A stretch of 64,000 bases of DNA, taken from positions 1 through 64,000 of the IMG/VR virus record IMGVR_UViG_3300032006_002703; one strand, written 5' to 3'. Every line of letters starts with the position of its first letter. Positions within the stretch are counted from its first letter, which is position 1. A program made the position numbers and the translations under genes. Below, one piece after another: positions 1-64,000 of this stretch. This DNA is from a virus. A model generated the notes under the pieces. It was not told the origin of the DNA, did no database searches, and saw nothing but the letters and a program-made list of their open reading frames with translations.

Positions 1-243
1 ATTTTTAAGGTTTTTTGCACGAAAAAAATCTCCCGAAGTCCTTGAGCTTCAGTGGTTTCCGCAGAAAAAAAAGTCGAGAATGACTTTTGGGGCGTTTTTG
101 CTCCGCTCTACATGAAAAAAACTTTATTTTTTTTCTCCTTGAGCATCAACGACTTAGGTCGCTAGAAGATAGTCGCAAAAGATTTTGCTTGCGATTTCCT
201 CATTTTCTGTCATACTATACTTATAACAATCGAGAAAGACCTT
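1..243 (+). repeat. Diverged ~240-bp direct repeat, copy 1 (may extend left of the window)
   Basis: Aligns by eye with 2614-2857: ATTTTTAAGGTTTTTTGCACGAAAAAAATC...GAAAAAAAGTCGAGAAT...TTTTTGCTCCGC...GATTTTGCTTGCGATTT...GAGAAAGACCTTT. Confidence 0.9.
189..216 (+). promoter_or_regulatory. Putative sigma70-type early promoter (TTGCGA-16-CATACT, TG extension)
   Basis: Same architecture as the promoter at 2802-2829 in the second repeat copy. Confidence 0.55.
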
Positions 244-251
244 TAGAAATT

Positions 252-536
252 ATGTCAAACTTAGTAAACATTCCAGAGTCCATCAAGGACATTAAAAACG
301 CCATCGCTCGCAGAATGACCATTCTTGCAGAGTGGAACGCTATGCTTGCAAAAACTCGTTGCAAGGTTCGTCGCCATACTCGCCAGTTGCAAGCCGATGC
401 AACTAAAGCACAGATTACCTTGTTGCGTGAGGCTCTCGCTAGTGCTGAAAAGCAAGCTGAAATCAACAAAGCAAAACAATTTGTTGCCAGTCTCGCAAGT
501 GTCCGAAAAGACTGGGAAAATGGTCTTTTTGACTGA
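252..536 (+). CDS. Hypothetical early protein, helical/coiled-coil (94 aa)
   Basis: Start moved from TTG 87, which lies inside the repeat/promoter, to ATG 252 (MSNLVNIPES). Confidence 0.7.
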   Translation: MSNLVNIPESIKDIKNAIARRMTILAEWNAMLAKTRCKVRRHTRQLQADATKAQITLLREALASAEKQAEINKAKQFVASLASVRKDWENGLFD

Positions 537-545
537 AAAAAAACC

Positions 546-574
546 TTGACAAAAACCACTTTATTTGCTAGAAT
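546..574 (+). promoter_or_regulatory. sigma70 promoter TTGACA-17-TAGAAT, leaderless
   Basis: ATG 582 follows the -10 box after 7 nt. Confidence 0.85.
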
Positions 575-581
575 TATTATT

Positions 582-1049
582 ATGATTAAGATTGAAAAAC
601 TATTCACCACTTTAGAAAACCTCTTGAAGTCTCACGATTGGACTTTCGACTTCAGCGATGACCACAGCGTTTGGACTCGTGGAAATGAAGAACGAGAACG
701 CTTGCGTTCGCTTGCTCTCGCATTAGGCGAACATGATGCAGAACGAGTTTCTAATCTTTGGAACGCTTTTTGTCCCGATGGGTTTGAGCGTTCAACTGAA
801 AGTTTCGAGCCTAAAAAGCCAGAAGTTAAATGGCGTTTGCGTGAAGGCGTAAAGCCAAACCGCAGATTTCGATTTGCAGACATTAACAAAATTCGCCGTG
901 AGTTGGGCGATGAAAACCTTGAGACTGCAGAAAGTCGCAAGGAAGCAGTCTTTCGCCTAACATGGGGAGTTGAGCCTAACGAGCTTGAAAAGGAAATTGG
1001 TTTCATTTTCCATATGCCTTCGCATCCCGATTTGTGCGAGATTGCTTAA
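582..1049 (+). CDS. Hypothetical phage early protein with HDWxFxxSDD motif
   Basis: Starts MIKIEK at the predicted TSS; LKSHDWTFDFSDDHSVWTRG resembles a motif common in small phage proteins. Confidence 0.8.
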   Translation: MIKIEKLFTTLENLLKSHDWTFDFSDDHSVWTRGNEERERLRSLALALGEHDAERVSNLWNAFCPDGFERSTESFEPKKPEVKWRLREGVKPNRRFRFADINKIRRELGDENLETAESRKEAVFRLTWGVEPNELEKEIGFIFHMPSHPDLCEIA

Positions 1050-1050
1050 A

Positions 1051-1116
1051 ATGATTTTTTTGATTGCAACGGGTTTTTTTATTGGCGTAATGTTAGAACT
1101 AACAAAGGAAAACTGA
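1051..1116 (+). CDS. Small hydrophobic peptide MIFLIATGFFIGVMLELTKEN
   Basis: Starts 1 nt after the upstream stop; TGATG coupling to the next ORF. Confidence 0.5.
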   Translation: MIFLIATGFFIGVMLELTKEN

Positions 1117-1232
1117 TGAACATATATGATTGTCTTATTCTCTTACCAATGGCAGTAGCTACTGGAGTCTATTATTGGGATTTATTCACTTGGAAAAGTG
1201 ACCTTTTCGAGCCTGTAGAAACAGACTCGTAA
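1116..1232 (+). CDS. Small membrane peptide (38 aa, MNIYDCLILLPMAVATGVYYWDLF...)
   Basis: Translationally coupled; its TAA stop is the first 3 nt of the palindromic site at 1230. Confidence 0.55.
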   Translation: MNIYDCLILLPMAVATGVYYWDLFTWKSDLFEPVETDS

Positions 1233-1304
1233 CCCTTTGGGCAACAAGGCTTTAGGGCGGCGCCCTGGCTTGCGACGCGTAAACCCTTGCGTTTCAAGGA
1301 CTTG
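1230..1304. repeat. 75-bp bipartite element 1 (25-bp palindrome + 25-bp GC-rich spacer + 25-bp palindrome)
   Basis: TAACCCTTTG-GGCAA-CAAGGCTTTA / GGGCGGCGCCCTGGCTTGCGACGCG / TAAACCCTTG-CGTTT-CAAGGACTTG. Confidence 0.85.
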
Positions 1305-1408
1305 CGACTAAAGTTAATTTTATTTGATTTTTTTGAAGTTTTTTTCGCGTGTTTCCATTAAGCTTTGGGCGCCAGCAAGATGCGACGCAAACTTTTTTCA
1401 ACTTTTAC

Positions 1409-1437
1409 TTGACAAAGGGGTAAAGGTGTGTTATATT
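1409..1437 (+). promoter_or_regulatory. sigma70 promoter TTGACA-17-TATATT
   Basis: Near-consensus; this transcript has a leader with TAAGGT upstream of ATG 1474. Confidence 0.8.
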
Positions 1438-1473
1438 GTATCTAGAAAGTCAAGTTAAGGTAAGGTAAAAATT

Positions 1474-1614
1474 ATGAACGAAATCAGAAAAGAAATCTCT
1501 ATCCTTCGGGAAACCCTTGAGGACTGTGTCCTCACCATCGCCGAAAAGGTTGCGATTCGCAACCAAATCGGTCAACTGCAAGACGAGCTTGCCCGCTTGT
1601 CCCATGAGGACTAA
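1474..1614 (+). CDS. Small coiled-coil protein (46 aa, MNEIRKEISILRETLEDC...)
   Basis: Not in the ORF track; follows a promoter and SD-like TAAGGT. Confidence 0.65.
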   Translation: MNEIRKEISILRETLEDCVLTIAEKVAIRNQIGQLQDELARLSHED

Positions 1615-1618
1615 ACCA

Positions 1619-1735
1619 ATGCAACCAAAAATCCGCAGTAAGGTTTTATTCACTAAATCCCGCCCACACAAGCGGAAAAACAAAGTCCTTGACCGCAAGC
1701 GAAAGCACAAGAGAAAAGTGCAAGAAATTAATTGA
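1619..1735 (+). CDS. Small basic peptide (38 aa) with FTKSRPHK...RKxKHK, ArfA-like tail
   Basis: MQPKIRSKVLFTKSRPHKRKNKVLDRKRKHKRKVQEIN; paralogue at 3332-3439. Confidence 0.7.
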   Translation: MQPKIRSKVLFTKSRPHKRKNKVLDRKRKHKRKVQEIN

Positions 1736-1744
1736 AAGTTTTTC

Positions 1745-1773
1745 TTGACAAAACCAACTTTTTCCGTTATATT
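1745..1773 (+). promoter_or_regulatory. sigma70 promoter TTGACA-17-TATATT, leaderless
   Basis: ATG 1780 follows the -10 box after 6 nt. Confidence 0.85.
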
Positions 1774-1779
1774 GTTACT

Positions 1780-2052
1780 ATGATTAAGATTAAAAAAGAC
1801 TTCTGGACTCAGCAAGATGTCCCCATGATTCACTTTCGACAAGCTCGCATTGAGGTCACGCTTGCCAATGGCGAGCAGTTCGGCACGATTAAGACCTTGC
1901 CATTTCAAGACGATGCACCGACTAAAGCTCAATGGCTTGAAAGCGTGCAAAACCAGTTTGGCGAAGTTGCCGACATTACCTTCACCGATTGGGGCGTCCA
2001 ATCTGCCAAAGCTCCAAAGGGACACCCTGCATGGAGGTCGCTCGATGTTTAA
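1780..2052 (+). CDS. Hypothetical early protein (90 aa)
   Basis: MIKIKK start at the predicted TSS. Confidence 0.75.
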   Translation: MIKIKKDFWTQQDVPMIHFRQARIEVTLANGEQFGTIKTLPFQDDAPTKAQWLESVQNQFGEVADITFTDWGVQSAKAPKGHPAWRSLDV

Positions 2053-2299
2053 GCAATTTCTTTTTCAAACTCTTTTGCGTTGCAAGTATCATGTGGGATT
2101 TTCCCACAAGAGGCATTGGCTCAGAAAGTATTTTTGGCGTTTAGAATCCGCTCGCAAGTTTGCGGAACAAACGGCATTGACTTCTGTCGGTGGTGCGTCA
2201 ATCGTTTGGCGTAAGGACTTCAAGCCAATGTTTACGGCTCGCCCTCTCGTTAACTACTCAATCCACGAAGACGCAAAAAACTTTTCGACAAACATATAA
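2045..2299 (+). CDS. Hypothetical basic protein (84 aa)
   Basis: ATG 2045 preceded by GGAGG; overlaps the upstream stop. Confidence 0.6.
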   Translation: MFKQFLFQTLLRCKYHVGFSHKRHWLRKYFWRLESARKFAEQTALTSVGGASIVWRKDFKPMFTARPLVNYSIHEDAKNFSTNI

Positions 2300-2301
2300 C
2301 C

Positions 2302-2538
2302 ATGAAAACATTATCCGATTCTCTCAACTGCATGGCATTCACAGCTTGCTTTTATTTAACGCTCGCCTCTTTTGGGCTTTTCCTTATGGGCTTATGGTCA
2401 TGGATTCAGCTTGCAACAGGCTTCCCAACTTCCGCAACTGGCTTGCAAGTTTTTGCTGTGCTTTTGGTCGGTGGGCTTTTTACTTTGCTCGGCACAATCG
2501 GATTGGGCAAGATTTGGGACGCATTACTTAATCGCTAA
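2302..2538 (+). CDS. Small two-TM membrane protein
   Basis: Two hydrophobic stretches; its TAA stop is the first 3 nt of the site at 2536. Confidence 0.7.
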   Translation: MKTLSDSLNCMAFTACFYLTLASFGLFLMGLWSWIQLATGFPTSATGLQVFAVLLVGGLFTLLGTIGLGKIWDALLNR

Positions 2539-2610
2539 ACCTTTGGTGTTCAAGGGTTTAAGGCTTGGCCTTGGCCCGCGGCGCGCAAACCTTTGGTAGT
2601 CAAGAGGTTA
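2536..2610. repeat. 75-bp bipartite element 2
   Basis: TAAACCTTTG-GTGTT-CAAGGGTTTA / AGGCTTGGCCTTGGCCCGCGGCGCG / CAAACCTTTG-GTAGT-CAAGAGGTTA. Confidence 0.9.
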
Positions 2611-2613
2611 CGT

Positions 2614-2857
2614 ATTTTTAAGGTTTTTTGCACGAAAAAAATCTTTGGAAGTCTTTGATTACCAATGATTTCGGCCAGAAAAAAAGTCGAGAATTGGTTT
2701 TTGGGCATTTTTGCTCCGCACGAAGTGATTTTTTTTTACTTTTTTTTCTCTTTGATTATCAGTAGTTTACGCATCTGAGAGCTAATCGAATACGATTTTG
2801 CTTGCGATTTTCTGAGATTCTGTCATTATAGGGTTATGAAAATTGAGAAAGACCTTT
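2614..2857 (+). repeat. Diverged ~240-bp direct repeat, copy 2
   Basis: Matches 1-243; contains two degenerate 25-bp sites (2648-2672, 2745-2769), a promoter (2802-2829) and the first codons of the 2836 ORF. Confidence 0.9.
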
Positions 2858-3141
2858 CACACATCGCCAACGCAGTCGCATTGGCTAACGCTAGCAACAA
2901 CGCAGTTGCTCCACAATTCGCTGACTTGCTCGCTTCCTTGCAAGAGGAAAAGCTCGCTGAGGAGTTTACTCTTGAGCATGGCACTCAACACGCCTCGAAA
3001 GAGGACATCGAACAAGAGTTCGTTTCTCTTGACGCAGTCGAGTCCGACAAGGACGACATTGACGAAAACGATGAGGAGCAAGTCGATATGGATTGCGTAA
3101 GCGGTTCATTCGCTGACCTTTTCGACACTATCGAAAGCTAA
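2836..3141 (+). CDS. Highly acidic hypothetical protein (101 aa)
   Basis: Leaderless MKIEKD start 6 nt after CATTAT; D/E-rich C-terminal half. Confidence 0.8.
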   Translation: MKIEKDLSHIANAVALANASNNAVAPQFADLLASLQEEKLAEEFTLEHGTQHASKEDIEQEFVSLDAVESDKDDIDENDEEQVDMDCVSGSFADLFDTIES

Positions 3142-3173
3142 CATTTTAACCTAAAACTATAACCAAAACAATT

Positions 3174-3323
3174 ATGTTCATACTACAATCAATTCCTTTT
3201 GCCTCAAAATCCGACTGGGTCACAGAATCCATTCCCTTGCTCCGCAAGCAAGCCGAAGCCTTGCTGAAGGCTCGCATTGCTAACGCCACAGGGAAACGCA
3301 GGTTTCGCCTGACAAAGGTGTAA
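3174..3323 (+). CDS. Small hypothetical protein (49 aa, MFILQSIPFASKSDW...)
   Basis: Not in the ORF track; fills the gap between co-oriented genes. Confidence 0.55.
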   Translation: MFILQSIPFASKSDWVTESIPLLRKQAEALLKARIANATGKRRFRLTKV

Positions 3324-3331
3324 GAGTCACC

Positions 3332-3439
3332 ATGCCAAAGGTAAAGGTCAGAGTTCCTTTCGTATTCACGAAGTCACGCCCTCACAAGTCGAAGGTTAAG
3401 TATAACCGCAAACCCAAACATAAGAAAGACTTATCATAA
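3332..3439 (+). CDS. Small basic peptide (35 aa), ArfA-like YxRKxKH tail
   Basis: MPKVKVRVPFVFTKSRPHKSKVKYNRKPKHKKDLS; shares FTKSRPHK with 1619-1735. Confidence 0.7.
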   Translation: MPKVKVRVPFVFTKSRPHKSKVKYNRKPKHKKDLS

Positions 3440-3513
3440 TGATTGAATTGATTTGTGCAATTGGATTTCCTTTCGTACTGCTCGCTGTGGTAGTATGGTG
3501 CTGGCCATCCTAA
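3439..3513 (+). CDS. Single-TM peptide (24 aa, MIELICAIGFPFVLLAVVVWCWPS)
   Basis: TAATG coupling; its stop is the first 3 nt of the site at 3511. Confidence 0.5.
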   Translation: MIELICAIGFPFVLLAVVVWCWPS

Positions 3514-3585
3514 CCTACTGAGTATCAAGGGTTTAGGGCCTGGCAGCCAGGGCTGGTATGTAAACCCTTGGTATACAGTACCTTA
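3511..3585. repeat. 75-bp bipartite element 3
   Basis: TAACCTACTG-AGTAT-CAAGGGTTTA / GGGCCTGGCAGCCAGGGCTGGTATG / TAAACCCTTG-GTATA-CAGTACCTTA. Confidence 0.85.
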
Positions 3586-3635
3586 GGGTAGTAGTATAGG
3601 ACAAGAAGATAGTTGTATATTCTTGCCCATATGGC

Positions 3636-3664
3636 TTGACAAGAGGCTAGTTCTATGCTATATT
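3636..3664 (+). promoter_or_regulatory. sigma70 promoter TTGACA-17-TATATT
   Basis: Near-consensus with TG extension; very short leader before ATG 3678. Confidence 0.8.
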
Positions 3665-3677
3665 ATAGTATATTAAG

Positions 3678-4019
3678 ATGATGAATGTGACAGGAGATTT
3701 CGTATTTAAGCCAACGCCACTGACCCGTGCTCAAGCCTGTGCAGCTAAGCGTATGTGGGCACGCTGGCAAGCTCATACTACTGGCAACACTTATGTGCTT
3801 TATGTGCAGAACAGAACAAGCAAGCACGCCTTTAGGGTAATGGGTCACGGCAAGAATCCATCGCAAGCGGTTAGGCGTTACTATAAGGGGATTGACAACC
3901 GAGGCAATTGGATATGGCAATGCACAAAGGTGGTTGCAGTATACTCTTGCGTATGCGACAAGTCCACACAGGCAGGTGACTTGCTAGTTGGACAAGCTCA
4001 AGACAGAGCACCATGGTGA
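3678..4019 (+). CDS. Hypothetical early protein (113 aa)
   Basis: ORF directly after the promoter. Confidence 0.7.
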   Translation: MMNVTGDFVFKPTPLTRAQACAAKRMWARWQAHTTGNTYVLYVQNRTSKHAFRVMGHGKNPSQAVRRYYKGIDNRGNWIWQCTKVVAVYSCVCDKSTQAGDLLVGQAQDRAPW

Positions 4020-4027
4020 GAAAAGAC

Positions 4028-4056
4028 TTGACAAGTTTAACTTTATTCTATATTAT
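4028..4056 (+). promoter_or_regulatory. sigma70 promoter TTGACA-17-TATTAT, leaderless
   Basis: ATG 4064 follows the -10 box after 7 nt. Confidence 0.8.
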
Positions 4057-4063
4057 TATGCTT

Positions 4064-4255
4064 ATGATTAAACAAGAGATAGAAAGACTCGTTTCGCTTT
4101 TGCAAGCGATGACATTGCAACGCACGACTGCCATCCGTGAGGGTAGGCTTTCCGAAGCCGAACAGATTCGCTCTGTGCAAGAGGACATTGACCACAAGAT
4201 TCAAGAGTTGACTTGCCTCGCACAGGTTGAGGTTGGCATTCGTCAAAGGGGATAA
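4064..4255 (+). CDS. Small helical-hairpin protein (63 aa)
   Basis: MIKQEIERL start at the predicted TSS. Confidence 0.7.
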   Translation: MIKQEIERLVSLLQAMTLQRTTAIREGRLSEAEQIRSVQEDIDHKIQELTCLAQVEVGIRQRG

Positions 4256-4256
4256 G

Positions 4257-4367
4257 ATGAGAGAGTATAGAAATCTAATTCTTTGCGGCATCTTATATAC
4301 TGCATTCGCTGGGCTAATGGTTGGTTGCTTTTATTTGGGTTGCCTGTTGAGCGTCGTAACCAATTAA
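4257..4367 (+). CDS. Single-TM peptide (36 aa, MREYRNLILCGILYTAFAGLMVGCFYLGCLL...)
   Basis: Starts 1 nt after the upstream stop; ends inside the site at 4357. Confidence 0.55.
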   Translation: MREYRNLILCGILYTAFAGLMVGCFYLGCLLSVVTN

Positions 4368-4431
4368 GCCTCAAGGGTTTACGAGCGGGGCCTGGCGGGG
4401 CACCCTTAAACCATTGATCACCAAGGGTTTA
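4357..4431. repeat. 75-bp bipartite element 4
   Basis: TAACCAATTA-AGCCT-CAAGGGTTTA / CGAGCGGGGCCTGGCGGGGCACCCT / TAAACCATTG-ATCAC-CAAGGGTTTA. Confidence 0.85.
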
Positions 4432-4436
4432 GGTGC

Positions 4437-4613
4437 TCACTGGATGAGCTTGCGGAGACCACGAGAGTCTCCCCAATCACCGAGAACGAGATGGAGAATT
4501 TGGGAGCTACCCCAACGACGGACTTCCGCCAACTCTCCGCACTGGAGCACAGAGAGAACAACAAACAGACCATCCCAACGGTCAAGAACGATATCACCTT
4601 TTTCGATTTTCAT
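4437..4613 (-). CDS. Small beta-rich (SH3/KOW-like) protein, 58 aa
   Basis: Not in the ORF track; MKIEKGDIVLDRWDGLFVV; leaderless behind TTGACA(4648-4643)-17-TATTCT. Confidence 0.7.
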   Translation of the reverse strand: MKIEKGDIVLDRWDGLFVVLSVLQCGELAEVRRWGSSQILHLVLGDWGDSRGLRKLIQ

Positions 4614-4656
4614 AATTGAAGAATATATTATTTAGAGTTAAATGTCAAGAACTTTT

Positions 4657-4836
4657 TTAAGAAAAAAATGGGTGGAGCTTAACTTGCCACGGCATGAAAG
4701 CAAAACGCTTTTGTGAGCGATACAAACGGCAAAGGATTTGCTTACCGAGTCGGTCAGTCCTATAATCTGCATCGACAACTTGAAAAATGCGACCACTGCG
4801 GTCTACTACTACATCGTTATTTTTTATCTTAATCAT
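4657..4836 (-). CDS. Small beta-rich (SH3/KOW-like) protein, 59 aa
   Basis: Not in the ORF track; MIKIKNNDVVVDRSGRIFQVV; leaderless behind TTTACA-17-TATTGT. Confidence 0.7.
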   Translation of the reverse strand: MIKIKNNDVVVDRSGRIFQVVDADYRTDRLGKQILCRLYRSQKRFAFMPWQVKLHPFFS

Positions 4837-4911
4837 ACCTATACAATAGCAAAAAAAGACCCTTTTGTAAAGCCTAAAATTCTACTATTTTTTTGGATTA
4901 TTCTACTGCAC

Positions 4912-4936
4912 TAACTCATTGATTGGCAGGGGGTTA
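4912..4936. repeat. Single 25-bp palindromic site closing the early region
   Basis: TAACTCATTG-ATTGG-CAGGGGGTTA fits the TAAACCYTTG-N5-CAAGGGTTTA consensus. Confidence 0.7.
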
Positions 4937-5085
4937 CACTCCCCTCCCCCTTGCTACCCTACCCCTTTTCTGAAATCATTTCGATCTCATACGGCTAGAT
5001 TTTTGCGGGGGGTACTATTTTTCAATATCGAATTTAAAAACAATGCTATAACATACAATCCTCAAATCGGCGGCACTCAAAAAAA

Positions 5086-5346
5086 TCAGCGCCTATAAAT
5101 ATATTTAAGCATTAATAATAAATACGCAAAATTAAGTGCGGAAACAAGCGCTAAAGCAGCAATAGTATACCAGAATTCTGAAATTTGAATAAAAAAGAAC
5201 AATGTCCAAAAATTCCAAATCGCAAAAAACAAAATACTCAATTTGCTGTACCCCTTAACACTCTTATCTTTATAGAGTGTTAAAAGGTTTAGCAAATAAA
5301 AAATCGCGGCAACAAAAATAAATATGCTGTTGATTTTGTCATACAT
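5086..5346 (-). CDS. SemiSWEET/PQ-loop-like 3-TM membrane protein
   Basis: Three hydrophobic helices with LYKDKSVKGYS loop. Confidence 0.55.
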   Translation of the reverse strand: MYDKINSIFIFVAAIFYLLNLLTLYKDKSVKGYSKLSILFFAIWNFWTLFFFIQISEFWYTIAALALVSALNFAYLLLMLKYIYRR

Positions 5347-5355
5347 GAATCATTT

Positions 5356-5736
5356 TTATTTGCGCCACGGGGAGCCATCGCATTTATCAACTAATTTTCT
5401 TACGTAATCTTTTAGAACTTCTTGCTGCTCTTCCCAGGGGAGGTCTTTAGACACATACCAATGTTCTATTTTTTTAGAATACAAACCTCTGTCCCTCCAG
5501 TCGGGTGGATTTGTGTCCATTAATATAATATAATCCGCTTCTTCACATTCTTTTGATGTTACCGTTTCTTTCATTTCGCACATGGCCATCGCTACCCTGG
5601 AAGAAGGCCAGCGACCAATGCCGTGAACACTCATCATAAACAATGCTGCGTTCTTGTTTAACTCATCGAAGAATTTCTTGCAAAATTCTGTTCTTTTTCC
5701 AATGCCTCTCATCGAGACGAATAATACTTTTTTCAT
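5356..5736 (-). CDS. LMW protein-tyrosine-phosphatase/ArsC-like fold, catalytic motif degenerate
   Basis: KKVLFVS..., EEADYIILMD, IEHW; lacks the CX5R loop. Confidence 0.5.
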   Translation of the reverse strand: MKKVLFVSMRGIGKRTEFCKKFFDELNKNAALFMMSVHGIGRWPSSRVAMAMCEMKETVTSKECEEADYIILMDTNPPDWRDRGLYSKKIEHWYVSKDLPWEEQQEVLKDYVRKLVDKCDGSPWRK

Positions 5737-6041
5737 TTTTTGTCCTTATATAGAATAATTTTATTGTCTTGTACGAGCATGCGGGCGTTAATTGTCACAT
5801 GTTCTATCGCTTTATCCATTCGGTCCATCCATTTTTCGGTGAACCTGCACCATTCTTCTATTTTGTGGATTGTAATTTTACTTGCGTGAATTTTTCCACG
5901 TTGAAGAGTGTGGTTAATATCTTCTAGAGCTTCGCTCGAATGATATACATTATAGTATTGTTTACTTTTTCCGACCGAAAGACCAGAGTGATAAACTATT
6001 CTATAGCTCATAGGTCTTGGGTGTCGATTTTTCTTTTTCAC
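5733..6041 (-). CDS. Hypothetical protein
   Basis: ATGA-coupled ORF in operon. Confidence 0.7.
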   Translation of the reverse strand: MKKKNRHPRPMSYRIVYHSGLSVGKSKQYYNVYHSSEALEDINHTLQRGKIHASKITIHKIEEWCRFTEKWMDRMDKAIEHVTINARMLVQDNKIILYKDKK

Positions 6042-6556
6042 TGTTTTAAGATGTAGATTTTTTTAATAATTGTCTTATCTTCGAAAAAATTGTTTATTTC
6101 TTGTTTTGAGTGAGTGGGGTAGGTCATATAATGCCAATCCTTAAGGTCATTCCTACCCCTTAGGAGGACTATTGCAACATCATCAGGCCCGAGGTCTTTG
6201 AATTTATTGACAGCCTTTATTTTGAAGCCTTTGTATTCTAAATAACTTAACAATTCTGGCGGGCAGGTTATTTTTGTAAAGTCATGATGTGCCGCAGAAA
6301 GTATTCCCCTATAATCAACCTTGGCGCGATCTTGCATCTCTTTTCCAATATCAAAAGCGCTCTTTTCTTTTCCAAAACATTTGTAGACATCACTGATAGC
6401 TTCTGGGCCACAACTTTGCAAATGACAAAGCTCATAGCCTTTTTCTCTCATTTTTTTATGATCTTCTGGCTCGGATAGATAATATATGGCCCCACACCCA
6501 CAAAATAACGGGGCGATCGTTATTAGCAAAAGAGTCGATACAAACAGGTTATACAT
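6038..6556 (-). CDS. Putative lipoprotein with C39/papain-like peptidase motifs
   Basis: Signal peptide with lipobox-like FCGC; QSCGP cysteine motif and WHY histidine. Confidence 0.5.
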   Translation of the reverse strand: MYNLFVSTLLLITIAPLFCGCGAIYYLSEPEDHKKMREKGYELCHLQSCGPEAISDVYKCFGKEKSAFDIGKEMQDRAKVDYRGILSAAHHDFTKITCPPELLSYLEYKGFKIKAVNKFKDLGPDDVAIVLLRGRNDLKDWHYMTYPTHSKQEINNFFEDKTIIKKIYILKQ

Positions 6557-6674
6557 TTTTACTTATATATACACTTGATTTTTTTTTAAAAACCGTGTAT
6601 AATAACATGAAGTACTCAATTCCGAGGCTTCTGAGCGCTCTTTATAGGGGCTCGCAAAAATAAAGGACAGTTAA

Positions 6675-7160
6675 ATGACAAATAAAAATAAAGCTCCTGG
6701 CGGCTTGGCCAGTTCAATGCTCCCTGCGTTTTCCAGGGATGAATTCCTCACTCCCTTCGACTCATTTTTTGATAATGTAGTCGGACAACTATACCCCTCT
6801 TTTGGTAGAGAAGTTGGAGTTGAGTTTTTTGGTAACAACTCTTACCCTAAAGTAGATGTTATTGATCACGATGATAAAATCACCATCGAGGCAGAAATTC
6901 CTGGACTCAGTAAAGATGAGGTTTCTGTTGATTTGGAAGAAAACGTTATCACTGTGTCTGGCTTGAAACATAGTCACACCGAAGATACTAGTACTCGATA
7001 TATCCGTAGAGAACTAAAGCGTTCAGCTTTCAAGCGCTCATTTAAATTGGGAGAAAACCTAAACCTGAAAAAGGTAAAGGCGGATTTTCAGAACGGGGTT
7101 TTACTGATTAGTGTTCCAAAAACGGCGCCTGCAAAACCTAAAAAGGTTAAAATTCTTTAA
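6675..7160 (+). CDS. Small heat-shock protein, Hsp20/alpha-crystallin
   Basis: YPKVDV, AEIPGL, F.RSF.L, ADFQNGVLLISVPK motifs. Confidence 0.95.
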   Translation: MTNKNKAPGGLASSMLPAFSRDEFLTPFDSFFDNVVGQLYPSFGREVGVEFFGNNSYPKVDVIDHDDKITIEAEIPGLSKDEVSVDLEENVITVSGLKHSHTEDTSTRYIRRELKRSAFKRSFKLGENLNLKKVKADFQNGVLLISVPKTAPAKPKKVKIL

Positions 7161-7191
7161 GTTTAACCAGCTGGTGTAAATAAAGCTAACA

Positions 7192-7283
<92 letters not shown>

Positions 7284-7284
7284 T

Positions 7285-7372
<88 letters not shown>

Positions 7373-8077
7373 TTAGCGGTCCCCAATTTTCTTAATGATA
7401 AATTTAAGGAGTTCGGATCGCAAGATATCCTGCTCTTTGAATTGAAAGCTTTCTATGCCATTATGGCGACTATCTTCGTCGTCAAAAAGTTTACACATGT
7501 CAAAAAATCCACTTTTCCCATTAATATCGCTTTGCATAGAGTCTCCGCAAACAAAAAGCTTTGAGTTTTCTCCTAGGCGGGTTATTAGTGTGGTTAATTC
7601 TTTGAATGTAAAATTCTGAGCTTCATCTGCAACGACTATTTTATTTTTCCAATCCGCGCCTCTTATAAAATTAATGGGCATCGCTTTGATTCTTCCCTCT
7701 TCCATTAATTCTTTTTTAATTGTTGTGTTTTGAGGCAACATTTCCCAAAGCTTATCTTCCAGTGGGGCCATATAAGGGTTAAATTTTTCATCTAAATCTC
7801 CAGGCAATGCCCCTAGTCCTTTTTCCGCGCTTTCGATAACCGTTCTAACATAAAGCAGGTCTAGTTCGTTATACGCACTTAGCAACCTTAAGGCAGAATA
7901 TACTGCCATATATGTTTTTGTGGATCCCGCTGGCCCATTGATAAATATAAGTTTTACTTTATGGTCTAAAGCCTTGGATAGGAAGAGCTTCTGATTCTCC
8001 GTTAGTTTTTTAGAGTGAATCGGAATGCTCTGCTTGAGCTGTGGAATCTCAATTTTTTTCGGCTTTTTCGCGGGCAC
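7373..8077 (-). CDS. phoH: PhoH-family ATPase
   Basis: GPAGSTKT, LGALPGD, FIRG, DEAQN, LITRLGE, GDxxQSD. Confidence 0.93.
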   Translation of the reverse strand: MPAKKPKKIEIPQLKQSIPIHSKKLTENQKLFLSKALDHKVKLIFINGPAGSTKTYMAVYSALRLLSAYNELDLLYVRTVIESAEKGLGALPGDLDEKFNPYMAPLEDKLWEMLPQNTTIKKELMEEGRIKAMPINFIRGADWKNKIVVADEAQNFTFKELTTLITRLGENSKLFVCGDSMQSDINGKSGFFDMCKLFDDEDSRHNGIESFQFKEQDILRSELLKFIIKKIGDR

Positions 8078-8136
8078 GTTAATATATACACCTTTTTCTG
8101 GATATTCTCTCCAGGATTGTGTATAATAAATTAGTC

Positions 8137-8598
8137 ATGAAAAAGAACGAAGTAAAAGTAAAATTAATCGTGCGTCGCAAGAAGAGCGAGCTTGATAAGT
8201 TGCGCGACGAAGACTTTCTGTTCCCTGACGAGAGAAGTTTTCCCATCGTTACGGCAGAAGACGTGGAGGTTGCAATTCATGAATTTAGGCGAATTGAATA
8301 TCGAATGAGACGCGAGGTGTTCCTCGACAAACTCACACGCAAGGCGCGGAGCCTAGGACCAAAATTCATAAATTCACTCTCTCAATCAACGAGAGATCTA
8401 TTAAACATTAAACCTGAGAAATATTCTAATAACCCTCAGAGTTATGCTTACGAAAACAAAGAAGAAGCCTTAAATCGAGCAGAAGAGCTTGGATTAAATG
8501 GTATTCATGAATGCCACTCCCCTAAGGGTACGGCATATGTTCCTGGAAGCACCAAGGAGGAGTTCCTATCTTGGTTCAAGGAGGCTGTTGGCAGCTAA
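8137..8598 (+). CDS. Hypothetical phage protein
   Basis: ORF; start reset to ATG 8137 because the GTG at 8119 is part of the GTGTA motif. Confidence 0.7.
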   Translation: MKKNEVKVKLIVRRKKSELDKLRDEDFLFPDERSFPIVTAEDVEVAIHEFRRIEYRMRREVFLDKLTRKARSLGPKFINSLSQSTRDLLNIKPEKYSNNPQSYAYENKEEALNRAEELGLNGIHECHSPKGTAYVPGSTKEEFLSWFKEAVGS

Positions 8599-9126
8599 CC
8601 TTCCAGGGCCAAAGAATTTCATAAAACCAGCTTTCTGCAGAATGCAATTATATAAAACCTCTGTATAATTATAGGGGAAGCAAAACGATTTAGGAATATA
8701 TCCTAATTCGTCAATAAACGCTTCGCTCATAAGTTTCGTATCCCTATTAAGGAAGGCTCTTTTGTTTTTGGGCTCCATAATTTCAATGTCTTTATGAAAA
8801 TGACTGTGCGCACCTATCTCACAGTTGGGTATTTTTGATATTTCTCGTATTTGACTCCATGTCATGTAGTGTTTTGCAAATCCTGTCCTAAAAAAGTACT
8901 CATGAGCTTTGTCACATGAAGTATATTCTTTTTCTTGAACGCAAAGAGGGTGGCATACAATTCCCGTACTAATAAAAAAGATTTTGCGGGTATCTATTTT
9001 TGCTAGTTTATTTATATATTTGTATTGCGTATAAAGTCCGTCGTCAAACGTTAAAACATAATCTTCTAAATTGATTTCAAATAAGTCTTCATTGACTTCA
9101 TGGATTTCTAAGATTTCTTTGTCCAT
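8566..9126 (-). CDS. Polysaccharide deacetylase (NodB/CE4-like)
   Basis: LTFDDG, GAHSHFH, FCFPY motifs. Confidence 0.85.
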   Translation of the reverse strand: MDKEILEIHEVNEDLFEINLEDYVLTFDDGLYTQYKYINKLAKIDTRKIFFISTGIVCHPLCVQEKEYTSCDKAHEYFFRTGFAKHYMTWSQIREISKIPNCEIGAHSHFHKDIEIMEPKNKRAFLNRDTKLMSEAFIDELGYIPKSFCFPYNYTEVLYNCILQKAGFMKFFGPGRLAANSLLEPR

Positions 9127-9803
9127 GATCCTAAATGTCCGTGGATTGCTCTATAAGCACTATGGTCGCCCAAGGAATGAGATGTTTGTTTATTTTCTTC
9201 TTCGGGGTGACCTAGGATATAAAGCGGTTTAATTTTATGTTTTTTATTATATATATTATACATTTTTGTAATGTATCCTGGCCCAGTTTTCATAAGAACC
9301 TCGAAGTTAGGATTGTCTGGTTCTCTTCCTTCGAATCTTGAAAGAGCATCTAGGTGCTTTTTCCCTATTGATGTCGCAAGTAGCCTCATGAATTCGTTTT
9401 GTTTGTCGCAGGCCATAAGGCAATTGGAAAGTAATGTGTCCCACCCCTTGTCTTTAAAGAAGTTACAGAAGTCAAACTCTACTAAATAGCAACAGTCATC
9501 AATAAATAAATCTTCTATGTTTTCATTAACCTTAATATCAAGATCTAAATACAGTCCACCATGCTTATAAAGAAAGCTAAAACGAGAGATGTCTGATTTC
9601 ATAATATCAGAAGAAGAATCATATAAATCCATGAGGTGCGGAGCAACCTCATTAACAACTTCTCTACTACTTTCATTATCCCAAAGAATATATTTCCATC
9701 CTGGGAAATTTTCGGGTATCGAATTCATATACTCTCGAAACACTTCGGGTATATCTGGATGTATTTCGCTAATCCATGATTGATGTATAATTTTAGGAAT
9801 CAT
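9108..9803 (-). CDS. Glycosyltransferase, GT32 (OCH1-like)
   Basis: IPKIIHQ, SDISR..LYKHGGLYLDLD, TGPG. Confidence 0.88.
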   Translation of the reverse strand: MIPKIIHQSWISEIHPDIPEVFREYMNSIPENFPGWKYILWDNESSREVVNEVAPHLMDLYDSSSDIMKSDISRFSFLYKHGGLYLDLDIKVNENIEDLFIDDCCYLVEFDFCNFFKDKGWDTLLSNCLMACDKQNEFMRLLATSIGKKHLDALSRFEGREPDNPNFEVLMKTGPGYITKMYNIYNKKHKIKPLYILGHPEEENKQTSHSLGDHSAYRAIHGHLGSWTKKS

Positions 9804-10647
9804 AAAGCGCTAATTCGTCTACATATGCCTTGTTGGTATACTTTGTGTTTGCGGTCCCAGACCATACTACGGAATCCTCTTGGAAAATTGGAAAGCCTTT
9901 GTCTCGATTATAAAGCCCCTCATCCTTAAACTTTCGCGGTAGATTATGGATATCTATTTTCTTCTCATATTCCGTAAAAATCTCGGAAATAACAAGCTCG
10001 TCGGAATCCCAGTCAAGTAGGTCGATTTTGTTTTCTATTTTTTTGAACATTTCCCGAATGACAGGAGAGTTGCGTACCCCTATGAAGCCGCCATGATAAA
10101 ACTCTTCTAAATCTGGAAAGCGCAGCTCTTTGGTTTTTTCTTCGCAGAGCTGCCTTATTTGAAAGTCATCATCATTGGAGCATACAACACACAAATCATT
10201 TGATTTAATAAGGTCATATAGCTCATTAAGGTCCTTGCGTACAATCATATCAATATCGCTCATTAATATGTGCTTAAAGCCTGCCTCAAGGGTTCTGTTC
10301 AATGTTTCATATCTTATATTAGAGCAGTATGCCATTTTATCCGAGTACAGCCATCGTGCGCCGCGAAAATCCGTCAGCTTCTCCTTGAAGCCTCGGTCGA
10401 ATTCTTCTTGGAGCAATATGCCTCTTTTGTTTAGATGTTTTCTTTTTGAGTCTAATTCTTTTTGCTCTATGGTGAACCACAAGTCAGGATATAAATCTAT
10501 AGATTCTTCTATTGATTCTGGATTTGTATTTACAAACCTAATGTAGGGCTGAACGCATGTAGCGTTCTTCCTTAAAGACCTTAAAAAGGGCTTTAAGATT
10601 GGAATGTACTCTTGATCACAAGTTGAGATAATAATTAATTTATTCAT
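9793..10647 (-). CDS. GT-A fold glycosyl/nucleotide-sugar transferase (paralogue of 15439-16311)
   Basis: DxD (SDID), GGFI, DWDSDE. Confidence 0.65.
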   Translation of the reverse strand: MNKLIIISTCDQEYIPILKPFLRSLRKNATCVQPYIRFVNTNPESIEESIDLYPDLWFTIEQKELDSKRKHLNKRGILLQEEFDRGFKEKLTDFRGARWLYSDKMAYCSNIRYETLNRTLEAGFKHILMSDIDMIVRKDLNELYDLIKSNDLCVVCSNDDDFQIRQLCEEKTKELRFPDLEEFYHGGFIGVRNSPVIREMFKKIENKIDLLDWDSDELVISEIFTEYEKKIDIHNLPRKFKDEGLYNRDKGFPIFQEDSVVWSGTANTKYTNKAYVDELALYDS

Positions 10648-11746
10648 TGAAATAACTTTCCAACCCTCCTCTCCTTCTCACATCTAGCGTAAGGCAGTGA
10701 TGGGCGCCCGAAAACAACTCGCAGTGTCTTATTGGGCAAGAAATAACCTCCACCTTATATTTTTTGAGCTCTTTTGATAGTATATGCTTGTACTGGTCAT
10801 GACATATAATTAATTCTGGAGAAATTGACAAAAAATTCAACTCTATTCGCGGAGAAGCGAGTTTAATATTCTGGAGCTCGTATTCTGAGGGGTCTCTATT
10901 CCTCATAGGAATATAAATAATATCCCAATTATCAAAAATGCTTGGCAGCTGAATTTCTGGCCTCATCAGTATTCCTAGACCTGGTCTAATCGGCAAAAAA
11001 GTTGAATCTATATGGGAGTCAGTCCATTCTACGGTTATAACTTCAAATTTCTCTCCTACTTGAGCCTGCAACCATTTCGCTCCAAGTCTATGATTCTCAC
11101 AAGAAACATTCATTAGGATTTTATCCCCTAGGCGAAGGCAATTTGCCGCATCAAACATAATTTCATGTCCACAATTCATGGGATGTAAATCACAGCCCCT
11201 CAGTTCCTCGTAACTGTCCCAGGTTAAAGAGTTTTCTCCAAAATAACTTAAGTCAAAACTGTGATCCATTAAGAGGGGTTTGGGCGCTTGAATCCATTTC
11301 GCTCCTTGTTTGAAATATTCTAAAAACAGATGCTTTAAATAATCTGTCTCAAAATATCTCCACCTGCACATAGGGGGAGACTCAATAATTGTATCTCCTA
11401 CTATCATTGTTAAGTCCCTGACATTTAAAGAGGGGTGTATTGTACTCTCCCAGTGAGGGGTTTTTACCCTATGGACTATTCGGGGAACTTTGGGTCTACG
11501 AACTTTTATATTCAAAGACTTAAGTGTCTCTGCAAAGTTTTCAACGTCTTCCTTGTGTTCTTCTACATGGCGTTTTGTTATGTATTGGTGAGCGTCTTCC
11601 TCGAATCTTTTCGTATTATAAATATTATCGTGAAAAAATACCTTAAAAGAAAAATCAAGCGCGGGAAGCTTTGGTGGAAACCCGTCTCCAACAATCACCT
11701 CTTCAAGTGGAGACCATTCGTCGAAACTATTAACTGGGCAAATCAT
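10640..11746 (-). CDS. Amidinotransferase (glycine / inosamine-phosphate StrB1 family)
   Basis: VNSFDEWSPLEEVIVG, RD, FDAAN, HIDST and C-terminal GAHHCLTLD with the catalytic Cys. Confidence 0.88.
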   Translation of the reverse strand: MICPVNSFDEWSPLEEVIVGDGFPPKLPALDFSFKVFFHDNIYNTKRFEEDAHQYITKRHVEEHKEDVENFAETLKSLNIKVRRPKVPRIVHRVKTPHWESTIHPSLNVRDLTMIVGDTIIESPPMCRWRYFETDYLKHLFLEYFKQGAKWIQAPKPLLMDHSFDLSYFGENSLTWDSYEELRGCDLHPMNCGHEIMFDAANCLRLGDKILMNVSCENHRLGAKWLQAQVGEKFEVITVEWTDSHIDSTFLPIRPGLGILMRPEIQLPSIFDNWDIIYIPMRNRDPSEYELQNIKLASPRIELNFLSISPELIICHDQYKHILSKELKKYKVEVISCPIRHCELFSGAHHCLTLDVRRRGGLESYFNE

Positions 11747-12375
11747 CCTTCTGCAAAGCAAATATCTGGAAAAAAGTCCCTTTGGACTGATAGATATTTA
11801 TATTGTTCTATAATTATAGTAAGCCTTGGAGATTCCACGGAGGCTCCAGACAATATTGGGTTAACTGAATGTTTGTAATTCCCAAATTCAACGAATAAGT
11901 TAGTCTTGGGTTTAACCTCAAGAACAGAAGGAGGCACATCATGAATAAGAAGCTCTCCCCCTTTCATCTCCTCTGGTACATTTAAATATAATAGACTCGT
12001 GCAATAAGGCTGAGGAAGTTTAACTGGAGAGTTTAAACCATACATGTATTTATATTTTTCTGGCAGCTGCCCATCTAGATGCGCTGGGATCCCGCCTTCC
12101 TTATGGAGGCAAATCACAGGCAAGTAAAAAATATTGCACCAATCTTTTAGAGATTTTTCAAGAAAAGGGGCGAGCGAGGGAAGCGTTTTGTAAACCTCCT
12201 TGATTGAATTTCTTTTAAAAATGACGCTAAAAGCTTTTTCATATTCATTACTCCCATTGGGCTCTGTGGAGGTCATGTACTCAAAATTCCTGACCTCTTT
12301 ATTAATTTTATCGAGATCGTCTTCGTTAAGAAAGTCTTCTATTATTCCGAATCCAGTTTTTGTATCTCTGTACAT
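11743..12375 (-). CDS. 2OG-Fe(II) oxygenase
   Basis: HLD...LYLN...GGEL...HSV...R facial triad pattern. Confidence 0.8.
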   Translation of the reverse strand: MYRDTKTGFGIIEDFLNEDDLDKINKEVRNFEYMTSTEPNGSNEYEKAFSVIFKRNSIKEVYKTLPSLAPFLEKSLKDWCNIFYLPVICLHKEGGIPAHLDGQLPEKYKYMYGLNSPVKLPQPYCTSLLYLNVPEEMKGGELLIHDVPPSVLEVKPKTNLFVEFGNYKHSVNPILSGASVESPRLTIIIEQYKYLSVQRDFFPDICFAEG

Positions 12376-13184
12376 TTTTGTTTTTGTATTTGTTCGAGAA
12401 TGGTATATTCTGGCATTAGGGCTTCTGTATATATAGAGCTTAGTGACCGATCTAGAGTTTTGTTGATTTTTGTTCCCGAAATTTCTTCTGCATGAGTGGG
12501 CATTATCTCTAGGTTCAACTTATATGTTTTTGATATTAGGGAGCAAAGCTCAAATTTAGAAACAGTGTTTGGAGAAAAAACGTGGCGCAATCCGACTTTG
12601 TACTTATAGTTTAAAATGATATCTGTTACTATTTCTGCTAGAGAAAGGCAGGTTACCCCATTCCAAAAGCAGTTCATGTAACCTTTAATTATTTTTCCTT
12701 TCTGAGAGATAAGCCAAGAAACGAGGCTTCTTGAATGATAAAGCTCTTCACCAATAAAAGAGGTTCTTAAGACCATTGCTTTTCTGCAGGGCTCCATACT
12801 TTTTGTTACTCCATATATATCTTCTGCATCGGGAGTATCAACTTCCGTATAGCTTCCTCTGTTTCCGCTAAAAACACAATCTGATGAAAAGTGGATTAAT
12901 TTTGCGCCTGCTGCATTGCAATAATTTGCAAGAGCATGAGGAAATAGCCCATTAACCTTTATCGCTTCTGTATCAGATTTGATTTGAGGCTTCAAAACTC
13001 CTATGCAATTAATTACGTAATCCCCCTCGTTAAGGGGGAGTGGATATAAAAAATGCGACCTACTGTAAGACTTGGACGCGTCAAGCCTATCTCTTGGAAC
13101 TAGCTCTACTTTATGTAGCTGGTTGAGGTGCCATGCCACATGGCTCCCCAGCAAGCCTGTTGAACCTAAAATAAAAATCTTCAT
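12342..13184 (-). CDS. dTDP-4-dehydrorhamnose reductase-like (RmlD-family SDR)
   Basis: GSTGLLG, HFSSDCVFSG, YGVTK. Confidence 0.88.
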   Translation of the reverse strand: MKIFILGSTGLLGSHVAWHLNQLHKVELVPRDRLDASKSYSRSHFLYPLPLNEGDYVINCIGVLKPQIKSDTEAIKVNGLFPHALANYCNAAGAKLIHFSSDCVFSGNRGSYTEVDTPDAEDIYGVTKSMEPCRKAMVLRTSFIGEELYHSRSLVSWLISQKGKIIKGYMNCFWNGVTCLSLAEIVTDIILNYKYKVGLRHVFSPNTVSKFELCSLISKTYKLNLEIMPTHAEEISGTKINKTLDRSLSSIYTEALMPEYTILEQIQKQKCTEIQKLDSE

Positions 13185-13837
13185 TTCAAATAAGGGCTGA
13201 ATACGGGCAGAGTTGAAAGGTCTACTTTGTAATCTGAAGATTTTCCACTATCTCGATTAATATTTGGTAGTTTGTAAAATTGCTCAATGCCCCTTACTGC
13301 CTCTTCTGGGGTCATATACATATGCCATCCAATCATAGGGGGAGGAGAGTTAATTAAATCGTTATAATATATTGACTCCCTGCCATCGTACCTCGCTGCC
13401 CTCAACCATTTATAAGCCTTACGGTCATCGGTTAAAATCATTCCCCCTCTTCCTATTGATAGTATTTTTTTGCTATGAAAAGACAGGCAATGCAGGTTCC
13501 CTTTCTCGTACATGCCTTTTCTAAACCTCTGAGCCCCATCTATTATATTAAGAGGTTTTAATTGATAAATTCCCTTCCAGTATTTTTTTGAAAAATCAAT
13601 CTTAAACCCACAGTGAGCGACCATCATTGGAACAGATATGTAGGTTTTTCTCGGGACTGTTATTGCTGGATAAGGGCTTCGAGAAAAGTCCTCTAAACCT
13701 TTAAGGTTACCCTTTAGGTACATCATACTAAGAAACAATGCGTTGCTGCAGCTATCTACTGCTACAGCATATTTGCTTCCCGCATAATCTGCAACGAGCT
13801 TCTCGAATAAATTTACGTTGTCCCAAACCGTCTTCAT
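13181..13837 (-). CDS. Short DegT/DnrJ/EryC1/StrS-family PLP aminotransferase
   Basis: YAVAVDSCSNAL, IDGAQ, SFHSKKILSIGRGGMILT. Confidence 0.85.
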   Translation of the reverse strand: MKTVWDNVNLFEKLVADYAGSKYAVAVDSCSNALFLSMMYLKGNLKGLEDFSRSPYPAITVPRKTYISVPMMVAHCGFKIDFSKKYWKGIYQLKPLNIIDGAQRFRKGMYEKGNLHCLSFHSKKILSIGRGGMILTDDRKAYKWLRAARYDGRESIYYNDLINSPPPMIGWHMYMTPEEAVRGIEQFYKLPNINRDSGKSSDYKVDLSTLPVFSPYLK

Positions 13838-14475
13838 GATATCTCCCTTAATATTGTAAATGCCTCAGCAAAACAACGCCCACATTCCATTCCCCTATTA
13901 ATTGCAATATTTGCAATTCCATCTCTGTTTCTTGGATTAGGGAGGTCCCTGTGTTCTGCCTCATACTTTTCAAACGCATCAATTTTTAAAGCGAGATGTT
14001 CATGAGAAAGGTTGCTGTAAAAATTTGGTAAAAATGGCTCCATAAGACCTTGGTTTGTTGAGGAAAGCGCTTCGTATGACAATATTTTTTTCGGTGGAAA
14101 TTTTTGAAAAATTCTACATACTACCGTTGAGGCCTTGAATACCGCTCTGTGATCTAGATTATAATCTCCTACATGGGGAACGTAAACCGTCTCTGGTTTT
14201 ATCGTTTCATAGATTTCCTCTAAGGGTTTAATTATGTCAACGGCGTATCCATCCAGCCTTTCATCTCTTAATCCAAGAAAATAAAGATTTTTATAATTTA
14301 ATACTTCCTGCGATTCTTTTGCCTGAATTCTCTGCTCTAAAGAAAGATCCTTTCTGTCTGCGACGATTATAACGCTTACTTCTTGTTTATTTTCTACATA
14401 CTTAGCTATAGTACCCCCTACGCCAAGCACCTCATCGTCAGCATGAGGAGCTATAATTAGAACTTTGCCATTCAT
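13834..14475 (-). CDS. PIG-L/LmbE-family N-acetyl-sugar deacetylase
   Basis: APHADDE, DxNLDH, FAEAF. Confidence 0.88.
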   Translation of the reverse strand: MNGKVLIIAPHADDEVLGVGGTIAKYVENKQEVSVIIVADRKDLSLEQRIQAKESQEVLNYKNLYFLGLRDERLDGYAVDIIKPLEEIYETIKPETVYVPHVGDYNLDHRAVFKASTVVCRIFQKFPPKKILSYEALSSTNQGLMEPFLPNFYSNLSHEHLALKIDAFEKYEAEHRDLPNPRNRDGIANIAINRGMECGRCFAEAFTILREIS

Positions 14476-15403
14476 AATGTTTTTTTAATCCATCTTTGAA
14501 TGAGGTCTGCGGCTCCCATCCTAAAATTTTCTTAGCTTTTTTAATGCTAACTTCCTTTCCTTGGTATTCAGATTTTACGGAATTATCATATACAATATCG
14601 ACGCTTGCATCTGCAAGGCTTGAGACTTCTTCAGCAACCTCTTTGATTGTTATTTTTCTTCTTCCGTCTAAATTGATTGTCTCGTTTTTTGCAGATTTAT
14701 TGAGTGCAAGCACGTTTCCTCGCGCGTGATCTTTTACATAAAGGAAAGATCTTGCGCTTAGTCCATCTCCTTTGATGATTATTGGCGTCCCTTGCAGTGC
14801 ATTTTTTGTAAAAGAGCTAATAGCGGTAGACTCATTAGCTCCTGGGCCATATGCTACTCCATATCTTAAGATTGTATAATCTAAATCATACATTTCTTTA
14901 AATGATCTGATTAAATTTTCTCCTACAATTTTTGAAGAAGTATATATGTGGGAGTCTCGATTGCTGGGAATTAGAGTTCTTTCATCAACCTTAATATGTG
15001 AATCTTTGGCTGAAGAATATACCCATACGCTGCTAGAAAATATGATTCTCTTGATTTTATTTTTTACGCAAGCTAATAAAACATTCGTTAGACCTGTTAT
15101 GTTTACTGCTATGCCCTCTTCTGGGTTTTCTTTAATCGATCCTGCGTCTGAAATTGCGGCAAGCATATATACAATATCCACCCCCTCAAGAGCTAGACTT
15201 GCTTGCTCTAGGTCTGTAATGTCTGCATAGCGAAACTCAACAATCGGTCTCGGCATTTTAGCTTCTTTGCTCCAATACAAATCTCTTTGGGTTGGCCGTT
15301 CTCTATCAATTACGATTGGCTTGTGGCCATTTTTGATTAACTCGTCAACTGTATGTGACCCTATAAAGCCCGAGCCTCCAATTACTGCTATTTTTTTGTC
15401 CAT
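14438..15403 (-). CDS. NAD-dependent epimerase/dehydratase
   Basis: GGSGFIG, SSS, YTSSK; start reset to ATG 15403, with TTGACA at 15442-15437 acting as a promoter. Confidence 0.9.
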   Translation of the reverse strand: MDKKIAVIGGSGFIGSHTVDELIKNGHKPIVIDRERPTQRDLYWSKEAKMPRPIVEFRYADITDLEQASLALEGVDIVYMLAAISDAGSIKENPEEGIAVNITGLTNVLLACVKNKIKRIIFSSSVWVYSSAKDSHIKVDERTLIPSNRDSHIYTSSKIVGENLIRSFKEMYDLDYTILRYGVAYGPGANESTAISSFTKNALQGTPIIIKGDGLSARSFLYVKDHARGNVLALNKSAKNETINLDGRRKITIKEVAEEVSSLADASVDIVYDNSVKSEYQGKEVSIKKAKKILGWEPQTSFKDGLKKHYEWQSSNYSSSC

Positions 15404-15438
15404 ACTGCAGAGTATAGTACCAAAAACGCAAGCATTTG

Positions 15439-16311
15439 TCAAGCATATAGTTGCTGTTCTTTTAAAAATTTATCTGTTTGAAATTTATGCTCTCCCGCTC
15501 CACACCAGACAGTAGATTCGTCTAAAAATTCCTCGTCTTTTAAGTGCTTAGGTAAGCAGTATACTGACAGGTCGCGCTTAAACTCTTGGTAAGTTTCGTT
15601 AAATAAGGTTTGGTCTGCCTCCCAGTCATATAATTCGCTTGGTTTTCTTATTTTTTCTTCTATTGTTTTGAAAAATTTTCTTGTAACTGGGCTATTTCTT
15701 ATTGTGAATAACCCTGCATGCCATTCAACATATGGTAGCTCCTCTAGCATCCCATTTGAGAGTCTATCGTAATAATCTGTCTTAGGTATATAGTCAGGGT
15801 CAATATATCCCCCTTTAGGCATAAAGGACTCATCATTCGTTTCTATTAGCATTGATATATCGCAATTGACTCCTATACCCTCCAAGTCGATCAGTGGTTT
15901 TCTCACAATTGCATCCACGTCCATATAGGTTACCAACTCTTCTCCCCTGTTTAAGAGTAAATTAATGGTATGAAATTTAATATTGGAACAGTAGGCCATT
16001 TTTTCGCTATAAAGCCATTTGGCTCCCTTAAATCCTAATCCATCCGCCCTTCTCCCGCTATACACACCAAACATTTCGTCTTGTAATGGGGCGCCAGAGC
16101 GTTGGAGTTTTTTGCGCTTTTCGCAGAGGTTTAAATAATCAAAAAGAAAATTAGAGTTATCATGTATTTCTTTGATTTCTTTTGCGCATTCGATTTCACA
16201 ATTAACGAATCTCACATAGAGGTTTGTGTCTGGTGAATTTTGAGCAAGGCTCTTTGCTAAAATTTTTAATAAAGGGTAATATTCCGAATCGGTTGTACAG
16301 ACTATAGTCAT
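15439..16311 (-). CDS. GT-A fold glycosyl/nucleotide-sugar transferase (paralogue of 9793-10647)
   Basis: YMDVDAIV, HAGLF, WEADQ..FN (GT8/GT77-like). Confidence 0.7.
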   Translation of the reverse strand: MTIVCTTDSEYYPLLKILAKSLAQNSPDTNLYVRFVNCEIECAKEIKEIHDNSNFLFDYLNLCEKRKKLQRSGAPLQDEMFGVYSGRRADGLGFKGAKWLYSEKMAYCSNIKFHTINLLLNRGEELVTYMDVDAIVRKPLIDLEGIGVNCDISMLIETNDESFMPKGGYIDPDYIPKTDYYDRLSNGMLEELPYVEWHAGLFTIRNSPVTRKFFKTIEEKIRKPSELYDWEADQTLFNETYQEFKRDLSVYCLPKHLKDEEFLDESTVWCGAGEHKFQTDKFLKEQQLYA

Positions 16312-17018
16312 AGGTTTTCTAGTGTTTGAATTAATTGATCTGAAAGAATGTGAGCTACCTCCGTTAAGCTGTTGCTTTTATATGTCTCTTCGTGTTCATT
16401 AAAGACCTCCCCGTCATTAATTATACAGCCCTGAGAATCAAATAAGCAAAACTTATTATTTTTAAATAAAATTAAGGCGATTTTTCTGTAGGGACTTGGC
16501 TCTTTATTGTTGATAATAATTATTATTTTTGCTTTCGAGGAGTAATTGTCGTAATATTTTCTGGTTGAGTTACTGCTCGTGCACCATTTTGTTCCGTATC
16601 CATAAATTATCGAACTCTCATAGGAAAGTGGACAAATGGCAAGTGTGGAATCGTCATCAAATATTTTTTGAGACTCCTGCCTTTTGATTCTTTTTCGTTC
16701 TGATTCTGAAAATTTCATCTCCAATTCTTTAGTTTTTTCTATTGAAGATTCTCTTTTTATATAATCTAAGTATTCCTTCCTGTTAATTTTGGAAAAAATG
16801 GACCGCTTCCCGCTCTGAGCCATTCCTATAAAATCAGAAATCAGAGACTCTTCAATTAATGGGGTAGTCAGCGCATTCATTTTGGCCCAAGCAGTGATTG
16901 TAAAAAAATCTTTTCCCTGAGAAAGGGAATCAAATGAAGGGTAGCAATCTGAATCTTTGAAAATGTAATTTACCCCTGGATTTCTTAGCTTGTTTGAGAT
17001 TCTAGATAGGTTGCACAT
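16308..17018 (-). CDS. Phage protein with PcfJ-like YGYGTKWC domain
   Basis: PLSYESSIIYGYGTKWC; paralogous to the C-terminus of the upstream gene. Confidence 0.6.
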   Translation of the reverse strand: MCNLSRISNKLRNPGVNYIFKDSDCYPSFDSLSQGKDFFTITAWAKMNALTTPLIEESLISDFIGMAQSGKRSIFSKINRKEYLDYIKRESSIEKTKELEMKFSESERKRIKRQESQKIFDDDSTLAICPLSYESSIIYGYGTKWCTSSNSTRKYYDNYSSKAKIIIIINNKEPSPYRKIALILFKNNKFCLFDSQGCIINDGEVFNEHEETYKSNSLTEVAHILSDQLIQTLENL

Positions 17019-18526
17019 TGCAGTTTCTCCATCGCTGAGAAATTTTTAAACAGAAAATCTAAATGTCTAGAGCTTTGTTTTTCTATAACATTCATGCTTG
17101 AGTCGTATATTGTTTTATCTGTGAGCAATCTATTTGCTTGATCTTCAAACAGCCATTTTCCCGTTTTTTGATTGACCGATAATAAAAATTTATGATTCTC
17201 TTTTTCTTTTTCTGGCCGATTGAAGATAATAAAGAAAAGAGTGAAGTCCTTGACGTCTTCGTAGTGTTCTTTTGTAACAGCGCTACTATAACACCACTTT
17301 GTATCATACCCATACAAAACCATACTTTCATAACTTAGAGGGTGAACAATTAAAAGCTCATCGTTTTCAAATATTTTTTCAGTTTCTTCCTCCTTGATTC
17401 TTCGGCGATCTTGCCAGGGGATTGTGGTTTTGGTTGTGGAATCCGAGCCGCAAGAGTGGAGTTCTGTTTTGCTCGCAATATTGTAAGGGTTTTCTTTTGA
17501 AATAAAACTCAGCCAATTTTCCTTGGTAATCCTTGAGGCCATTTTTGAAGATAATTCTGGCAGTTTGTCTTTAATGTTTTTATAAGATTCTACCCGAAAG
17601 AAATACTCTTCTATGCCCTCCTCTCCAAATGCTGGGCAATGTGCCGATTTAAAATCCTGAAAAGTGAAGAAGCCTTTTTTCTTTTGATCTATTTCCTCAA
17701 AGGTAAGGTAGCTGTTGTTGTTTGCGAAAATTATATTCTTATTAAAAATTTTATCGTACATACTAAAATGCAAGCATCCCTTGTTTGCGTTCCAGTATTC
17801 ATTTTGGTTTTTTTGTTGAAATTTAGAAGCGTGCGCCGCTAGCGGTGGGGCGGGGAGCAGTAATGCTGGCCAATAGTTTAGGATTTCACTAATTGAATTC
17901 GCGGAAGATAGGGTGCTGTCGGCCTCCTCTTCGGAAGCCTCAATCAACTCAAATAAAGAATCAATCTCCTCGCTGGCCAGAAGGTCTCCGTCTGATTCCG
18001 CCATCTGTTTTTCTTCCTCGAGCATTTTCAGTGCCTTATTTTTTTTAGAAGAAATGCACTCTTTCCATTTTCTTTTACAAGTTTCAATTATTTTCGATTC
18101 AGATTCTCTTTTTCCTGGGTCAGCCTCAAGAAAGCAATAATAATCTTGGTCTTCTTGCTTTATGTCCTCGTTGATGATTATCTTTAGGCAAGTTTTATAA
18201 TCCGAGCAATACTCGCTTGCATATTTTTGCGCAGTTTCTTTGATTTTTTCAATTTCGCTTAAAACTTTTAGATTCGTTGCTCTAATTTGATCGGAGTCCA
18301 TGTGGTTTGATGCAAGAGGCGTTGAGCCTTCGGGGAGATGAGAAACCTCAAGGCTTATAATATCCTGAAGCTTTGCGTTGATCTTTGATTCGGAAATGAC
18401 ATCAAAAAATTCATCTTCGCTTAATTCGCTTCCAGAAACTTCAGGGCTCTTTGTACAGTAATAGAATCCGTCATTGAATTTAATTTTAACGATTAATTTT
18501 TGTATAATTGATAGGTAAGGATGCAT
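16985..18526 (-). CDS. Phage protein with helical N-terminus and C-terminal PcfJ-like domain
   Basis: PLSYESMVLYGYDTKWC; start reset to ATG 18526. Confidence 0.6.
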   Translation of the reverse strand: MHPYLSIIQKLIVKIKFNDGFYYCTKSPEVSGSELSEDEFFDVISESKINAKLQDIISLEVSHLPEGSTPLASNHMDSDQIRATNLKVLSEIEKIKETAQKYASEYCSDYKTCLKIIINEDIKQEDQDYYCFLEADPGKRESESKIIETCKRKWKECISSKKNKALKMLEEEKQMAESDGDLLASEEIDSLFELIEASEEEADSTLSSANSISEILNYWPALLLPAPPLAAHASKFQQKNQNEYWNANKGCLHFSMYDKIFNKNIIFANNNSYLTFEEIDQKKKGFFTFQDFKSAHCPAFGEEGIEEYFFRVESYKNIKDKLPELSSKMASRITKENWLSFISKENPYNIASKTELHSCGSDSTTKTTIPWQDRRRIKEEETEKIFENDELLIVHPLSYESMVLYGYDTKWCYSSAVTKEHYEDVKDFTLFFIIFNRPEKEKENHKFLLSVNQKTGKWLFEDQANRLLTDKTIYDSSMNVIEKQSSRHLDFLFKNFSAMEKLQCATYLESQTS

Positions 18527-18531
18527 AATAA

Positions 18532-20355
18532 TTAATCTCCCCAGTTTGTAATTGGAAGCCAATTTGCTTGAGGGAACCATTCTATATTATTTGGTTGCGT
18601 GGAGAAATCTATATCATAATTAATAAAATACTCAACTCCCGTAATAGAAGTATAGGACGTAAGTATACCAAACCAGCTCCAGCCTCCACAATTAAAAATA
18701 TTGTAACCGAAGGTTGCATGGGGGAGGACCGAAACAAATCCTACCTGAGGATCATCACTCCAATCAAGGGTTCCAGTTGCTTGGCCAACCAAGCTATCTT
18801 GGGTAACCCAATAGCCCACAGCTGTGCACGGATCAATCGTTTTGCCGTCTGATTTTCTTATCCTTCCTACATTTGATAATGTTGCGGTAAGTCCATCTGT
18901 TATTCCTCCATCAATTTTCATATTTACATGGGCATGGGGATATGCTTGAACGGCGCCATTAGCATTGCCGTCTAGGGAAAAGTCAGACTCAGTCCCCGAG
19001 TCCCATTCATTTTTTGGAAGCTCGAAATAGGCTGTTCCATGGGGAACAAAATAAACATCCCACGTTTGCTCTCCAAAATTTCCAATTGCATCCACAGCGT
19101 TCACGTGCCATGCTGTTCCGTTATTTAAATTAGGCATTGAAAAACCTATCGCTGAGACTTGGGGATAACCTGCTGGCGGATTGGTTGGGAGTACGTTATA
19201 AGCTGCCCCACCTGGATTTGGAAGCGTTGCCCCTTGTCCATAAAAACAACAAGGGCTTTTTCTGTAAATATAAATTCCGTCTCCATAATGAACTAGGTTT
19301 GGATTTTGAATATCCACAGGGGAACCTGGAGGAAGTCCTGCGGAAGTTCTATACCCCATTTGACCGTCCCAAATATTGACATTGCTTCCTTCGCTATTTG
19401 TTACAATTCTTCTTGTATATGTTGTTATTGTGTTTGTTTGATTAAGTTCTTGAGTATTGCATTCGAATGAACTTGTCGAAGAATTTGTCGCAGACCATGC
19501 TTCTGAAAATTTAGGTAAAACCTCTGTTCCTGGCGGAATTTCAGGAGACAGGCTATATGTTATGGAACTATTCTCTCCGCCCCAGAGCCCCTTATCTCTA
19601 AGCCCAGCCAGTTCGGCATAAAAGGTATCATTAAAAGACGAGCCTCCTTTTAATGTCAAAGTGAAGTCTTCGTATGGTAATTGCAGCGCCCATCTTTTGA
19701 TTGGTCTGTGCTCTACTACCGCTTCTGTTGTTCCTCCTCCACTGATGTGGCGCCAAGCCATAACAGACTCAAAGGTTCCCTCCTCCGCTTGAATTAAACC
19801 TGGATTTTCCACGGCATCAACAGTGGTTGGTGGAATATTTAGTTTCCAGTCTCCCCCTGCCGAATAAGCCGCATCATCCGTCAGTGGGGTCATCAGGGAG
19901 TCGTTGTAATAAAGATTTGCATAAAGTTGATTTGACAACCAATTACCCAAGCGACCAAAGGTTGTCTCTTTTCTTACTCCCTCTGGTCCATCGTTTGGGA
20001 TATTGCCCGCCCAACGATCATCAAGCGGATCATTGTCTCCTGGAAAAAATGCAAGCTGCAAAATAAGTATCTGGCCTCCAACCAAAGTGTCCCCGTCTGC
20101 TAGGCCTGCGGCTGAAGCATAATTTCCTATATGATCCCATGAAAAAGGGAATCCAGCGGGTTCGGATGCATGCTCTTTGGATACATTGACTAGCCACATC
20201 CATGCTGGGGGATCTGCGGTAATAACATCTCCATCATCAGTTATTATTTGGTCGGTCCCATTTGTAGACAAAGTGTCCGACTCTCCAACTCGAAGGTCCG
20301 CGCTTTGGGAATACTGTGTATTCCAGGGAAAAATTGCTCCTGGCGTTGTACTCAT
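18532..20355 (-). CDS. Putative virion/tail-associated protein (607 aa)
   Basis: G/T/P/N/W-rich, Lys-poor composition typical of fibre or receptor-binding proteins. Confidence 0.5.
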   Translation of the reverse strand: MSTTPGAIFPWNTQYSQSADLRVGESDTLSTNGTDQIITDDGDVITADPPAWMWLVNVSKEHASEPAGFPFSWDHIGNYASAAGLADGDTLVGGQILILQLAFFPGDNDPLDDRWAGNIPNDGPEGVRKETTFGRLGNWLSNQLYANLYYNDSLMTPLTDDAAYSAGGDWKLNIPPTTVDAVENPGLIQAEEGTFESVMAWRHISGGGTTEAVVEHRPIKRWALQLPYEDFTLTLKGGSSFNDTFYAELAGLRDKGLWGGENSSITYSLSPEIPPGTEVLPKFSEAWSATNSSTSSFECNTQELNQTNTITTYTRRIVTNSEGSNVNIWDGQMGYRTSAGLPPGSPVDIQNPNLVHYGDGIYIYRKSPCCFYGQGATLPNPGGAAYNVLPTNPPAGYPQVSAIGFSMPNLNNGTAWHVNAVDAIGNFGEQTWDVYFVPHGTAYFELPKNEWDSGTESDFSLDGNANGAVQAYPHAHVNMKIDGGITDGLTATLSNVGRIRKSDGKTIDPCTAVGYWVTQDSLVGQATGTLDWSDDPQVGFVSVLPHATFGYNIFNCGGWSWFGILTSYTSITGVEYFINYDIDFSTQPNNIEWFPQANWLPITNWGD

Positions 20356-20386
20356 ATTCTTTGCCCCATGGCTACCCGTAGGTTGA

Positions 20387-20587
20387 TTATTTTACCTGTT
20401 TTCTTTTGCTTTTAATTCGGGCAACCTCTTCATCCAAGATAGCTTCTACGCGTTTATTTTTTTTGTCCAGCATTAGATCTGCTGGACTTTTTCCACCAAG
20501 CTTTTCGTTTTCTGCCTTAAGCCAGCAAGTGGACTCGTATCCATTTAGATTTTTGCTTAAATATTCCAATATGTTTCTGCTACTCAT
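20387..20587 (-). CDS. Xre/MbcA/ParS (DUF2384-type) antitoxin C-terminal domain, stand-alone
   Basis: WLKAENEKLGGKSPADLM matches the WLxxPNxxLGGxxPxxLL signature. Confidence 0.7.
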   Translation of the reverse strand: MSSRNILEYLSKNLNGYESTCWLKAENEKLGGKSPADLMLDKKNKRVEAILDEEVARIKSKRKQVK

Positions 20588-20617
20588 GCAATTACTAATA
20601 TAGTAGTACACAAATCA

Positions 20618-21280
20618 TTATGCTGTGCGAAGATAGTAAACCATCTTTAGGGTGATCATGTGAGAGTGCGCAGGAATCGTGTGGTCGTGAGCGTCTACGG
20701 TATGCGAGTGCGCTCCATCAGAACTTGAAGTATCTGAAAAGGTGTGAGTGTGAGCTCCACCTGAAGCCGTACTTCCACCAACATTGTGGGTATGGGCTGG
20801 CTCGCCCGCGCTTGTAGAAGTATCTGAAAAGGTGTGAGTGTGGGCTCCGCCTGAAGCCGTGGTTCCGCTAACATCGTGAGTATGAGCTCCCGCAGATGCT
20901 GTGCCTGGAGAGGCGGGGCCTGAAGTTTGCTGACCAGTGCTAGCCATATAAGCAATCGTTGTTGTATGCTTTGTAAATGTAAATCCACTTGCAGTAAACG
21001 TATTTGGAGCGTTCGCAGGAAAGTTACTAGCATTTGGGGTATCATTGGCTCCCCAATCTGGCGTAAGGCCCGAGGTTATGGAAAAGGTGCCTCCCTCAAA
21101 GGCAAACGCTCCAATACTCCCTAACGAAAACGAAGCGGGAATTGTGTCGACTACAGAAGTTATTAAATCGTCGCCTGCAAGTTTTTTTGTTGCACCGTCA
21201 CCAGAGGCAACAACTAAATAGTCTTCCGATGTTAATGCGGTCGCAGTTGTGGCTATATTTCTAATTTTTACATTTGCCAT
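20618..21280 (-). CDS. Short tail-fibre/needle protein with HxH repeats
   Basis: Seven HxH motifs in SAGAHTH-type repeats. Confidence 0.7.
   Translation of the reverse strand: MANVKIRNIATTATALTSEDYLVVASGDGATKKLAGDDLITSVVDTIPASFSLGSIGAFAFEGGTFSITSGLTPDWGANDTPNASNFPANAPNTFTASGFTFTKHTTTIAYMASTGQQTSGPASPGTASAGAHTHDVSGTTASGGAHTHTFSDTSTSAGEPAHTHNVGGSTASGGAHTHTFSDTSSSDGAHSHTVDAHDHTIPAHSHMITLKMVYYLRTA
20727..20888. repeat. 90-bp-period internal tandem duplication in the fibre gene
   Basis: GAAGTATCTGAAAAGGTGTGAGTGTG at 20727 and 20817. Confidence 0.85.
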
Positions 21281-21363
21281 AGAATATGTTAAAGGTCAAG
21301 GATCAAAAATCAATTAAATATATATAAAGCGTTTTTCTTGATTAAACTAGTGTATATATACTC

Positions 21364-21798
21364 GTGGGTCCAATATTAAATACCATTATTGGCGCGGGAT
21401 TGAAGCTCTTGTGCAATTTATTAAATCACTGGCTAGAACAAAGGCGGCAAGACCAGCTTATGCTCGCCGCAAGGGATGATGCCCTAGTTAAGGCTTTGCT
21501 GGAGAATCAGTTACAACAAGCGAAGGATCCTTTTGTTAAAATTACTCGCAGAATTTTATTCTTAAGTATTACTTTTACCATGTGCTTTCTCATGCTTTAT
21601 TATGCCTTGAATCCGCACGTTACTTATGATATTATTATTCCTGCTTCAAAAGACGGAAGTACGGGATTTTTTACATGGATTATAGGGGGTACAGATTGGC
21701 ATGTTGTTAGAATGACGGGGGGTCTTTTGTTAATGTCCTTTATGGATTTATGTTTTATGGTTGTAGGTTTTTATGCAATACCAAGTAGAAGACGATGA
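21364..21798 (+). CDS. Membrane protein, possible holin
   Basis: Two to three TM segments, basic C-terminus RRR; GTGTA-N9-GTG upstream. Confidence 0.5.
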   Translation: MGPILNTIIGAGLKLLCNLLNHWLEQRRQDQLMLAARDDALVKALLENQLQQAKDPFVKITRRILFLSITFTMCFLMLYYALNPHVTYDIIIPASKDGSTGFFTWIIGGTDWHVVRMTGGLLLMSFMDLCFMVVGFYAIPSRRR

Positions 21799-22121
21799 GA
21801 GCAATAATAATTAGTATACTTTTTCTTTTTCTAAGCGGATGCTTTTGGCGCGGAGGTGTAAAATATACAGCTCCTCCTGAATTGCCTAATCCTCCTCCAC
21901 CAAAAAGTGAAAAGGTTGATTTCTCCGTAATAGATATCAACAATGATGGAAATATTAGCAAAGAAGAAGCGGACGCTTATAATGAAATTATTAGCCAGCC
22001 TCATCCTACTTATGACTACCAAAAAACTTTACATTATTTTTTAATTATTATGGGAATAATGACCGTGGCCTGCTGCTCTCCGTGGGCGATTAGGAAAATA
22101 AGAGAGCAATGGAAGAAATAA
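21795..22121 (+). CDS. Lipoprotein with EF-hand loop and C-terminal TM
   Basis: LSGC lipobox, Pro-rich linker, DINNDGNISKEE. Confidence 0.65.
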   Translation: MRAIIISILFLFLSGCFWRGGVKYTAPPELPNPPPPKSEKVDFSVIDINNDGNISKEEADAYNEIISQPHPTYDYQKTLHYFLIIMGIMTVACCSPWAIRKIREQWKK

Positions 22122-22705
22122 TTATAGACAAAGGTGTCGGGTATATTCTTGCAGCTCTAATCTCTGCCTTGGCGACATTTGGCGCGATTTGGCTCAAGCA
22201 TTATCTTTATGAAAAAAAACAAGATATCTCTTCTCACAATAGATCTAACGAAAATATATATTCCTCTCTTCAAGAAATATTAAAAGAATTTGGCGCAGAC
22301 AGAGCGTATATTTATGAATTCCATAACGGAGAGCATTTCTTTTCTGGGCAGCCTCAAAAAAAATTCAGTTGCAGCTATGAATGGACTGGGGAAGGGGTTA
22401 GTTCTGAATCTAATAGGTCTCAAAATTATAGGGTAACGAATTTTCATAAATATATTAGCCGACTAATTTCAGATGGAGAGTTCTTTAGAGGGGACGTAGA
22501 GCTCATTAGGGATTTTAGCTTTCGCGCTCTCCTTCAGGAAAAAGGAGTTGAGAGTTTATACAATATTGTGCTAAAATCCGCAAATGGAAAGCATATAGGT
22601 TTCGTCGGTATAGATTACGTTAAGTCCAAAAAAAATCTTAACGACGCGGAGAAAAGAGAACTTAGGGTCTGGGCAAGGCAAATTGGCGCTTATTTATCTA
22701 ATTGA
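22109..22705 (+). CDS. N-terminal TM plus GAF-domain protein
   Basis: FGADRAYIYEFHNG, SCSYEW, GVESL, IGFVGIDY. Confidence 0.75.
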   Translation: MEEIIIDKGVGYILAALISALATFGAIWLKHYLYEKKQDISSHNRSNENIYSSLQEILKEFGADRAYIYEFHNGEHFFSGQPQKKFSCSYEWTGEGVSSESNRSQNYRVTNFHKYISRLISDGEFFRGDVELIRDFSFRALLQEKGVESLYNIVLKSANGKHIGFVGIDYVKSKKNLNDAEKRELRVWARQIGAYLSN

Positions 22706-22737
22706 ATTTTTAATTTTTATTAATAGAATAGTTCTAT

Positions 22738-23160
22738 ATGGCCTTTACCTATTGTACTTCATGTGGTTACAAGAATCATCACGGCGTTAAGCTCCCTAAA
22801 TTTTGTGGGGGTTGCGGCAAGCCTATGAATGGATCCGAGGTTAACAAAGTAGAGGCCCCTAAAATAAGAACAGCTTCCGATCTAAGAGCTAAAAATCGCC
22901 CAAGGGTTAGGGCGGATATGGAAGAGGAGGGTTCGGAGATCGATTTCGTGCCAGATGTTTCGAATTTTAAATACAATATCTCCGATGGCGGTTTAGGGGG
23001 AAGAAAAATGAACCTAAAGGATCTTACTGGAGAAATTTCAGAGGGAGACCTTGATGCAGTTCAAGCTCAAGAAAGGGGCTCTCCTGCTAAAAGAAAACGC
23101 GGGAGACCTAAGGGAAGCAAGAATTTAACTAATGGCGAACGAAGAAACAGAAAAAAATAA
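22738..23160 (+). CDS. Zinc-ribbon protein with AT-hook-like KRGRPKG
   Basis: CTSCG...FCGGCG. Confidence 0.7.
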   Translation: MAFTYCTSCGYKNHHGVKLPKFCGGCGKPMNGSEVNKVEAPKIRTASDLRAKNRPRVRADMEEEGSEIDFVPDVSNFKYNISDGGLGGRKMNLKDLTGEISEGDLDAVQAQERGSPAKRKRGRPKGSKNLTNGERRNRKK

Positions 23161-23911
23161 AACTCCCTTCACCTATGAGGACAAATCTCAAGACATAGAT
23201 ACCGAAATAAAAAAAAGAAGAGGGAAGTGGTTCCTTGATTCTTTAGCGTGGTTTGATTTCGAGGATGTCGAGCAAATAATTAGGGCCCATATTCATAAAA
23301 AGTGGCATATGTGGAATCAAGAGATGCCCCTTGGTCCGTGGTTAAACAAAGTCATAACCAATCAAATGAAAAATATCTTGCGAAACAATTACTCTAACTT
23401 TGTACGACCCTGCCTAAATTGCCCCTTCAATCAATGTGGAGGAAAAACTGGAGGCGGAGCTGAGGATTCATTGTGTGGATTCACAAGTAGCGGCAGGCAG
23501 GACTCAGAATGTCCTCTTTATGCAAAGTGGGAACGAACAAAAAAGGCGGCATACGACATTAAGATGGCCCTAGCTCTCGAGAATCATTCTGCAGAAGCAA
23601 ATGCGATTCACGATCAAGGGTTTGACATAGATCGCGCCGAAAAAAGATTGCACAGCGCAATGAAAGAAAAACTGCCCGAGCGACAATATAAAATCTACCA
23701 CTTGCTTTTTGTAGAAAATAAAGACGATGAAGAGGTTGCAAAAATTATGGGGTACAAGACCACCGAGAAGGGGAGGAAGGCGGGCTACAAGCAAATCAAA
23801 AATTTAAAAAAACTTTTTAAACAAAAGGCGTCAGAACTTTTAGAAAAAGAGGATATTATCATCCATGACTCAAGAAATAATACTTACCGAGGACCAAAAA
23901 AATTATATTAG
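23132..23911 (+). CDS. Phage-encoded sigma70-family (ECF-like) sigma factor with Cys-rich insert
   Basis: Region 2-like EDVEQ...WLNKVITNQMKNILR; region 4-like LPERQYKIY...EEVAKIMG. Confidence 0.65.
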   Translation: MANEETEKNKTPFTYEDKSQDIDTEIKKRRGKWFLDSLAWFDFEDVEQIIRAHIHKKWHMWNQEMPLGPWLNKVITNQMKNILRNNYSNFVRPCLNCPFNQCGGKTGGGAEDSLCGFTSSGRQDSECPLYAKWERTKKAAYDIKMALALENHSAEANAIHDQGFDIDRAEKRLHSAMKEKLPERQYKIYHLLFVENKDDEEVAKIMGYKTTEKGRKAGYKQIKNLKKLFKQKASELLEKEDIIIHDSRNNTYRGPKKLY

Positions 23912-24920
23912 AGAAAATTACCAAAAAACTGCAGGTTTATCAGAATTAACTCAAGCCGTATTTTACAATGATGATCTTGATGGTAGGAGTAGAGAGGGTC
24001 GTGCGGTCAGGAAGTTTATGCAAGATCGTAAGCTTTCTTATACCACGAAGCATATAGATAAGAAAGAAGATATTATCTTAAATTCTGAGCAGCGAGAATT
24101 TTTGATAAATAATATTAGTGCAGATATGACATGCGCTCAACTCTCTCAGCTCCTGTTTCCTGACGCACAAATAACTCACTTGACAAAAGAATATCGCGCG
24201 GTACATGATTTTATGCAGGAACATGAAGGGGTTCCAGATTGCGAAAGTGCGGTAAATGTAAAATACTTTCCCCCAAAAGCCGTCAGTAAAATAATTAAAA
24301 AAATCAACGATTACTCTGGAGAAGAGCTTTCTGAAGAAAAGCTTAATCTTCAGCAAAAGTTATCAGTTGAATCTCTTGGTAAATTTTTAGCAGCACCAAG
24401 ATTTCTTTCTGTAATTAATAATTATACAGACGCTAAAGATAGGACTTTATTTGAAGCGGAATTTGTTCGGGCGACATGGGATAAGCCAGATCTAACTTCT
24501 GATGAAATTAACTTATACATTAATGTATGCATGGATTATATTCATTTAAAGAATATCCATAATAATATCGGCAAGCTAAATAGAATGTTTGACGAGTGCG
24601 AAGACCAGCAGGATATGACCGTTAGATTAGCTGAACTGTTAAAGACGAAAAGCGAAGAATACAATCAATGCGAAAAGAGAATGGAGTCTTTGATTCAAAA
24701 GCTGCAAGGAGATCGGGCAAAAAGAGTAGCAAGTAAGGAAAAAGATAATGCTAGCCTTTTGAGTCTGGTACAATTATTTCAAGCAGAAGAGGAGCGCAAA
24801 ATTATGTTAAAAATTGCTGAACGACAAAGACAAGCAGTCAAGGATGAGACTGATGAACTAGAGAGCATGCCAGATTGGAAATCTAGGGTTCTCGGAATAT
24901 CAAAAGAAGATGTCCTCTGA
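23865..24920 (+). CDS. Conserved-looking phage protein with C-terminal coiled coil (terminase small subunit not excluded)
   Basis: In an operon upstream of the terminase. Confidence 0.55.
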   Translation: MTQEIILTEDQKNYIRENYQKTAGLSELTQAVFYNDDLDGRSREGRAVRKFMQDRKLSYTTKHIDKKEDIILNSEQREFLINNISADMTCAQLSQLLFPDAQITHLTKEYRAVHDFMQEHEGVPDCESAVNVKYFPPKAVSKIIKKINDYSGEELSEEKLNLQQKLSVESLGKFLAAPRFLSVINNYTDAKDRTLFEAEFVRATWDKPDLTSDEINLYINVCMDYIHLKNIHNNIGKLNRMFDECEDQQDMTVRLAELLKTKSEEYNQCEKRMESLIQKLQGDRAKRVASKEKDNASLLSLVQLFQAEEERKIMLKIAERQRQAVKDETDELESMPDWKSRVLGISKEDVL

Positions 24921-25839
24921 GATTATATGTAAAATTTGCGGAGAAGGATTTACTAGCGAAAAATCCCTCCACCACCACTTAAAGAAGCACGGCACCACAA
25001 TGGCGGAATATTATACTACCCATTACCCTAGGTTTAATCTTTTTAATGGAGATCCTCTTCCGTTTAAAAATAAAGAGCAATATTTTGGCTCAGATTTTAG
25101 CACGAGGCAGCAGCTATTAAAGTGGTGCAAGTCTCAGGACCCTGAGGAGGTTAGGCCTTACATTTTAAACTTATTAAAAAAGAGGATTGAGTCCCGCGAC
25201 TTAAAGATTGGACCTTCTCATTTGGAGTTGAAGCTGAGCTCCTTGCCTACTGTTGATATATTTCAGGAAATCTTTGGCTCCTATACTATTGCATGTAAGG
25301 CTGCGGGAGTTAAGCCTATGTTTGGTAGCAGGTTGCCTTTTAAGTTTTTCCAAGAAAGTCTTGGTCACGTTAATGTGTTTATAGATACGCGAGAACAAAA
25401 ACCTTTGAGCTTCCCAAGTTCAAGCGAAATGAAATTAGATGTTGGAGATTATACCTGCGGGGGAGATCACTACTCTTATACATATGTAGATAGAAAAGGA
25501 GAGCAGGATTTTAAGTCTACATTAAGTAAGCACAACCTAGAGAGATTCGATTCAGAGCTTAAGCGCGCCAAAGATATGGGCGCCTATTTATATATAGTAA
25601 CAGAAAGCGATTTAACTCAAATTTACAAAAACAATAGATGGGGGCCTCATAAATCTAATTTAAAATATATATTCCATAACATGAGGGTTCTCGCGCATAA
25701 GTACGCAGGCACCTGTCAATTTATATTCACAGGGGGGAGAGAAGCCTCTGAGAAAATTATCCCAGAGCTTTTAGTGAGAGGCAAAGAGCTTTGGGATGTG
25801 GACATTCAATATTATATAGACAATAATGAGCTGGAGTGA
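24910..25839 (+). CDS. C2H2 zinc finger plus ERCC4-type nuclease
   Basis: CKIC...HLKKH; IDTREQ, VGDY, DRK motifs. Confidence 0.78.
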   Translation: MSSEIICKICGEGFTSEKSLHHHLKKHGTTMAEYYTTHYPRFNLFNGDPLPFKNKEQYFGSDFSTRQQLLKWCKSQDPEEVRPYILNLLKKRIESRDLKIGPSHLELKLSSLPTVDIFQEIFGSYTIACKAAGVKPMFGSRLPFKFFQESLGHVNVFIDTREQKPLSFPSSSEMKLDVGDYTCGGDHYSYTYVDRKGEQDFKSTLSKHNLERFDSELKRAKDMGAYLYIVTESDLTQIYKNNRWGPHKSNLKYIFHNMRVLAHKYAGTCQFIFTGGREASEKIIPELLVRGKELWDVDIQYYIDNNELE

Positions 25840-27694
25840 AGGTAGTCAAATATCCAGGAAAGAGCATCCTGATATAAACGAAATCCTAGCAAATACGCCA
25901 GGGTTCATAGAGGAGCGTGAAGCGCGTATACTTTTATATAAGTTTTTAAGAGAGAACGTTACTTTTGCCACGGATCTAGTTTCTGGAGTAAAACTTTTTC
26001 CGTTTCAGCATATGGCTATCAAGGCTATGTTCGAAACGGATTATTTTATGGGAGTATGGGCTCGGGGAATGTCAAAATCGTTTACCACTGGAATCTATGC
26101 TTTTCTAGAAGCAATATTAAATCAGGGCGTTGAGATAGGTATTCTATCTAAATCATTTAGACAGGCAAAAATGATATTCAAGAAAATTGAAGATATTGCC
26201 GCAAAACCTGAGGCTGCATTTCTTGCTCAATGTATTACTCGTAAAAGCAAAAGCAACGATGAGTGGCTAATGGAGATCGGCCACTCAAGGATCCGAGCCT
26301 TACCTTTGGGAGATGGTGAGAAGCTTCGTGGTTTTAGGTTTCATAGAATTATTATTGATGAGTTCGCGCTAATGCCCGAAAGGATTTTTAATGAAGTTAT
26401 AATTCCCTTCTTGTCTGTTGTTGAGAATCCAACCCAAAGAGAGGATCTATATAATGTAGAAACTACTTTAATTGAACAGGGAGAAATGGCTGAAGAAGAG
26501 CGGCATTTTTGGCCAAACAATAAATTAATAGCGCTTTCTTCTGCTAGCTATAAATTTGAATATATGTACAAAGCTTACGAGCAATTTGATCAACTTATTC
26601 GGGACGGGGGCAAGGATCGCAGTGATGCTCACAGGGTTATCATGCAGTTTAGTTACGATTGTGCGCCTCGATTGCTTTATGACCAAAACCTAATTGATCA
26701 AGCTAAATCTACCATGAGTCAAAGCCAGTTTGATCGAGAATTTGGAGCAGTATTTACAGATGATAGCAGTGGCTACTTTAAGACTTCAACTATGGCGCAA
26801 TGCACGATTCAGGAGGGCGAGGGCGCAAGCATAGAAGTTAAAGGAGCGGAAGGAGACGAATATATTTTATCCTTTGACCCTAGTTGGGCGGAGTCGGAAA
26901 GTTCAGATGATTTCGCTATGCAAGTTTTTAAATTAAATAAAGAAAAGCGGTGGGGCACTCTTGTTCATTCTTACGCAATGCCTGGAACTAAACTAAAAGA
27001 TCATATTAAATATTTTCATTATTTATGGAACAATTTTAATATTATCGCCATTGTTGGGGACTATATGGGTGGAGTCCAGTTTCTTAATGCAGTAAATGAA
27101 AGCGCTCTATTTAAAAAAGATAAAGTTTCATTTGAGCAGATTGACGCAAACTTTGACGATCAAACGAAATATAATAAAGAGCTTGTAAATGCCAGAAGGC
27201 AATATAACCTTAAGGCAAATAAGATATGTTATTTAAGAAAGCCTAGTTCAGCCTGGATTCGTAGAGCCAATGAATTGCTGCAGGCTCACTTCGATCATAA
27301 GAGGATTTGGTTTGGGGCAAGGGCTGTGGATGATGCGTATCAAATTCAAAGAAAGAAAAAAATCCCAATTAATGGCTTAAAGTTTCTCCCGACAGTTGAA
27401 AATGAAAAACAGGACGCTGCGTCAAAGATGATTGATTTGGTGGAGCATCAGTCAGACTTAATAGATCTTACAAAAACTCAATGCGCATTAATTCAAATAA
27501 CAACTAGCCCTCAAGGCACTCAAACGTTCGATCTCCCAGCAAACCTTAAAAAACAAACAGGTCCCGATAAGGCTAGAAAGGATTCTTACTCCGCTCTGGT
27601 TTTGGGAAACTGGATGATAGAAACATACTTTGACATGATGGATGTTGATATGGAAAATTGGGGGACGACCTTTACCCCTCAATTCGTAAACTAG
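25826..27694 (+). CDS. terL: Terminase large subunit
   Basis: LFPFQ, ARGMSKS Walker A-like, LRG..IIIDE Walker B, SFDPS and KDSYSAL nuclease motifs. Confidence 0.88.
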   Translation: MSWSEGSQISRKEHPDINEILANTPGFIEEREARILLYKFLRENVTFATDLVSGVKLFPFQHMAIKAMFETDYFMGVWARGMSKSFTTGIYAFLEAILNQGVEIGILSKSFRQAKMIFKKIEDIAAKPEAAFLAQCITRKSKSNDEWLMEIGHSRIRALPLGDGEKLRGFRFHRIIIDEFALMPERIFNEVIIPFLSVVENPTQREDLYNVETTLIEQGEMAEEERHFWPNNKLIALSSASYKFEYMYKAYEQFDQLIRDGGKDRSDAHRVIMQFSYDCAPRLLYDQNLIDQAKSTMSQSQFDREFGAVFTDDSSGYFKTSTMAQCTIQEGEGASIEVKGAEGDEYILSFDPSWAESESSDDFAMQVFKLNKEKRWGTLVHSYAMPGTKLKDHIKYFHYLWNNFNIIAIVGDYMGGVQFLNAVNESALFKKDKVSFEQIDANFDDQTKYNKELVNARRQYNLKANKICYLRKPSSAWIRRANELLQAHFDHKRIWFGARAVDDAYQIQRKKKIPINGLKFLPTVENEKQDAASKMIDLVEHQSDLIDLTKTQCALIQITTSPQGTQTFDLPANLKKQTGPDKARKDSYSALVLGNWMIETYFDMMDVDMENWGTTFTPQFVN

Positions 27695-27735
27695 CTTCAC
27701 ATATTTTTTTAAACTGTGTATAAATCAATGATTTA

Positions 27736-29352
27736 ATGAGTGCACCGCAATATAAATATACTACTAAATTCGAAAATGTCGTTCTTGCTTCGGGTGATGT
27801 TGATAGCTTTAAGTTGAGTAAGGCTTCTCTGGATTCCCTTCAAGAGTTAATTCCTGCAGACGTAGATCTGGATCGGAATATTGACATTATGGCTGTGGCA
27901 TTTAATGCTGCCGTAATTAATAAGTTTAATAAAAACGGAGACGGAATAGATACTGCAACCGCAATTAATATTAAGGACTTGTTTGTTCATAAGCCTACCA
28001 ACATTGAACACGACAAGGATCAGGTGGTAGGTCATATCGTTTCTTCAGCTTTTTCTAAATACGATGATACTTCCAGCATTTTAAGCGAAGCAGACGTAAA
28101 GGAAACAAAGGGAGCTTTTAATATTTCACTTGGCGCAATTGTTTATAAAACAGTTAACTCTGAATTCGCAGACCTCCTCAACGAGGCAAGCAATAAGGAT
28201 AGTGATTACTACATGAATGTTTCTGCTAGTTGGGAAATTGGATTCAATGATTATGCAATTGCAGTTGGATCCGACGACTTGGAAAATGCAGCGGTTATTT
28301 CTGAGCCAGCTTTAATTGAAGAATTTAGCAAGCATTTGAAATCTTTTGGAGGCAACGGAAAACTAGAGGATGGGACCCCTGTTCATCGATTAATCGTTGG
28401 GGAAATTTATCCACTAGGAATTGGGTTCACTACAAATCCCGCTGCTGATGTGCAGGGCGTATATGTTGAACGGGACGAGCCCGAAGAGGATTCCGAGGCG
28501 AAAGTCACTGTAAATGAGGTAATTAAGAGAGAGCGGGCCAAGCAAGAAAAAAGTTCTCTTTTGAATACGCCGAATGTAATACAAGAAAACCAACAAATCT
28601 CTTCAGACATTATGGATACAGAAAAACTAATTACAGAATTCAAGGAACTTCTGGACGAAAAAATGAAGGCCAAAGATTTCTCTGAGGATGCTGTCGCCAG
28701 TATCACAAAGGTTTTCCACGACGCAATCAAAGAACGTAGCGAAGATTACGTTGAGGAAGTCGAGAAAGCTCAAGCAGAGAAAGCAGAAGCTGAGTCCGCG
28801 CAAGAAGCGCTAAACACTCAGGTTTCTGATTTGGAATCAAAACTTCAGTCGACAGAAGAAAAACTACAAGCCCTGGAAGAGGAAGCACGTCAGCGCGAAG
28901 CAACTGCACGCTTTAACGCCCGAATGGAAGAAGTCGATTCTGGTTATGAGCTCAGTGATGAAGATCGCACCATCGTAGCAACCGAAATCCAAGAGCTGGA
29001 AGACTCTGACGAAGCCTTTGCTGCGTACCAAGAAAAATTGGCCGTAGTATTTAAGCACAAGAGTAAAGAATTTATCGAGCAACTCGCTAAAGAAATGGAA
29101 GATAAGATCCAGAGCGAAGTTGAAAAACGCTTGGGTACAGCTAGCGCTGCGACCGAAACTACAGAAACTACAGAAGTAGCTAAGGAAGAAACTGAAGAAG
29201 TTGACACCGACGCTATTGAAGAAGTTCTTGAAAAGGTTGAAGCTACTAGCGACCAAGTGGTTAACAATAACGGAGAATCCGTCGAATCGGAAAGTTCCCT
29301 TAGGGATCGTTTCGCAAAGACATTTAAGGATTCTGTAAAATTTTCATTTTAA
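27736..29352 (+). CDS. Prohead protease fused to an acidic coiled-coil scaffold
   Basis: NKNGD, HKPTNIEH, SASWE, GIGFTTNPAA followed by a long E/K/A coiled coil; upstream of the capsid genes. Confidence 0.75.
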   Translation: MSAPQYKYTTKFENVVLASGDVDSFKLSKASLDSLQELIPADVDLDRNIDIMAVAFNAAVINKFNKNGDGIDTATAINIKDLFVHKPTNIEHDKDQVVGHIVSSAFSKYDDTSSILSEADVKETKGAFNISLGAIVYKTVNSEFADLLNEASNKDSDYYMNVSASWEIGFNDYAIAVGSDDLENAAVISEPALIEEFSKHLKSFGGNGKLEDGTPVHRLIVGEIYPLGIGFTTNPAADVQGVYVERDEPEEDSEAKVTVNEVIKRERAKQEKSSLLNTPNVIQENQQISSDIMDTEKLITEFKELLDEKMKAKDFSEDAVASITKVFHDAIKERSEDYVEEVEKAQAEKAEAESAQEALNTQVSDLESKLQSTEEKLQALEEEARQREATARFNARMEEVDSGYELSDEDRTIVATEIQELEDSDEAFAAYQEKLAVVFKHKSKEFIEQLAKEMEDKIQSEVEKRLGTASAATETTETTEVAKEETEEVDTDAIEEVLEKVEATSDQVVNNNGESVESESSLRDRFAKTFKDSVKFSF

Positions 29353-29368
29353 TCAAGGAGATTAAATT

Positions 29369-30064
29369 ATGGCACATAGAATAGAACCATTCAGAGATTA
29401 TAGCGAACATGAGGTAGTTAACCTCTTCGCCCTGGATCTCTCAGCACTAAAGAAACAAAAGGCCGATAACTCCGCCGCCGTATCATCTACGCTAGCAGAC
29501 ATGAAAAATTTGTCTTCTGGTCAATGGGACGCAGGCGTTGCGGTTCAGGTTAGCGCAGGTGCACTGCCCCAGGACGTACCTGGAGGCTGGACTGCCGACG
29601 CTGACCTTAGGGCTTATCTTGGGCATGCTCATGATAATGCGCACATCGGTTTCAATGGTATGCCTTATAACAAGTTGACGGTTGCTCCGTCAATAACAGA
29701 TAAGGCTATCGGGATCACCCTTCGTCAAACGGTTGCGTATGACGAAAACGGTGAAAACCTGCTGAGATACCCAGTCAAGAAAGACGAACTTCAGGCCGTT
29801 GGCCCAGGAGAAACAGTTCCCGTACTAACTCGGGGATTGGTACTTTTATCTTCCGATGCTTTCCAAGCCGCTGCAGCTGGTAACGGTGGCCCTCCAGCTG
29901 TAGGCGATTCGATCGCAGTAGTTGACGTGGCCGACGCCGCTGCGACAACTGGCTCGGACGCAGGCAAATTCAAAAAGGTTCAGGCAGGCAAAAATGCCGC
30001 AGTCGGAATTTGTTTGGCTGTTGATTCCTCGGCTGGCAAGTACTTGTGCAAACTTTCTTTCTAA
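29369..30064 (+). CDS. Capsid decoration/stabilising protein
   Basis: Lies between scaffold and MCP; strong SD AAGGAG; beta-tulip-like AIGIT...VPVLTRG. Confidence 0.65.
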   Translation: MAHRIEPFRDYSEHEVVNLFALDLSALKKQKADNSAAVSSTLADMKNLSSGQWDAGVAVQVSAGALPQDVPGGWTADADLRAYLGHAHDNAHIGFNGMPYNKLTVAPSITDKAIGITLRQTVAYDENGENLLRYPVKKDELQAVGPGETVPVLTRGLVLLSSDAFQAAAAGNGGPPAVGDSIAVVDVADAAATTGSDAGKFKKVQAGKNAAVGICLAVDSSAGKYLCKLSF

Positions 30065-30084
30065 CATAGGAGATTATTAAAAAC

Positions 30085-31293
30085 ATGAATATTACACTAG
30101 AACGTACTCCAGAACAAGTAGAGCTTGTTAAGGCTTGCGCGTCCAAGAATCGTGACGTCGCATTTGAAGCTCAGGCAGTCTTGGCCGAATTTATCGGTCC
30201 AGTCTTGGCTGAAGTAATTAATACTGCTCCCACTGTTAGTAATCTATTCTCTTCCCTTCAGTTTAACTCTGAGGACAATCCTAGCATTCCGCTCGATCTC
30301 TATTACGATATCGACGATGAGGATTACGTCCAAATTTGGAGTCAACAAGTGCCAGGTGGCTTGCCTACCAACACTGTTGCTCCTTCACATAGTGAAGTGA
30401 AATTTACGACATACAACCTCGATAGCGCAGTATCCTTCAATAAGAGGTATGCCGCTCGATCAAGGCTTGACGTGGTTAGCAAAACGTTTACGCGAATTGC
30501 TCAAGAAATTCTCTTGAAGCAAGAGCAAACAGCTGCGAATATGATTTTCACAGCCCTTGCTAAGGCGACAACAAATAATACGAAACACGTTATTCGTTCC
30601 GCTCAACAAGGTCGATTCCTTTTGGCAGACTTGAACAAATTGTTCACGCTTGCCAAGCGAATCAACACCTCCTGGACGGGCGGTACACCTGAAAGTCGAC
30701 GTGGACGCGGTGTTACGGACCTTCTCGTCTCTCCTGAGATCGTTGAGGAAATCCGTGGTATGGCTTACAACCCGATTAATACCATCGGTTCTGACGGAAA
30801 GAAGCCAGCAGCTGGCGATTCCGCCAATATCCCTGGTACGGATTCAATGCGCGAAGCTGTATTCAACAGCGCGGGCATTCCTGAATTCTACGGTGTTTCC
30901 ATCATGGAATTCAACGAAATGGGTAGTCAAGACGCATTCGATACGTCCAAAGCGTACAGCGACGGATCCAATAACGAAAAATGGAACACGGTATTTGGGC
31001 AGATGGCAATGGATGCCAACAACCAAGGTATTAAATATCCTGATTTCTTCGTTAGCAAGGACCATAGCGGCGAGAAGAAGTTCTCCAAGGGCGAGCAAAT
31101 CGTTCTCGGTGTCGACCTCTCTCGCGATTCTATGATTCGTGCAGTTGCGGTTGATGCAGAGTCTGGCTCCGAGTTCAATCTCGTGGTCGACGATCAATTC
31201 GTTACCCGCCAAGCTAAGGTTGGCTATTATGGTTCACTCGACGAAGGTCGCGTGATCCTCGATGACCGTGTCCTCACGGGCATAATCGTTTAA
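30085..31293 (+). CDS. Major capsid protein
   Basis: 402 aa, strong SD AGGAG, synteny, followed by a terminator. Confidence 0.8.
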   Translation: MNITLERTPEQVELVKACASKNRDVAFEAQAVLAEFIGPVLAEVINTAPTVSNLFSSLQFNSEDNPSIPLDLYYDIDDEDYVQIWSQQVPGGLPTNTVAPSHSEVKFTTYNLDSAVSFNKRYAARSRLDVVSKTFTRIAQEILLKQEQTAANMIFTALAKATTNNTKHVIRSAQQGRFLLADLNKLFTLAKRINTSWTGGTPESRRGRGVTDLLVSPEIVEEIRGMAYNPINTIGSDGKKPAAGDSANIPGTDSMREAVFNSAGIPEFYGVSIMEFNEMGSQDAFDTSKAYSDGSNNEKWNTVFGQMAMDANNQGIKYPDFFVSKDHSGEKKFSKGEQIVLGVDLSRDSMIRAVAVDAESGSEFNLVVDDQFVTRQAKVGYYGSLDEGRVILDDRVLTGIIV

Positions 31294-31319
31294 TCTCTAC
31301 GGGTCTCACAAGGACCATC

Positions 31320-31351
31320 AAAAATCCACCCCTTGCGGGTGGATTTTTTTT
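31320..31351 (+). terminator. Rho-independent terminator
   Basis: AAAAATCCACCC-CTTGC-GGGTGGATTTTTTTT. Confidence 0.9.
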
Positions 31352-31410
31352 GGTTCACGCATAGTATATCGTAGTGTATAATCCTGTATATAAGGGAAAA
31401 GGAATTTATT

Positions 31411-31818
31411 ATGGCAACTAAAAAAACACAAAAAAAGAAGCGGGCCCCGCGAAAAAAGAAGGAGGCCAAGCTTGATTCTATCTCCAGAACAACTGGAAAG
31501 AGTTATGACCAATCGATAGAGCGAGCCAAGGAGCTCGAACAGGTTCTAGGGATTCATAAAATGAACCCTTTTAAAACAACAGACATCCGCATTCTTGAAG
31601 AAAAGATGTCAGGTATGAATTTAACAGATTTACAGGCACTCGCCGTAAAAGCTGGAGTCTTCCCTTCGGGGAATGCAAGAGTACTTAAAAACAAGCTTAG
31701 AAAAGCTTTTAAGGCCCTTGGGGGATCAGCAACAATACAACTTCAAAATCAACCCATCCTAGATCCAAAGGACCCCAAAAATAAAGAAATTGTAGACTTG
31801 TTTAACAAAGGTCTTTGA
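31411..31818 (+). CDS. Hypothetical basic protein
   Basis: SD AAGGA; GTGTA motif at 31374. Confidence 0.75.
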   Translation: MATKKTQKKKRAPRKKKEAKLDSISRTTGKSYDQSIERAKELEQVLGIHKMNPFKTTDIRILEEKMSGMNLTDLQALAVKAGVFPSGNARVLKNKLRKAFKALGGSATIQLQNQPILDPKDPKNKEIVDLFNKGL

Positions 31819-32270
31819 TGAGTGTGGTAAGCGGGCTTGCGGCGGAGATCTATGATACTGAGCTTGGTTACGAAACTGGGGCCAAGAGAGACGCTGAAGT
31901 CAGTCTGATTTCTGGATGGCTTGATGCAAATATTGGCGCGGTTAATACATACATTAACTCATCCTTCTCCGCATCAGACTTATCCGTTACTGGACACCTT
32001 GAGGAAAGGGCGATAACTAAAGAGTTATATCTGTCAACTTATTATGGAAAACAAGCCCGTAATGTACTTAGGGGAATTGACGGCTCCTCAAACCAATTAG
32101 ACTTCCAAACCTTGCGAGAGGGCGACTCTGTGATTACTCGAACAAATAAAAATCAAGTTGCTGCAAATTACAGACTGCTTCAGGAGCAATCCGAAGAGAA
32201 GCTTAAGGAGCTTGTTCACTTATACAATATGTATAAATCTTCACCCAATCAGGTTTATGGGAACGATTAA
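31818..32270 (+). CDS. Putative head completion/adaptor protein
   Basis: Position after the MCP; TLREGDSVIT beta-hairpin pattern. Confidence 0.5.
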   Translation: MSVVSGLAAEIYDTELGYETGAKRDAEVSLISGWLDANIGAVNTYINSSFSASDLSVTGHLEERAITKELYLSTYYGKQARNVLRGIDGSSNQLDFQTLREGDSVITRTNKNQVAANYRLLQEQSEEKLKELVHLYNMYKSSPNQVYGND

Positions 32271-32293
32271 TTAAAAAAAGTGTAAAACTTTAT

Positions 32294-32818
32294 ATGAAGG
32301 AATCCAATAAAGCAGAGTACCAGCAAGGCAAACTTCATAGGTCTGCGTTGTATAAGGCCTGTCAAGACGCCCAGACTTTATACGATCTAATTGGAGATGA
32401 CGATGTCCTCGAGGAATGGGTCGCGGAACAAATTAGGGTTTCTACTGAAACCTTGGAGACTGTTTTAAAGTATGTTGAATACGAAAAGGCTTTTCCTGCG
32501 ATTCCAGATTCCAGCCCAATTGCCGACGAAGAAGAGCAAAAAAATGAAAATAATTATCTCTCTAACGAAGATAAAAGGTATCCAACTCCCATGGAAGCGG
32601 AGAATGGGGACGGATTTATATCAAGGTGCATTGTCGACCCCAATATGAAAAACCGTTACCCTGAGCAGTCTGATAGATTTATGGCCTGCATGCTCATATG
32701 GAAAGAGGTCGGAAAGCCTGGTAGTGGAGAAGTTGATAACCCTGGGGAAAAATTTGAAGACCCTATGGAGGCTCCTCAGGAGGAAATTAAAGATCCTACA
32801 AAACCTGTTCTTCCTTAA
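32294..32818 (+). CDS. Hypothetical acidic protein
   Basis: GTGTA-N9-ATG upstream; FISRC...YP..RF.AC motif. Confidence 0.7.
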   Translation: MKESNKAEYQQGKLHRSALYKACQDAQTLYDLIGDDDVLEEWVAEQIRVSTETLETVLKYVEYEKAFPAIPDSSPIADEEEQKNENNYLSNEDKRYPTPMEAENGDGFISRCIVDPNMKNRYPEQSDRFMACMLIWKEVGKPGSGEVDNPGEKFEDPMEAPQEEIKDPTKPVLP

Positions 32819-35318
32819 TGGAATAACAAATCTCACCTTTTTTGTAGCTAAAGGTGATTGAGTGATCTATATCAAGCTCCTTAGATAAAAGCAGTTCTGA
32901 GAGCTTATTTTCTATTAAAGTTTGAATTGCTCTTTTAATCGGTCTCGCTCCAAGATCTTCCTGTTGGGCAACTTCAGCCAGATGACGAACAATCGAGGCA
33001 GTAAGTTTCATCTTTACCCCTTTCTTCCTTAGCTTATTTTTTAGATTTTTCATTTCAAGGTGAATGATTTTTCGAAAATCTTCATCACTAAACTTATGAA
33101 AGACGACTACCTCTGTCATTCTATTTACAAGCTCTGGCCTTAATAGTTTTTTTGCTTGATCTAGAATTTTATCTTTCATTTCTCCTTTGTTGTCATTATT
33201 TGTTGCTCCAAAGCCCATTGATAGTGATTTTTCAAAAAGATCTGAGCCAATATTTCCAGTAAGTATGATTACTGCGTTTTTGAACGAAGCTTCTCTGCCA
33301 AAATTATCAGTGAGCCTACCTTCTTCCAGAACTTGAAGCAAACTTTGCAGGACCTCTGGGTGCGCCTTGTCGATCTCATCAAATAAAACAACGCTATATG
33401 GCTGCCTGCTTATTCTTTCCGTTAGCTGTCCACCTTCTTCGTATCCCACGTATCCAGGTGCGGCGCCTATTAATTTCGAAGCAGAAACTTTATCGGAATA
33501 TTCGCTCATGTCTAGTTGGATAATTTTATGCTTCTCTCCAAAAAGAGATTTTGAGATTGATTTCGCCATATGGGTTTTGCCTGTTCCTGTCGGCCCCAAA
33601 CAAAGAAAACTTCCCATTGGTTTATTCTCTTCTCCTAGACCCGACCCAGACCTTAACATTGCTTGAACTACTGCATTTATTGCGTCGTCTTGCCCGATGA
33701 CCGTTTTTTTCAAAGATTTAGATAAGGTAAGGAGTCTTTGATTCTGCGTTTGAGATAATTGAGATACTGGTATCTTAACTTTTTGAGAAACAATTCTGTA
33801 TATATCTTCTTCCTTTACTGGACTAAATTTCTTGGAGCATCTGTGGCCCCACTTCGTCAATAGATTGGTATATTCTATTAAAACCTCTCTTTGCTGATTT
33901 TGAATATCTACTAAACTTTTTCCTATTTTACTCAGTTCTCGCTCTTCCTTTACTAGTTCCTCCAATTCCACTTCTAGCGCCTTTGCGCGTTTAGGCCTTT
34001 TGAAGCTGCGAATTTTTACTCGCGATCCTGCTTGATCAATAATATCTATAGCCTTATCTGGGAATCTTCTGTCATGAATATACTTTTTTGCTAAAGTTGT
34101 AACAAGTTCGAGTACTTCGTCTGAGTATTCTACCATATGAAATTCTTCATATTTTGCTTTAGTCCCCTTTAGTATTTCTAGGGTTTCTTCTTCGCTGGGC
34201 TCTTCAACGAAAACTGGCTGAAAGCGGCGATCAAGCGCCCCGTCCTTTGTGATGCTCTTTTTGTATTCGTCTTGTGTTGTTGCTCCAATGCAAATCAATT
34301 CGCCCCTAGATAGGGCTGGCTTAATCATATTTGCCGCATCCATGCTTCCCTCTGCACTTCCTGCGCCTATAATTGTATGAATTTCATCAACAAATAAAAT
34401 TATATGCTCTGAAGATTTTACTTCTTCAAGCGCCTGTTTTAAGCGTTCCTCAAACTGTCCACGATATTTTGTCCCTGCTATCATTGCCCCAAGGTCAAGG
34501 CTATAGATAACCTTGCCAAGAAGATGCTCTGGACAATTTCCGTCGGCTATATTTTGCGCAAGGCTTTCTATGATTGCGGTTTTGCCTACTCCTGCCTCGC
34601 CGAGAAGTATTGGATTGCTTTTATAGCGACGACATAAAATTTCACACAAATCCGCAACTTCACTGCTTCTTCCTACTATTTTATCAAATTTCCCAGCAAT
34701 CGCAAGATCATTGAAATTAGTTCCGTATTTTTCTAGGGCTCCGCTTTCTTTTTTTCTAGAGGGTCTAATTTGTGGTGGCGGCGGAGACCCAAAGATGCCA
34801 GGATCTTCATTGCCTTGCTCCTCCTCTGAGGACCAAGGGGAGTGAGGCATATTTTGGCTGAAGTCTTGAGATAATTGAAAATATTGCTGAATTTGTTCAA
34901 TGATAACATCTTGAGGGATGCCTAGCATTGCGAAATATTTATTGATTGGCGAGTCGTCATACTTTAGCATCGCGAGAAGTATGTGTTCTAATCCTACATA
35001 TTCATGATTAAACCTGTTGCTTAGGGTCATTGCTATTTGTAAAACATTTTTTATTCCTGCGCTATATTTAAACTTAGTTTTGCCGTCTATTGAATCTTTT
35101 CCTTTTTTTAGTCTTTTTTTGATTGCCCTCACAAAGGAATCAATATCAATCCCTAGGGATATAAGAAGCTCATGAGTTATCCCTGCATTTAAACTAAGTA
35201 TCCCAAGGAACAAATGCTCAAGAGTAACTGTTCTGTGGGATAGTTCTTTTGCCTGCTCCTTGGCTCGCTTAATAGCCCTTTGCGCTCGTGGTGTGAAGTT
35301 TGGCTTGCTGTCCATCAT
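32796..35318 (-). CDS. clpC: ClpC/ClpA-family AAA+ chaperone
   Basis: NFTPRAQ Clp-N repeats, GEAGVGKT and GPTGTGKT Walker A motifs, GAAPGYVGY. Confidence 0.93.
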
Positions 35319-35329
35319 ATCTAATTACA

Positions 35330-37891
35330 CTATTTAAGGTCTGAAAGTTTCATGTATATTGTTTCATCCATTATTCTAATATCATCGATAAATAAGGCAT
35401 CGTCTGATTTTGCTCCATAAAGAACCGCGATACTATTCTTTTTGGGCATGATTTTTCCACTATCAAAGTATTGATCATATTTATTTGATCTCCTACTGTT
35501 GCAAAGCATTCCTTTGACCTTTCCGACTTCATCTTGAAGATCCACGCTTAAGTAACGGTTTCCGTTTCTACTTAATCTTTTATAGCAATCACTAATTACC
35601 CCTATGAATCTAGCCTTATTTCCGTCATTCATAGATTCGAAGTCAGCCGTGCTGTAAAACGCCTCTCCGCTTCCTGCAAAAACATTTTTTAGGTTTGTTG
35701 TATATGAATAACCTAGGAGCTCATTCTCGAAATACCAATTTGCAAATTTTTCAAATTTACTATTCCTGTCGTATATTTTTTTATACAAGTCGTATTTTTT
35801 CTTAAAGGTTTGAAATCTACTTTCTTTCATTAGAGGCCTTCCGTCATCTCCCACTAATTTACCAGCTTTTGCGTCAGCAATGGCATTAAGGAGCCGATAT
35901 TCATATTTTTCCCCTAAAGCTATGAAGTTTCTTTTTTCTCTATCGGTTAATAAATTGAAGGCTTGGGCCTCTAGAACCAAAAGTGGGCGACTCCCTCTAT
36001 AGTTAGACAGGGCTCCCGCTTGTATGAGGGCGCAAAGGGTTCCGATGTTAAGCTTGGCCTGTTTTGCGGCGACAAAAATGTCGTATTTTGTGGGGGTTCC
36101 GCTTTCCCTAAAGTCCCTCAAGGCTTGTAGAGATTTTGCGCTAACTCCTTTGATGCTGTTTAAACCAAAGCGAATATCCTTGCCGTCTATTGCGAAATCC
36201 ATATCTGATTTTGCTAAATTTGGAGGAAGCAGTTTCATGTTAAAGTGAGGAAGTTCTCTTGTGATTTTTGCAATTTCTTCTTGTGGAGCGGGTTCATATT
36301 CCGTCATTCTTAAAAGTGATAAAGCAAAAATTTGCGGGTGGTTAAATTTCAAATAAGCTGTCCATGCCGCAAGCGTTGCATAACACAGTGAGTGGGATTT
36401 ATTGAAAGAATAATTTGCACTATCTTCTGCAAGAGACCACAAGACTTCTCCGATTTGTGGATCTAAATTATTTTCTTCTATCTTTTCTTCAATTTTAGCT
36501 TTCCAGGCTGGCATTTCTTCTACCTTTTTCTTCCCCACAATTCTACGAAGCTGTTCAGATTCATCAAGAGTAAATCCTACCTTTACGGCCATTTTCATAA
36601 GCTGCTCTTGATATAGAGGGATGCCTCCTGTCGATTCAAGAATTGAATCAAAAAACTCATGAACAGATTGGGTTTCATTGGTTTCTGCATATCTTTTATA
36701 ATTATCCAAAAAATCCAATGCTCCAGGTCGTGCGATGGCAATAACAGCACTTAATTGCTCTAAGCTACTAGGTTTAATTTTTTTACAAACATGAAAATTT
36801 GCATCTGCTTCTAGTTGAAATAATCCGTGTGGACAGCGAAGGTCCTGTAGAGGAAGGTATAATTCTTCGGAATCCAGGTCAATATTATATACATCCATAT
36901 TTAATTTTTTGCATGCATCGTATATTACGCTCAAGGTTCTGAGTCCAAGAATGTCGAATTTAACCATTAGCTCTGCAACCCAATTCATATCGTACCCTGT
37001 AACCAAATTCCCTTCGCTGGTTGTTTGAAGAGGGCAATAATCGGAAATCTCATCGTAAGAAATGGCAATACCAGATGGATGCACTCCAGTATTTTTATTA
37101 AGCCCTTCTAGCTTTCGTGCGATTTTGTAAACTTTTTTATTCTTTTGTGCCCAGAGCCTGAATTTTTCACTTTCCTCAAGAGCCTCTTCTAGGGGAGCAA
37201 CTTTACCGAAATGCTTTGGAATTGAGTCGCTTACTTCATTGACCTCTTGCTCATCATAGCCTCCTACGATTTTACCGCATTCTTTAATGCAAAGCTTTCC
37301 GCTTAAGGTATTGAGGGTTAAGATTTTTGCGGTACGAGCAGGATATTTTTCTTCAATATATTTAATTACTGTTTGTCTATGTTCGTAGGCTATGTCATTG
37401 TCCACGTCAGCTAAAAGACTTCCGTCTAGGTAAGTAATTCCTTTTTGTACGGTTTTTTTTGCCCTGCTTTTACTCACGAACCTTTCAAAGAAAAGTTCGT
37501 TTTTTACTGGGTCAACTTGGGTGACACCAATTAAATATAGAATTAAAGATCCCGCCGCTGAACCTCTACCTGGACCAACTGGGATGCTGCTTTCGTGACA
37601 AAAATTAATAACATCCCAATTAAGCAAAATATAATCAACAAAACCCAAATCAAAAAAGACATCCAGCTCCATCTTTGCTCTGTCGTAATATTCCTGCTTG
37701 TTTTCAAACTTGTCGATTCCCCGATCCTTTACACCTTGCCAGCTTAAGCTTTTAAGGAATTCGTAATTTGAAATTGAGTTTTTAACCCCCAGTTTCTCAT
37801 AATATTTATCTTCAATAATAATTTTAGGAAGCCTTACGCCTGGCGGCGCACAGTCTTCGTATTCTTTAAAATCTTCTAAAAATTTACTCAT
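35330..37891 (-). CDS. dnaE: DNA polymerase III alpha (DnaE-type) catalytic portion, lacking the PHP domain
   Basis: GPGRGSAAGS, ADVDND, GVHPSGI, KFDILGL, YSFNKSH, C-terminal OB fold. Confidence 0.92.
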   Translation of the reverse strand: MSKFLEDFKEYEDCAPPGVRLPKIIIEDKYYEKLGVKNSISNYEFLKSLSWQGVKDRGIDKFENKQEYYDRAKMELDVFFDLGFVDYILLNWDVINFCHESSIPVGPGRGSAAGSLILYLIGVTQVDPVKNELFFERFVSKSRAKKTVQKGITYLDGSLLADVDNDIAYEHRQTVIKYIEEKYPARTAKILTLNTLSGKLCIKECGKIVGGYDEQEVNEVSDSIPKHFGKVAPLEEALEESEKFRLWAQKNKKVYKIARKLEGLNKNTGVHPSGIAISYDEISDYCPLQTTSEGNLVTGYDMNWVAELMVKFDILGLRTLSVIYDACKKLNMDVYNIDLDSEELYLPLQDLRCPHGLFQLEADANFHVCKKIKPSSLEQLSAVIAIARPGALDFLDNYKRYAETNETQSVHEFFDSILESTGGIPLYQEQLMKMAVKVGFTLDESEQLRRIVGKKKVEEMPAWKAKIEEKIEENNLDPQIGEVLWSLAEDSANYSFNKSHSLCYATLAAWTAYLKFNHPQIFALSLLRMTEYEPAPQEEIAKITRELPHFNMKLLPPNLAKSDMDFAIDGKDIRFGLNSIKGVSAKSLQALRDFRESGTPTKYDIFVAAKQAKLNIGTLCALIQAGALSNYRGSRPLLVLEAQAFNLLTDREKRNFIALGEKYEYRLLNAIADAKAGKLVGDDGRPLMKESRFQTFKKKYDLYKKIYDRNSKFEKFANWYFENELLGYSYTTNLKNVFAGSGEAFYSTADFESMNDGNKARFIGVISDCYKRLSRNGNRYLSVDLQDEVGKVKGMLCNSRRSNKYDQYFDSGKIMPKKNSIAVLYGAKSDDALFIDDIRIMDETIYMKLSDLK

Positions 37892-38529
37892 ATTTCTATA
37901 TTCCAAATCATTTTATTAAAGACTTCTGCGTTCATTTTAATATCGTACAGGGCGTCGTGGAGTTTTTTAGGGTCAAATTTAAGATCGTAATCCTTGCAGC
38001 ATTGTGTTAGGTTTACTTTGAGTTTTCGTTCGATTAAGTTTGTTAACCTATATTGCCAAGCGAGACGATTTTCTTTTGCCGAAAGTTTTATTTCTTTTTT
38101 TATTGCCTTAGCGATACAGGCGGTATCTAGGCATCTATTTATATAGCTATAATCTGTTTTTTTATTTAAAAGTTTTCTGTGGATATTGTGAATATAGACG
38201 TCAAAGCCTAAAATATTGTGGCCTACGGGAATTACATTGTCGTCATATAGGTATGATTCAAAATGCTCCAGCGCCTCTTTTGGGTCGCTTGCCCTTTTAT
38301 CGTATTTTGTTTTTGTCCAGCCCGTGACCCTTGCAGCGCCCTCCGAGACCTTTAAGTCTTTCCACTTTAGCCAGTAGTCAGCCTTTTCTAAAACTTCGTT
38401 TCCCTGCATTAAGAGAAATGCGAGCTGCCAAGGCTTGTTTTCTTTCGAGGTCAAATTTAGGTGACAGGTCTCATAGTCAAAAAATAAGTATTTTTGATTA
38501 TTTTTAAATCTTAATAAGTCTTCTTTCAA
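37888..38529 (-). CDS. DEDDh 3'-5' exonuclease (DnaQ/epsilon-like)
   Basis: FDYET, GHNILGFD, HDALYD. Confidence 0.88.
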   Translation of the reverse strand: MKEDLLRFKNNQKYLFFDYETCHLNLTSKENKPWQLAFLLMQGNEVLEKADYWLKWKDLKVSEGAARVTGWTKTKYDKRASDPKEALEHFESYLYDDNVIPVGHNILGFDVYIHNIHRKLLNKKTDYSYINRCLDTACIAKAIKKEIKLSAKENRLAWQYRLTNLIERKLKVNLTQCCKDYDLKFDPKKLHDALYDIKMNAEVFNKMIWNIEI

Positions 38530-39029
38530 TTTATATCCTTCCTTAATTCTGTGTTTCCGTAATTTATGAAAAGCTCTTTTCCTTCTTCTATTTCTTCACT
38601 AGCTGTATACCTAAAAAGCATTGAGTCATAATCAAACTCATACATTATATTTGGATTGTCTGAATGATTGTATACCATTCCAAGCCCCAAGACAAAGGCA
38701 TGAGAAAATAAAGATTCTAAATTTTCATACCCAAGATCCTTCAGGCTTTCCAATAGCTCCTCTTTTAAGTCTTCGTCGTCAACCAATTGATGGAGAAAAA
38801 GTTTTGAAGAAAGTTTTTCGTACTCTTCTTTCGTGTTTACGCAAAGACGCCCAAACATATACCTTCTCATTTCATTATCTTCCCCTCCTTTATCTTTTTC
38901 AGGGATAATAAAATGGCATTCCTCTACAATCTCACCTTCTTCGATTTTGCTTTTTGCAAAAACTCCCCTTCCCTTTATTGAAGATTTTCCTATTATTAAT
39001 TTTTTCGGAGACACTAAGTCGTATTTCAT
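38526..39029 (-). CDS. SET-domain methyltransferase
   Basis: GRGVFA, YNHSDNPN, ELFINYG. Confidence 0.88.
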   Translation of the reverse strand: MKYDLVSPKKLIIGKSSIKGRGVFAKSKIEEGEIVEECHFIIPEKDKGGEDNEMRRYMFGRLCVNTKEEYEKLSSKLFLHQLVDDEDLKEELLESLKDLGYENLESLFSHAFVLGLGMVYNHSDNPNIMYEFDYDSMLFRYTASEEIEEGKELFINYGNTELRKDIN

Positions 39030-39763
39030 TTTACCGCCTCCATACAAAATTCGTCACTACCAAAGTGATCTAAGTTTGGTTTTGCGAGAGATTTAGATTG
39101 GAATTGTCTTCCGCAAATGCACTTATATGTTTGAAATGCCTCTATATCTTCGCGGCTCTTATAGTATATAGACTTCGTTAATTCAGTTTGAAGATCGTGA
39201 CTCTTTGCAAATTCCTTAACTCTATCCCCTATTAATTGATCGAATGGCAGGTTATTTTTTTCAATAAAAAACGTTGGATTTGTGAATCTGAAATCTGGAA
39301 CACAATTATTGAACGTCATTGTATTATTGAATATAAAGGAATCATAAAATGGAATAGCCATCTTAAGAAGGTCTTCGTTCCATAGTTTTTGCAAGGCTTC
39401 GAAGTTCGTGAAGCCATCGTTTTCAGTAAAAGCGTGGCTGTAGATTTTATTTAAAAGTTTACAGCCTTCTCCATTTTTCGCAAAGATTATAATCTTATGT
39501 GTGCCGTTCGCTTCGCTGCTAGGACCGTTTGGACGTACGTTTAACTTAAGTCCAAAGATAATTTTTTTATTTAAATCTCTTGCGGTGTTGTGTGCCTTTA
39601 GGAATCCAGTAAGAGAGGTCTCCACCAGCACAACTTCTTGAAGATCAAACTCTTCCGCAATCGAGAAAATGCTATCTGCCCCATCTGGCTTTACCTTTGA
39701 GGGATGGTCTAGGGTTAAAATACTTTTTCCTATACTAAAATGCGATGTGAAAAGTGGAATCAT
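39026..39763 (-). CDS. Stand-alone PHP domain of DNA polymerase III alpha
   Basis: SHFSIGKS, IIFGL, FAKNGEG.K.L.KI.S; leaderless behind TTGACT-17-TATTCT. Confidence 0.82.
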   Translation of the reverse strand: MIPLFTSHFSIGKSILTLDHPSKVKPDGADSIFSIAEEFDLQEVVLVETSLTGFLKAHNTARDLNKKIIFGLKLNVRPNGPSSEANGTHKIIIFAKNGEGCKLLNKIYSHAFTENDGFTNFEALQKLWNEDLLKMAIPFYDSFIFNNTMTFNNCVPDFRFTNPTFFIEKNNLPFDQLIGDRVKEFAKSHDLQTELTKSIYYKSREDIEAFQTYKCICGRQFQSKSLAKPNLDHFGSDEFCMEAVK

Positions 39764-39896
39764 GGTGTATAGAATACTGTATTTTTAAACAAAAGTCAAC
39801 CCTAAACTTATTGTGAATAACTTTAGGCCCAAATTTATGGTTTTGGATTGACAGAATACTCCTACTATGGTAGTATTCTTTACTGAAATTATATCT

Positions 39897-42317
39897 ATGG
39901 ACATTAAAGTAAAAAAAAGAAATGGGCGCCTCGAGGGGTTTGCTGTAGAAAAGATTAACGCAAGCGCTGCGCGAGCAGTGGGAGAAGTTTCAGATGTCGC
40001 AGCCAGTGAAGTGGTTTTAGATGCGCAATTGCAACTTTTCGATAAAATAACCACAAAAGAGATAGACAAAGCATTAATACTATCCGCGCGTGAGAAGATA
40101 GAAAAGGAGCCAAATTATAATTTTGTCGCCGCAAGACTACTTCTTAATAATCTTTATAAAGAGGTTTTTAATGAGGGGGTGGACTCTGACGTGTTTGAGC
40201 TTCAGTATCGAAAGAGCTTTATTCAGAATGTTAAACGATTAGTTTCTGACGACAGGTTAGACCGAAGGCTTCTTGATTTTGATCTTCGTAAACTTTCGGA
40301 CGCATTGGATATCAAAAGAGATCGACTCTTTAAATATTTAGGGGTGCAGACTTTGTATGATCGTTATTTTATCAGAAAGGAAGGGAAAGTTATGGAGTCT
40401 CCTCAGGCTTTTTGGATGAGGGTTGCAATGGGCCTTGCGATTAACGAAGAAGACAAAACCTCTCGGGCAATAGAATTTTACGATTTAATGAGTCAACTTA
40501 GGTATACCCCTTCTACTCCTACGTTGTTTAACAGTGGGACCACCCATTCTCAATTAAGCTCATGTTATTTGAATACATTTGATGACAGTATTGATGGCAT
40601 TTTTGACGGAGCGTGGCAAGAGGCTCGTAAATCAAAGTACGCTGGAGGCCTTGGTCTGGACGTCACCCCTTTTCGTTCATCTGGCGCCCACATAAAGGGC
40701 ACAAACGGAACCTCTAGCGGTTTGGTTCCATGGTTGAAAATTTATAACGACCTCCTTATTGCGGTAAATCAAGGGGGCAAAAGACCAGGTGCGGGATGCG
40801 CTTATCTTGAGCCTTGGCATTTAGATTATGAGGATTTTCTAAACCTAAGACGGAACACTGGAGATGATAGATTAAGGTGTCACGATATGAATACCGCATC
40901 TTGGATTCCTGACGTTTTCATGAGGACCGTAAAGGAAGAGGGAGATTGGTATATGTTTGACCCCTCTGAATGCTCAGATCTTCATGATTTGTTTGGGGAA
41001 AAGTTCGATAGCCGATATCAATTTTACATCAAAGAAGCTCAGGAAGGGCGAATTAAAAGCTTTAAAAGCATTCCCGCTAAAGAACTATGGAAAAAGATGC
41101 TAAAGGTATTATTTGAGACTTCTCACCCCTGGAATACTTTCAAGGACGCTTGCAATATCAGGTATACAAATCAACACGAAGGAACTGTTAAGAGTTCTAA
41201 TTTATGTACTGAGATTACCCTCCATACAAAAGCTTCGGAATATCACCACGGACAAAAAGTTCAACACGGAGAAACTGCGGTTTGTAATTTGGGCTCAGTA
41301 AATCTTGTAAATCATACCCATAGTCGAGGAATTGATTATAAAAAATTGCGTAAAACCATTTTTACCGCAATGAGAATGCTTGATAATGTTGTCGATCTTA
41401 ATTTTTATCCTACAGAAGAAGCCAGAAGGTCTAATTCAAAGCATAGACCTGTTGGCTTAGGGATGATGGGTTTACATGATGTGCTCCATAAATTTGATAT
41501 TAATTTTGATAGCGATGAGGCGGTATCATTTAATGATAAGCTCTTTGAGGAGTATAGCTGCGCAGCAATCCACGCAAGTAGCAAGTTAGCCAAAGAGAGA
41601 GGGTCTTATCAAACCTTTGAGGGCTCTCTTTGGAGTAAAGATATTTTTCCTGTTGATAGTTACAATAGGCTAATGGAGTATAGGGGCAAGTCAACGATGC
41701 TTGGAAAAGAATCAATCGACTGGAGTTCCTGTAGGGAGTCTGTAAAAAAACATGGAATGAGAAACTCTAATGTTATGGCTATCGCTCCAACTGCTACAAT
41801 TGGATACATTAACGGAGTCGAGCAAAGTATTGAGCCAAATTTTTCTACTATATTTGTTTATGAAAATAAGAGCGGGAATTCCTATATCGTTAATGAGCAC
41901 TTTGTAAACGATATGAAAGCTAGAGGTCTTTGGAATACAGAAAATATTAATTTAATTAAAAGTGTGGATGGAGACTTGTCTCTTGTTAACGGAAGTATCC
42001 CTGAGGATATTAAAGAGAAATATAAAACCGCATTTGATAGAGATGTGTTTAAGTTAATTGAATGTAATGCTGTTCGACAAAAATGGATTGATCAGGCAAT
42101 AAGCTTTAATCTTTACAATAAGACTACTTCCATGAAATATTTAAATGATGTTTATATGGCTTGTTGGGAGGCTGGATTAAAGACTACCTATTATCTGCGC
42201 AATCGTGCCGCATCAAAGATAGAGAAATCTACTTCTAGTGACGAAAAAACAGAAGAGCTCTCTTCTTGCAGTATTGATGCCATGATGAACGGCGGTTCCT
42301 GCGAAAGTTGTCAGTGA
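39897..42317 (+). CDS. nrdA: Ribonucleotide reductase class I alpha subunit with ATP cone
   Basis: VKKRNG ATP cone, STPTLFN, LSSCY, SNLCTEI, APTAT, C-terminal CESCQ; promoter TTGACA-17-TAGTAT at 39848-39876. Confidence 0.96.
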   Translation: MDIKVKKRNGRLEGFAVEKINASAARAVGEVSDVAASEVVLDAQLQLFDKITTKEIDKALILSAREKIEKEPNYNFVAARLLLNNLYKEVFNEGVDSDVFELQYRKSFIQNVKRLVSDDRLDRRLLDFDLRKLSDALDIKRDRLFKYLGVQTLYDRYFIRKEGKVMESPQAFWMRVAMGLAINEEDKTSRAIEFYDLMSQLRYTPSTPTLFNSGTTHSQLSSCYLNTFDDSIDGIFDGAWQEARKSKYAGGLGLDVTPFRSSGAHIKGTNGTSSGLVPWLKIYNDLLIAVNQGGKRPGAGCAYLEPWHLDYEDFLNLRRNTGDDRLRCHDMNTASWIPDVFMRTVKEEGDWYMFDPSECSDLHDLFGEKFDSRYQFYIKEAQEGRIKSFKSIPAKELWKKMLKVLFETSHPWNTFKDACNIRYTNQHEGTVKSSNLCTEITLHTKASEYHHGQKVQHGETAVCNLGSVNLVNHTHSRGIDYKKLRKTIFTAMRMLDNVVDLNFYPTEEARRSNSKHRPVGLGMMGLHDVLHKFDINFDSDEAVSFNDKLFEEYSCAAIHASSKLAKERGSYQTFEGSLWSKDIFPVDSYNRLMEYRGKSTMLGKESIDWSSCRESVKKHGMRNSNVMAIAPTATIGYINGVEQSIEPNFSTIFVYENKSGNSYIVNEHFVNDMKARGLWNTENINLIKSVDGDLSLVNGSIPEDIKEKYKTAFDRDVFKLIECNAVRQKWIDQAISFNLYNKTTSMKYLNDVYMACWEAGLKTTYYLRNRAASKIEKSTSSDEKTEELSSCSIDAMMNGGSCESCQ

Positions 42318-42360
42318 TTCTTGCTTGACTTTTTGCTTTTTTTTTGCTATTATAATAGGC

Positions 42361-43374
42361 ATGGATAATAAATCAGGAGAATTACTGTCGGAAGACATCG
42401 CGGGCGTAAATAGAATACTTCCACACAAACATAAATTTGCGTGGGATTTATTTTTGAAAAGTTGCGCCAATAACTGGATGCCAACCGAAATATCAATGCA
42501 AGACGATATTAATCAATGGAAAAATAATGAAATCACAGATGATGAAAAACTCCTCGTCAAGAGGTGCCTCGGCTTTTTTGCAGGAAGCGAGTCTTTGGTT
42601 GGCAATAACCTTTTGCTTTCTGCTTTCAGATTTATTACGGATGCTGAATGTCGTCAGTACATTTTGCGCCAAGCTTTTGAAGAAAGCCTTCATAACCTTA
42701 CCGTTGTATATATCTGCGACAGTTTGGACTTGGATGTCGAAGAGGTGTTTAACGCCTACGAAACTATACCTAGCATCAAAGCTAAGGACGATTTCCTCAT
42801 GGAAATTACCACGGATATTAGCAGGGAAGACTTTAAGCCAACCTCAAAGGAGGGCAAACAGGAAATTCTAAGAAATCTTCTTACATACTATATTGTATGT
42901 GAAGGTACTTTTTTCTTTAGCGGTTTTGCAATGCTTCTCGCTCTGGGTAGGCAGAATAAACTGCAAGGAGTTTCCGATCAAATCAAATATACCCTTAGAG
43001 ATGAAAGTAGTCATATTGCTTTTGGCACTTATTTGATTAATACTCTTATTGAACAGAACCCATCTATTTGGACTAAGTCCATTCAGTCTGAGTTTGTTGA
43101 GCATATTAAAAAAGCGGTTGATTTAGAAATTGCGTATGCTAAGGATGTTTTACCTACTGGTATTTTGGGTCTTAATGCTGATATGTTTATTGATTATATG
43201 CATTACATTGGTAATCGTAGGCTTGAGGCTATTGGCTTAGATTATCGTTTCCCTAGCGACAAAAACCCTTTTCCTTGGCTTGGTGAAGTCGTAGACGTAC
43301 AAGCTATGGGGAACTTCTTTGAGAGGCGAGTAAGGGAATATCAGCAAGGTGGGGCTCTTGAGGAAGATTTTTAA
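42361..43374 (+). CDS. nrdB: Ribonucleotide reductase beta subunit, R2c (class Ic)-like
   Basis: GSESLVGNN, EESLH, EGTFFFSGF, RDESSH; leaderless behind TTGACT-17-TATTAT. Confidence 0.93.
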   Translation: MDNKSGELLSEDIAGVNRILPHKHKFAWDLFLKSCANNWMPTEISMQDDINQWKNNEITDDEKLLVKRCLGFFAGSESLVGNNLLLSAFRFITDAECRQYILRQAFEESLHNLTVVYICDSLDLDVEEVFNAYETIPSIKAKDDFLMEITTDISREDFKPTSKEGKQEILRNLLTYYIVCEGTFFFSGFAMLLALGRQNKLQGVSDQIKYTLRDESSHIAFGTYLINTLIEQNPSIWTKSIQSEFVEHIKKAVDLEIAYAKDVLPTGILGLNADMFIDYMHYIGNRRLEAIGLDYRFPSDKNPFPWLGEVVDVQAMGNFFERRVREYQQGGALEEDF

Positions 43375-45329
43375 TCTATTTTATTATTGTATTTTCCATC
43401 AACAAGGCCTGCTCCATAAATGTTTAAGTTTAGGCCAACTCTTTTTGAGGCTTCAAAGATTAAATTTAAATAATACTGAGGGTCTCCCTCTGATTTTGCG
43501 TGATATTCGTCACTGAATACTATTCCATCTTTATTTTTTATATGATGTAAATTGTTGTCTCTGTAATACTTTTTAAGGTTCGCATTTTCTAGATAACCCT
43601 CTCCTCTCCAAGCGCATTCGACTAGTTCTTTGAAAGATTTTGCAAATGTTCGCCCTCTGTCCACTTGGAACATAATCCCACGGTAAAGCCCACCATAACC
43701 ATTAAGTGATCCTTTAAGCTTTCCTAGGTCAGTGCTATACGCATCTTGAGGATGCTTATTGAAGTTGGGTAAGTGATAGTCTGGTGCAGCTTCGTCTTGA
43801 AATGCTACAGCTAAAACATTATCCTTTTTCGCTGCCTCTGTAAAAAATTGAAGCGTTCTTTCTCCTGCATCATCTACTATAGTAACCCTTCTGTTGTATA
43901 AATTTTCATCATTATTGTAATATGGGAGGAGCGCCTGCTTTAAGAGAGTTTCCTTCATGATGTCCAATTGCCTTCTTGTTGCCAGGATGCTTCCGCTGCC
44001 ATCAACGTGAATCATTATATGTAAAGCTCCATCTTTAGGTAGGTGGTCATAATTATATTCTCTCCCGTGCCCATGGTGTCCATGGCAATTTGCCCCATGC
44101 TCTGCACAGCCGCCTTGCCCGATACCTAAGCCTAATTTTTCGGTAACCGTTCCTGTTACTAGCCCTGCAGCTCCACCAGCGCCAGCCCCGCTTGTTAATC
44201 CGCCCACCCCGCCAATTTGAGGAAGGTCAACATTCCCAGGATTTGAGGGGGTGCTTTCTTTATTTAGAGGATTAGAATAATTGGCGAGCTCTTCTCCATC
44301 GTTAATTCCATCCCCGTCCGTGTCTGCGCTATTTGGGTTTGTTCCTATCTGAGCCTCCGTCGAGGCTGGGAGCCCATCACCATCTCTATCGTTTTCTGGA
44401 GTAGCTTTAAGGTTTGCAGGCATAAGGGGAGAGGTTCCAACCCCTCCAAGAGTAGGAACAGCTTTTCCATTTAGTACTGCTTCTCCAACTCCCGCTCCAA
44501 TTCCCGCTCCGCCTCCAGCGCCAGCGCCAACCGCACCACTACCTATTCCTGCACCGACCCCTTGGCTTGGATAATTATAAGCGTATAAATCTCCCTTGCC
44601 AAGCCCATTTCCTTTTTTCTCTGCATCGTCATTATTTTTAAGACTTTCTAGGTCTAATTCAAAATCTGGCACATCGTCTTTTGCTAAAGTTAAATTCGTA
44701 AGAACTTCTTCATCTTCCGTATCGATCCCCACCTTGCTTTCTGCCAATCTGCGATCCAGGATCCCCTTATCAAAGTCTCTTTCTCTTATGGCTCTATCTA
44801 GAGCGCCGACATCAACAGTTCCAATGTCGTCATTATTTACTCCAATATGATTCCTAACGTCCCTATTGTAAATTCCGTCATTTCGACGACCAACAACATC
44901 GGAACCTCCTCCTATTCCACCAATACTATGACCTATCACATCTCTGTCATCAATTATTACATCATCTCTATCGCGAATGACAACATGATCCGTATTGTCG
45001 ACCACTGCAATATGCGGGTTTCTTTCTCCGTCTCTTAAAACAATTACATCTGGATCATCGTCTAAAACTATTCCGTCAAGCCTATCTGGACCCACGTCAT
45101 AGTCCCGAACGGTATTTACATTCCTATCGACATAAACAATTTCCTTTTCTGGCTTTTCCTCGTCTTTATAAACTTCGTGAAAAAGATTTTCTCCATCTTC
45201 TATTACGTCTGCCGTAACGACATGTTCTGTCGATCTGTTTAGAAAAACCAATAAAATAAACATAAGCATCATAAAATACCCAGTAAATAGATTGGCCAGT
45301 GATAGTTTTTTTAGTTTTTTATTATTCAT
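43371..45329 (-). CDS. Membrane-anchored protein with Asp-rich, Gly-rich and TSP3-like Ca-binding repeats and a vWA-like domain
   Basis: N-terminal TM; DRDGDGL / DTDGDGINDGEE; HVDGSGS MIDAS-like motif. Confidence 0.65.
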   Translation of the reverse strand: MNNKKLKKLSLANLFTGYFMMLMFILLVFLNRSTEHVVTADVIEDGENLFHEVYKDEEKPEKEIVYVDRNVNTVRDYDVGPDRLDGIVLDDDPDVIVLRDGERNPHIAVVDNTDHVVIRDRDDVIIDDRDVIGHSIGGIGGGSDVVGRRNDGIYNRDVRNHIGVNNDDIGTVDVGALDRAIRERDFDKGILDRRLAESKVGIDTEDEEVLTNLTLAKDDVPDFELDLESLKNNDDAEKKGNGLGKGDLYAYNYPSQGVGAGIGSGAVGAGAGGGAGIGAGVGEAVLNGKAVPTLGGVGTSPLMPANLKATPENDRDGDGLPASTEAQIGTNPNSADTDGDGINDGEELANYSNPLNKESTPSNPGNVDLPQIGGVGGLTSGAGAGGAAGLVTGTVTEKLGLGIGQGGCAEHGANCHGHHGHGREYNYDHLPKDGALHIMIHVDGSGSILATRRQLDIMKETLLKQALLPYYNNDENLYNRRVTIVDDAGERTLQFFTEAAKKDNVLAVAFQDEAAPDYHLPNFNKHPQDAYSTDLGKLKGSLNGYGGLYRGIMFQVDRGRTFAKSFKELVECAWRGEGYLENANLKKYYRDNNLHHIKNKDGIVFSDEYHAKSEGDPQYYLNLIFEASKRVGLNLNIYGAGLVDGKYNNKID

Positions 45330-45645
45330 GTCTTGTAATCTTTGAGACCTTAAAGCCTGCGTTCTCTACGGCCTTATGTATCTCTTTGTCTGTTAAGGTT
45401 TTTCCTTTAATTAAATAAATATGAGCCGTTTCTTTTTTTATATCGAACGCGACCTTGTATACTTTTTTTGTTTTATTTAAATGCTTCTTGATTCCTATTG
45501 CACAAGATGGGCATACAAGTCCCTTTATTTTTGCATCTATAATTTCAGCGGAGCTAGAATTTAAAATAAGCAGGGAGCAGGCTGCGAGCATTAGCGTTTT
45601 ATTTACGCCCCTGTATTTCCTTTGTCTAATTCCCATAGATACCAA
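45322..45645 (-). CDS. Secreted heavy-metal-associated (HMA) domain protein; true start probably further downstream
   Basis: Signal peptide; GLVCPSC...AVENAGF. Confidence 0.8.
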   Translation of the reverse strand: MVSMGIRQRKYRGVNKTLMLAACSLLILNSSSAEIIDAKIKGLVCPSCAIGIKKHLNKTKKVYKVAFDIKKETAHIYLIKGKTLTDKEIHKAVENAGFKVSKITRHE

Positions 45646-45667
45646 TAATAATCATCCAGCGGATCCA

Positions 45668-46204
45668 TTATTCCCTTCTGTCTTTAGTTTGGACGCGGTT
45701 TCTAACCTCTCTCGCAAGCTCCTTTTTTGCCGCTTTGATTTGCTCGTGTCTTTCTTTTTGAGATTCTTTAAACGATTTAATTAAATCTGCAACCTCTTCT
45801 TTGTTTTTATTTTTTAAATTTTCTTGCAAAACTTTTCTTGCAAGATGGAGCTCATTCTGCAAAAGTTTCATTGCGTTTACTTTTATTTTAATCTCTTCAA
45901 TAGGCTCGGGGCGAGGTCGAGGTTTTCTTCCTTCTTTGTCTGCTTTTATGTTTTCTGCAATCCATTTCGCTAAAGTGCTACTGCCCATTCCAAAACCTCC
46001 TGGTAAGGGTCTGTAGTCTCTTACTTGTAATGCTGGAGGTTTTCCCCAATGTGGAGGAAATGGCTTCCGCTTATTTTCGGATAATTTGGGTTTAACTTTT
46101 TCTATTTCTTTTGTTTGGGGCGGGTTTGGTTTTGACCTTTCTTTTTCGCCGAAAGAAAATCCTGCGACCAGCAGGGTAATTATAATTAAATTTATTGTTT
46201 TCAT
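45668..46204 (-). CDS. Secreted hypothetical protein (FPPHWGxPP motif)
   Basis: Signal peptide; GTGTA-N10-ATG upstream. Confidence 0.7.
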   Translation of the reverse strand: MKTINLIIITLLVAGFSFGEKERSKPNPPQTKEIEKVKPKLSENKRKPFPPHWGKPPALQVRDYRPLPGGFGMGSSTLAKWIAENIKADKEGRKPRPRPEPIEEIKIKVNAMKLLQNELHLARKVLQENLKNKNKEEVADLIKSFKESQKERHEQIKAAKKELAREVRNRVQTKDRRE

Positions 46205-46235
46205 TAAATAATGATACACAAATTAACAAATAAAG

Positions 46236-47519
46236 TCAAGTGGTTAGTTCTTTTAAAACTCTGCCTTGATTTAATATTGGATGTGGCCTTCCGCTGTGAT
46301 CGTAATATTGATGTTTTGGATTAACTCCCATATGGTCATATATCGTCGTTAAAACATCTGGAGGGGTTATGCCTGTTACAGGTTCCGACCCAGTCTTATC
46401 GCTTTCTCCTGCGACCCTGCCCCCTTTTACTTTTCCGCCTGCTATTGCTGCCGCCATTGACCTGGACCAATGGTCGCGACCTCCATTGGCGTTAATTTTT
46501 GGGGTGCGGCCAAATTCTCCCCACGCCACAACCATAACATCATCCATCATTCCTCTTGAATGAAGGTCAATAATTAGTGCGCTAAATGCCTTGTCAAATT
46601 GAGGTAAATTTCTCTCTCCCATGCTTTTGTCGCTAGCCTGATGGGTGTCCCATCCAAATGGAGTTTTTACGGTCACCATTTTTACGCCACCTTCTACTAG
46701 CCTTCTGGCTAAAAGAAGATCTCTGCCAAAACCTTCTCCGTATAACTCTTTTGTGAATGTTGATTCTTTTTCAATATCGAATGCATTTGCGGCTTTGCCG
46801 CTGGTTAGCAATCCTTGAGCCTTACTGTTAAATTCATCTATCGAATCTACCATTCCAGATTTGTCTAGTATACTTCTAAAGCTATCAAATTCTTTTAATA
46901 GATTCTTTCTATTGTCAACAATGTCCACAGTTAAAGATTGATCTAAAGTAAAATTTGTATCTCTATACGGAATAGTGCTAGAGGGCCTGGTCTTTGTTTC
47001 ATAGGGTCCAAACTCATGCGGTAAATATCCAGGTCTAGTGCCGTTGTTATGATTGGGCACTACGACATATGGCGGAACTTCTGCCCCTTTTGAAGCGTGC
47101 TCTGATATTGTAGAACCTATACTTGGATAGAAATTCTGTTGTTGATTGGGGACGGGGGCCTTATATCCAGAATGCATAATCTCGTGCGCAGAACTATGAT
47201 TATTATTGTCGTGATAAAGGCCTTTTATGATTGACCATTTATCCATGCAGTCTGCGCATTTGGCTAAATGTTCGGGCAATTGAATTCCGTCTACCGTGGT
47301 GGGTATAGCCTCAAAATGCCCTTTGAACGGTTGAGGGGCGTAAGGTTTTGGATCAAAGGTTTCATGATGTGAAGGACCTCCGTTCATCCAGACTACTATA
47401 ACTGATTTATTTTTATGTAGACCCGTGCGTTTTTGAGAAGCAAGTAATTGAGGTAATGTCAAATTGTTGGCCCCGAGCATTGCCCCGCTTACTATAAAAG
47501 ATCTGCGAGATAATTTCAT
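46236..47519 (-). CDS. DUF1501-family protein with Tat signal
   Basis: SRRSFI; WMNGGPSHHETFDPKP, LLARRLVE.GV, WDTH, GEFGRTP, GRDHW. Confidence 0.9.
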   Translation of the reverse strand: MKLSRRSFIVSGAMLGANNLTLPQLLASQKRTGLHKNKSVIVVWMNGGPSHHETFDPKPYAPQPFKGHFEAIPTTVDGIQLPEHLAKCADCMDKWSIIKGLYHDNNNHSSAHEIMHSGYKAPVPNQQQNFYPSIGSTISEHASKGAEVPPYVVVPNHNNGTRPGYLPHEFGPYETKTRPSSTIPYRDTNFTLDQSLTVDIVDNRKNLLKEFDSFRSILDKSGMVDSIDEFNSKAQGLLTSGKAANAFDIEKESTFTKELYGEGFGRDLLLARRLVEGGVKMVTVKTPFGWDTHQASDKSMGERNLPQFDKAFSALIIDLHSRGMMDDVMVVAWGEFGRTPKINANGGRDHWSRSMAAAIAGGKVKGGRVAGESDKTGSEPVTGITPPDVLTTIYDHMGVNPKHQYYDHSGRPHPILNQGRVLKELTT

Positions 47520-47534
47520 GCCTTATATATACAC

Positions 47535-47801
47535 TTATTCTTCTTCTTTTTCTGGGAGACTCTCTTTCCATCTCGGCGGATTCAATGGGCATCTGGTTGT
47601 TCCCATTAGCAATTTTGCGCTTGAGCATCCACACGCCCTACATCTCGCAAGAGTGCTATTTCCTAACTCTTGCCACCATTTGCAATCCCTACATAATTCC
47701 AGTCGCTCGTTTAAAACTTCCTTGGTAACCACAGGGTAACCTTGTGATTTCCATTTTTTGAGCGCATTACTTAAATTTTTTGCGAGATCAATAAACTTCA
47801 T
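47535..47801 (-). CDS. Small Cys-rich protein (DUF6171-like)
   Basis: RLELCRDC...CRACGC...CP...W. Confidence 0.6.
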   Translation of the reverse strand: MKFIDLAKNLSNALKKWKSQGYPVVTKEVLNERLELCRDCKWWQELGNSTLARCRACGCSSAKLLMGTTRCPLNPPRWKESLPEKEEE

Positions 47802-47841
47802 TACATAATAATAAAAAACTTGCGAAAGATTTAAATTTTTT

Positions 47842-48438
47842 TTAAAGATCTCCTGCAGCATTCATAATTGCTCCTGCATCTATTCCTTGAAACGGACCAA
47901 GCGGCTGCTTATTTGTTTCTATTTTATCCAGCACTGGAGAGCCTGAGTGCAAAACATATACTACGGTATCATCAACCAATATTATTAGCGCAGAAAAACT
48001 CCAGCCCGTGCTATGGGTAACTTGCTTAAAAGATAACATGTCTTTCCAAAAGCTTCCAATTCTTTTTTTACTGGTTTGTGATATTACTAATTCATAAGCT
48101 TTGCATTTTTCATGCTGATTTAGTGCGTCCTCTATCCCTGGGGGTAATTTAATACTATTGAAAAGGGTACTATCCAGCTTAAATCGCTCCATCACATCTA
48201 AGTAGGTAAGTGTTTTTAGGTTTGGGGTTGACTTGAAGTCAATGCCTAATTTCCTCAGATCTTCTCTTGTAGTTTTATTTGGAATGATTTTATTTATAAC
48301 TTGCTCCATTTGGTTATAGGAGCTCCAGGGAATTGTTGTTCCCTCTTGAGCACTCGGCAAAAGAGTTTTGCAGCTAGATAGAAGTAATACCCCTAGGGCC
48401 ACCAAGATAGAGGTTAGCTTATTGCTTTGCCTTAACAT
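47842..48438 (-). CDS. Lipoprotein
   Basis: LSSC lipobox. Confidence 0.7.
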   Translation of the reverse strand: MLRQSNKLTSILVALGVLLLSSCKTLLPSAQEGTTIPWSSYNQMEQVINKIIPNKTTREDLRKLGIDFKSTPNLKTLTYLDVMERFKLDSTLFNSIKLPPGIEDALNQHEKCKAYELVISQTSKKRIGSFWKDMLSFKQVTHSTGWSFSALIILVDDTVVYVLHSGSPVLDKIETNKQPLGPFQGIDAGAIMNAAGDL

Positions 48439-48697
48439 TTTTAACGCCTGTATTTTTTAGCAATTGTGCGCCCATTCTTATTTTAGTTGTACTATTCAAT
48501 TCCCAAAATCCTACTTTAGGTAAATATTTATCCATGTATTCACAAAGCTCCTTTCGACTCATGTCTTGAAGCTCTTGATCTATTGGGAGTCCCAAAATAT
48601 TATCTTTTTCTTTGTTTGGATATTCTCTAAATTTTTCAACAAAAATATAGAGAGTGCCAACCGAATAGAGTAACCATTTTATTATTAATTGAAACAT
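48419..48697 (-). CDS. Hypothetical protein with N-terminal hydrophobic segment
   Basis: ORF in operon. Confidence 0.6.
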   Translation of the reverse strand: MFQLIIKWLLYSVGTLYIFVEKFREYPNKEKDNILGLPIDQELQDMSRKELCEYMDKYLPKVGFWELNSTTKIRMGAQLLKNTGVKNVKAKQ

Positions 48698-48698
48698 A

Positions 48699-49046
48699 TC
48701 ATCCTTTCTTTATTTTTCTTTTGGCCTTAACGTAAGGCTTCATTAGGTAATGTTTGATGAATCCTCCAATCATTTGCTTTCCTAGTCTTTTTCTTATTTT
48801 ATTTTCATACCTCGTCATTGGGCAATCAATAACCCTGGAGAATGTAATGACTCCTATAAAAGTACAAAGCGGCAAGCATACATACCACGGTGGATTTTGT
48901 GAGGGAGAAAATCCATTATATACTAAAATAAAGAACGCTCCAAAATTACCAAAAACAACTAACCAATGGAGTACTACTACAAGCATCAATTTCAGGCTGT
49001 CTGTTTCTGGCAGAAACCCAAAACGGCGGTTTTTGTTCATCAACAT
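48699..49046 (-). CDS. Membrane protein, DUF2784-like
   Basis: LH in the first TM, CPMTxYENxxR; GTGTA-N9-ATG upstream. Confidence 0.6.
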   Translation of the reverse strand: MLMNKNRRFGFLPETDSLKLMLVVVLHWLVVFGNFGAFFILVYNGFSPSQNPPWYVCLPLCTFIGVITFSRVIDCPMTRYENKIRKRLGKQMIGGFIKHYLMKPYVKAKRKIKKG

Positions 49047-49054
49047 GTATTGTA

Positions 49055-50872
49055 TTACACAATACTCTCTAAAAATTCATGTTCCCCATTTAGGATTTCT
49101 TTTGCTAGCGCATAGTTTTTCTTGTCGTTATTTTTTGATATCGCTTTAAATTTTTCCTCTATTTTTATTTTTGAATTTTTAAATACGCAATCCGCTAGCT
49201 TTCTTGCTTCTTTTGTGTTAATCGATTGAGCTCTCGACGAAGAGGCGGCGATAACAAATAATTCTGCACCGATTTCTGCCAGTCTCCCAAGAAGTAGCTG
49301 CTGTTTATCTAGTGCGGGTCCGTATCTTACCATTGAATGAAAAAGCTTTCTCGCAAGCTTTTTGCTAGTTTTTGAAACATACTTTAATTGACCTTTTAAG
49401 GCGGGATCCATACCATTTGGTATTCTATGAGAAAAAGGGAGCCACTGCTTTGGGTACCATTTTGCATAAAACCATGCCGCTTTAATTGCTGCGACCATTC
49501 TTGTTTTCATTGGCAGTCTACTGTCTAAAACTGCACCTGCTGCCTTGAGGTGGGGATCTAATGCTTCTCTTGCAAGGATGAGTCGCATTATTTCGCTTGA
49601 CCCTTCAAAAATAAGGTTAATTCTTAAATCTCTAAACATTCTCTCTACTGCAGGGTTAAGTTGCCCTCTGTTTTTTAAAGACTGCGCGGTTTCGTAGCCT
49701 CTTCCGCCTCTAATTTGCATTGTTTCGTCGATCATTTTCCAGGCGGTTTCTGTTCCCCACATTTTTGCTATAGCAGATTCAACTCTAATATCGTGATTTT
49801 TATTGTCTGCCATTTGTGCGGTTAATAGTACCATGGATTCCATAGCAAACGTATTTGCAGCAAGGTGAGCTAACTTATCTGCAATTGCGGAATGTTTTCC
49901 TATTACACAGCCCCACTGTGATCTGGTAGACGTCCACTGTCTGCAAACCTTAAGCATCCATTTTGTTGCGCCAACACATATGGCGGGGAGGGTCAATCTT
50001 CCAATATTTAAAGTTCCCAAGGCAACTTTCATCCCCCTCCCTTCTCCTAGTATAATATTTTCTTTAGGGACGTAAACTTCATCAAATTTTACAACTCCAT
50101 TGTATAACGCCTTAAGCCCCATGAACCTGCATCGATTAACTATACTTACTCCTGGCATATCCATGTCTACAATAAAAGCTGTAATTTGCTTTTTTCCATT
50201 TTTGTCTGGGGTTCTAGCCATTACTATGATGTGTTCCGCTTTTAATCCATTGGTGCACCAAAGCTTTTCTCCATTTAATACAAAATGACTTTTGTCTTCT
50301 GAGAGCTTTGCTTCTGTGATCATTTTGGAGGGGTCAGAACCTACTCCATCTTCCGTTAAAGCAAAAGCGCTTACCGCACCATTGCTGAATTTTGGTAAAT
50401 ATTTTTCTTTTTGCTCTTCTGTTCCGTACATCAAAAGGGGTTGGGGCACGCCTATTGATTGATGCGCGGACAGTAGGGCAGATATATTTCCGCACTCCGA
50501 GCCGCAGACCATTGCAGCCTTTGAGTAATTTGTTTGAGATAAACCTCTTCCTCCGTATTCTTTTGGGATCTTGATTGCAAAGGCTCCAATTTTTGCCAGC
50601 TCTTTAAATACCTCATCGGGAATTTCCCCATTTTCATCTATGGCGTCAGGGTCTACGTATTCGGTAAAAACATTTTTTAAATCCGAAGTGAAGTCTTCTC
50701 CCATTTTTGATTGGTGTTCGTTTTGCTGGGGAAATGGAAATATATCGTTAAAGTTTATATTTCCACTATATAATCCACCTGCAAACGTTTTATTTAAATC
50801 CTCTCTCCCTGCTTCCGCAGCCTCAAGTGCGGCAGCTTTATCTTTCGACATTTTTGATGTATCTATTGACAT
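49055..50872 (-). CDS. fadE: Acyl-CoA dehydrogenase (VLCAD/ACAD9-like)
   Basis: FALTEDGVGSD, NGEKLWCTNG, GGRGY, RINLIFEGSSEI. Confidence 0.93.
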   Translation of the reverse strand: MSIDTSKMSKDKAAALEAAEAGREDLNKTFAGGLYSGNINFNDIFPFPQQNEHQSKMGEDFTSDLKNVFTEYVDPDAIDENGEIPDEVFKELAKIGAFAIKIPKEYGGRGLSQTNYSKAAMVCGSECGNISALLSAHQSIGVPQPLLMYGTEEQKEKYLPKFSNGAVSAFALTEDGVGSDPSKMITEAKLSEDKSHFVLNGEKLWCTNGLKAEHIIVMARTPDKNGKKQITAFIVDMDMPGVSIVNRCRFMGLKALYNGVVKFDEVYVPKENIILGEGRGMKVALGTLNIGRLTLPAICVGATKWMLKVCRQWTSTRSQWGCVIGKHSAIADKLAHLAANTFAMESMVLLTAQMADNKNHDIRVESAIAKMWGTETAWKMIDETMQIRGGRGYETAQSLKNRGQLNPAVERMFRDLRINLIFEGSSEIMRLILAREALDPHLKAAGAVLDSRLPMKTRMVAAIKAAWFYAKWYPKQWLPFSHRIPNGMDPALKGQLKYVSKTSKKLARKLFHSMVRYGPALDKQQLLLGRLAEIGAELFVIAASSSRAQSINTKEARKLADCVFKNSKIKIEEKFKAISKNNDKKNYALAKEILNGEHEFLESIV

Positions 50873-50873
50873 A

Positions 50874-52850
50874 TTAGTGTGGTCCTGAAAATTTACTATA
50901 CTCTATGGGGCCACCCTTAAAGGGTGCCCAACCTGTTCCCATGATCATTGCAAAATCGATATCGTCTGTAGTTTTTGCAACCTTTTCTTGTATGCATTTC
51001 TGCGCTTCTTGAGTCATTGACTCTACCATCTTGCTTTCTATGTCGCACAATATGGGGTTGTCTTTTTGCATTTTTAAAAATACTGGGTTTGGACAGACAG
51101 CTTCCCTCCCTTTATACAGGAAGAATCCTTTTCCGCTTTTTCTTCCAAATTGTTTTGTTTCTAGGATTTTATGAATTATTTGAGGGACCTTAAAATCATC
51201 TAGCCTTTTTTCTAAATCAAGCGCTACATGAGCTGCAACATCGAGACCTATTTCATCAAGCAGTCTTAGCGGACCCATAGGCATGCCAAAATCTAACATA
51301 CAGTTCTCTATGGAGGTTAGCGGGTGCCCGTCCGAAAATAATCTTAAAGCTTCAACAAGATAGGGTAATAGGATTCTGTTAACCAAAAAGCCTGGACTAT
51401 CCTTAACCACTACTGGAAGCTTTCCTATTGAGATTACAAATCTTTTTGCTCTATCTTCTGTCTCTGCGCTAGTTTTCTCTCCAACAACAATCTCAACCAA
51501 TTTCATCTTATGTACGGGATTAAAAAAATGAATTCCCACAAAGTTTTCTGGTCTTTTAAGTCCTTTTGCAAGTTCGGTTATTGACAGCGCAGAAGTGTTT
51601 GTCGCGAGAATTGCATCTTCTGCTAGCCCGCTCTCTATTTCCTGCAGGACCTTTGTTTTTAATTCGAAATTTTCTACAACAGCCTCTATCGCTAGACTTT
51701 GCTTACTAAGGGGTACAGAGTTTTTTGTGAAGTTCAGTTTTCCCAAACAATCTCTAACTGTGGGCCTATCTATTTTATGCTTAAGTACCGCAGAAACAAA
51801 AAGTTTGCCTATTTTTTTGAGACCAGATGCTATTGCGCTCTCAGAAACATCCTTTAATAAAACTCTTTTTCCTCTAGAGGATATCCATTGGGCAATCCCT
51901 GCGCCCATTGTTCCTGCGCCAATAACGACAATATCATCATCTATTTGTTTATCAAGTTTCGGGTCATACCATGGCATTCCATGGGGAAGCTTTTTCGCTC
52001 TTTCTTGCAGAAAGAATACTCTTATTAAATTTCTACAAGCCTTAGTTTTTGCGAGAGAAAGGAACCCTTTCTTTTCTAGCTTGAGTGCTGCGTACTTATT
52101 TTTAAAAAAACTTTTTGCCACAACTTCAATTATTTTATTGGGTGCAGGGTAGTTTCCTCTAGTCTTTTTATAAACACTTTTCTTTGATAGAAAAATTGAA
52201 ATCGGCAATAGTATGGCTTGTGTTAATTTATTGACTTTTCTTTTTGGTTTTTTGGAACCACACAAGCTAACGGCCTCTTTAAAAAGATTTTCCTTGTGGC
52301 ACATCTTATCCACCATTCCTAATTTAAGCGCTTGAATTGGGGCATAGATTTTACCAGAAAGCAATGCCTGTAGGGATTTTGGTAAACCAATTATTCTTGG
52401 CAACCTAGTTGTTCCTCCCCATGCGGGTAATATCCCAAGCATAACCTCTGGGAGCCCTAGTTTTGTGCATTTTTCATTGGATGCAATTCTGTATTTACAT
52501 GCAAGAGACAATTCTAATCCCCCACCGAGGCAGGCGCCATTGATTGCGGCCACGGTAGGTATACTTAACCTTTCTATTCTATTAAAACTCTCTTGTCCGT
52601 AGCGCAAAACTCCACGAAGCCACTTTTCGTTTGTTAAATTATCTTTCATGGATAGAAGATCCGCTCCTGCAAGATAAATCGAGGGTTTCTTGCTGACGAA
52701 AATAAGACCTTTAATATCTTTATTTCCTTCGACCTCCTCCAGGATTTCATTCAATCTAATAAAAAAATCCATATTTAAGATATTTGCTTTAGAGTTTGGT
52801 TGATCAAACTCTGCTACTGCAATTCCGTCTGTTATATTAAAATTAATCAT
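50874..52850 (-). CDS. fadJ: Fatty-acid oxidation complex alpha (enoyl-CoA hydratase / 3-hydroxyacyl-CoA dehydrogenase)
   Basis: AGADL, GGGLEL, GLPEV, GAGTMG, EAVVE, HFFNPV, PGFLVNR. Confidence 0.93.
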   Translation of the reverse strand: MINFNITDGIAVAEFDQPNSKANILNMDFFIRLNEILEEVEGNKDIKGLIFVSKKPSIYLAGADLLSMKDNLTNEKWLRGVLRYGQESFNRIERLSIPTVAAINGACLGGGLELSLACKYRIASNEKCTKLGLPEVMLGILPAWGGTTRLPRIIGLPKSLQALLSGKIYAPIQALKLGMVDKMCHKENLFKEAVSLCGSKKPKRKVNKLTQAILLPISIFLSKKSVYKKTRGNYPAPNKIIEVVAKSFFKNKYAALKLEKKGFLSLAKTKACRNLIRVFFLQERAKKLPHGMPWYDPKLDKQIDDDIVVIGAGTMGAGIAQWISSRGKRVLLKDVSESAIASGLKKIGKLFVSAVLKHKIDRPTVRDCLGKLNFTKNSVPLSKQSLAIEAVVENFELKTKVLQEIESGLAEDAILATNTSALSITELAKGLKRPENFVGIHFFNPVHKMKLVEIVVGEKTSAETEDRAKRFVISIGKLPVVVKDSPGFLVNRILLPYLVEALRLFSDGHPLTSIENCMLDFGMPMGPLRLLDEIGLDVAAHVALDLEKRLDDFKVPQIIHKILETKQFGRKSGKGFFLYKGREAVCPNPVFLKMQKDNPILCDIESKMVESMTQEAQKCIQEKVAKTTDDIDFAMIMGTGWAPFKGGPIEYSKFSGPH

Positions 52851-54103
52851 TCGCACGTCTCAATTTCTATAGCGGACCCCTGGCCTCCGCCAACACAGAG
52901 CGAGGCGAGTCCTTTTTTTAGACCCCTTCTTTTTAACTCTTTAGCTAAAGTAAGAATGATTCTTGCTCCAGAAGCTCCAACAGGATGTCCTAGCGCTATC
53001 GCTCCTCCATTAACGTTAAATTTCTCATCTGGAATTTCGCCAATATCGTTTTCGATTACTTTCTTGCATGCAAGTGTCTGTGCGGCAAACGCTTCATTTA
53101 TTTCTATCAAATCCATGTCTTTAAGGTTGACTCCAAGTTTCTTGATTGCAAACACTGGGCCAAGGCCCATTCTTTTTGGGTCGCAGCCAACATGAGTGTA
53201 ATTGTTTATTTTTGCAATAGGTTTTTTTCCTGTTTTATTTAATCCTTCTTCAGTCATTAACAGCAAGGCAACTGCTCCGTCTGTTACTTGAGAAGAATTA
53301 CCTGCGGTTACCGTTCCTTCTCTTTTGTCAAAAATAGCGCGAAGCCTGTTGAGTTTTTCTGTCGTCGTATCTTCCCTGATTCCATTGTCTTTAGTGATAA
53401 CTTCGCCGCTGGGAGAGTTAATGCAATCATCGTTTGAAATGTATATTGGTGATATTTCATCCGCTTGAATAAGACTGGTTGCCATGGAGGCTTTCCCGTG
53501 AGAAAGAAAGGAAAAAATGTCCTGCTCTTTTCTGCTGATTTCATATTCTCTCGCTAAAATTTCTGCAGTCTGCCCCATATTAATTCCAGACAGGGGATCG
53601 TGCAGGCCCATGCGTAAACTAATTTTTGGAGCTAAATCACTTAATCTAAATTTTAAGATTGCTTTTAATTTCTCTTTTTTTGTTTTTGCCCCGAAGAGAG
53701 AAAATATCTTTTTAGACGTTGATCTTGAAAAAAGCAGGGGCATTTGAGACATGCTTTCCGTTCCTCCTGCAAGGAATATATGGCCTTCATTAGCCTTTGC
53801 TTTTGCCGAGGCACACGTTACTGCTTCGAATCCAGAGGCGCAATTTCTATGAACGGTTACTGCTGGTATATTTTTGGGCAAACCAAGTCTTGTTCCAATA
53901 ATCCTAGAAACATTCATTTCGTCAGCGGGCTGCCCAACGCAACCGAATATAACTTCATCTATCAAACCTAGGTCTATGTCTACTTCAGATAGGACTCCTT
54001 TACTCGCTGCAATCCCTAATGCAGACGCAGATTCCTCTGCAAGAGAGGTTCCCATCTTGCAAAACGGGGTTCTTTTTCCCTCTACAATATATAAGTCAGA
54101 CAT
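52847..54103 (-). CDS. fadI: 3-ketoacyl-CoA thiolase
   Basis: RTPF, RNCASG, EINEAFA, GHPVGASG, LCVGGGQG. Confidence 0.93.
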   Translation of the reverse strand: MSDLYIVEGKRTPFCKMGTSLAEESASALGIAASKGVLSEVDIDLGLIDEVIFGCVGQPADEMNVSRIIGTRLGLPKNIPAVTVHRNCASGFEAVTCASAKAKANEGHIFLAGGTESMSQMPLLFSRSTSKKIFSLFGAKTKKEKLKAILKFRLSDLAPKISLRMGLHDPLSGINMGQTAEILAREYEISRKEQDIFSFLSHGKASMATSLIQADEISPIYISNDDCINSPSGEVITKDNGIREDTTTEKLNRLRAIFDKREGTVTAGNSSQVTDGAVALLLMTEEGLNKTGKKPIAKINNYTHVGCDPKRMGLGPVFAIKKLGVNLKDMDLIEINEAFAAQTLACKKVIENDIGEIPDEKFNVNGGAIALGHPVGASGARIILTLAKELKRRGLKKGLASLCVGGGQGSAIEIETCE

Positions 54104-54137
54104 CGGCACAGTATATAGTAAATAATCTGTGAGAAAA

Positions 54138-54542
54138 TTACATTTTCCTTAGCATTAATATTGTTTTTCTTAGGTCTGGGTCTATAGGTTCTGGCAATTT
54201 ATCTATCGAAAAATAATCCCAGTCGTTATGCTCGTAGCCATCTGGAGCACAGACTAGGTTGGGCCTGATTCTTTTAGCGATAGGATAAAGATAGCAAAAG
54301 AAATGTCTATTGTTTGTTATGCGAAATTTATTAACGAAGGTTAGTGCGTATCTAGTTTTAATGAGAGTTTCTTCATACAGTTCTCTTTCTGCAGCCTTCC
54401 AGATCGGCTCTCCAGTTTCTACCATTCCGCATGGGACGCTCCAGTAGCCTTCTAGTTCTGTCCCCTTTATGCATCTTTTAAGCAATAAAACATCATTCTT
54501 GCATTTTAACAAAACTCCTGCGACCTTAAGAGAGGAAGTCAT
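54138..54542 (-). CDS. NUDIX hydrolase
   Basis: GMVETGE...AAERELYEET Nudix box. Confidence 0.88.
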   Translation of the reverse strand: MTSSLKVAGVLLKCKNDVLLLKRCIKGTELEGYWSVPCGMVETGEPIWKAAERELYEETLIKTRYALTFVNKFRITNNRHFFCYLYPIAKRIRPNLVCAPDGYEHNDWDYFSIDKLPEPIDPDLRKTILMLRKM

Positions 54543-55605
54543 CTATGATCTCCTTGTTCTCCCAATGCGGACATCCGTCATATTGCATTATTTTAACTCT
54601 TTCTCCTTTTTTCTCCTTGGGACAAAGTGAGCCCCTGTCTTCGTAGAACGCAGTTTTAATTATGTTTTCATCTTTATCTAATAGGGCCACGTATTTCATA
54701 GGTTTTCTAAAAGGACATATATAATTTTTTATTTTTTTTCCTTTTGCATCAAGAAGGAACTCTCCTTTTCTTTTCTTGTATCCCTCCCTTCCGCAGGCCA
54801 GTGGTCCTCCGAAGCTTCCATCGCTTGGGTAATCTTTTTTAGCTGCATACGAGGCCGTTGCGTTTTTGTAAGAGTAATTTTCTAAATATTTTTGTACTGC
54901 TGTCAATTCATGCTCAAAGCCTTCCAGCTCTTCTTCGCTTATTGATGGCATTTGAATTATTCCTTTGCCTGTTTTTCCTAACAAATCAACTGATAGATCA
55001 AACTTAAGAAACACAAACTCACTGCTACTTTTGTATTCTGGGTATAAATGCTTAACCGCCAAAGAGTACATTAAATCCTGTAGGTTATCTGTTAGGTCTT
55101 TTCCTTTAAAGGTTTGCTTGCTTGATTTGAAATCTCTAATGTTTGCAGTGCCATCTTTGTACAAAAAAAGCTGGTCAATGAAACCTCTTATAGAATATTT
55201 TAACGAACCTTTATTTATGTCTATATTGAATTCTTTTTCTATAAATCTCTTTTTAAGATCTTTATTTTCGTCTCCATAAAAATCATAGCCCAGGCCGTTG
55301 ACAATCATTCTGTTCATGTCCTCCATGTTTTCGTCGTCAATAACGGAAAGTCTTTTTGCGTGGGATTCGATTAACTCTTTAATTTCTGGAACGCACCATA
55401 CATTTCTTTCTTTTAATATTTTATTAAATTGCCTTTTTTTTCCTTTTTGAGCCAGTGTTTCAAAAACTAAATGGCAGATCCAGCCTTTGCTTGCCCCCTC
55501 GTTTGTTGTGTCTGGAAGTTTTAAGATGTACTTGCACCAATATGTCCACGAGCATTGCTGCGCGGTTTTTATTCTGCTCGCGGACAATTTGACAGGCTTA
55601 TTCAT
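54526..55605 (-). CDS. PD-(D/E)XK exonuclease (RecB/AddB/Cas4-like), possible Fe-S cluster
   Basis: LSASRI...C, GFIDQ, DFKSS, Q...Y, C-terminal cysteines. Confidence 0.8.
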   Translation of the reverse strand: MNKPVKLSASRIKTAQQCSWTYWCKYILKLPDTTNEGASKGWICHLVFETLAQKGKKRQFNKILKERNVWCVPEIKELIESHAKRLSVIDDENMEDMNRMIVNGLGYDFYGDENKDLKKRFIEKEFNIDINKGSLKYSIRGFIDQLFLYKDGTANIRDFKSSKQTFKGKDLTDNLQDLMYSLAVKHLYPEYKSSSEFVFLKFDLSVDLLGKTGKGIIQMPSISEEELEGFEHELTAVQKYLENYSYKNATASYAAKKDYPSDGSFGGPLACGREGYKKRKGEFLLDAKGKKIKNYICPFRKPMKYVALLDKDENIIKTAFYEDRGSLCPKEKKGERVKIMQYDGCPHWENKEIIDDFLS

Positions 55606-56647
55606 TTATTAAGTCAAGAAGTATCTTTTTGTTTTTTAGCAACTGTTTTGATAACTCTTTATTCTCTTGCATTTCTTTAATTATTTCTAGAATAAATCTC
55701 CTCTGCTCTATTTCTTTAATTTCTGTTTTTTTATTTTCCCATTTAAGGAAGTCCTTCTCGTCCATATCTCCGAAGTCATTTTTTACTGGTAGACAGAGCA
55801 TTATTTTTTCTGGCGGAAAATGAGATAAGAGCTTTAAATAATTTTTAACGGAAGCTTTAAGGCCTCTATTTTCTTCCTTGCCTAAATCGTTATTGAATGC
55901 AATTATTATTTTTTTTGGACATAAGGATATTAGCGCACAAATTAATTTTGGTGAGATACTAAGACCGAAAGATACTAATGTGTTTTTATGGCCAAATTCT
56001 TGACACTTTAGTAAATCCCCTATGCTTTCCACTAGGATCACTTCATCCTTCTTTAAAATGCACTCCCTGGTCTCGCTATCTGTATACAGTGGATATATCC
56101 AGCTACTTTTTCTTCCAACATGTTTCCACTTTGGTCTCATAGAATTTTGGAGCATATCTCTTCCTGAAAACCCGTGGATTTGTTTATGTTCGTTATATAT
56201 AGGGAATACGAATCTCTGATTTAGTTGTCCCGAGGTCGCTCTCCCTCCTTTAAGATTCTTAAGTATCTTGCTTGAGATTCCTTTATCATTATAGAATTTA
56301 TAATGTGGAAGTAGTCTTTCTAGGCAGGATTCGTCATGAATTTCTTCTAGTTCGATTTTTTGTGGAGCGCATCTTTTACTATAAAGTTCGTCGATTTTAT
56401 TATTTTTAAAATATTTATTAATTTCTTTCGGGTCATTAGTTCCCAAGGTTGCTTGAATTAACCTTTTAAGCGGTGAGAATCGAGTGCCCTTAACGTAATC
56501 TTTCCACACTCCTGTATCTTTGTAGATTTGTATGGCTGTTGTATTGTCTCCATTTCTGAATATCGCATTCGTTTGCCAATAGGCGCCCCTGTCCGAGAGT
56601 TTGTATCCCAGGTCCTCTAGCACCTCCTTAATTTGTTCGCTATCCAT
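55598..56647 (-). CDS. DnaG-type primase (Toprim)
   Basis: RFVFPI, GFSGR, KW, LVESIGD, FNND, DFGDM. Confidence 0.82.
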   Translation of the reverse strand: MDSEQIKEVLEDLGYKLSDRGAYWQTNAIFRNGDNTTAIQIYKDTGVWKDYVKGTRFSPLKRLIQATLGTNDPKEINKYFKNNKIDELYSKRCAPQKIELEEIHDESCLERLLPHYKFYNDKGISSKILKNLKGGRATSGQLNQRFVFPIYNEHKQIHGFSGRDMLQNSMRPKWKHVGRKSSWIYPLYTDSETRECILKKDEVILVESIGDLLKCQEFGHKNTLVSFGLSISPKLICALISLCPKKIIIAFNNDLGKEENRGLKASVKNYLKLLSHFPPEKIMLCLPVKNDFGDMDEKDFLKWENKKTEIKEIEQRRFILEIIKEMQENKELSKQLLKNKKILLDLINE

Positions 56648-56650
56648 AAT

Positions 56651-58174
56651 TTAAAGAGTCGGGACTGTGTTCTCTCGGTCGCCCCCGTCATCAATTAAAG
56701 CTACATCTTCTAGGATCATATGGTCAACCATATCTCTTAGGTCGCCCTTTTCCGTTATTCCAAAGTTTTCTATCTCAAGGTTGATATAATTTTGTTTAGT
56801 GCTTCCGTCTGCTAATTCTACAGGCTGCAATGCTCTATAAACATCTGGACCTAAGTGCCTATGTTTAAAACAAATTAATTTATGGGTGCCAAAGCCTGCA
56901 GGCTCTGAATCTAGTTCGTCAAGCGTTTTCTTTCTTAGGCTAAATAGATGAGAACTAAATTGAGTAATTCTGTCAGAAAGAGAAACGATACTTTCATCGT
57001 CCACAATTGAATCTGAATTTCTATTCGTGGTTATTCCGTACCTATTACTTTGAACACTGGTAATCATTGATATCATAGGATCTCCTTCGAAACATATTTC
57101 CTTTTGAACCAGGGCCTTAAACTTGTCTACCATTTCTCCGACCACCTGCCACTCGTTCTTATTTGAGAATTTCTCTGAGGTTGTCTTGATATAATCAAAA
57201 CTAAAAATCATCTTGTTTCCTCTTCCTACTTTTGCATAATAAAACCTTTTTATAATATTTAACATTGCGTCCACCGAAAGCCCTGCTACGTTATAGTAAT
57301 AGAATTTTAGACTTTTTACCTTAGGCCAAACTGCCCTAACCTTATTGATTACCTCATCCCCAGCTTGTCTCCATTTTCCTGTTTCAAGTAAATGAAGGGG
57401 AACCCCAGAAAGCGCCGCGCACTGACGCATAGTCAGCTCTTCTTTACTCATTTCTCCGTTATCAAAGTGGAGAACTGGAAGGTTTTCTTGAGAGCCTGAA
57501 ACTTTAATCGAAAAATCCATACAAAAATTTGTTTTCCCGACTCCAGATCTTGCAACAATTACTGTTATATTTCCTGGCCTAAGGAGGGATCCGTAAAGAT
57601 CGTTAATTCTAGAGTGAGGTCCTTCTGGGCCAAAGTCTTCTATGGGATTATTTCCCCTCTCTTCGATCATTTGCTCCATCTCTTCGAATATGTTTTCTGG
57701 AGAATCGGAGCCTTCTTGGTAGGTGTTTATTTGCTCGTTGTAAATTGTATCCGCGCTATTAATTATCTCATCATAAGAGGTTGAGTCTGGTAGTGACCTC
57801 ATTTTTTTTGCGACATTAACTGATGCGTCATAAATGCCCCTTCTTACCGAAACTTTTTTTAACTCTTTAGCTGTTTTTATGACAGAGTTTTCTGATATTT
57901 TGCGCATAGACAGAGCTTTAATGTAGTCTCCTATATTTAGGTTATCCTCAAATGATATCCCCAATGAGCTAACCCTTTGGGCTAATATAACCTCATCAAG
58001 AATCTCTCCCGACTCCAAGGCCTGCTTCAGGACGCAGAATATAGTTTTATTTACTAACGAATTTTCATCGTAGAAGTCCTGCTCAGAGATGAATGGGGCA
58101 ACCTCAACATATAAATTAGGATACTTCATCAAACCTGCGAGCAAATGCTGTTCGTAATCTAGTGAATGGATCAT
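56651..58174 (-). CDS. dnaB: Replicative DnaB-like helicase
   Basis: ARSGVGKT, EM, FDYI, SVQSNR; near-leaderless behind TTGACA-17-TATACT. Confidence 0.88.
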   Translation of the reverse strand: MIHSLDYEQHLLAGLMKYPNLYVEVAPFISEQDFYDENSLVNKTIFCVLKQALESGEILDEVILAQRVSSLGISFEDNLNIGDYIKALSMRKISENSVIKTAKELKKVSVRRGIYDASVNVAKKMRSLPDSTSYDEIINSADTIYNEQINTYQEGSDSPENIFEEMEQMIEERGNNPIEDFGPEGPHSRINDLYGSLLRPGNITVIVARSGVGKTNFCMDFSIKVSGSQENLPVLHFDNGEMSKEELTMRQCAALSGVPLHLLETGKWRQAGDEVINKVRAVWPKVKSLKFYYYNVAGLSVDAMLNIIKRFYYAKVGRGNKMIFSFDYIKTTSEKFSNKNEWQVVGEMVDKFKALVQKEICFEGDPMISMITSVQSNRYGITTNRNSDSIVDDESIVSLSDRITQFSSHLFSLRKKTLDELDSEPAGFGTHKLICFKHRHLGPDVYRALQPVELADGSTKQNYINLEIENFGITEKGDLRDMVDHMILEDVALIDDGGDRENTVPTL

Positions 58175-58207
58175 ATTGCTATAGTATAGCAAACAATCCA
58201 ACGAATG

Positions 58208-58486
58208 TCAATCGTTATCTTCGGAATTTAATCCTAAATCTACGGACGTGCCCATTTCTTCCATTTGTGCTAGATATTGCTCCATTGCCTTCCTGAGGCC
58301 CATCTCTATAATTTGAGAGCTTGACTTCGAGATGATGGCAGGGGATCCATTTTGAGCAACAAAGGCTAAAATTAGCCCTTTATTTTCTTCAGCGTCTCCA
58401 GTAAAGGAATATAATTGCTCTAATAGCCCTTCGGGGATAGTGAATTGAGGTAAAGATTCTGGATCAATTTCCATATTGTCATCCAT
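58208..58486 (-). CDS. Hypothetical acidic protein
   Basis: GTGTA-N9-ATG upstream. Confidence 0.7.
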   Translation of the reverse strand: MDDNMEIDPESLPQFTIPEGLLEQLYSFTGDAEENKGLILAFVAQNGSPAIISKSSSQIIEMGLRKAMEQYLAQMEEMGTSVDLGLNSEDND

Positions 58487-58507
58487 GTTATTATATACAC
58501 TACATCT

Positions 58508-58912
58508 TTATATAGCGAATTTTTTAAATAAACCAGAGTCTAAATCATCCGAATCATGAATCTCTATGAGTTTGATATTATTTAATTCACAAAATTCTTT
58601 TTTTTGCTTGTCTCTGCGTAGCTGATGAAGGAAGTTTATTTTTTGATTGTTGTGAAAATGAGGGACATATTTTGTGTGCTGTGCTCCTTGTACCTCTATT
58701 GCTATTTTTTTTGTAGCATTGTAAAAATCTATACTCATTTTTGTTCCTGCTACTGGGAGCTCCTCGAAAACTACTTGGTTTTCCCATCGCGCTTTTAAAA
58801 GCGTTTTTACCTTAAATTGCCTCTTGCTCCTACTGGGCGACTCCCAATCTATTATATACTTTCTGATCTTGCGGACCCTTTTCGTTCCGCCGCTAATGGT
58901 TTTAAAGAGCAT
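58508..58912 (-). CDS. DUF559/Vsr-like endonuclease
   Basis: IDFY...IAIEVQGAQH...RDKQK..FC. Confidence 0.8.
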   Translation of the reverse strand: MLFKTISGGTKRVRKIRKYIIDWESPSRSKRQFKVKTLLKARWENQVVFEELPVAGTKMSIDFYNATKKIAIEVQGAQHTKYVPHFHNNQKINFLHQLRRDKQKKEFCELNNIKLIEIHDSDDLDSGLFKKFAI

Positions 58913-59987
58913 TGCTTATTTTCTGAAAATCCTTATACATAAATTCTGTAATTTCAGGATTTGACTCTAGGTATTCGAGCAGCTTTGGTTCGCCTTGTAT
59001 TTTTTCTGGAACCTTTAATCCTGCGTCTTTCAATTCTTTGATAAGAGAGTCCGCAAAACTTATCCAAGCCCCCTTTTTTTGAATCATGTCAAAAAGGTAC
59101 ATCATATCTATAATTTCTCTTTCCTTCCATATTCCGCCATTTTTCCCGTATTTAATCGGGTATCTAACCTGAGATCCAGTTTTTTCATTTACGGATTTCC
59201 TGAATCGTATTTTACAATAGTGGCCTATGGGGTCTCCTTTATCTGCGAGCTTTGAGGCGGTGGGGTTTTTAAACATAATGTCATTATTATATCTTTCTTC
59301 GAACTCTAGTATGAAATTTGCGTAATGTTTTATTGCGTTTCCTCCAGCTTGCTTTACCTTGGGGCCTCCTCGTGCCGCATATGGATTGGTTGCAACCTCT
59401 ACTCTTATCTGGGATGTAAGTATCATCATGTGTCCCATTTTGGTAATTGGAAGAACCATCTTCTTTAAAAATACAGAAGTTATAAGCGCTCCTCCCGCCA
59501 CTTGTTCTGATTCATCAAATGGCTTATCTATGTCTCCTATTCGACATAATGCGTCAACGCTATCTATAAGAAATAAAAATCTTTTTTCTTCAGGATTGTC
59601 GAGGACTAGCTGTCTAATTAATTCAAAAACTTTTTCAAAGATATTGCAATCAAAAATAAATAATTTTTCTGGATCCCTATCTATTCCAAGCTTGTCTAGC
59701 ATTTCATTTTGCAGTCTTCCTTCACTCTTGACTATCACGACCATGCCATCGTCTTTAAAATGTTCTTGAAAGTTTTTCGCAACAGTTAATGCGCAACTTG
59801 TTTTACCTCCCTCGTTTATTCCTGTAAGTCTATGTGCTCCCGCGCAAAATCCCCCGTCTAGAGCAATATCCAAATTGAGGCTCCCAGAGGAAATTTTATA
59901 GTCTGCATCAGCATAGCCATTGTAGTGATATTTTTTGTTTTCCTTATTTGAGAGGAATTCGTTAATTTGATCTATTGCTCGGGTCAT
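58902..59987 (-). CDS. recA: RecA/UvsX-like recombinase
   Basis: SSGSLNLDIALDGG, GINEGGKT, IDSV, SQIR, GGNAIKHYA. Confidence 0.9.
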   Translation of the reverse strand: MTRAIDQINEFLSNKENKKYHYNGYADADYKISSGSLNLDIALDGGFCAGAHRLTGINEGGKTSCALTVAKNFQEHFKDDGMVVIVKSEGRLQNEMLDKLGIDRDPEKLFIFDCNIFEKVFELIRQLVLDNPEEKRFLFLIDSVDALCRIGDIDKPFDESEQVAGGALITSVFLKKMVLPITKMGHMMILTSQIRVEVATNPYAARGGPKVKQAGGNAIKHYANFILEFEERYNNDIMFKNPTASKLADKGDPIGHYCKIRFRKSVNEKTGSQVRYPIKYGKNGGIWKEREIIDMMYLFDMIQKKGAWISFADSLIKELKDAGLKVPEKIQGEPKLLEYLESNPEITEFMYKDFQKISNAL

Positions 59988-60310
59988 TATTTAAGAAAGT
60001 CTCTGACTGTTTTAAACCTCTTTTCAAAGGTTTTATCTTCACCAGTCTTTTCAGTTAGATTATAAGTTTTTGGCGGTGGAATTCTACGATTAAAGGCTTT
60101 GTATTTTTTGTCTAATAGTTTTTTGCCATATTTTGTTTTAAGAAAAAATAGAGTTTTTAATTTTTCTGGGAAATTGACGGTACTCCAAAAGTCTTCGTTT
60201 GGCATTTTTTTCATAAGCGCTCCCAGCATTTTATATTGTTTAATGTAGTCCGTTTTAGTTTTTAGGGACTCTTTTAAAAGGATTCTTTGCAGGACGGCTT
60301 TTTTGTTCAC
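59987..60310 (-). CDS. Hypothetical basic protein
   Basis: GTG start 6 nt after a perfect TTGACA-17-TATAAT promoter. Confidence 0.7.
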   Translation of the reverse strand: MNKKAVLQRILLKESLKTKTDYIKQYKMLGALMKKMPNEDFWSTVNFPEKLKTLFFLKTKYGKKLLDKKYKAFNRRIPPPKTYNLTEKTGEDKTFEKRFKTVRDFLK

Positions 60311-60327
60311 CGTAGTATTATAGCAAA

Positions 60328-62109
60328 TTAATCTTTCAGTGTCAAGATTTGATGTGTGGGAAAATTGCTAGACACTCGTTTTTTGATAAAGTTATCAAAT
60401 TTAAGATCAATAGCTTCCTTGGTTGGCAAAGAATCCATCTCTCCGACTAAACTTTGAAATTCGGACTCTTTGAGTGTTGCATGGGTTTTTGAAATGTTAA
60501 ATTGATGTACCCTTCCAACTGGAGACTTTATGATAAGAATCTTATCCATAGACTCATCATGCTCAACGATCTTCTGTATTTCTGGCTTATCTATGAGCGC
60601 TTTTCTGTTAATCGTATTTTTAACTTGTTCGTATTTTTTGGTTATTTTTTCAGTAAGGTTAAAAAGTTCTTCGTTTCGTTTTTTGCTAAGGGCTATTTGC
60701 TTTTGAATACTGGCTAATTCTTCCGCGAGATCGCCTCTTCTTTGTTCTATATCTTGCTTGTCTCGTGTTAATTTTTTAATTTCTTTCTCAAGTTTATCTT
60801 TGCTTTTTAGCTTTTCTCTCGATACTTCGTCTAGTTCTTGCTTGTCTTTGTTTAATGCGCTAAGCTTTTCCCCTATTTCTTGACGAGCTTCGCTAAGTGC
60901 AACATCTCTTTTTTCAAGCTTACTCATCTCTTCTTCAATTTTTAATTTTCTTTCCTTAATGCAAGCGTCTTGATCGTCGAGGCTTTTACTTAAATCTTCG
61001 AGTTTTTTTTCTTTTTCGGTTAGCTTTCTCTCGTTAAAAGAAAGCTTTGGGAAATGTTTAATTAAGCTAATATTTGCCGCGATGACGAGTAATATTGCCA
61101 ATGGATCAAATACAAAAATTAATATAATTATTACTATCCTTACTGCTTGTGAGTTGTCAAAGGTTTTGCCTGTAGTATCTGTAATGAGCGCGGCAACATA
61201 TTTTATAGGCCCCACTTCCGCTTCCACTTCAAGCAGGGCGTCCTTAAGACTAAATTTCTCCTTATCTAAATCGTCTATCCTGTCCATTGCTTCGGCGATT
61301 AATTGGTTATATTTTTCAACATCTTCAACTACATTGTCTTCTGCGCTGTATTCTGATTCTTGGTAATTTTCTATTTTTTCCCTAAGTATTGCAACTTGTT
61401 TCTCTGTTGAACCCCGAGCTTCTTGGATTCTGGTGTTAATTGCTAGCATTTGTTTTGCTATAGATTCTCTTTCGGGCTTTTGCTTTTCTTTTAGCTCCTC
61501 TAGTTTTTTCTTTTTGTTCGAAAATAGCCCGCCCTTTGACTCCTCTAGGTCTGCGACCTCTTTGTTTAGTTCGTCTAGCCTTTTCTGGAGTCTCCCTAAT
61601 TCTTCTCTGTCGTATTCGATACTTCTTTCTAGGGCTTCATATAAATCTTTTATTTTTTGCCGCTCTCTTTCGATGTTGACTTCGCTTTTGTCTTCTGAGG
61701 ACTCAACTCTCTGTTCTGTTTTTTCTATTAGCTCTTTTTGGCGAGCAATATATTCTTTCTCTCTATTAATTTTATCGTCTATTTGCTTAATGGATGCTGC
61801 TGATTTATCCATAGTATGTTGGTGTTCTATATGAGCTTTAGAGAGAAATCCGAATATGCCCATGCTTGTTATCCCCATCAGGACGATTACTGCGCCAGTT
61901 AGGTAAGCTTTGATTAATCTCGGCGCCTCTTTCCAATTCCTATGGAGCCAGACCGCTGCGGCAATTTTACCTACTTCTAAAACTGCCCCCATGATTATTA
62001 CTGCAGAAGTAGAGCCAGGGAATATTGTGGCCAAGCCTATAATACTAAAATACGCTGCGATAGCAGATATACTAAGCGCGCAAAATAAAGTAAGTAATGC
62101 AAAGTACAT
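60328..62109 (-). CDS. Multi-TM plus long coiled-coil phage protein
   Basis: ALSISAIAAYFSIIGL, TSMGIFGFLSKAH, EVGPIKYVA, IFVFDPLA motifs, as seen in large T4-like phages. Confidence 0.75.
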   Translation of the reverse strand: MYFALLTLFCALSISAIAAYFSIIGLATIFPGSTSAVIIMGAVLEVGKIAAAVWLHRNWKEAPRLIKAYLTGAVIVLMGITSMGIFGFLSKAHIEHQHTMDKSAASIKQIDDKINREKEYIARQKELIEKTEQRVESSEDKSEVNIERERQKIKDLYEALERSIEYDREELGRLQKRLDELNKEVADLEESKGGLFSNKKKKLEELKEKQKPERESIAKQMLAINTRIQEARGSTEKQVAILREKIENYQESEYSAEDNVVEDVEKYNQLIAEAMDRIDDLDKEKFSLKDALLEVEAEVGPIKYVAALITDTTGKTFDNSQAVRIVIIILIFVFDPLAILLVIAANISLIKHFPKLSFNERKLTEKEKKLEDLSKSLDDQDACIKERKLKIEEEMSKLEKRDVALSEARQEIGEKLSALNKDKQELDEVSREKLKSKDKLEKEIKKLTRDKQDIEQRRGDLAEELASIQKQIALSKKRNEELFNLTEKITKKYEQVKNTINRKALIDKPEIQKIVEHDESMDKILIIKSPVGRVHQFNISKTHATLKESEFQSLVGEMDSLPTKEAIDLKFDNFIKKRVSSNFPTHQILTLKD

Positions 62110-62113
62110 TGAT

Positions 62114-63268
62114 TTATGTATTATTTAAGTTTCTACTGGAGTTTGGATATTGAAATGCTGCGTCGAATTCTGAAGATCCAGCTATTGTCGCTCTATTGCT
62201 ATTTGCGTAATGCCCTTTTTTGTCATTTCCGTAATAGCCAGTCTCGCCTTTAACTTTTGTAAGATCTGGCGTTTGGTTAGAGGTGGGAATGTGAATTGTT
62301 TCTCCAGCGGCATTAATTGCATATTTATAAGTCGCCCAAGATGCCCCGTCAATCACTAAATTTTGGTCAGTCCATATTGAGTTATCGCCGCTGGTTGTTT
62401 CTTCGAGTAAATTTAAAAACTCATACCTTTGTAATCTCGAAGTTAGCGTCCCAAGGTCGCCTGTATCATTTTCATTGCCTGTAAATCCGTCCTCTGGCAC
62501 CTGTTTCCCAAGTGGAATCCAGGAAGGAAGGATAGTGTTGTCCGCGCTACGCCTTGGAAAGGAGGGTGAGGGGTGTGTGGTTGGAGGTACTGTCCCGCTT
62601 GCTTTATAATACATTCCGTCCGAGTCCTTAATGATGGAGTTGTTTGAGTATGTGGCTAGAGGGTCTCTATTCGATGCGCCATCTATTTGCGCCTGAGTTA
62701 AGGTTGACATCGCTGCAATAACTAGCGGCTGACTTGCAGTTTCTGAATCGGATATTCTGGCGATTATGAGCGGGGCCGAGTTTGTCCCATCCGCCTTAGT
62801 ACCATGAGTTCCCCTTGACCAATGCGAAAAAGAGGTATTCCAATAAGGCTCGTTTGCTAAGGGCGCAAAGCATGCATACCTTACTTTAATTTTTTTCCAT
62901 TTATTACTTAAGCTAGGGCTTGTTGCTAAATCTCCTCCGCTAATATCACTAATCAGCTGAAAGTAGTCTTCAGAGTCAGACCCGACAATGTCCCCTATGA
63001 CATAAGGCTGTCCGTTTACCCATGGCGCTATATTGGGGTCGTCATAGTTGAGTTTAGTTGTAAATTCTGCGGTCCCCGCATTTACTGTGGATTCTGTTTT
63101 ATTATCTAGCCAATGTTGCACCCAGAATGTTTGATTATATCTGTATTCACCAGCTCCAATGCTAATGCCAGTGATTTTAAACGTTTCCTTTGGTACGGGA
63201 GATCGAAAGTCAACAATTGTGTAGGGGTGGGGGCGGGAATCGTTTGAATATCTAAAGGAGGAGTTCAT
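62114..63268 (-). CDS. Putative virion protein with CBM5/12-like repeats
   Basis: WVNGQPYVIGDIV...W; T/S/G-rich; GTGTA-N9-ATG upstream. Confidence 0.5.
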   Translation of the reverse strand: MNSSFRYSNDSRPHPYTIVDFRSPVPKETFKITGISIGAGEYRYNQTFWVQHWLDNKTESTVNAGTAEFTTKLNYDDPNIAPWVNGQPYVIGDIVGSDSEDYFQLISDISGGDLATSPSLSNKWKKIKVRYACFAPLANEPYWNTSFSHWSRGTHGTKADGTNSAPLIIARISDSETASQPLVIAAMSTLTQAQIDGASNRDPLATYSNNSIIKDSDGMYYKASGTVPPTTHPSPSFPRRSADNTILPSWIPLGKQVPEDGFTGNENDTGDLGTLTSRLQRYEFLNLLEETTSGDNSIWTDQNLVIDGASWATYKYAINAAGETIHIPTSNQTPDLTKVKGETGYYGNDKKGHYANSNRATIAGSSEFDAAFQYPNSSRNLNNT

Positions 63269-63276
63269 GTCTTTTA

Positions 63277-63852
63277 TTACACCTCTTTGTTTGGCTTCGG
63301 GCAGATTTTTGAAATCATTTGATTTCTATTTTTCCCCGCATAGTACCAATGCCAGGCAATATCTTCCCTCATTTTTTTAATTTCAGCCTCCTTTTTATTG
63401 AGTTGATTCTCTAGTAGATCTAAGCACCTCATGTCAAGATGTGATAGGTCAATTTCTAACTCGACTGCTATCTTTAGTAGAGAATCTACGTCCTTTTTGT
63501 TTTTTGCCTTCGTTGCTTTATTATAGAGGGCTTGTTTTTTCTCTGCTTCGCTTTTTGGTTTATTTATAAGTTTGTCTGGGTGGGTTAGGATTACAATTTT
63601 TCTATAAAGGTCTTTTATCTGTGTTGAGGAAAATATTAGATCCTCTTGTTCTGTTGCTGCTTTTTTTCCTGGAGGGTCTTGGGTTAGGGGGTTTGGTATG
63701 TCGTTTTCTTTGCAATGAGTTATTATTGCCTCTACCCATTCCTTTTTAGCTTCTAGGAAAATTTCTCTGGTTTCATTATAATCTAATTCTATATATTTAG
63801 ATTTATATTTAAGTTTTCGAAACCTGGAGGATTTTTGTTCGTCAGGATTCAT
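63277..63852 (-). CDS. J-domain (DnaJ-like) protein
   Basis: IKDLYRKIVILTHPDK HPD motif. Confidence 0.8.
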   Translation of the reverse strand: MNPDEQKSSRFRKLKYKSKYIELDYNETREIFLEAKKEWVEAIITHCKENDIPNPLTQDPPGKKAATEQEDLIFSSTQIKDLYRKIVILTHPDKLINKPKSEAEKKQALYNKATKAKNKKDVDSLLKIAVELEIDLSHLDMRCLDLLENQLNKKEAEIKKMREDIAWHWYYAGKNRNQMISKICPKPNKEV

Positions 63853-63866
63853 GCAGCTAAATACAC

Positions 63867-63897
63867 AAAAAAAAGGGCGGGGAAAGCCCCCGCCCTT
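63867..63897 (-). terminator. Rho-independent terminator
   Basis: Minus strand AAGGGCGGGG-loop-CCCCGCCCTT followed by a T run. Confidence 0.85.
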
Positions 63898-63920
63898 AGG
63901 TTAACAGTTTATCTCAACTA

Positions 63921-64000
63921 TTACAATGAAGCAATATAGTCGAGGCTATAATCTGCGCTAGGCGTTTCATCCGAGAAGATGAAGGTAGCCCCCGAGGTGG
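63921..64000 (-). CDS. 3' end of a gene entering from the right edge
   Basis: Open frame ...TSGATFIFSDETPSADYSLDYIASL* upstream of the terminator. Confidence 0.6.
   Translation of the reverse strand, partial: TSGATFIFSDETPSADYSLDYIASL

Follow-up and report, generated by a model that had tools for sequence, protein, structure and literature searches.

The genome of an uncultured marine tailed phage, deposited in IMG/VR as a 107-kb virus record (about 76% complete; G000 below), carries three contiguous genes on its minus strand, in the order thiolase, FadJ/FadB-type protein and acyl-CoA dehydrogenase (ACAD). All three appear intact, and from their domains and catalytic residues they are predicted together to account for all four core reactions of fatty-acid beta-oxidation, as the initial annotation had proposed. 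We consider it rather probable that this trio is a genuine auxiliary metabolic cassette, namely a captured operon of Verrucomicrobiota type that the phage has carried for a long time and that is proposed to increase flux during replication. Coordinates refer to the first 64,000 nucleotides of the record, which we call the window. The trio and its neighbours are as follows.

54138..54542, minus strand: NUDIX hydrolase (Pfam NUDIX 1e-16, phrog_1198), the last gene of a conserved replication block and the upstream boundary
52847..54103, minus strand: 3-ketoacyl-CoA thiolase, 418 aa from ATG 54103 (420 aa from an alternative GTG 54109)
50874..52850, minus strand: FadJ/FadB-type multifunctional enoyl-CoA hydratase / 3-hydroxyacyl-CoA dehydrogenase, 658 aa from ATG 52850
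49055..50872, minus strand: long acyl-CoA dehydrogenase of VLCAD/ACAD9 type, 605 aa
48699..49046, minus strand: small DUF2784 protein (Pfam PF10861 2e-09), with hydrophobic stretches and likely a membrane protein as judged by eye
47535..48697, minus strand: three small ORFs (p92, p198 and Cys-rich p108), which complete the inserted segment
46236..47519, minus strand: DUF1501 protein (Pfam DUF1501 1e-89), the downstream boundary of the cassette

Three enzymes of the beta-oxidation spiral

The minus-strand open reading frames of the trio extend over 52847-54109, 50874-52856 and 49055-50872, and the ORF calls and the junction sequences both agree with the compact arrangement noticed at first reading: the TGA of the thiolase gene overlaps the ATG of the FadJ-type gene at 52850 (ATGA), and a single nucleotide separates the FadJ stop from the ACAD ATG at 50872. 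For the thiolase, ATG 54103 is preferred over GTG 54109, because the alignment with PDB entries begins at the ATG and the GTG gives just two extra residues. This protein matches Thiolase_N (2e-61) and Thiolase_C (1e-43) of Pfam over its full length, belongs to the superfamily described by TIGR01930 (acetyl-CoA C-acyltransferase; 407.6 bits at a cut-off of 240.55), and finds thiolases including FadI (8bnu_A, 3e-62) in the PDB. The FadJ-like protein has the full-length architecture of a FadJ/FadB alpha subunit (ECH_1, 3HCDH_N and 3HCDH), and its best PDB match is the alpha subunit of the E. coli anaerobic trifunctional enzyme, TFE (8bnu_C/6ysv_A, E 7e-119, residues 9-654). The ACAD combines the core domains Acyl-CoA_dh_N/M/1 with the C-terminal ACAD9-ACADV_C domain (PF21343, 34.6 bits vs 27.8), as long dehydrogenases of VLCAD/ACAD9 type do, and residues 22-549 are aligned with ACAD9 (8phe, 5e-85) and VLCAD (7s7g, 1e-74).

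The catalytic motifs had been judged intact by inspection, and every expected residue was indeed located. They are C90/N338/H375/C405 in the thiolase; the two hydratase glutamates E115/E137, the GxGxxG motif at 313-318 and S422/H443/E455/N493, with the dehydrogenase His and Glu, in the FadJ-like protein; and E423 within the FEGS motif of the ACAD. When invariance was checked over 14-32 phage-clade homologues, depending on the protein, the thiolase set was invariant across 16 sequences and E115/E137/H443/E455 in 32 sequences, and E423 was likewise invariant.

The initial names fadI, fadJ and fadE claim too close a match, since all three proteins fall below the NCBIfam equivalog cut-offs. The thiolase reaches 310 bits vs 560 for NF006516 and 253 vs 711 for TIGR02446, so it is not a FadI equivalog; the FadJ-like protein reaches 543 bits vs 869 for FadJ (NF008363) and 517 vs 870 for FadB (NF008727). 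From its domains and residues the latter would work like FadJ, yet it is no equivalog. The ACAD is VLCAD/ACAD9-like; it is not of the E. coli FadE type (FadE_coli model, 108.6 bits at a cut-off of 1300), and it also stays below the cut-off for Bacillus FadE (272 bits vs 600).

A cassette within a phage genome

Is this operon really phage DNA? Genes for TerL, DNA polymerase, RNR, DnaB, primase, UvsX and PhoH are found on the two sides of the trio, with replication genes upstream and RNR, polymerase and TerL downstream, and the trio is at least 49 kb away from either contig end; such a position, flanked by viral genes and away from the ends, is expected of a phage auxiliary metabolic gene. On one side of the trio are the primase-exonuclease-NUDIX genes, and on the other is the DNA-polymerase module. 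Annotation confirms the earlier placement directly downstream of the former, after a gap of 34 nt on the same strand in which no terminator-like site was found. PHROGs and Pfam gave no match for most structural genes of the contig; the ESM Atlas clusters nearest to a capsid-like protein are Uroviricota capsid clusters, and a single-sequence AlphaFold model of this candidate has a pLDDT of 34. Relatives whose TerL is 74% identical are 86-100% complete and 122-211 kb in length, and the contig belongs to a large family of ~120-130-kb phages. These flanking genes, the status of the contig as a virus record and the synteny described below bear out the initial view that the trio resides on a real phage genome.

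The AT-rich style that had been ascribed to the trio is also seen in numbers. Its GC3 is 0.32-0.34, vs a genome mean of 0.36 (sd 0.04), and its RSCU correlation 0.80-0.87, vs a median of 0.78, whereas cellular homologues have 50-67% GC; base composition is even over 47-55 kb. Thus, it is difficult to imagine host fad DNA that was joined to phage DNA through mis-assembly or binning, an explanation that we regard as largely refuted and hardly probable at all. Two points can still be raised in its favor. IMG/VR and INPHARED both contain mislabelled cellular DNA, all FadB matches in INPHARED being bacterial contigs, and the upstream junction, between NUDIX and thiolase genes, is known from this single assembly because the contig of the diverged relative G001 begins inside fadJ. 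However, G001, which is syntenic with G000 over ~35 genes, retains the ACAD (80% identity) and the end of FadJ at the same place, which makes a chimera unlikely; there the order ACAD-DUF2784-p92-p198 is followed by shared phage genes, and two further loci (L033 and L036) have the same order. A FadJ protein of 658 aa with 98% identity is also present in a separate ENA assembly. From tree position and low GC we infer a phage context for the closest FadJ homologues (P0001-P0010, 52-98% identity). Conservation in relatives (G001, L033 and L036), purifying selection and viral composition, as expected of a phage auxiliary metabolic gene, are all found for this cassette.

Origin and selection

The initial annotation had suggested a phylogeny with Verrucomicrobia homologues and a dN/dS analysis as checks, and the link to Verrucomicrobia holds. 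Among named cellular homologues, those closest to the trio come from Verrucomicrobiota MAGs and share its gene order. Operons of this type (L126-L128 and many metagenome contigs of 50-67% GC) resemble the phage trio in genes and order, and with identities of 50-54%, 43-48% and 54-61% they are its nearest cellular relatives; unlike the phage loci, they are high in GC and have no adjoining DUF2784 gene. Phage copies of the trio form deep clades of their own. In the ACAD and thiolase trees both phage clades are joined and adjoin the Verrucomicrobiota-type operons, while in the FadJ tree alone clade A is placed outside clade B plus cellular sequences; a single clade of A and B was not rejected by the AU test (p 0.354). 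It is to be noted that the trees come from quick LG+G4 searches throughout and that base composition differs sharply between phage and cellular rows. The cassette suggests Verrucomicrobiota or other PVC bacteria as likely hosts of the phage, and Opitutales or other Verrucomicrobiota are expected.

A dN/dS of 0.07-0.15 in lineage B indicates purifying selection, and between G000 and G001 the dN of the ACAD is 0.13, below those of TerL (0.22) and DNA polymerase (0.23).

The insertion slot

The cassette occupies a slot of ~6.6 kb from NUDIX to DUF1501. Relatives L288 and L302 have DUF1501, 84% identical, directly after NUDIX; Opitutales, Verrucomicrobiales and Planctomycetes provide the nearest named cellular homologues of DUF1501 (44-45%). 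The cassette is absent in three relatives that are at least 90% complete, which means that it is dispensable, and it was found in none of 95 related loci carrying the replication genes of G000. Thus, the cassette is accessory to the phage. One might then suppose that a hypervariable hotspot has taken it up as a passenger, beneficial to the host in a lysogenic or carrier state or nearly neutral, with no role in lytic growth. These absences, and the variability among relatives of the slot from NUDIX to the polymerase module, are in accord with such a passenger, yet we find it quite improbable: no tyrosine integrase was found on the contig, the phage encodes its own polymerase, RNR and helicase, purifying selection is strong, composition is fully ameliorated, and the ACAD is better conserved between G000 and G001 than TerL or polymerase.

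The rest of the inserted segment is made up of small genes. A GTGTA box (49056-49060) is located 9 nt upstream of the DUF2784 ATG and overlaps the ACAD stop. p92 and p198 are kept downstream of the ACAD in G001, L033 and L036; p198 has a lipoprotein-like signal as judged by eye, and neither PHROGs nor Pfam gave a family for p92, p198 or p108.

How could the cassette work in infected cells?

Acyl-CoA ligase (PF00501) and ETF (PF01012), which the initial annotation had not seen in the window, are absent from the whole 107-kb contig, while control genomes gave matches. The contig likewise has no patatin lipase, isocitrate lyase or integrase, and no glyoxylate-shunt gene is present. The phage set is thus not a complete pathway including acyl-CoA synthetase and ETF/ETF-QO, and without ligase, ETF, lipase and glyoxylate-shunt gene the cassette must depend on host enzymes, as had been presumed.

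Our preferred scenario is as follows. Thiolase, FadJ and ACAD genes would have been captured as a ready-made operon from a Verrucomicrobiota-type bacterium, placed in the variable slot between replication genes and the DNA-polymerase module, and carried long enough to acquire phage base composition; they may share a transcript with the replication genes upstream of them. Acyl-CoA would be oxidized to enoyl-CoA by the VLCAD-like ACAD, with electrons going to host ETF and ETF:quinone oxidoreductase. The FadJ-like protein would hydrate and oxidize the enoyl product to yield NADH, and the thiolase would release acetyl-CoA. Probably, the latter two form a complex like the trifunctional enzyme; such an enzyme is an alpha2beta2 or larger, membrane-associated assembly, of which the DNA reveals only translational coupling via the ATGA overlap. 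The host would contribute release of fatty acids, their activation (FadD), ETF and respiration, and as a net effect more host lipid would be channelled into acetyl-CoA and reducing power during phage replication. In a virocell study, host proteins for fatty-acid degradation were more abundant in infected cells at low phosphate (PMC11170926). Judging from its gene content, the phage can probably oxidize host-activated fatty acids during infection; its use of host membrane or storage lipid as an energy source we can only infer.

The enzymes might also be active for a purpose other than bulk energy supply, such as clearing free fatty acids or acyl-CoA from envelope remodelling, providing acetyl-CoA for sugar-modification genes, or handling other CoA thioesters. 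The cassette is accompanied by membrane or exported proteins (DUF2784, lipoprotein-like p198, DUF1501, HMA and TSP3), the genome has many sugar-modification genes (nucleotide-sugar epimerase, glycosyltransferases and sulfotransferase), and substrate range and chain-length preference of the ACAD are not readable from its sequence. However, a VLCAD-type ACAD, a FadJ-type protein and a thiolase are the standard set for long-chain beta-oxidation in the cellular sister operons, and the sugar genes are at least 35 kb away from the trio with no direct link to it, so that we hold such other purposes to be unlikely.

Other phage lineages with the trio

The trio had been called unusual for a tailed phage. 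No paper describing a contiguous beta-oxidation trio in a phage was found by literature search, and to this extent the statement stands; it does not stand for IMG/VR, in which several phage lineages carry the trio. These homologues needed an alignment scan, because single-protein scans of IMG/VR gave no match with the thiolase and distant ACADs only with the ACAD. At the DNA level nothing in the INPHARED phage collection matched, and its protein matches, all mislabelled bacterial contigs, were rejected as phage homologues. Cellular proteins at 42-52% identity dominated the matches listed in a metagenome scan.

An unrelated marine myovirus lineage (lineage B; IMG/VR contigs L005-L010, records G002-G006) shares the trio and DUF2784 with G000, as well as nrdA, nrdB and a trypsin-like gene at 56-65% identity. 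Lineage B is a different phage, with a major head protein (phrog_138), a tail sheath and UvsX; it has no match to TerL or polymerase of G000, and its trio is flanked by Ldh_2 and serine dehydratase. In lineages A and B, 13 distinct phage-type records (19 locus hits) have a DUF2784 homologue (45-70% identity) next to the trio, and the high-GC cellular loci have none. Since its link to the trio is confined to phage-type contigs, DUF2784 could act as an adaptor specific to phages, which could anchor the VLCAD-like ACAD or a TFE complex at the membrane or couple it to the host electron chain. Two further T4-like lineages have FadJ of other cellular origins. Together with the trio-DUF2784 module, they may mean that marine phages capture beta-oxidation repeatedly. 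As a whole, the idea of a four-gene module with such an adaptor moving between unrelated marine phages, and of repeated capture, is speculative and rather doubtful at present.

Comparison with known systems

A metabolic gene in a phage usually encodes a single bottleneck enzyme. The operon described here is predicted to cover a catabolic spiral in all its core steps, and purifying selection keeps it in two or more unrelated lineages of marine phages. If the enzymes are active, conversion of lipid to acetyl-CoA, NADH and reduced flavin in infected cells would come under phage control, and carbon and energy would have to be budgeted differently in models of marine virocells. In a large, uncharacterized phage family, the cassette also marks a variable slot for insertions.

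Fatty-acid oxidation for energy by marine viruses has been proposed from fadB and fadL gene families in viromes (Hurwitz et al., 2013; PMC4053976), and also in a study that lists fadJ as an auxiliary metabolic gene (PMC12013262). The former deals with virome families and read abundances and the latter with assembled phage sequences; both have single genes only, without a contiguous three-gene core, and ACAD and thiolase are not mentioned. Because the cassette consists of defined genes for expression and assay, it makes the idea from virome read counts in 2013 directly testable.

Among characterized enzymes, E. coli FadJ/FadI (6YSV, 8BNU) and mitochondrial TFE (6DV2, 5ZQZ) have the same thiolase-first order as the phage trio. 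The whole phage FadJ-like protein aligns with them and keeps the hydratase and dehydrogenase residues, and the thiolase matches FadI and HADHB, whereas identity is ~35% and the scores do not reach the cut-offs set by NCBIfam for FadJ and FadI equivalogs. The phage protein has 658 aa vs 710 aa in the E. coli chain, with an alignment that ends at E. coli residue 666, and many FadJ homologues have a longer C-terminus than the phage protein. VLCAD and ACAD9 (7S7G, 3B96, 8PHE) share the ACAD core, the C-terminal domain PF21343 and the FEGS Glu with the phage ACAD; their solved structures, unlike the phage enzyme, are eukaryotic. As for viruses, the giant Prymnesium kappa virus RF01 also encodes an acyl-CoA dehydrogenase and lipid-catabolism genes, but it is a eukaryotic virus. 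Enoyl-CoA hydratase and ketothiolase are unknown from any giant virus according to a review (PMC9270025), whereas the phage genome described here encodes both.

Three enzyme genes in the phage genome

Three minus-strand open reading frames occupy window positions 49055-54109:

Thiolase, minus strand, ATG 54103: full-length Pfam Thiolase_N and Thiolase_C; catalytic residues C90, N338, H375 and C405, all present
FadJ-like hydratase/dehydrogenase, minus strand, ATG 52850, 658 aa: full-length Pfam ECH_1, 3HCDH_N and 3HCDH; hydratase residues E115 and E137, both present; dehydrogenase GxGxxG at 313-318 and residues S422, H443, E455 and N493, all present
Acyl-CoA dehydrogenase (ACAD), minus strand, ATG 50872: full-length Pfam Acyl-CoA_dh_N/M/1 and the ACAD9/ACADV C-terminal domain; catalytic residue E423, present

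ATG 54103 is most likely the thiolase start, because PDB alignments start there and GTG 54109 gives just two more residues. As the initial annotation had read them, the junctions are an ATGA, in which the thiolase TGA overlaps the ATG of FadJ (658 aa from this start, the same length as its closest homologue), and a gap of one base between the FadJ stop and the ACAD ATG. The three genes are predicted to be translationally coupled. The catalytic motifs, already described as intact, are not only complete but invariant across 14-32 phage-clade homologues.

What should these proteins be called? The best solved relative of the FadJ-like protein is the alpha subunit of the E. coli anaerobic trifunctional enzyme (8bnu/6ysv, E 7e-119), those of ACAD are ACAD9 (8phe) and VLCAD (7s7g), and those of the thiolase are general degradative and biosynthetic thiolases, FadI and HADHB among them. 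Judged by sequence, the proteins should work like FadI, FadJ/FadB and FadE, and ACAD is VLCAD-like rather than E. coli FadE-like. The names fadI, fadJ and fadE first given to the genes should not be kept, however, since none of the three proteins reaches the NCBIfam equivalog cut-offs for FadI, FadJ/FadB and FadE.

The genes lie in G000, a single IMG/VR virus record of 107,410 bp, linear, with a CheckV completeness of 76% and no terminal repeat; its first 64 kb form the window. Upstream on the same strand are UvsX/RecA, DnaB, primase, a PD-(D/E)XK exonuclease and NUDIX, the last three as previously noted, and downstream an accessory block leads to nrdB/nrdA, DNA polymerase, a ClpB-like protein and the large terminase (TerL). 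G000 also carries PhoH, tail-fibre-like and virion-protein-like genes; for a 402-aa protein (30085-31293), the nearest neighbours in the ESM Atlas are Uroviricota capsid clusters. No tyrosine integrase was found in G000. DnaB alone matched 171 related IMG/VR stretches (identity 60-67% among the matches listed), in which the order UvsX, p134, p92b, DnaB, primase, exonuclease, NUDIX (in some) and polymerase module is kept, and relatives with a 74%-identical TerL are 122-211 kb long and 86-100% complete. Thus, G000 belongs to a large family of uncultured phages, mostly of about 120-130 kb. Two neighbouring tRNA-Ser genes (anticodons GCT and GGA, 7192-7372) adjoin the PhoH-like gene. The ClpB/ATP-dependent-protease-like gene (840 aa, 32796-35318; phrog_4871, 7e-240) adjoins the DNA polymerase and is kept throughout the family at 33-52% identity. 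The capsid candidate and the gene at 63921-64883 of the contig differ strongly from the rest of the genome in codon usage (RSCU correlation about -0.05 and -0.11), for which very high expression or recent transfer is possible.

Authenticity and insertion site

Could the trio be host DNA joined to the phage by mis-assembly, the case named at the outset as a refutation? The NUDIX/thiolase junction itself was seen solely in the G000 contig. G001 (IMGVR_UViG_3300046532_004458, 48 kb), a diverged relative with about 35 syntenic genes (identity to G000: TerL 70%, polymerase 69%, nrdB 87%), begins within fadJ and continues with ACAD (80%), DUF2784 and the small ORFs p92 and p198 in the same order. 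On two contigs from marine metagenomes, L033 and L036, these small genes likewise come after the trio, and a separate ENA assembly encodes a FadJ 98% identical to that of G000. Cellular homologues of the trio lie on DNA of 50-67% GC. In G000, the phage-like composition noticed initially is borne out: the trio has a GC3 of 0.32-0.34, where the genome averages 0.36 (sd 0.04), the correlation of its codon usage with that of the genome pool is 0.80-0.87 (median 0.78), and base composition is even over the region. From the gene order in relatives, the independent FadJ and this composition, a chimera at the trio is very unlikely.

The trio seems to be an addition to a conserved locus. None of 95 related loci carrying G000's replication genes has even one of the three, and G012, G014 and G016, each at least 90% complete, gave no match in the FadJ or the ACAD search, the latter matching both positive controls (G003 and G005). 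In the nearest trio-free relatives, L288 and L302, DUF1501 (84% identical to that of G000) directly follows NUDIX. Therefore, about 6.6 kb (47520-54137), comprising the trio, DUF2784, p92, p198 and p108, is extra in G000. Relatives carry different genes in the interval from exonuclease/NUDIX to the polymerase module, which therefore looks like an accessory-gene hotspot. Next to the cassette, several proteins that are probably exported or located in the membrane are encoded together at 43371-47519: DUF1501, an HMA (CxxC) domain protein (45322-45645), the Lys-rich p183 and a 652-aa protein with TSP3 repeats, which is 69% identical in L288/L302. Among named cellular proteins, the nearest homologues of DUF1501 belong to Opitutales, Verrucomicrobiales and Planctomycetes, which hints weakly at a host from the PVC group.

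Other phage lineages and origin

FadJ-like genes were found on 28 IMG/VR contigs by a profile scan. In marine lineage B (L005-L010) the genes run in the order nrdA, trypsin-like, nrdB, DUF2784, Ldh_2, thiolase, FadJ, ACAD and serine dehydratase. One record of it has a major head protein (phrog_138, 7e-76), tail sheath and UvsX, and no match to the TerL and polymerase of G000; lineage B is a myovirus, a different phage from G000. Its metabolic island is larger than that of G000, with the trio flanked by Ldh_2 (malate/L-lactate dehydrogenase family, 8e-103; L010:7299-8429) and a full serine dehydratase (L010:13899-15251), after which L010 has a DNA methylase, a SAP-domain protein and a NusG-like protein. 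In G003, of IMG/VR class provirus, nrdA and the trypsin-like gene (L007:1053-4535) match G000 proteins only as several separate pieces, pointing to frameshifts, an intron or intein, or errors of assembly. Lineages C and D, other phage contigs with FadJ-like genes, each include one record with a T4-type Gp23 capsid gene, and in the FadJ tree they join different cellular groups. Adjacency of DUF2784 and the trio is confined to low-GC, phage-type contigs. Some INPHARED "phage" records of 220-380 kb with fadB, fadJ and paa genes (e.g. CAKLQH020000005.1, 'Acinetobacter phage MD-2021a') look like bacterial chromosome contigs, and protein matches there need a check of context.

In quick LG+G4 searches, lineage B and clade A, to which G000 belongs, form one clade for ACAD (SH-aLRT 99) and thiolase (support 94). 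The FadJ tree places clade A outside lineage B and cellular sequences, while a single A+B clade is not rejected by the AU test (p 0.354). The comparison with Verrucomicrobia proposed earlier gave a cellular sister group with the same three-gene order, Verrucomicrobiota MAGs among its members. The simplest reading is that a Verrucomicrobiota-type operon was captured once, long ago, and then spread from phage to phage, the T4-like lineages having captured theirs independently; this is provisional because of compositional bias and the simple tree model. The dN/dS ratio, also suggested as a check, is 0.07-0.15 for all three genes in lineage B (dS 0.4-1.2, unsaturated). Between G000 and G001, where dS is saturated, dN of ACAD is 0.13, under TerL (0.22) and polymerase (0.23).

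A possible role during infection

A gap of 34 nt separates the NUDIX stop from the start of the thiolase, which is read from the same strand. It holds no terminator-like site and has just weak promoter-like sites around it, so that the trio is probably co-transcribed with the replication genes. Within 49044-49060, a GTGTA box (49056-49060) lies exactly 9 nt upstream of the DUF2784 ATG, overlapping the ACAD stop (GTGTAA), and is absent before the thiolase.

ACAD would carry out step 1, requiring ETF and ETF:quinone oxidoreductase, the FadJ-like protein steps 2 and 3, and the thiolase step 4. The lack of an acyl-CoA ligase and ETF, first noted for the window, extends to the whole 107,410-bp contig, in which no AMP-binding ligase, ETF, patatin lipase or isocitrate lyase was found; the host would therefore have to supply substrate release, activation and electron removal. 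The expected outcome would be conversion of host lipid into more acetyl-CoA, NADH and reduced flavin, a working mechanism that we infer as a whole from the encoded proteins. Proteomics of phage-infected Pseudoalteromonas under low phosphate found host fatty-acid transport and degradation proteins increased (PMC11170926), and by analogy a benefit of the cassette is plausible.

Comparison with earlier reports

Hurwitz et al. (2013) found families of fadB and fadL genes in viromes from the Pacific and suggested that fatty-acid oxidation supplies energy (PMC4053976), and a 2025 study lists fadJ as a phage AMG in polyhydroxyalkanoate cultures (PMC12013262). A 2024 ocean AMG catalogue includes fatty-acid biosynthesis and fatty-acid metabolism pathways, with no mention of beta-oxidation or the trio genes, and according to a 2022 review neither enoyl-CoA hydratase nor ketothiolase had been found in any giant virus (PMC9270025). 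A full-text literature search found no published description of a phage in which thiolase, FadJ and ACAD genes are contiguous. What is new here is that the cassette is a defined insertion, missing from relatives at least 90% complete, that it is linked to DUF2784, and that it is carried by another, unrelated phage family.
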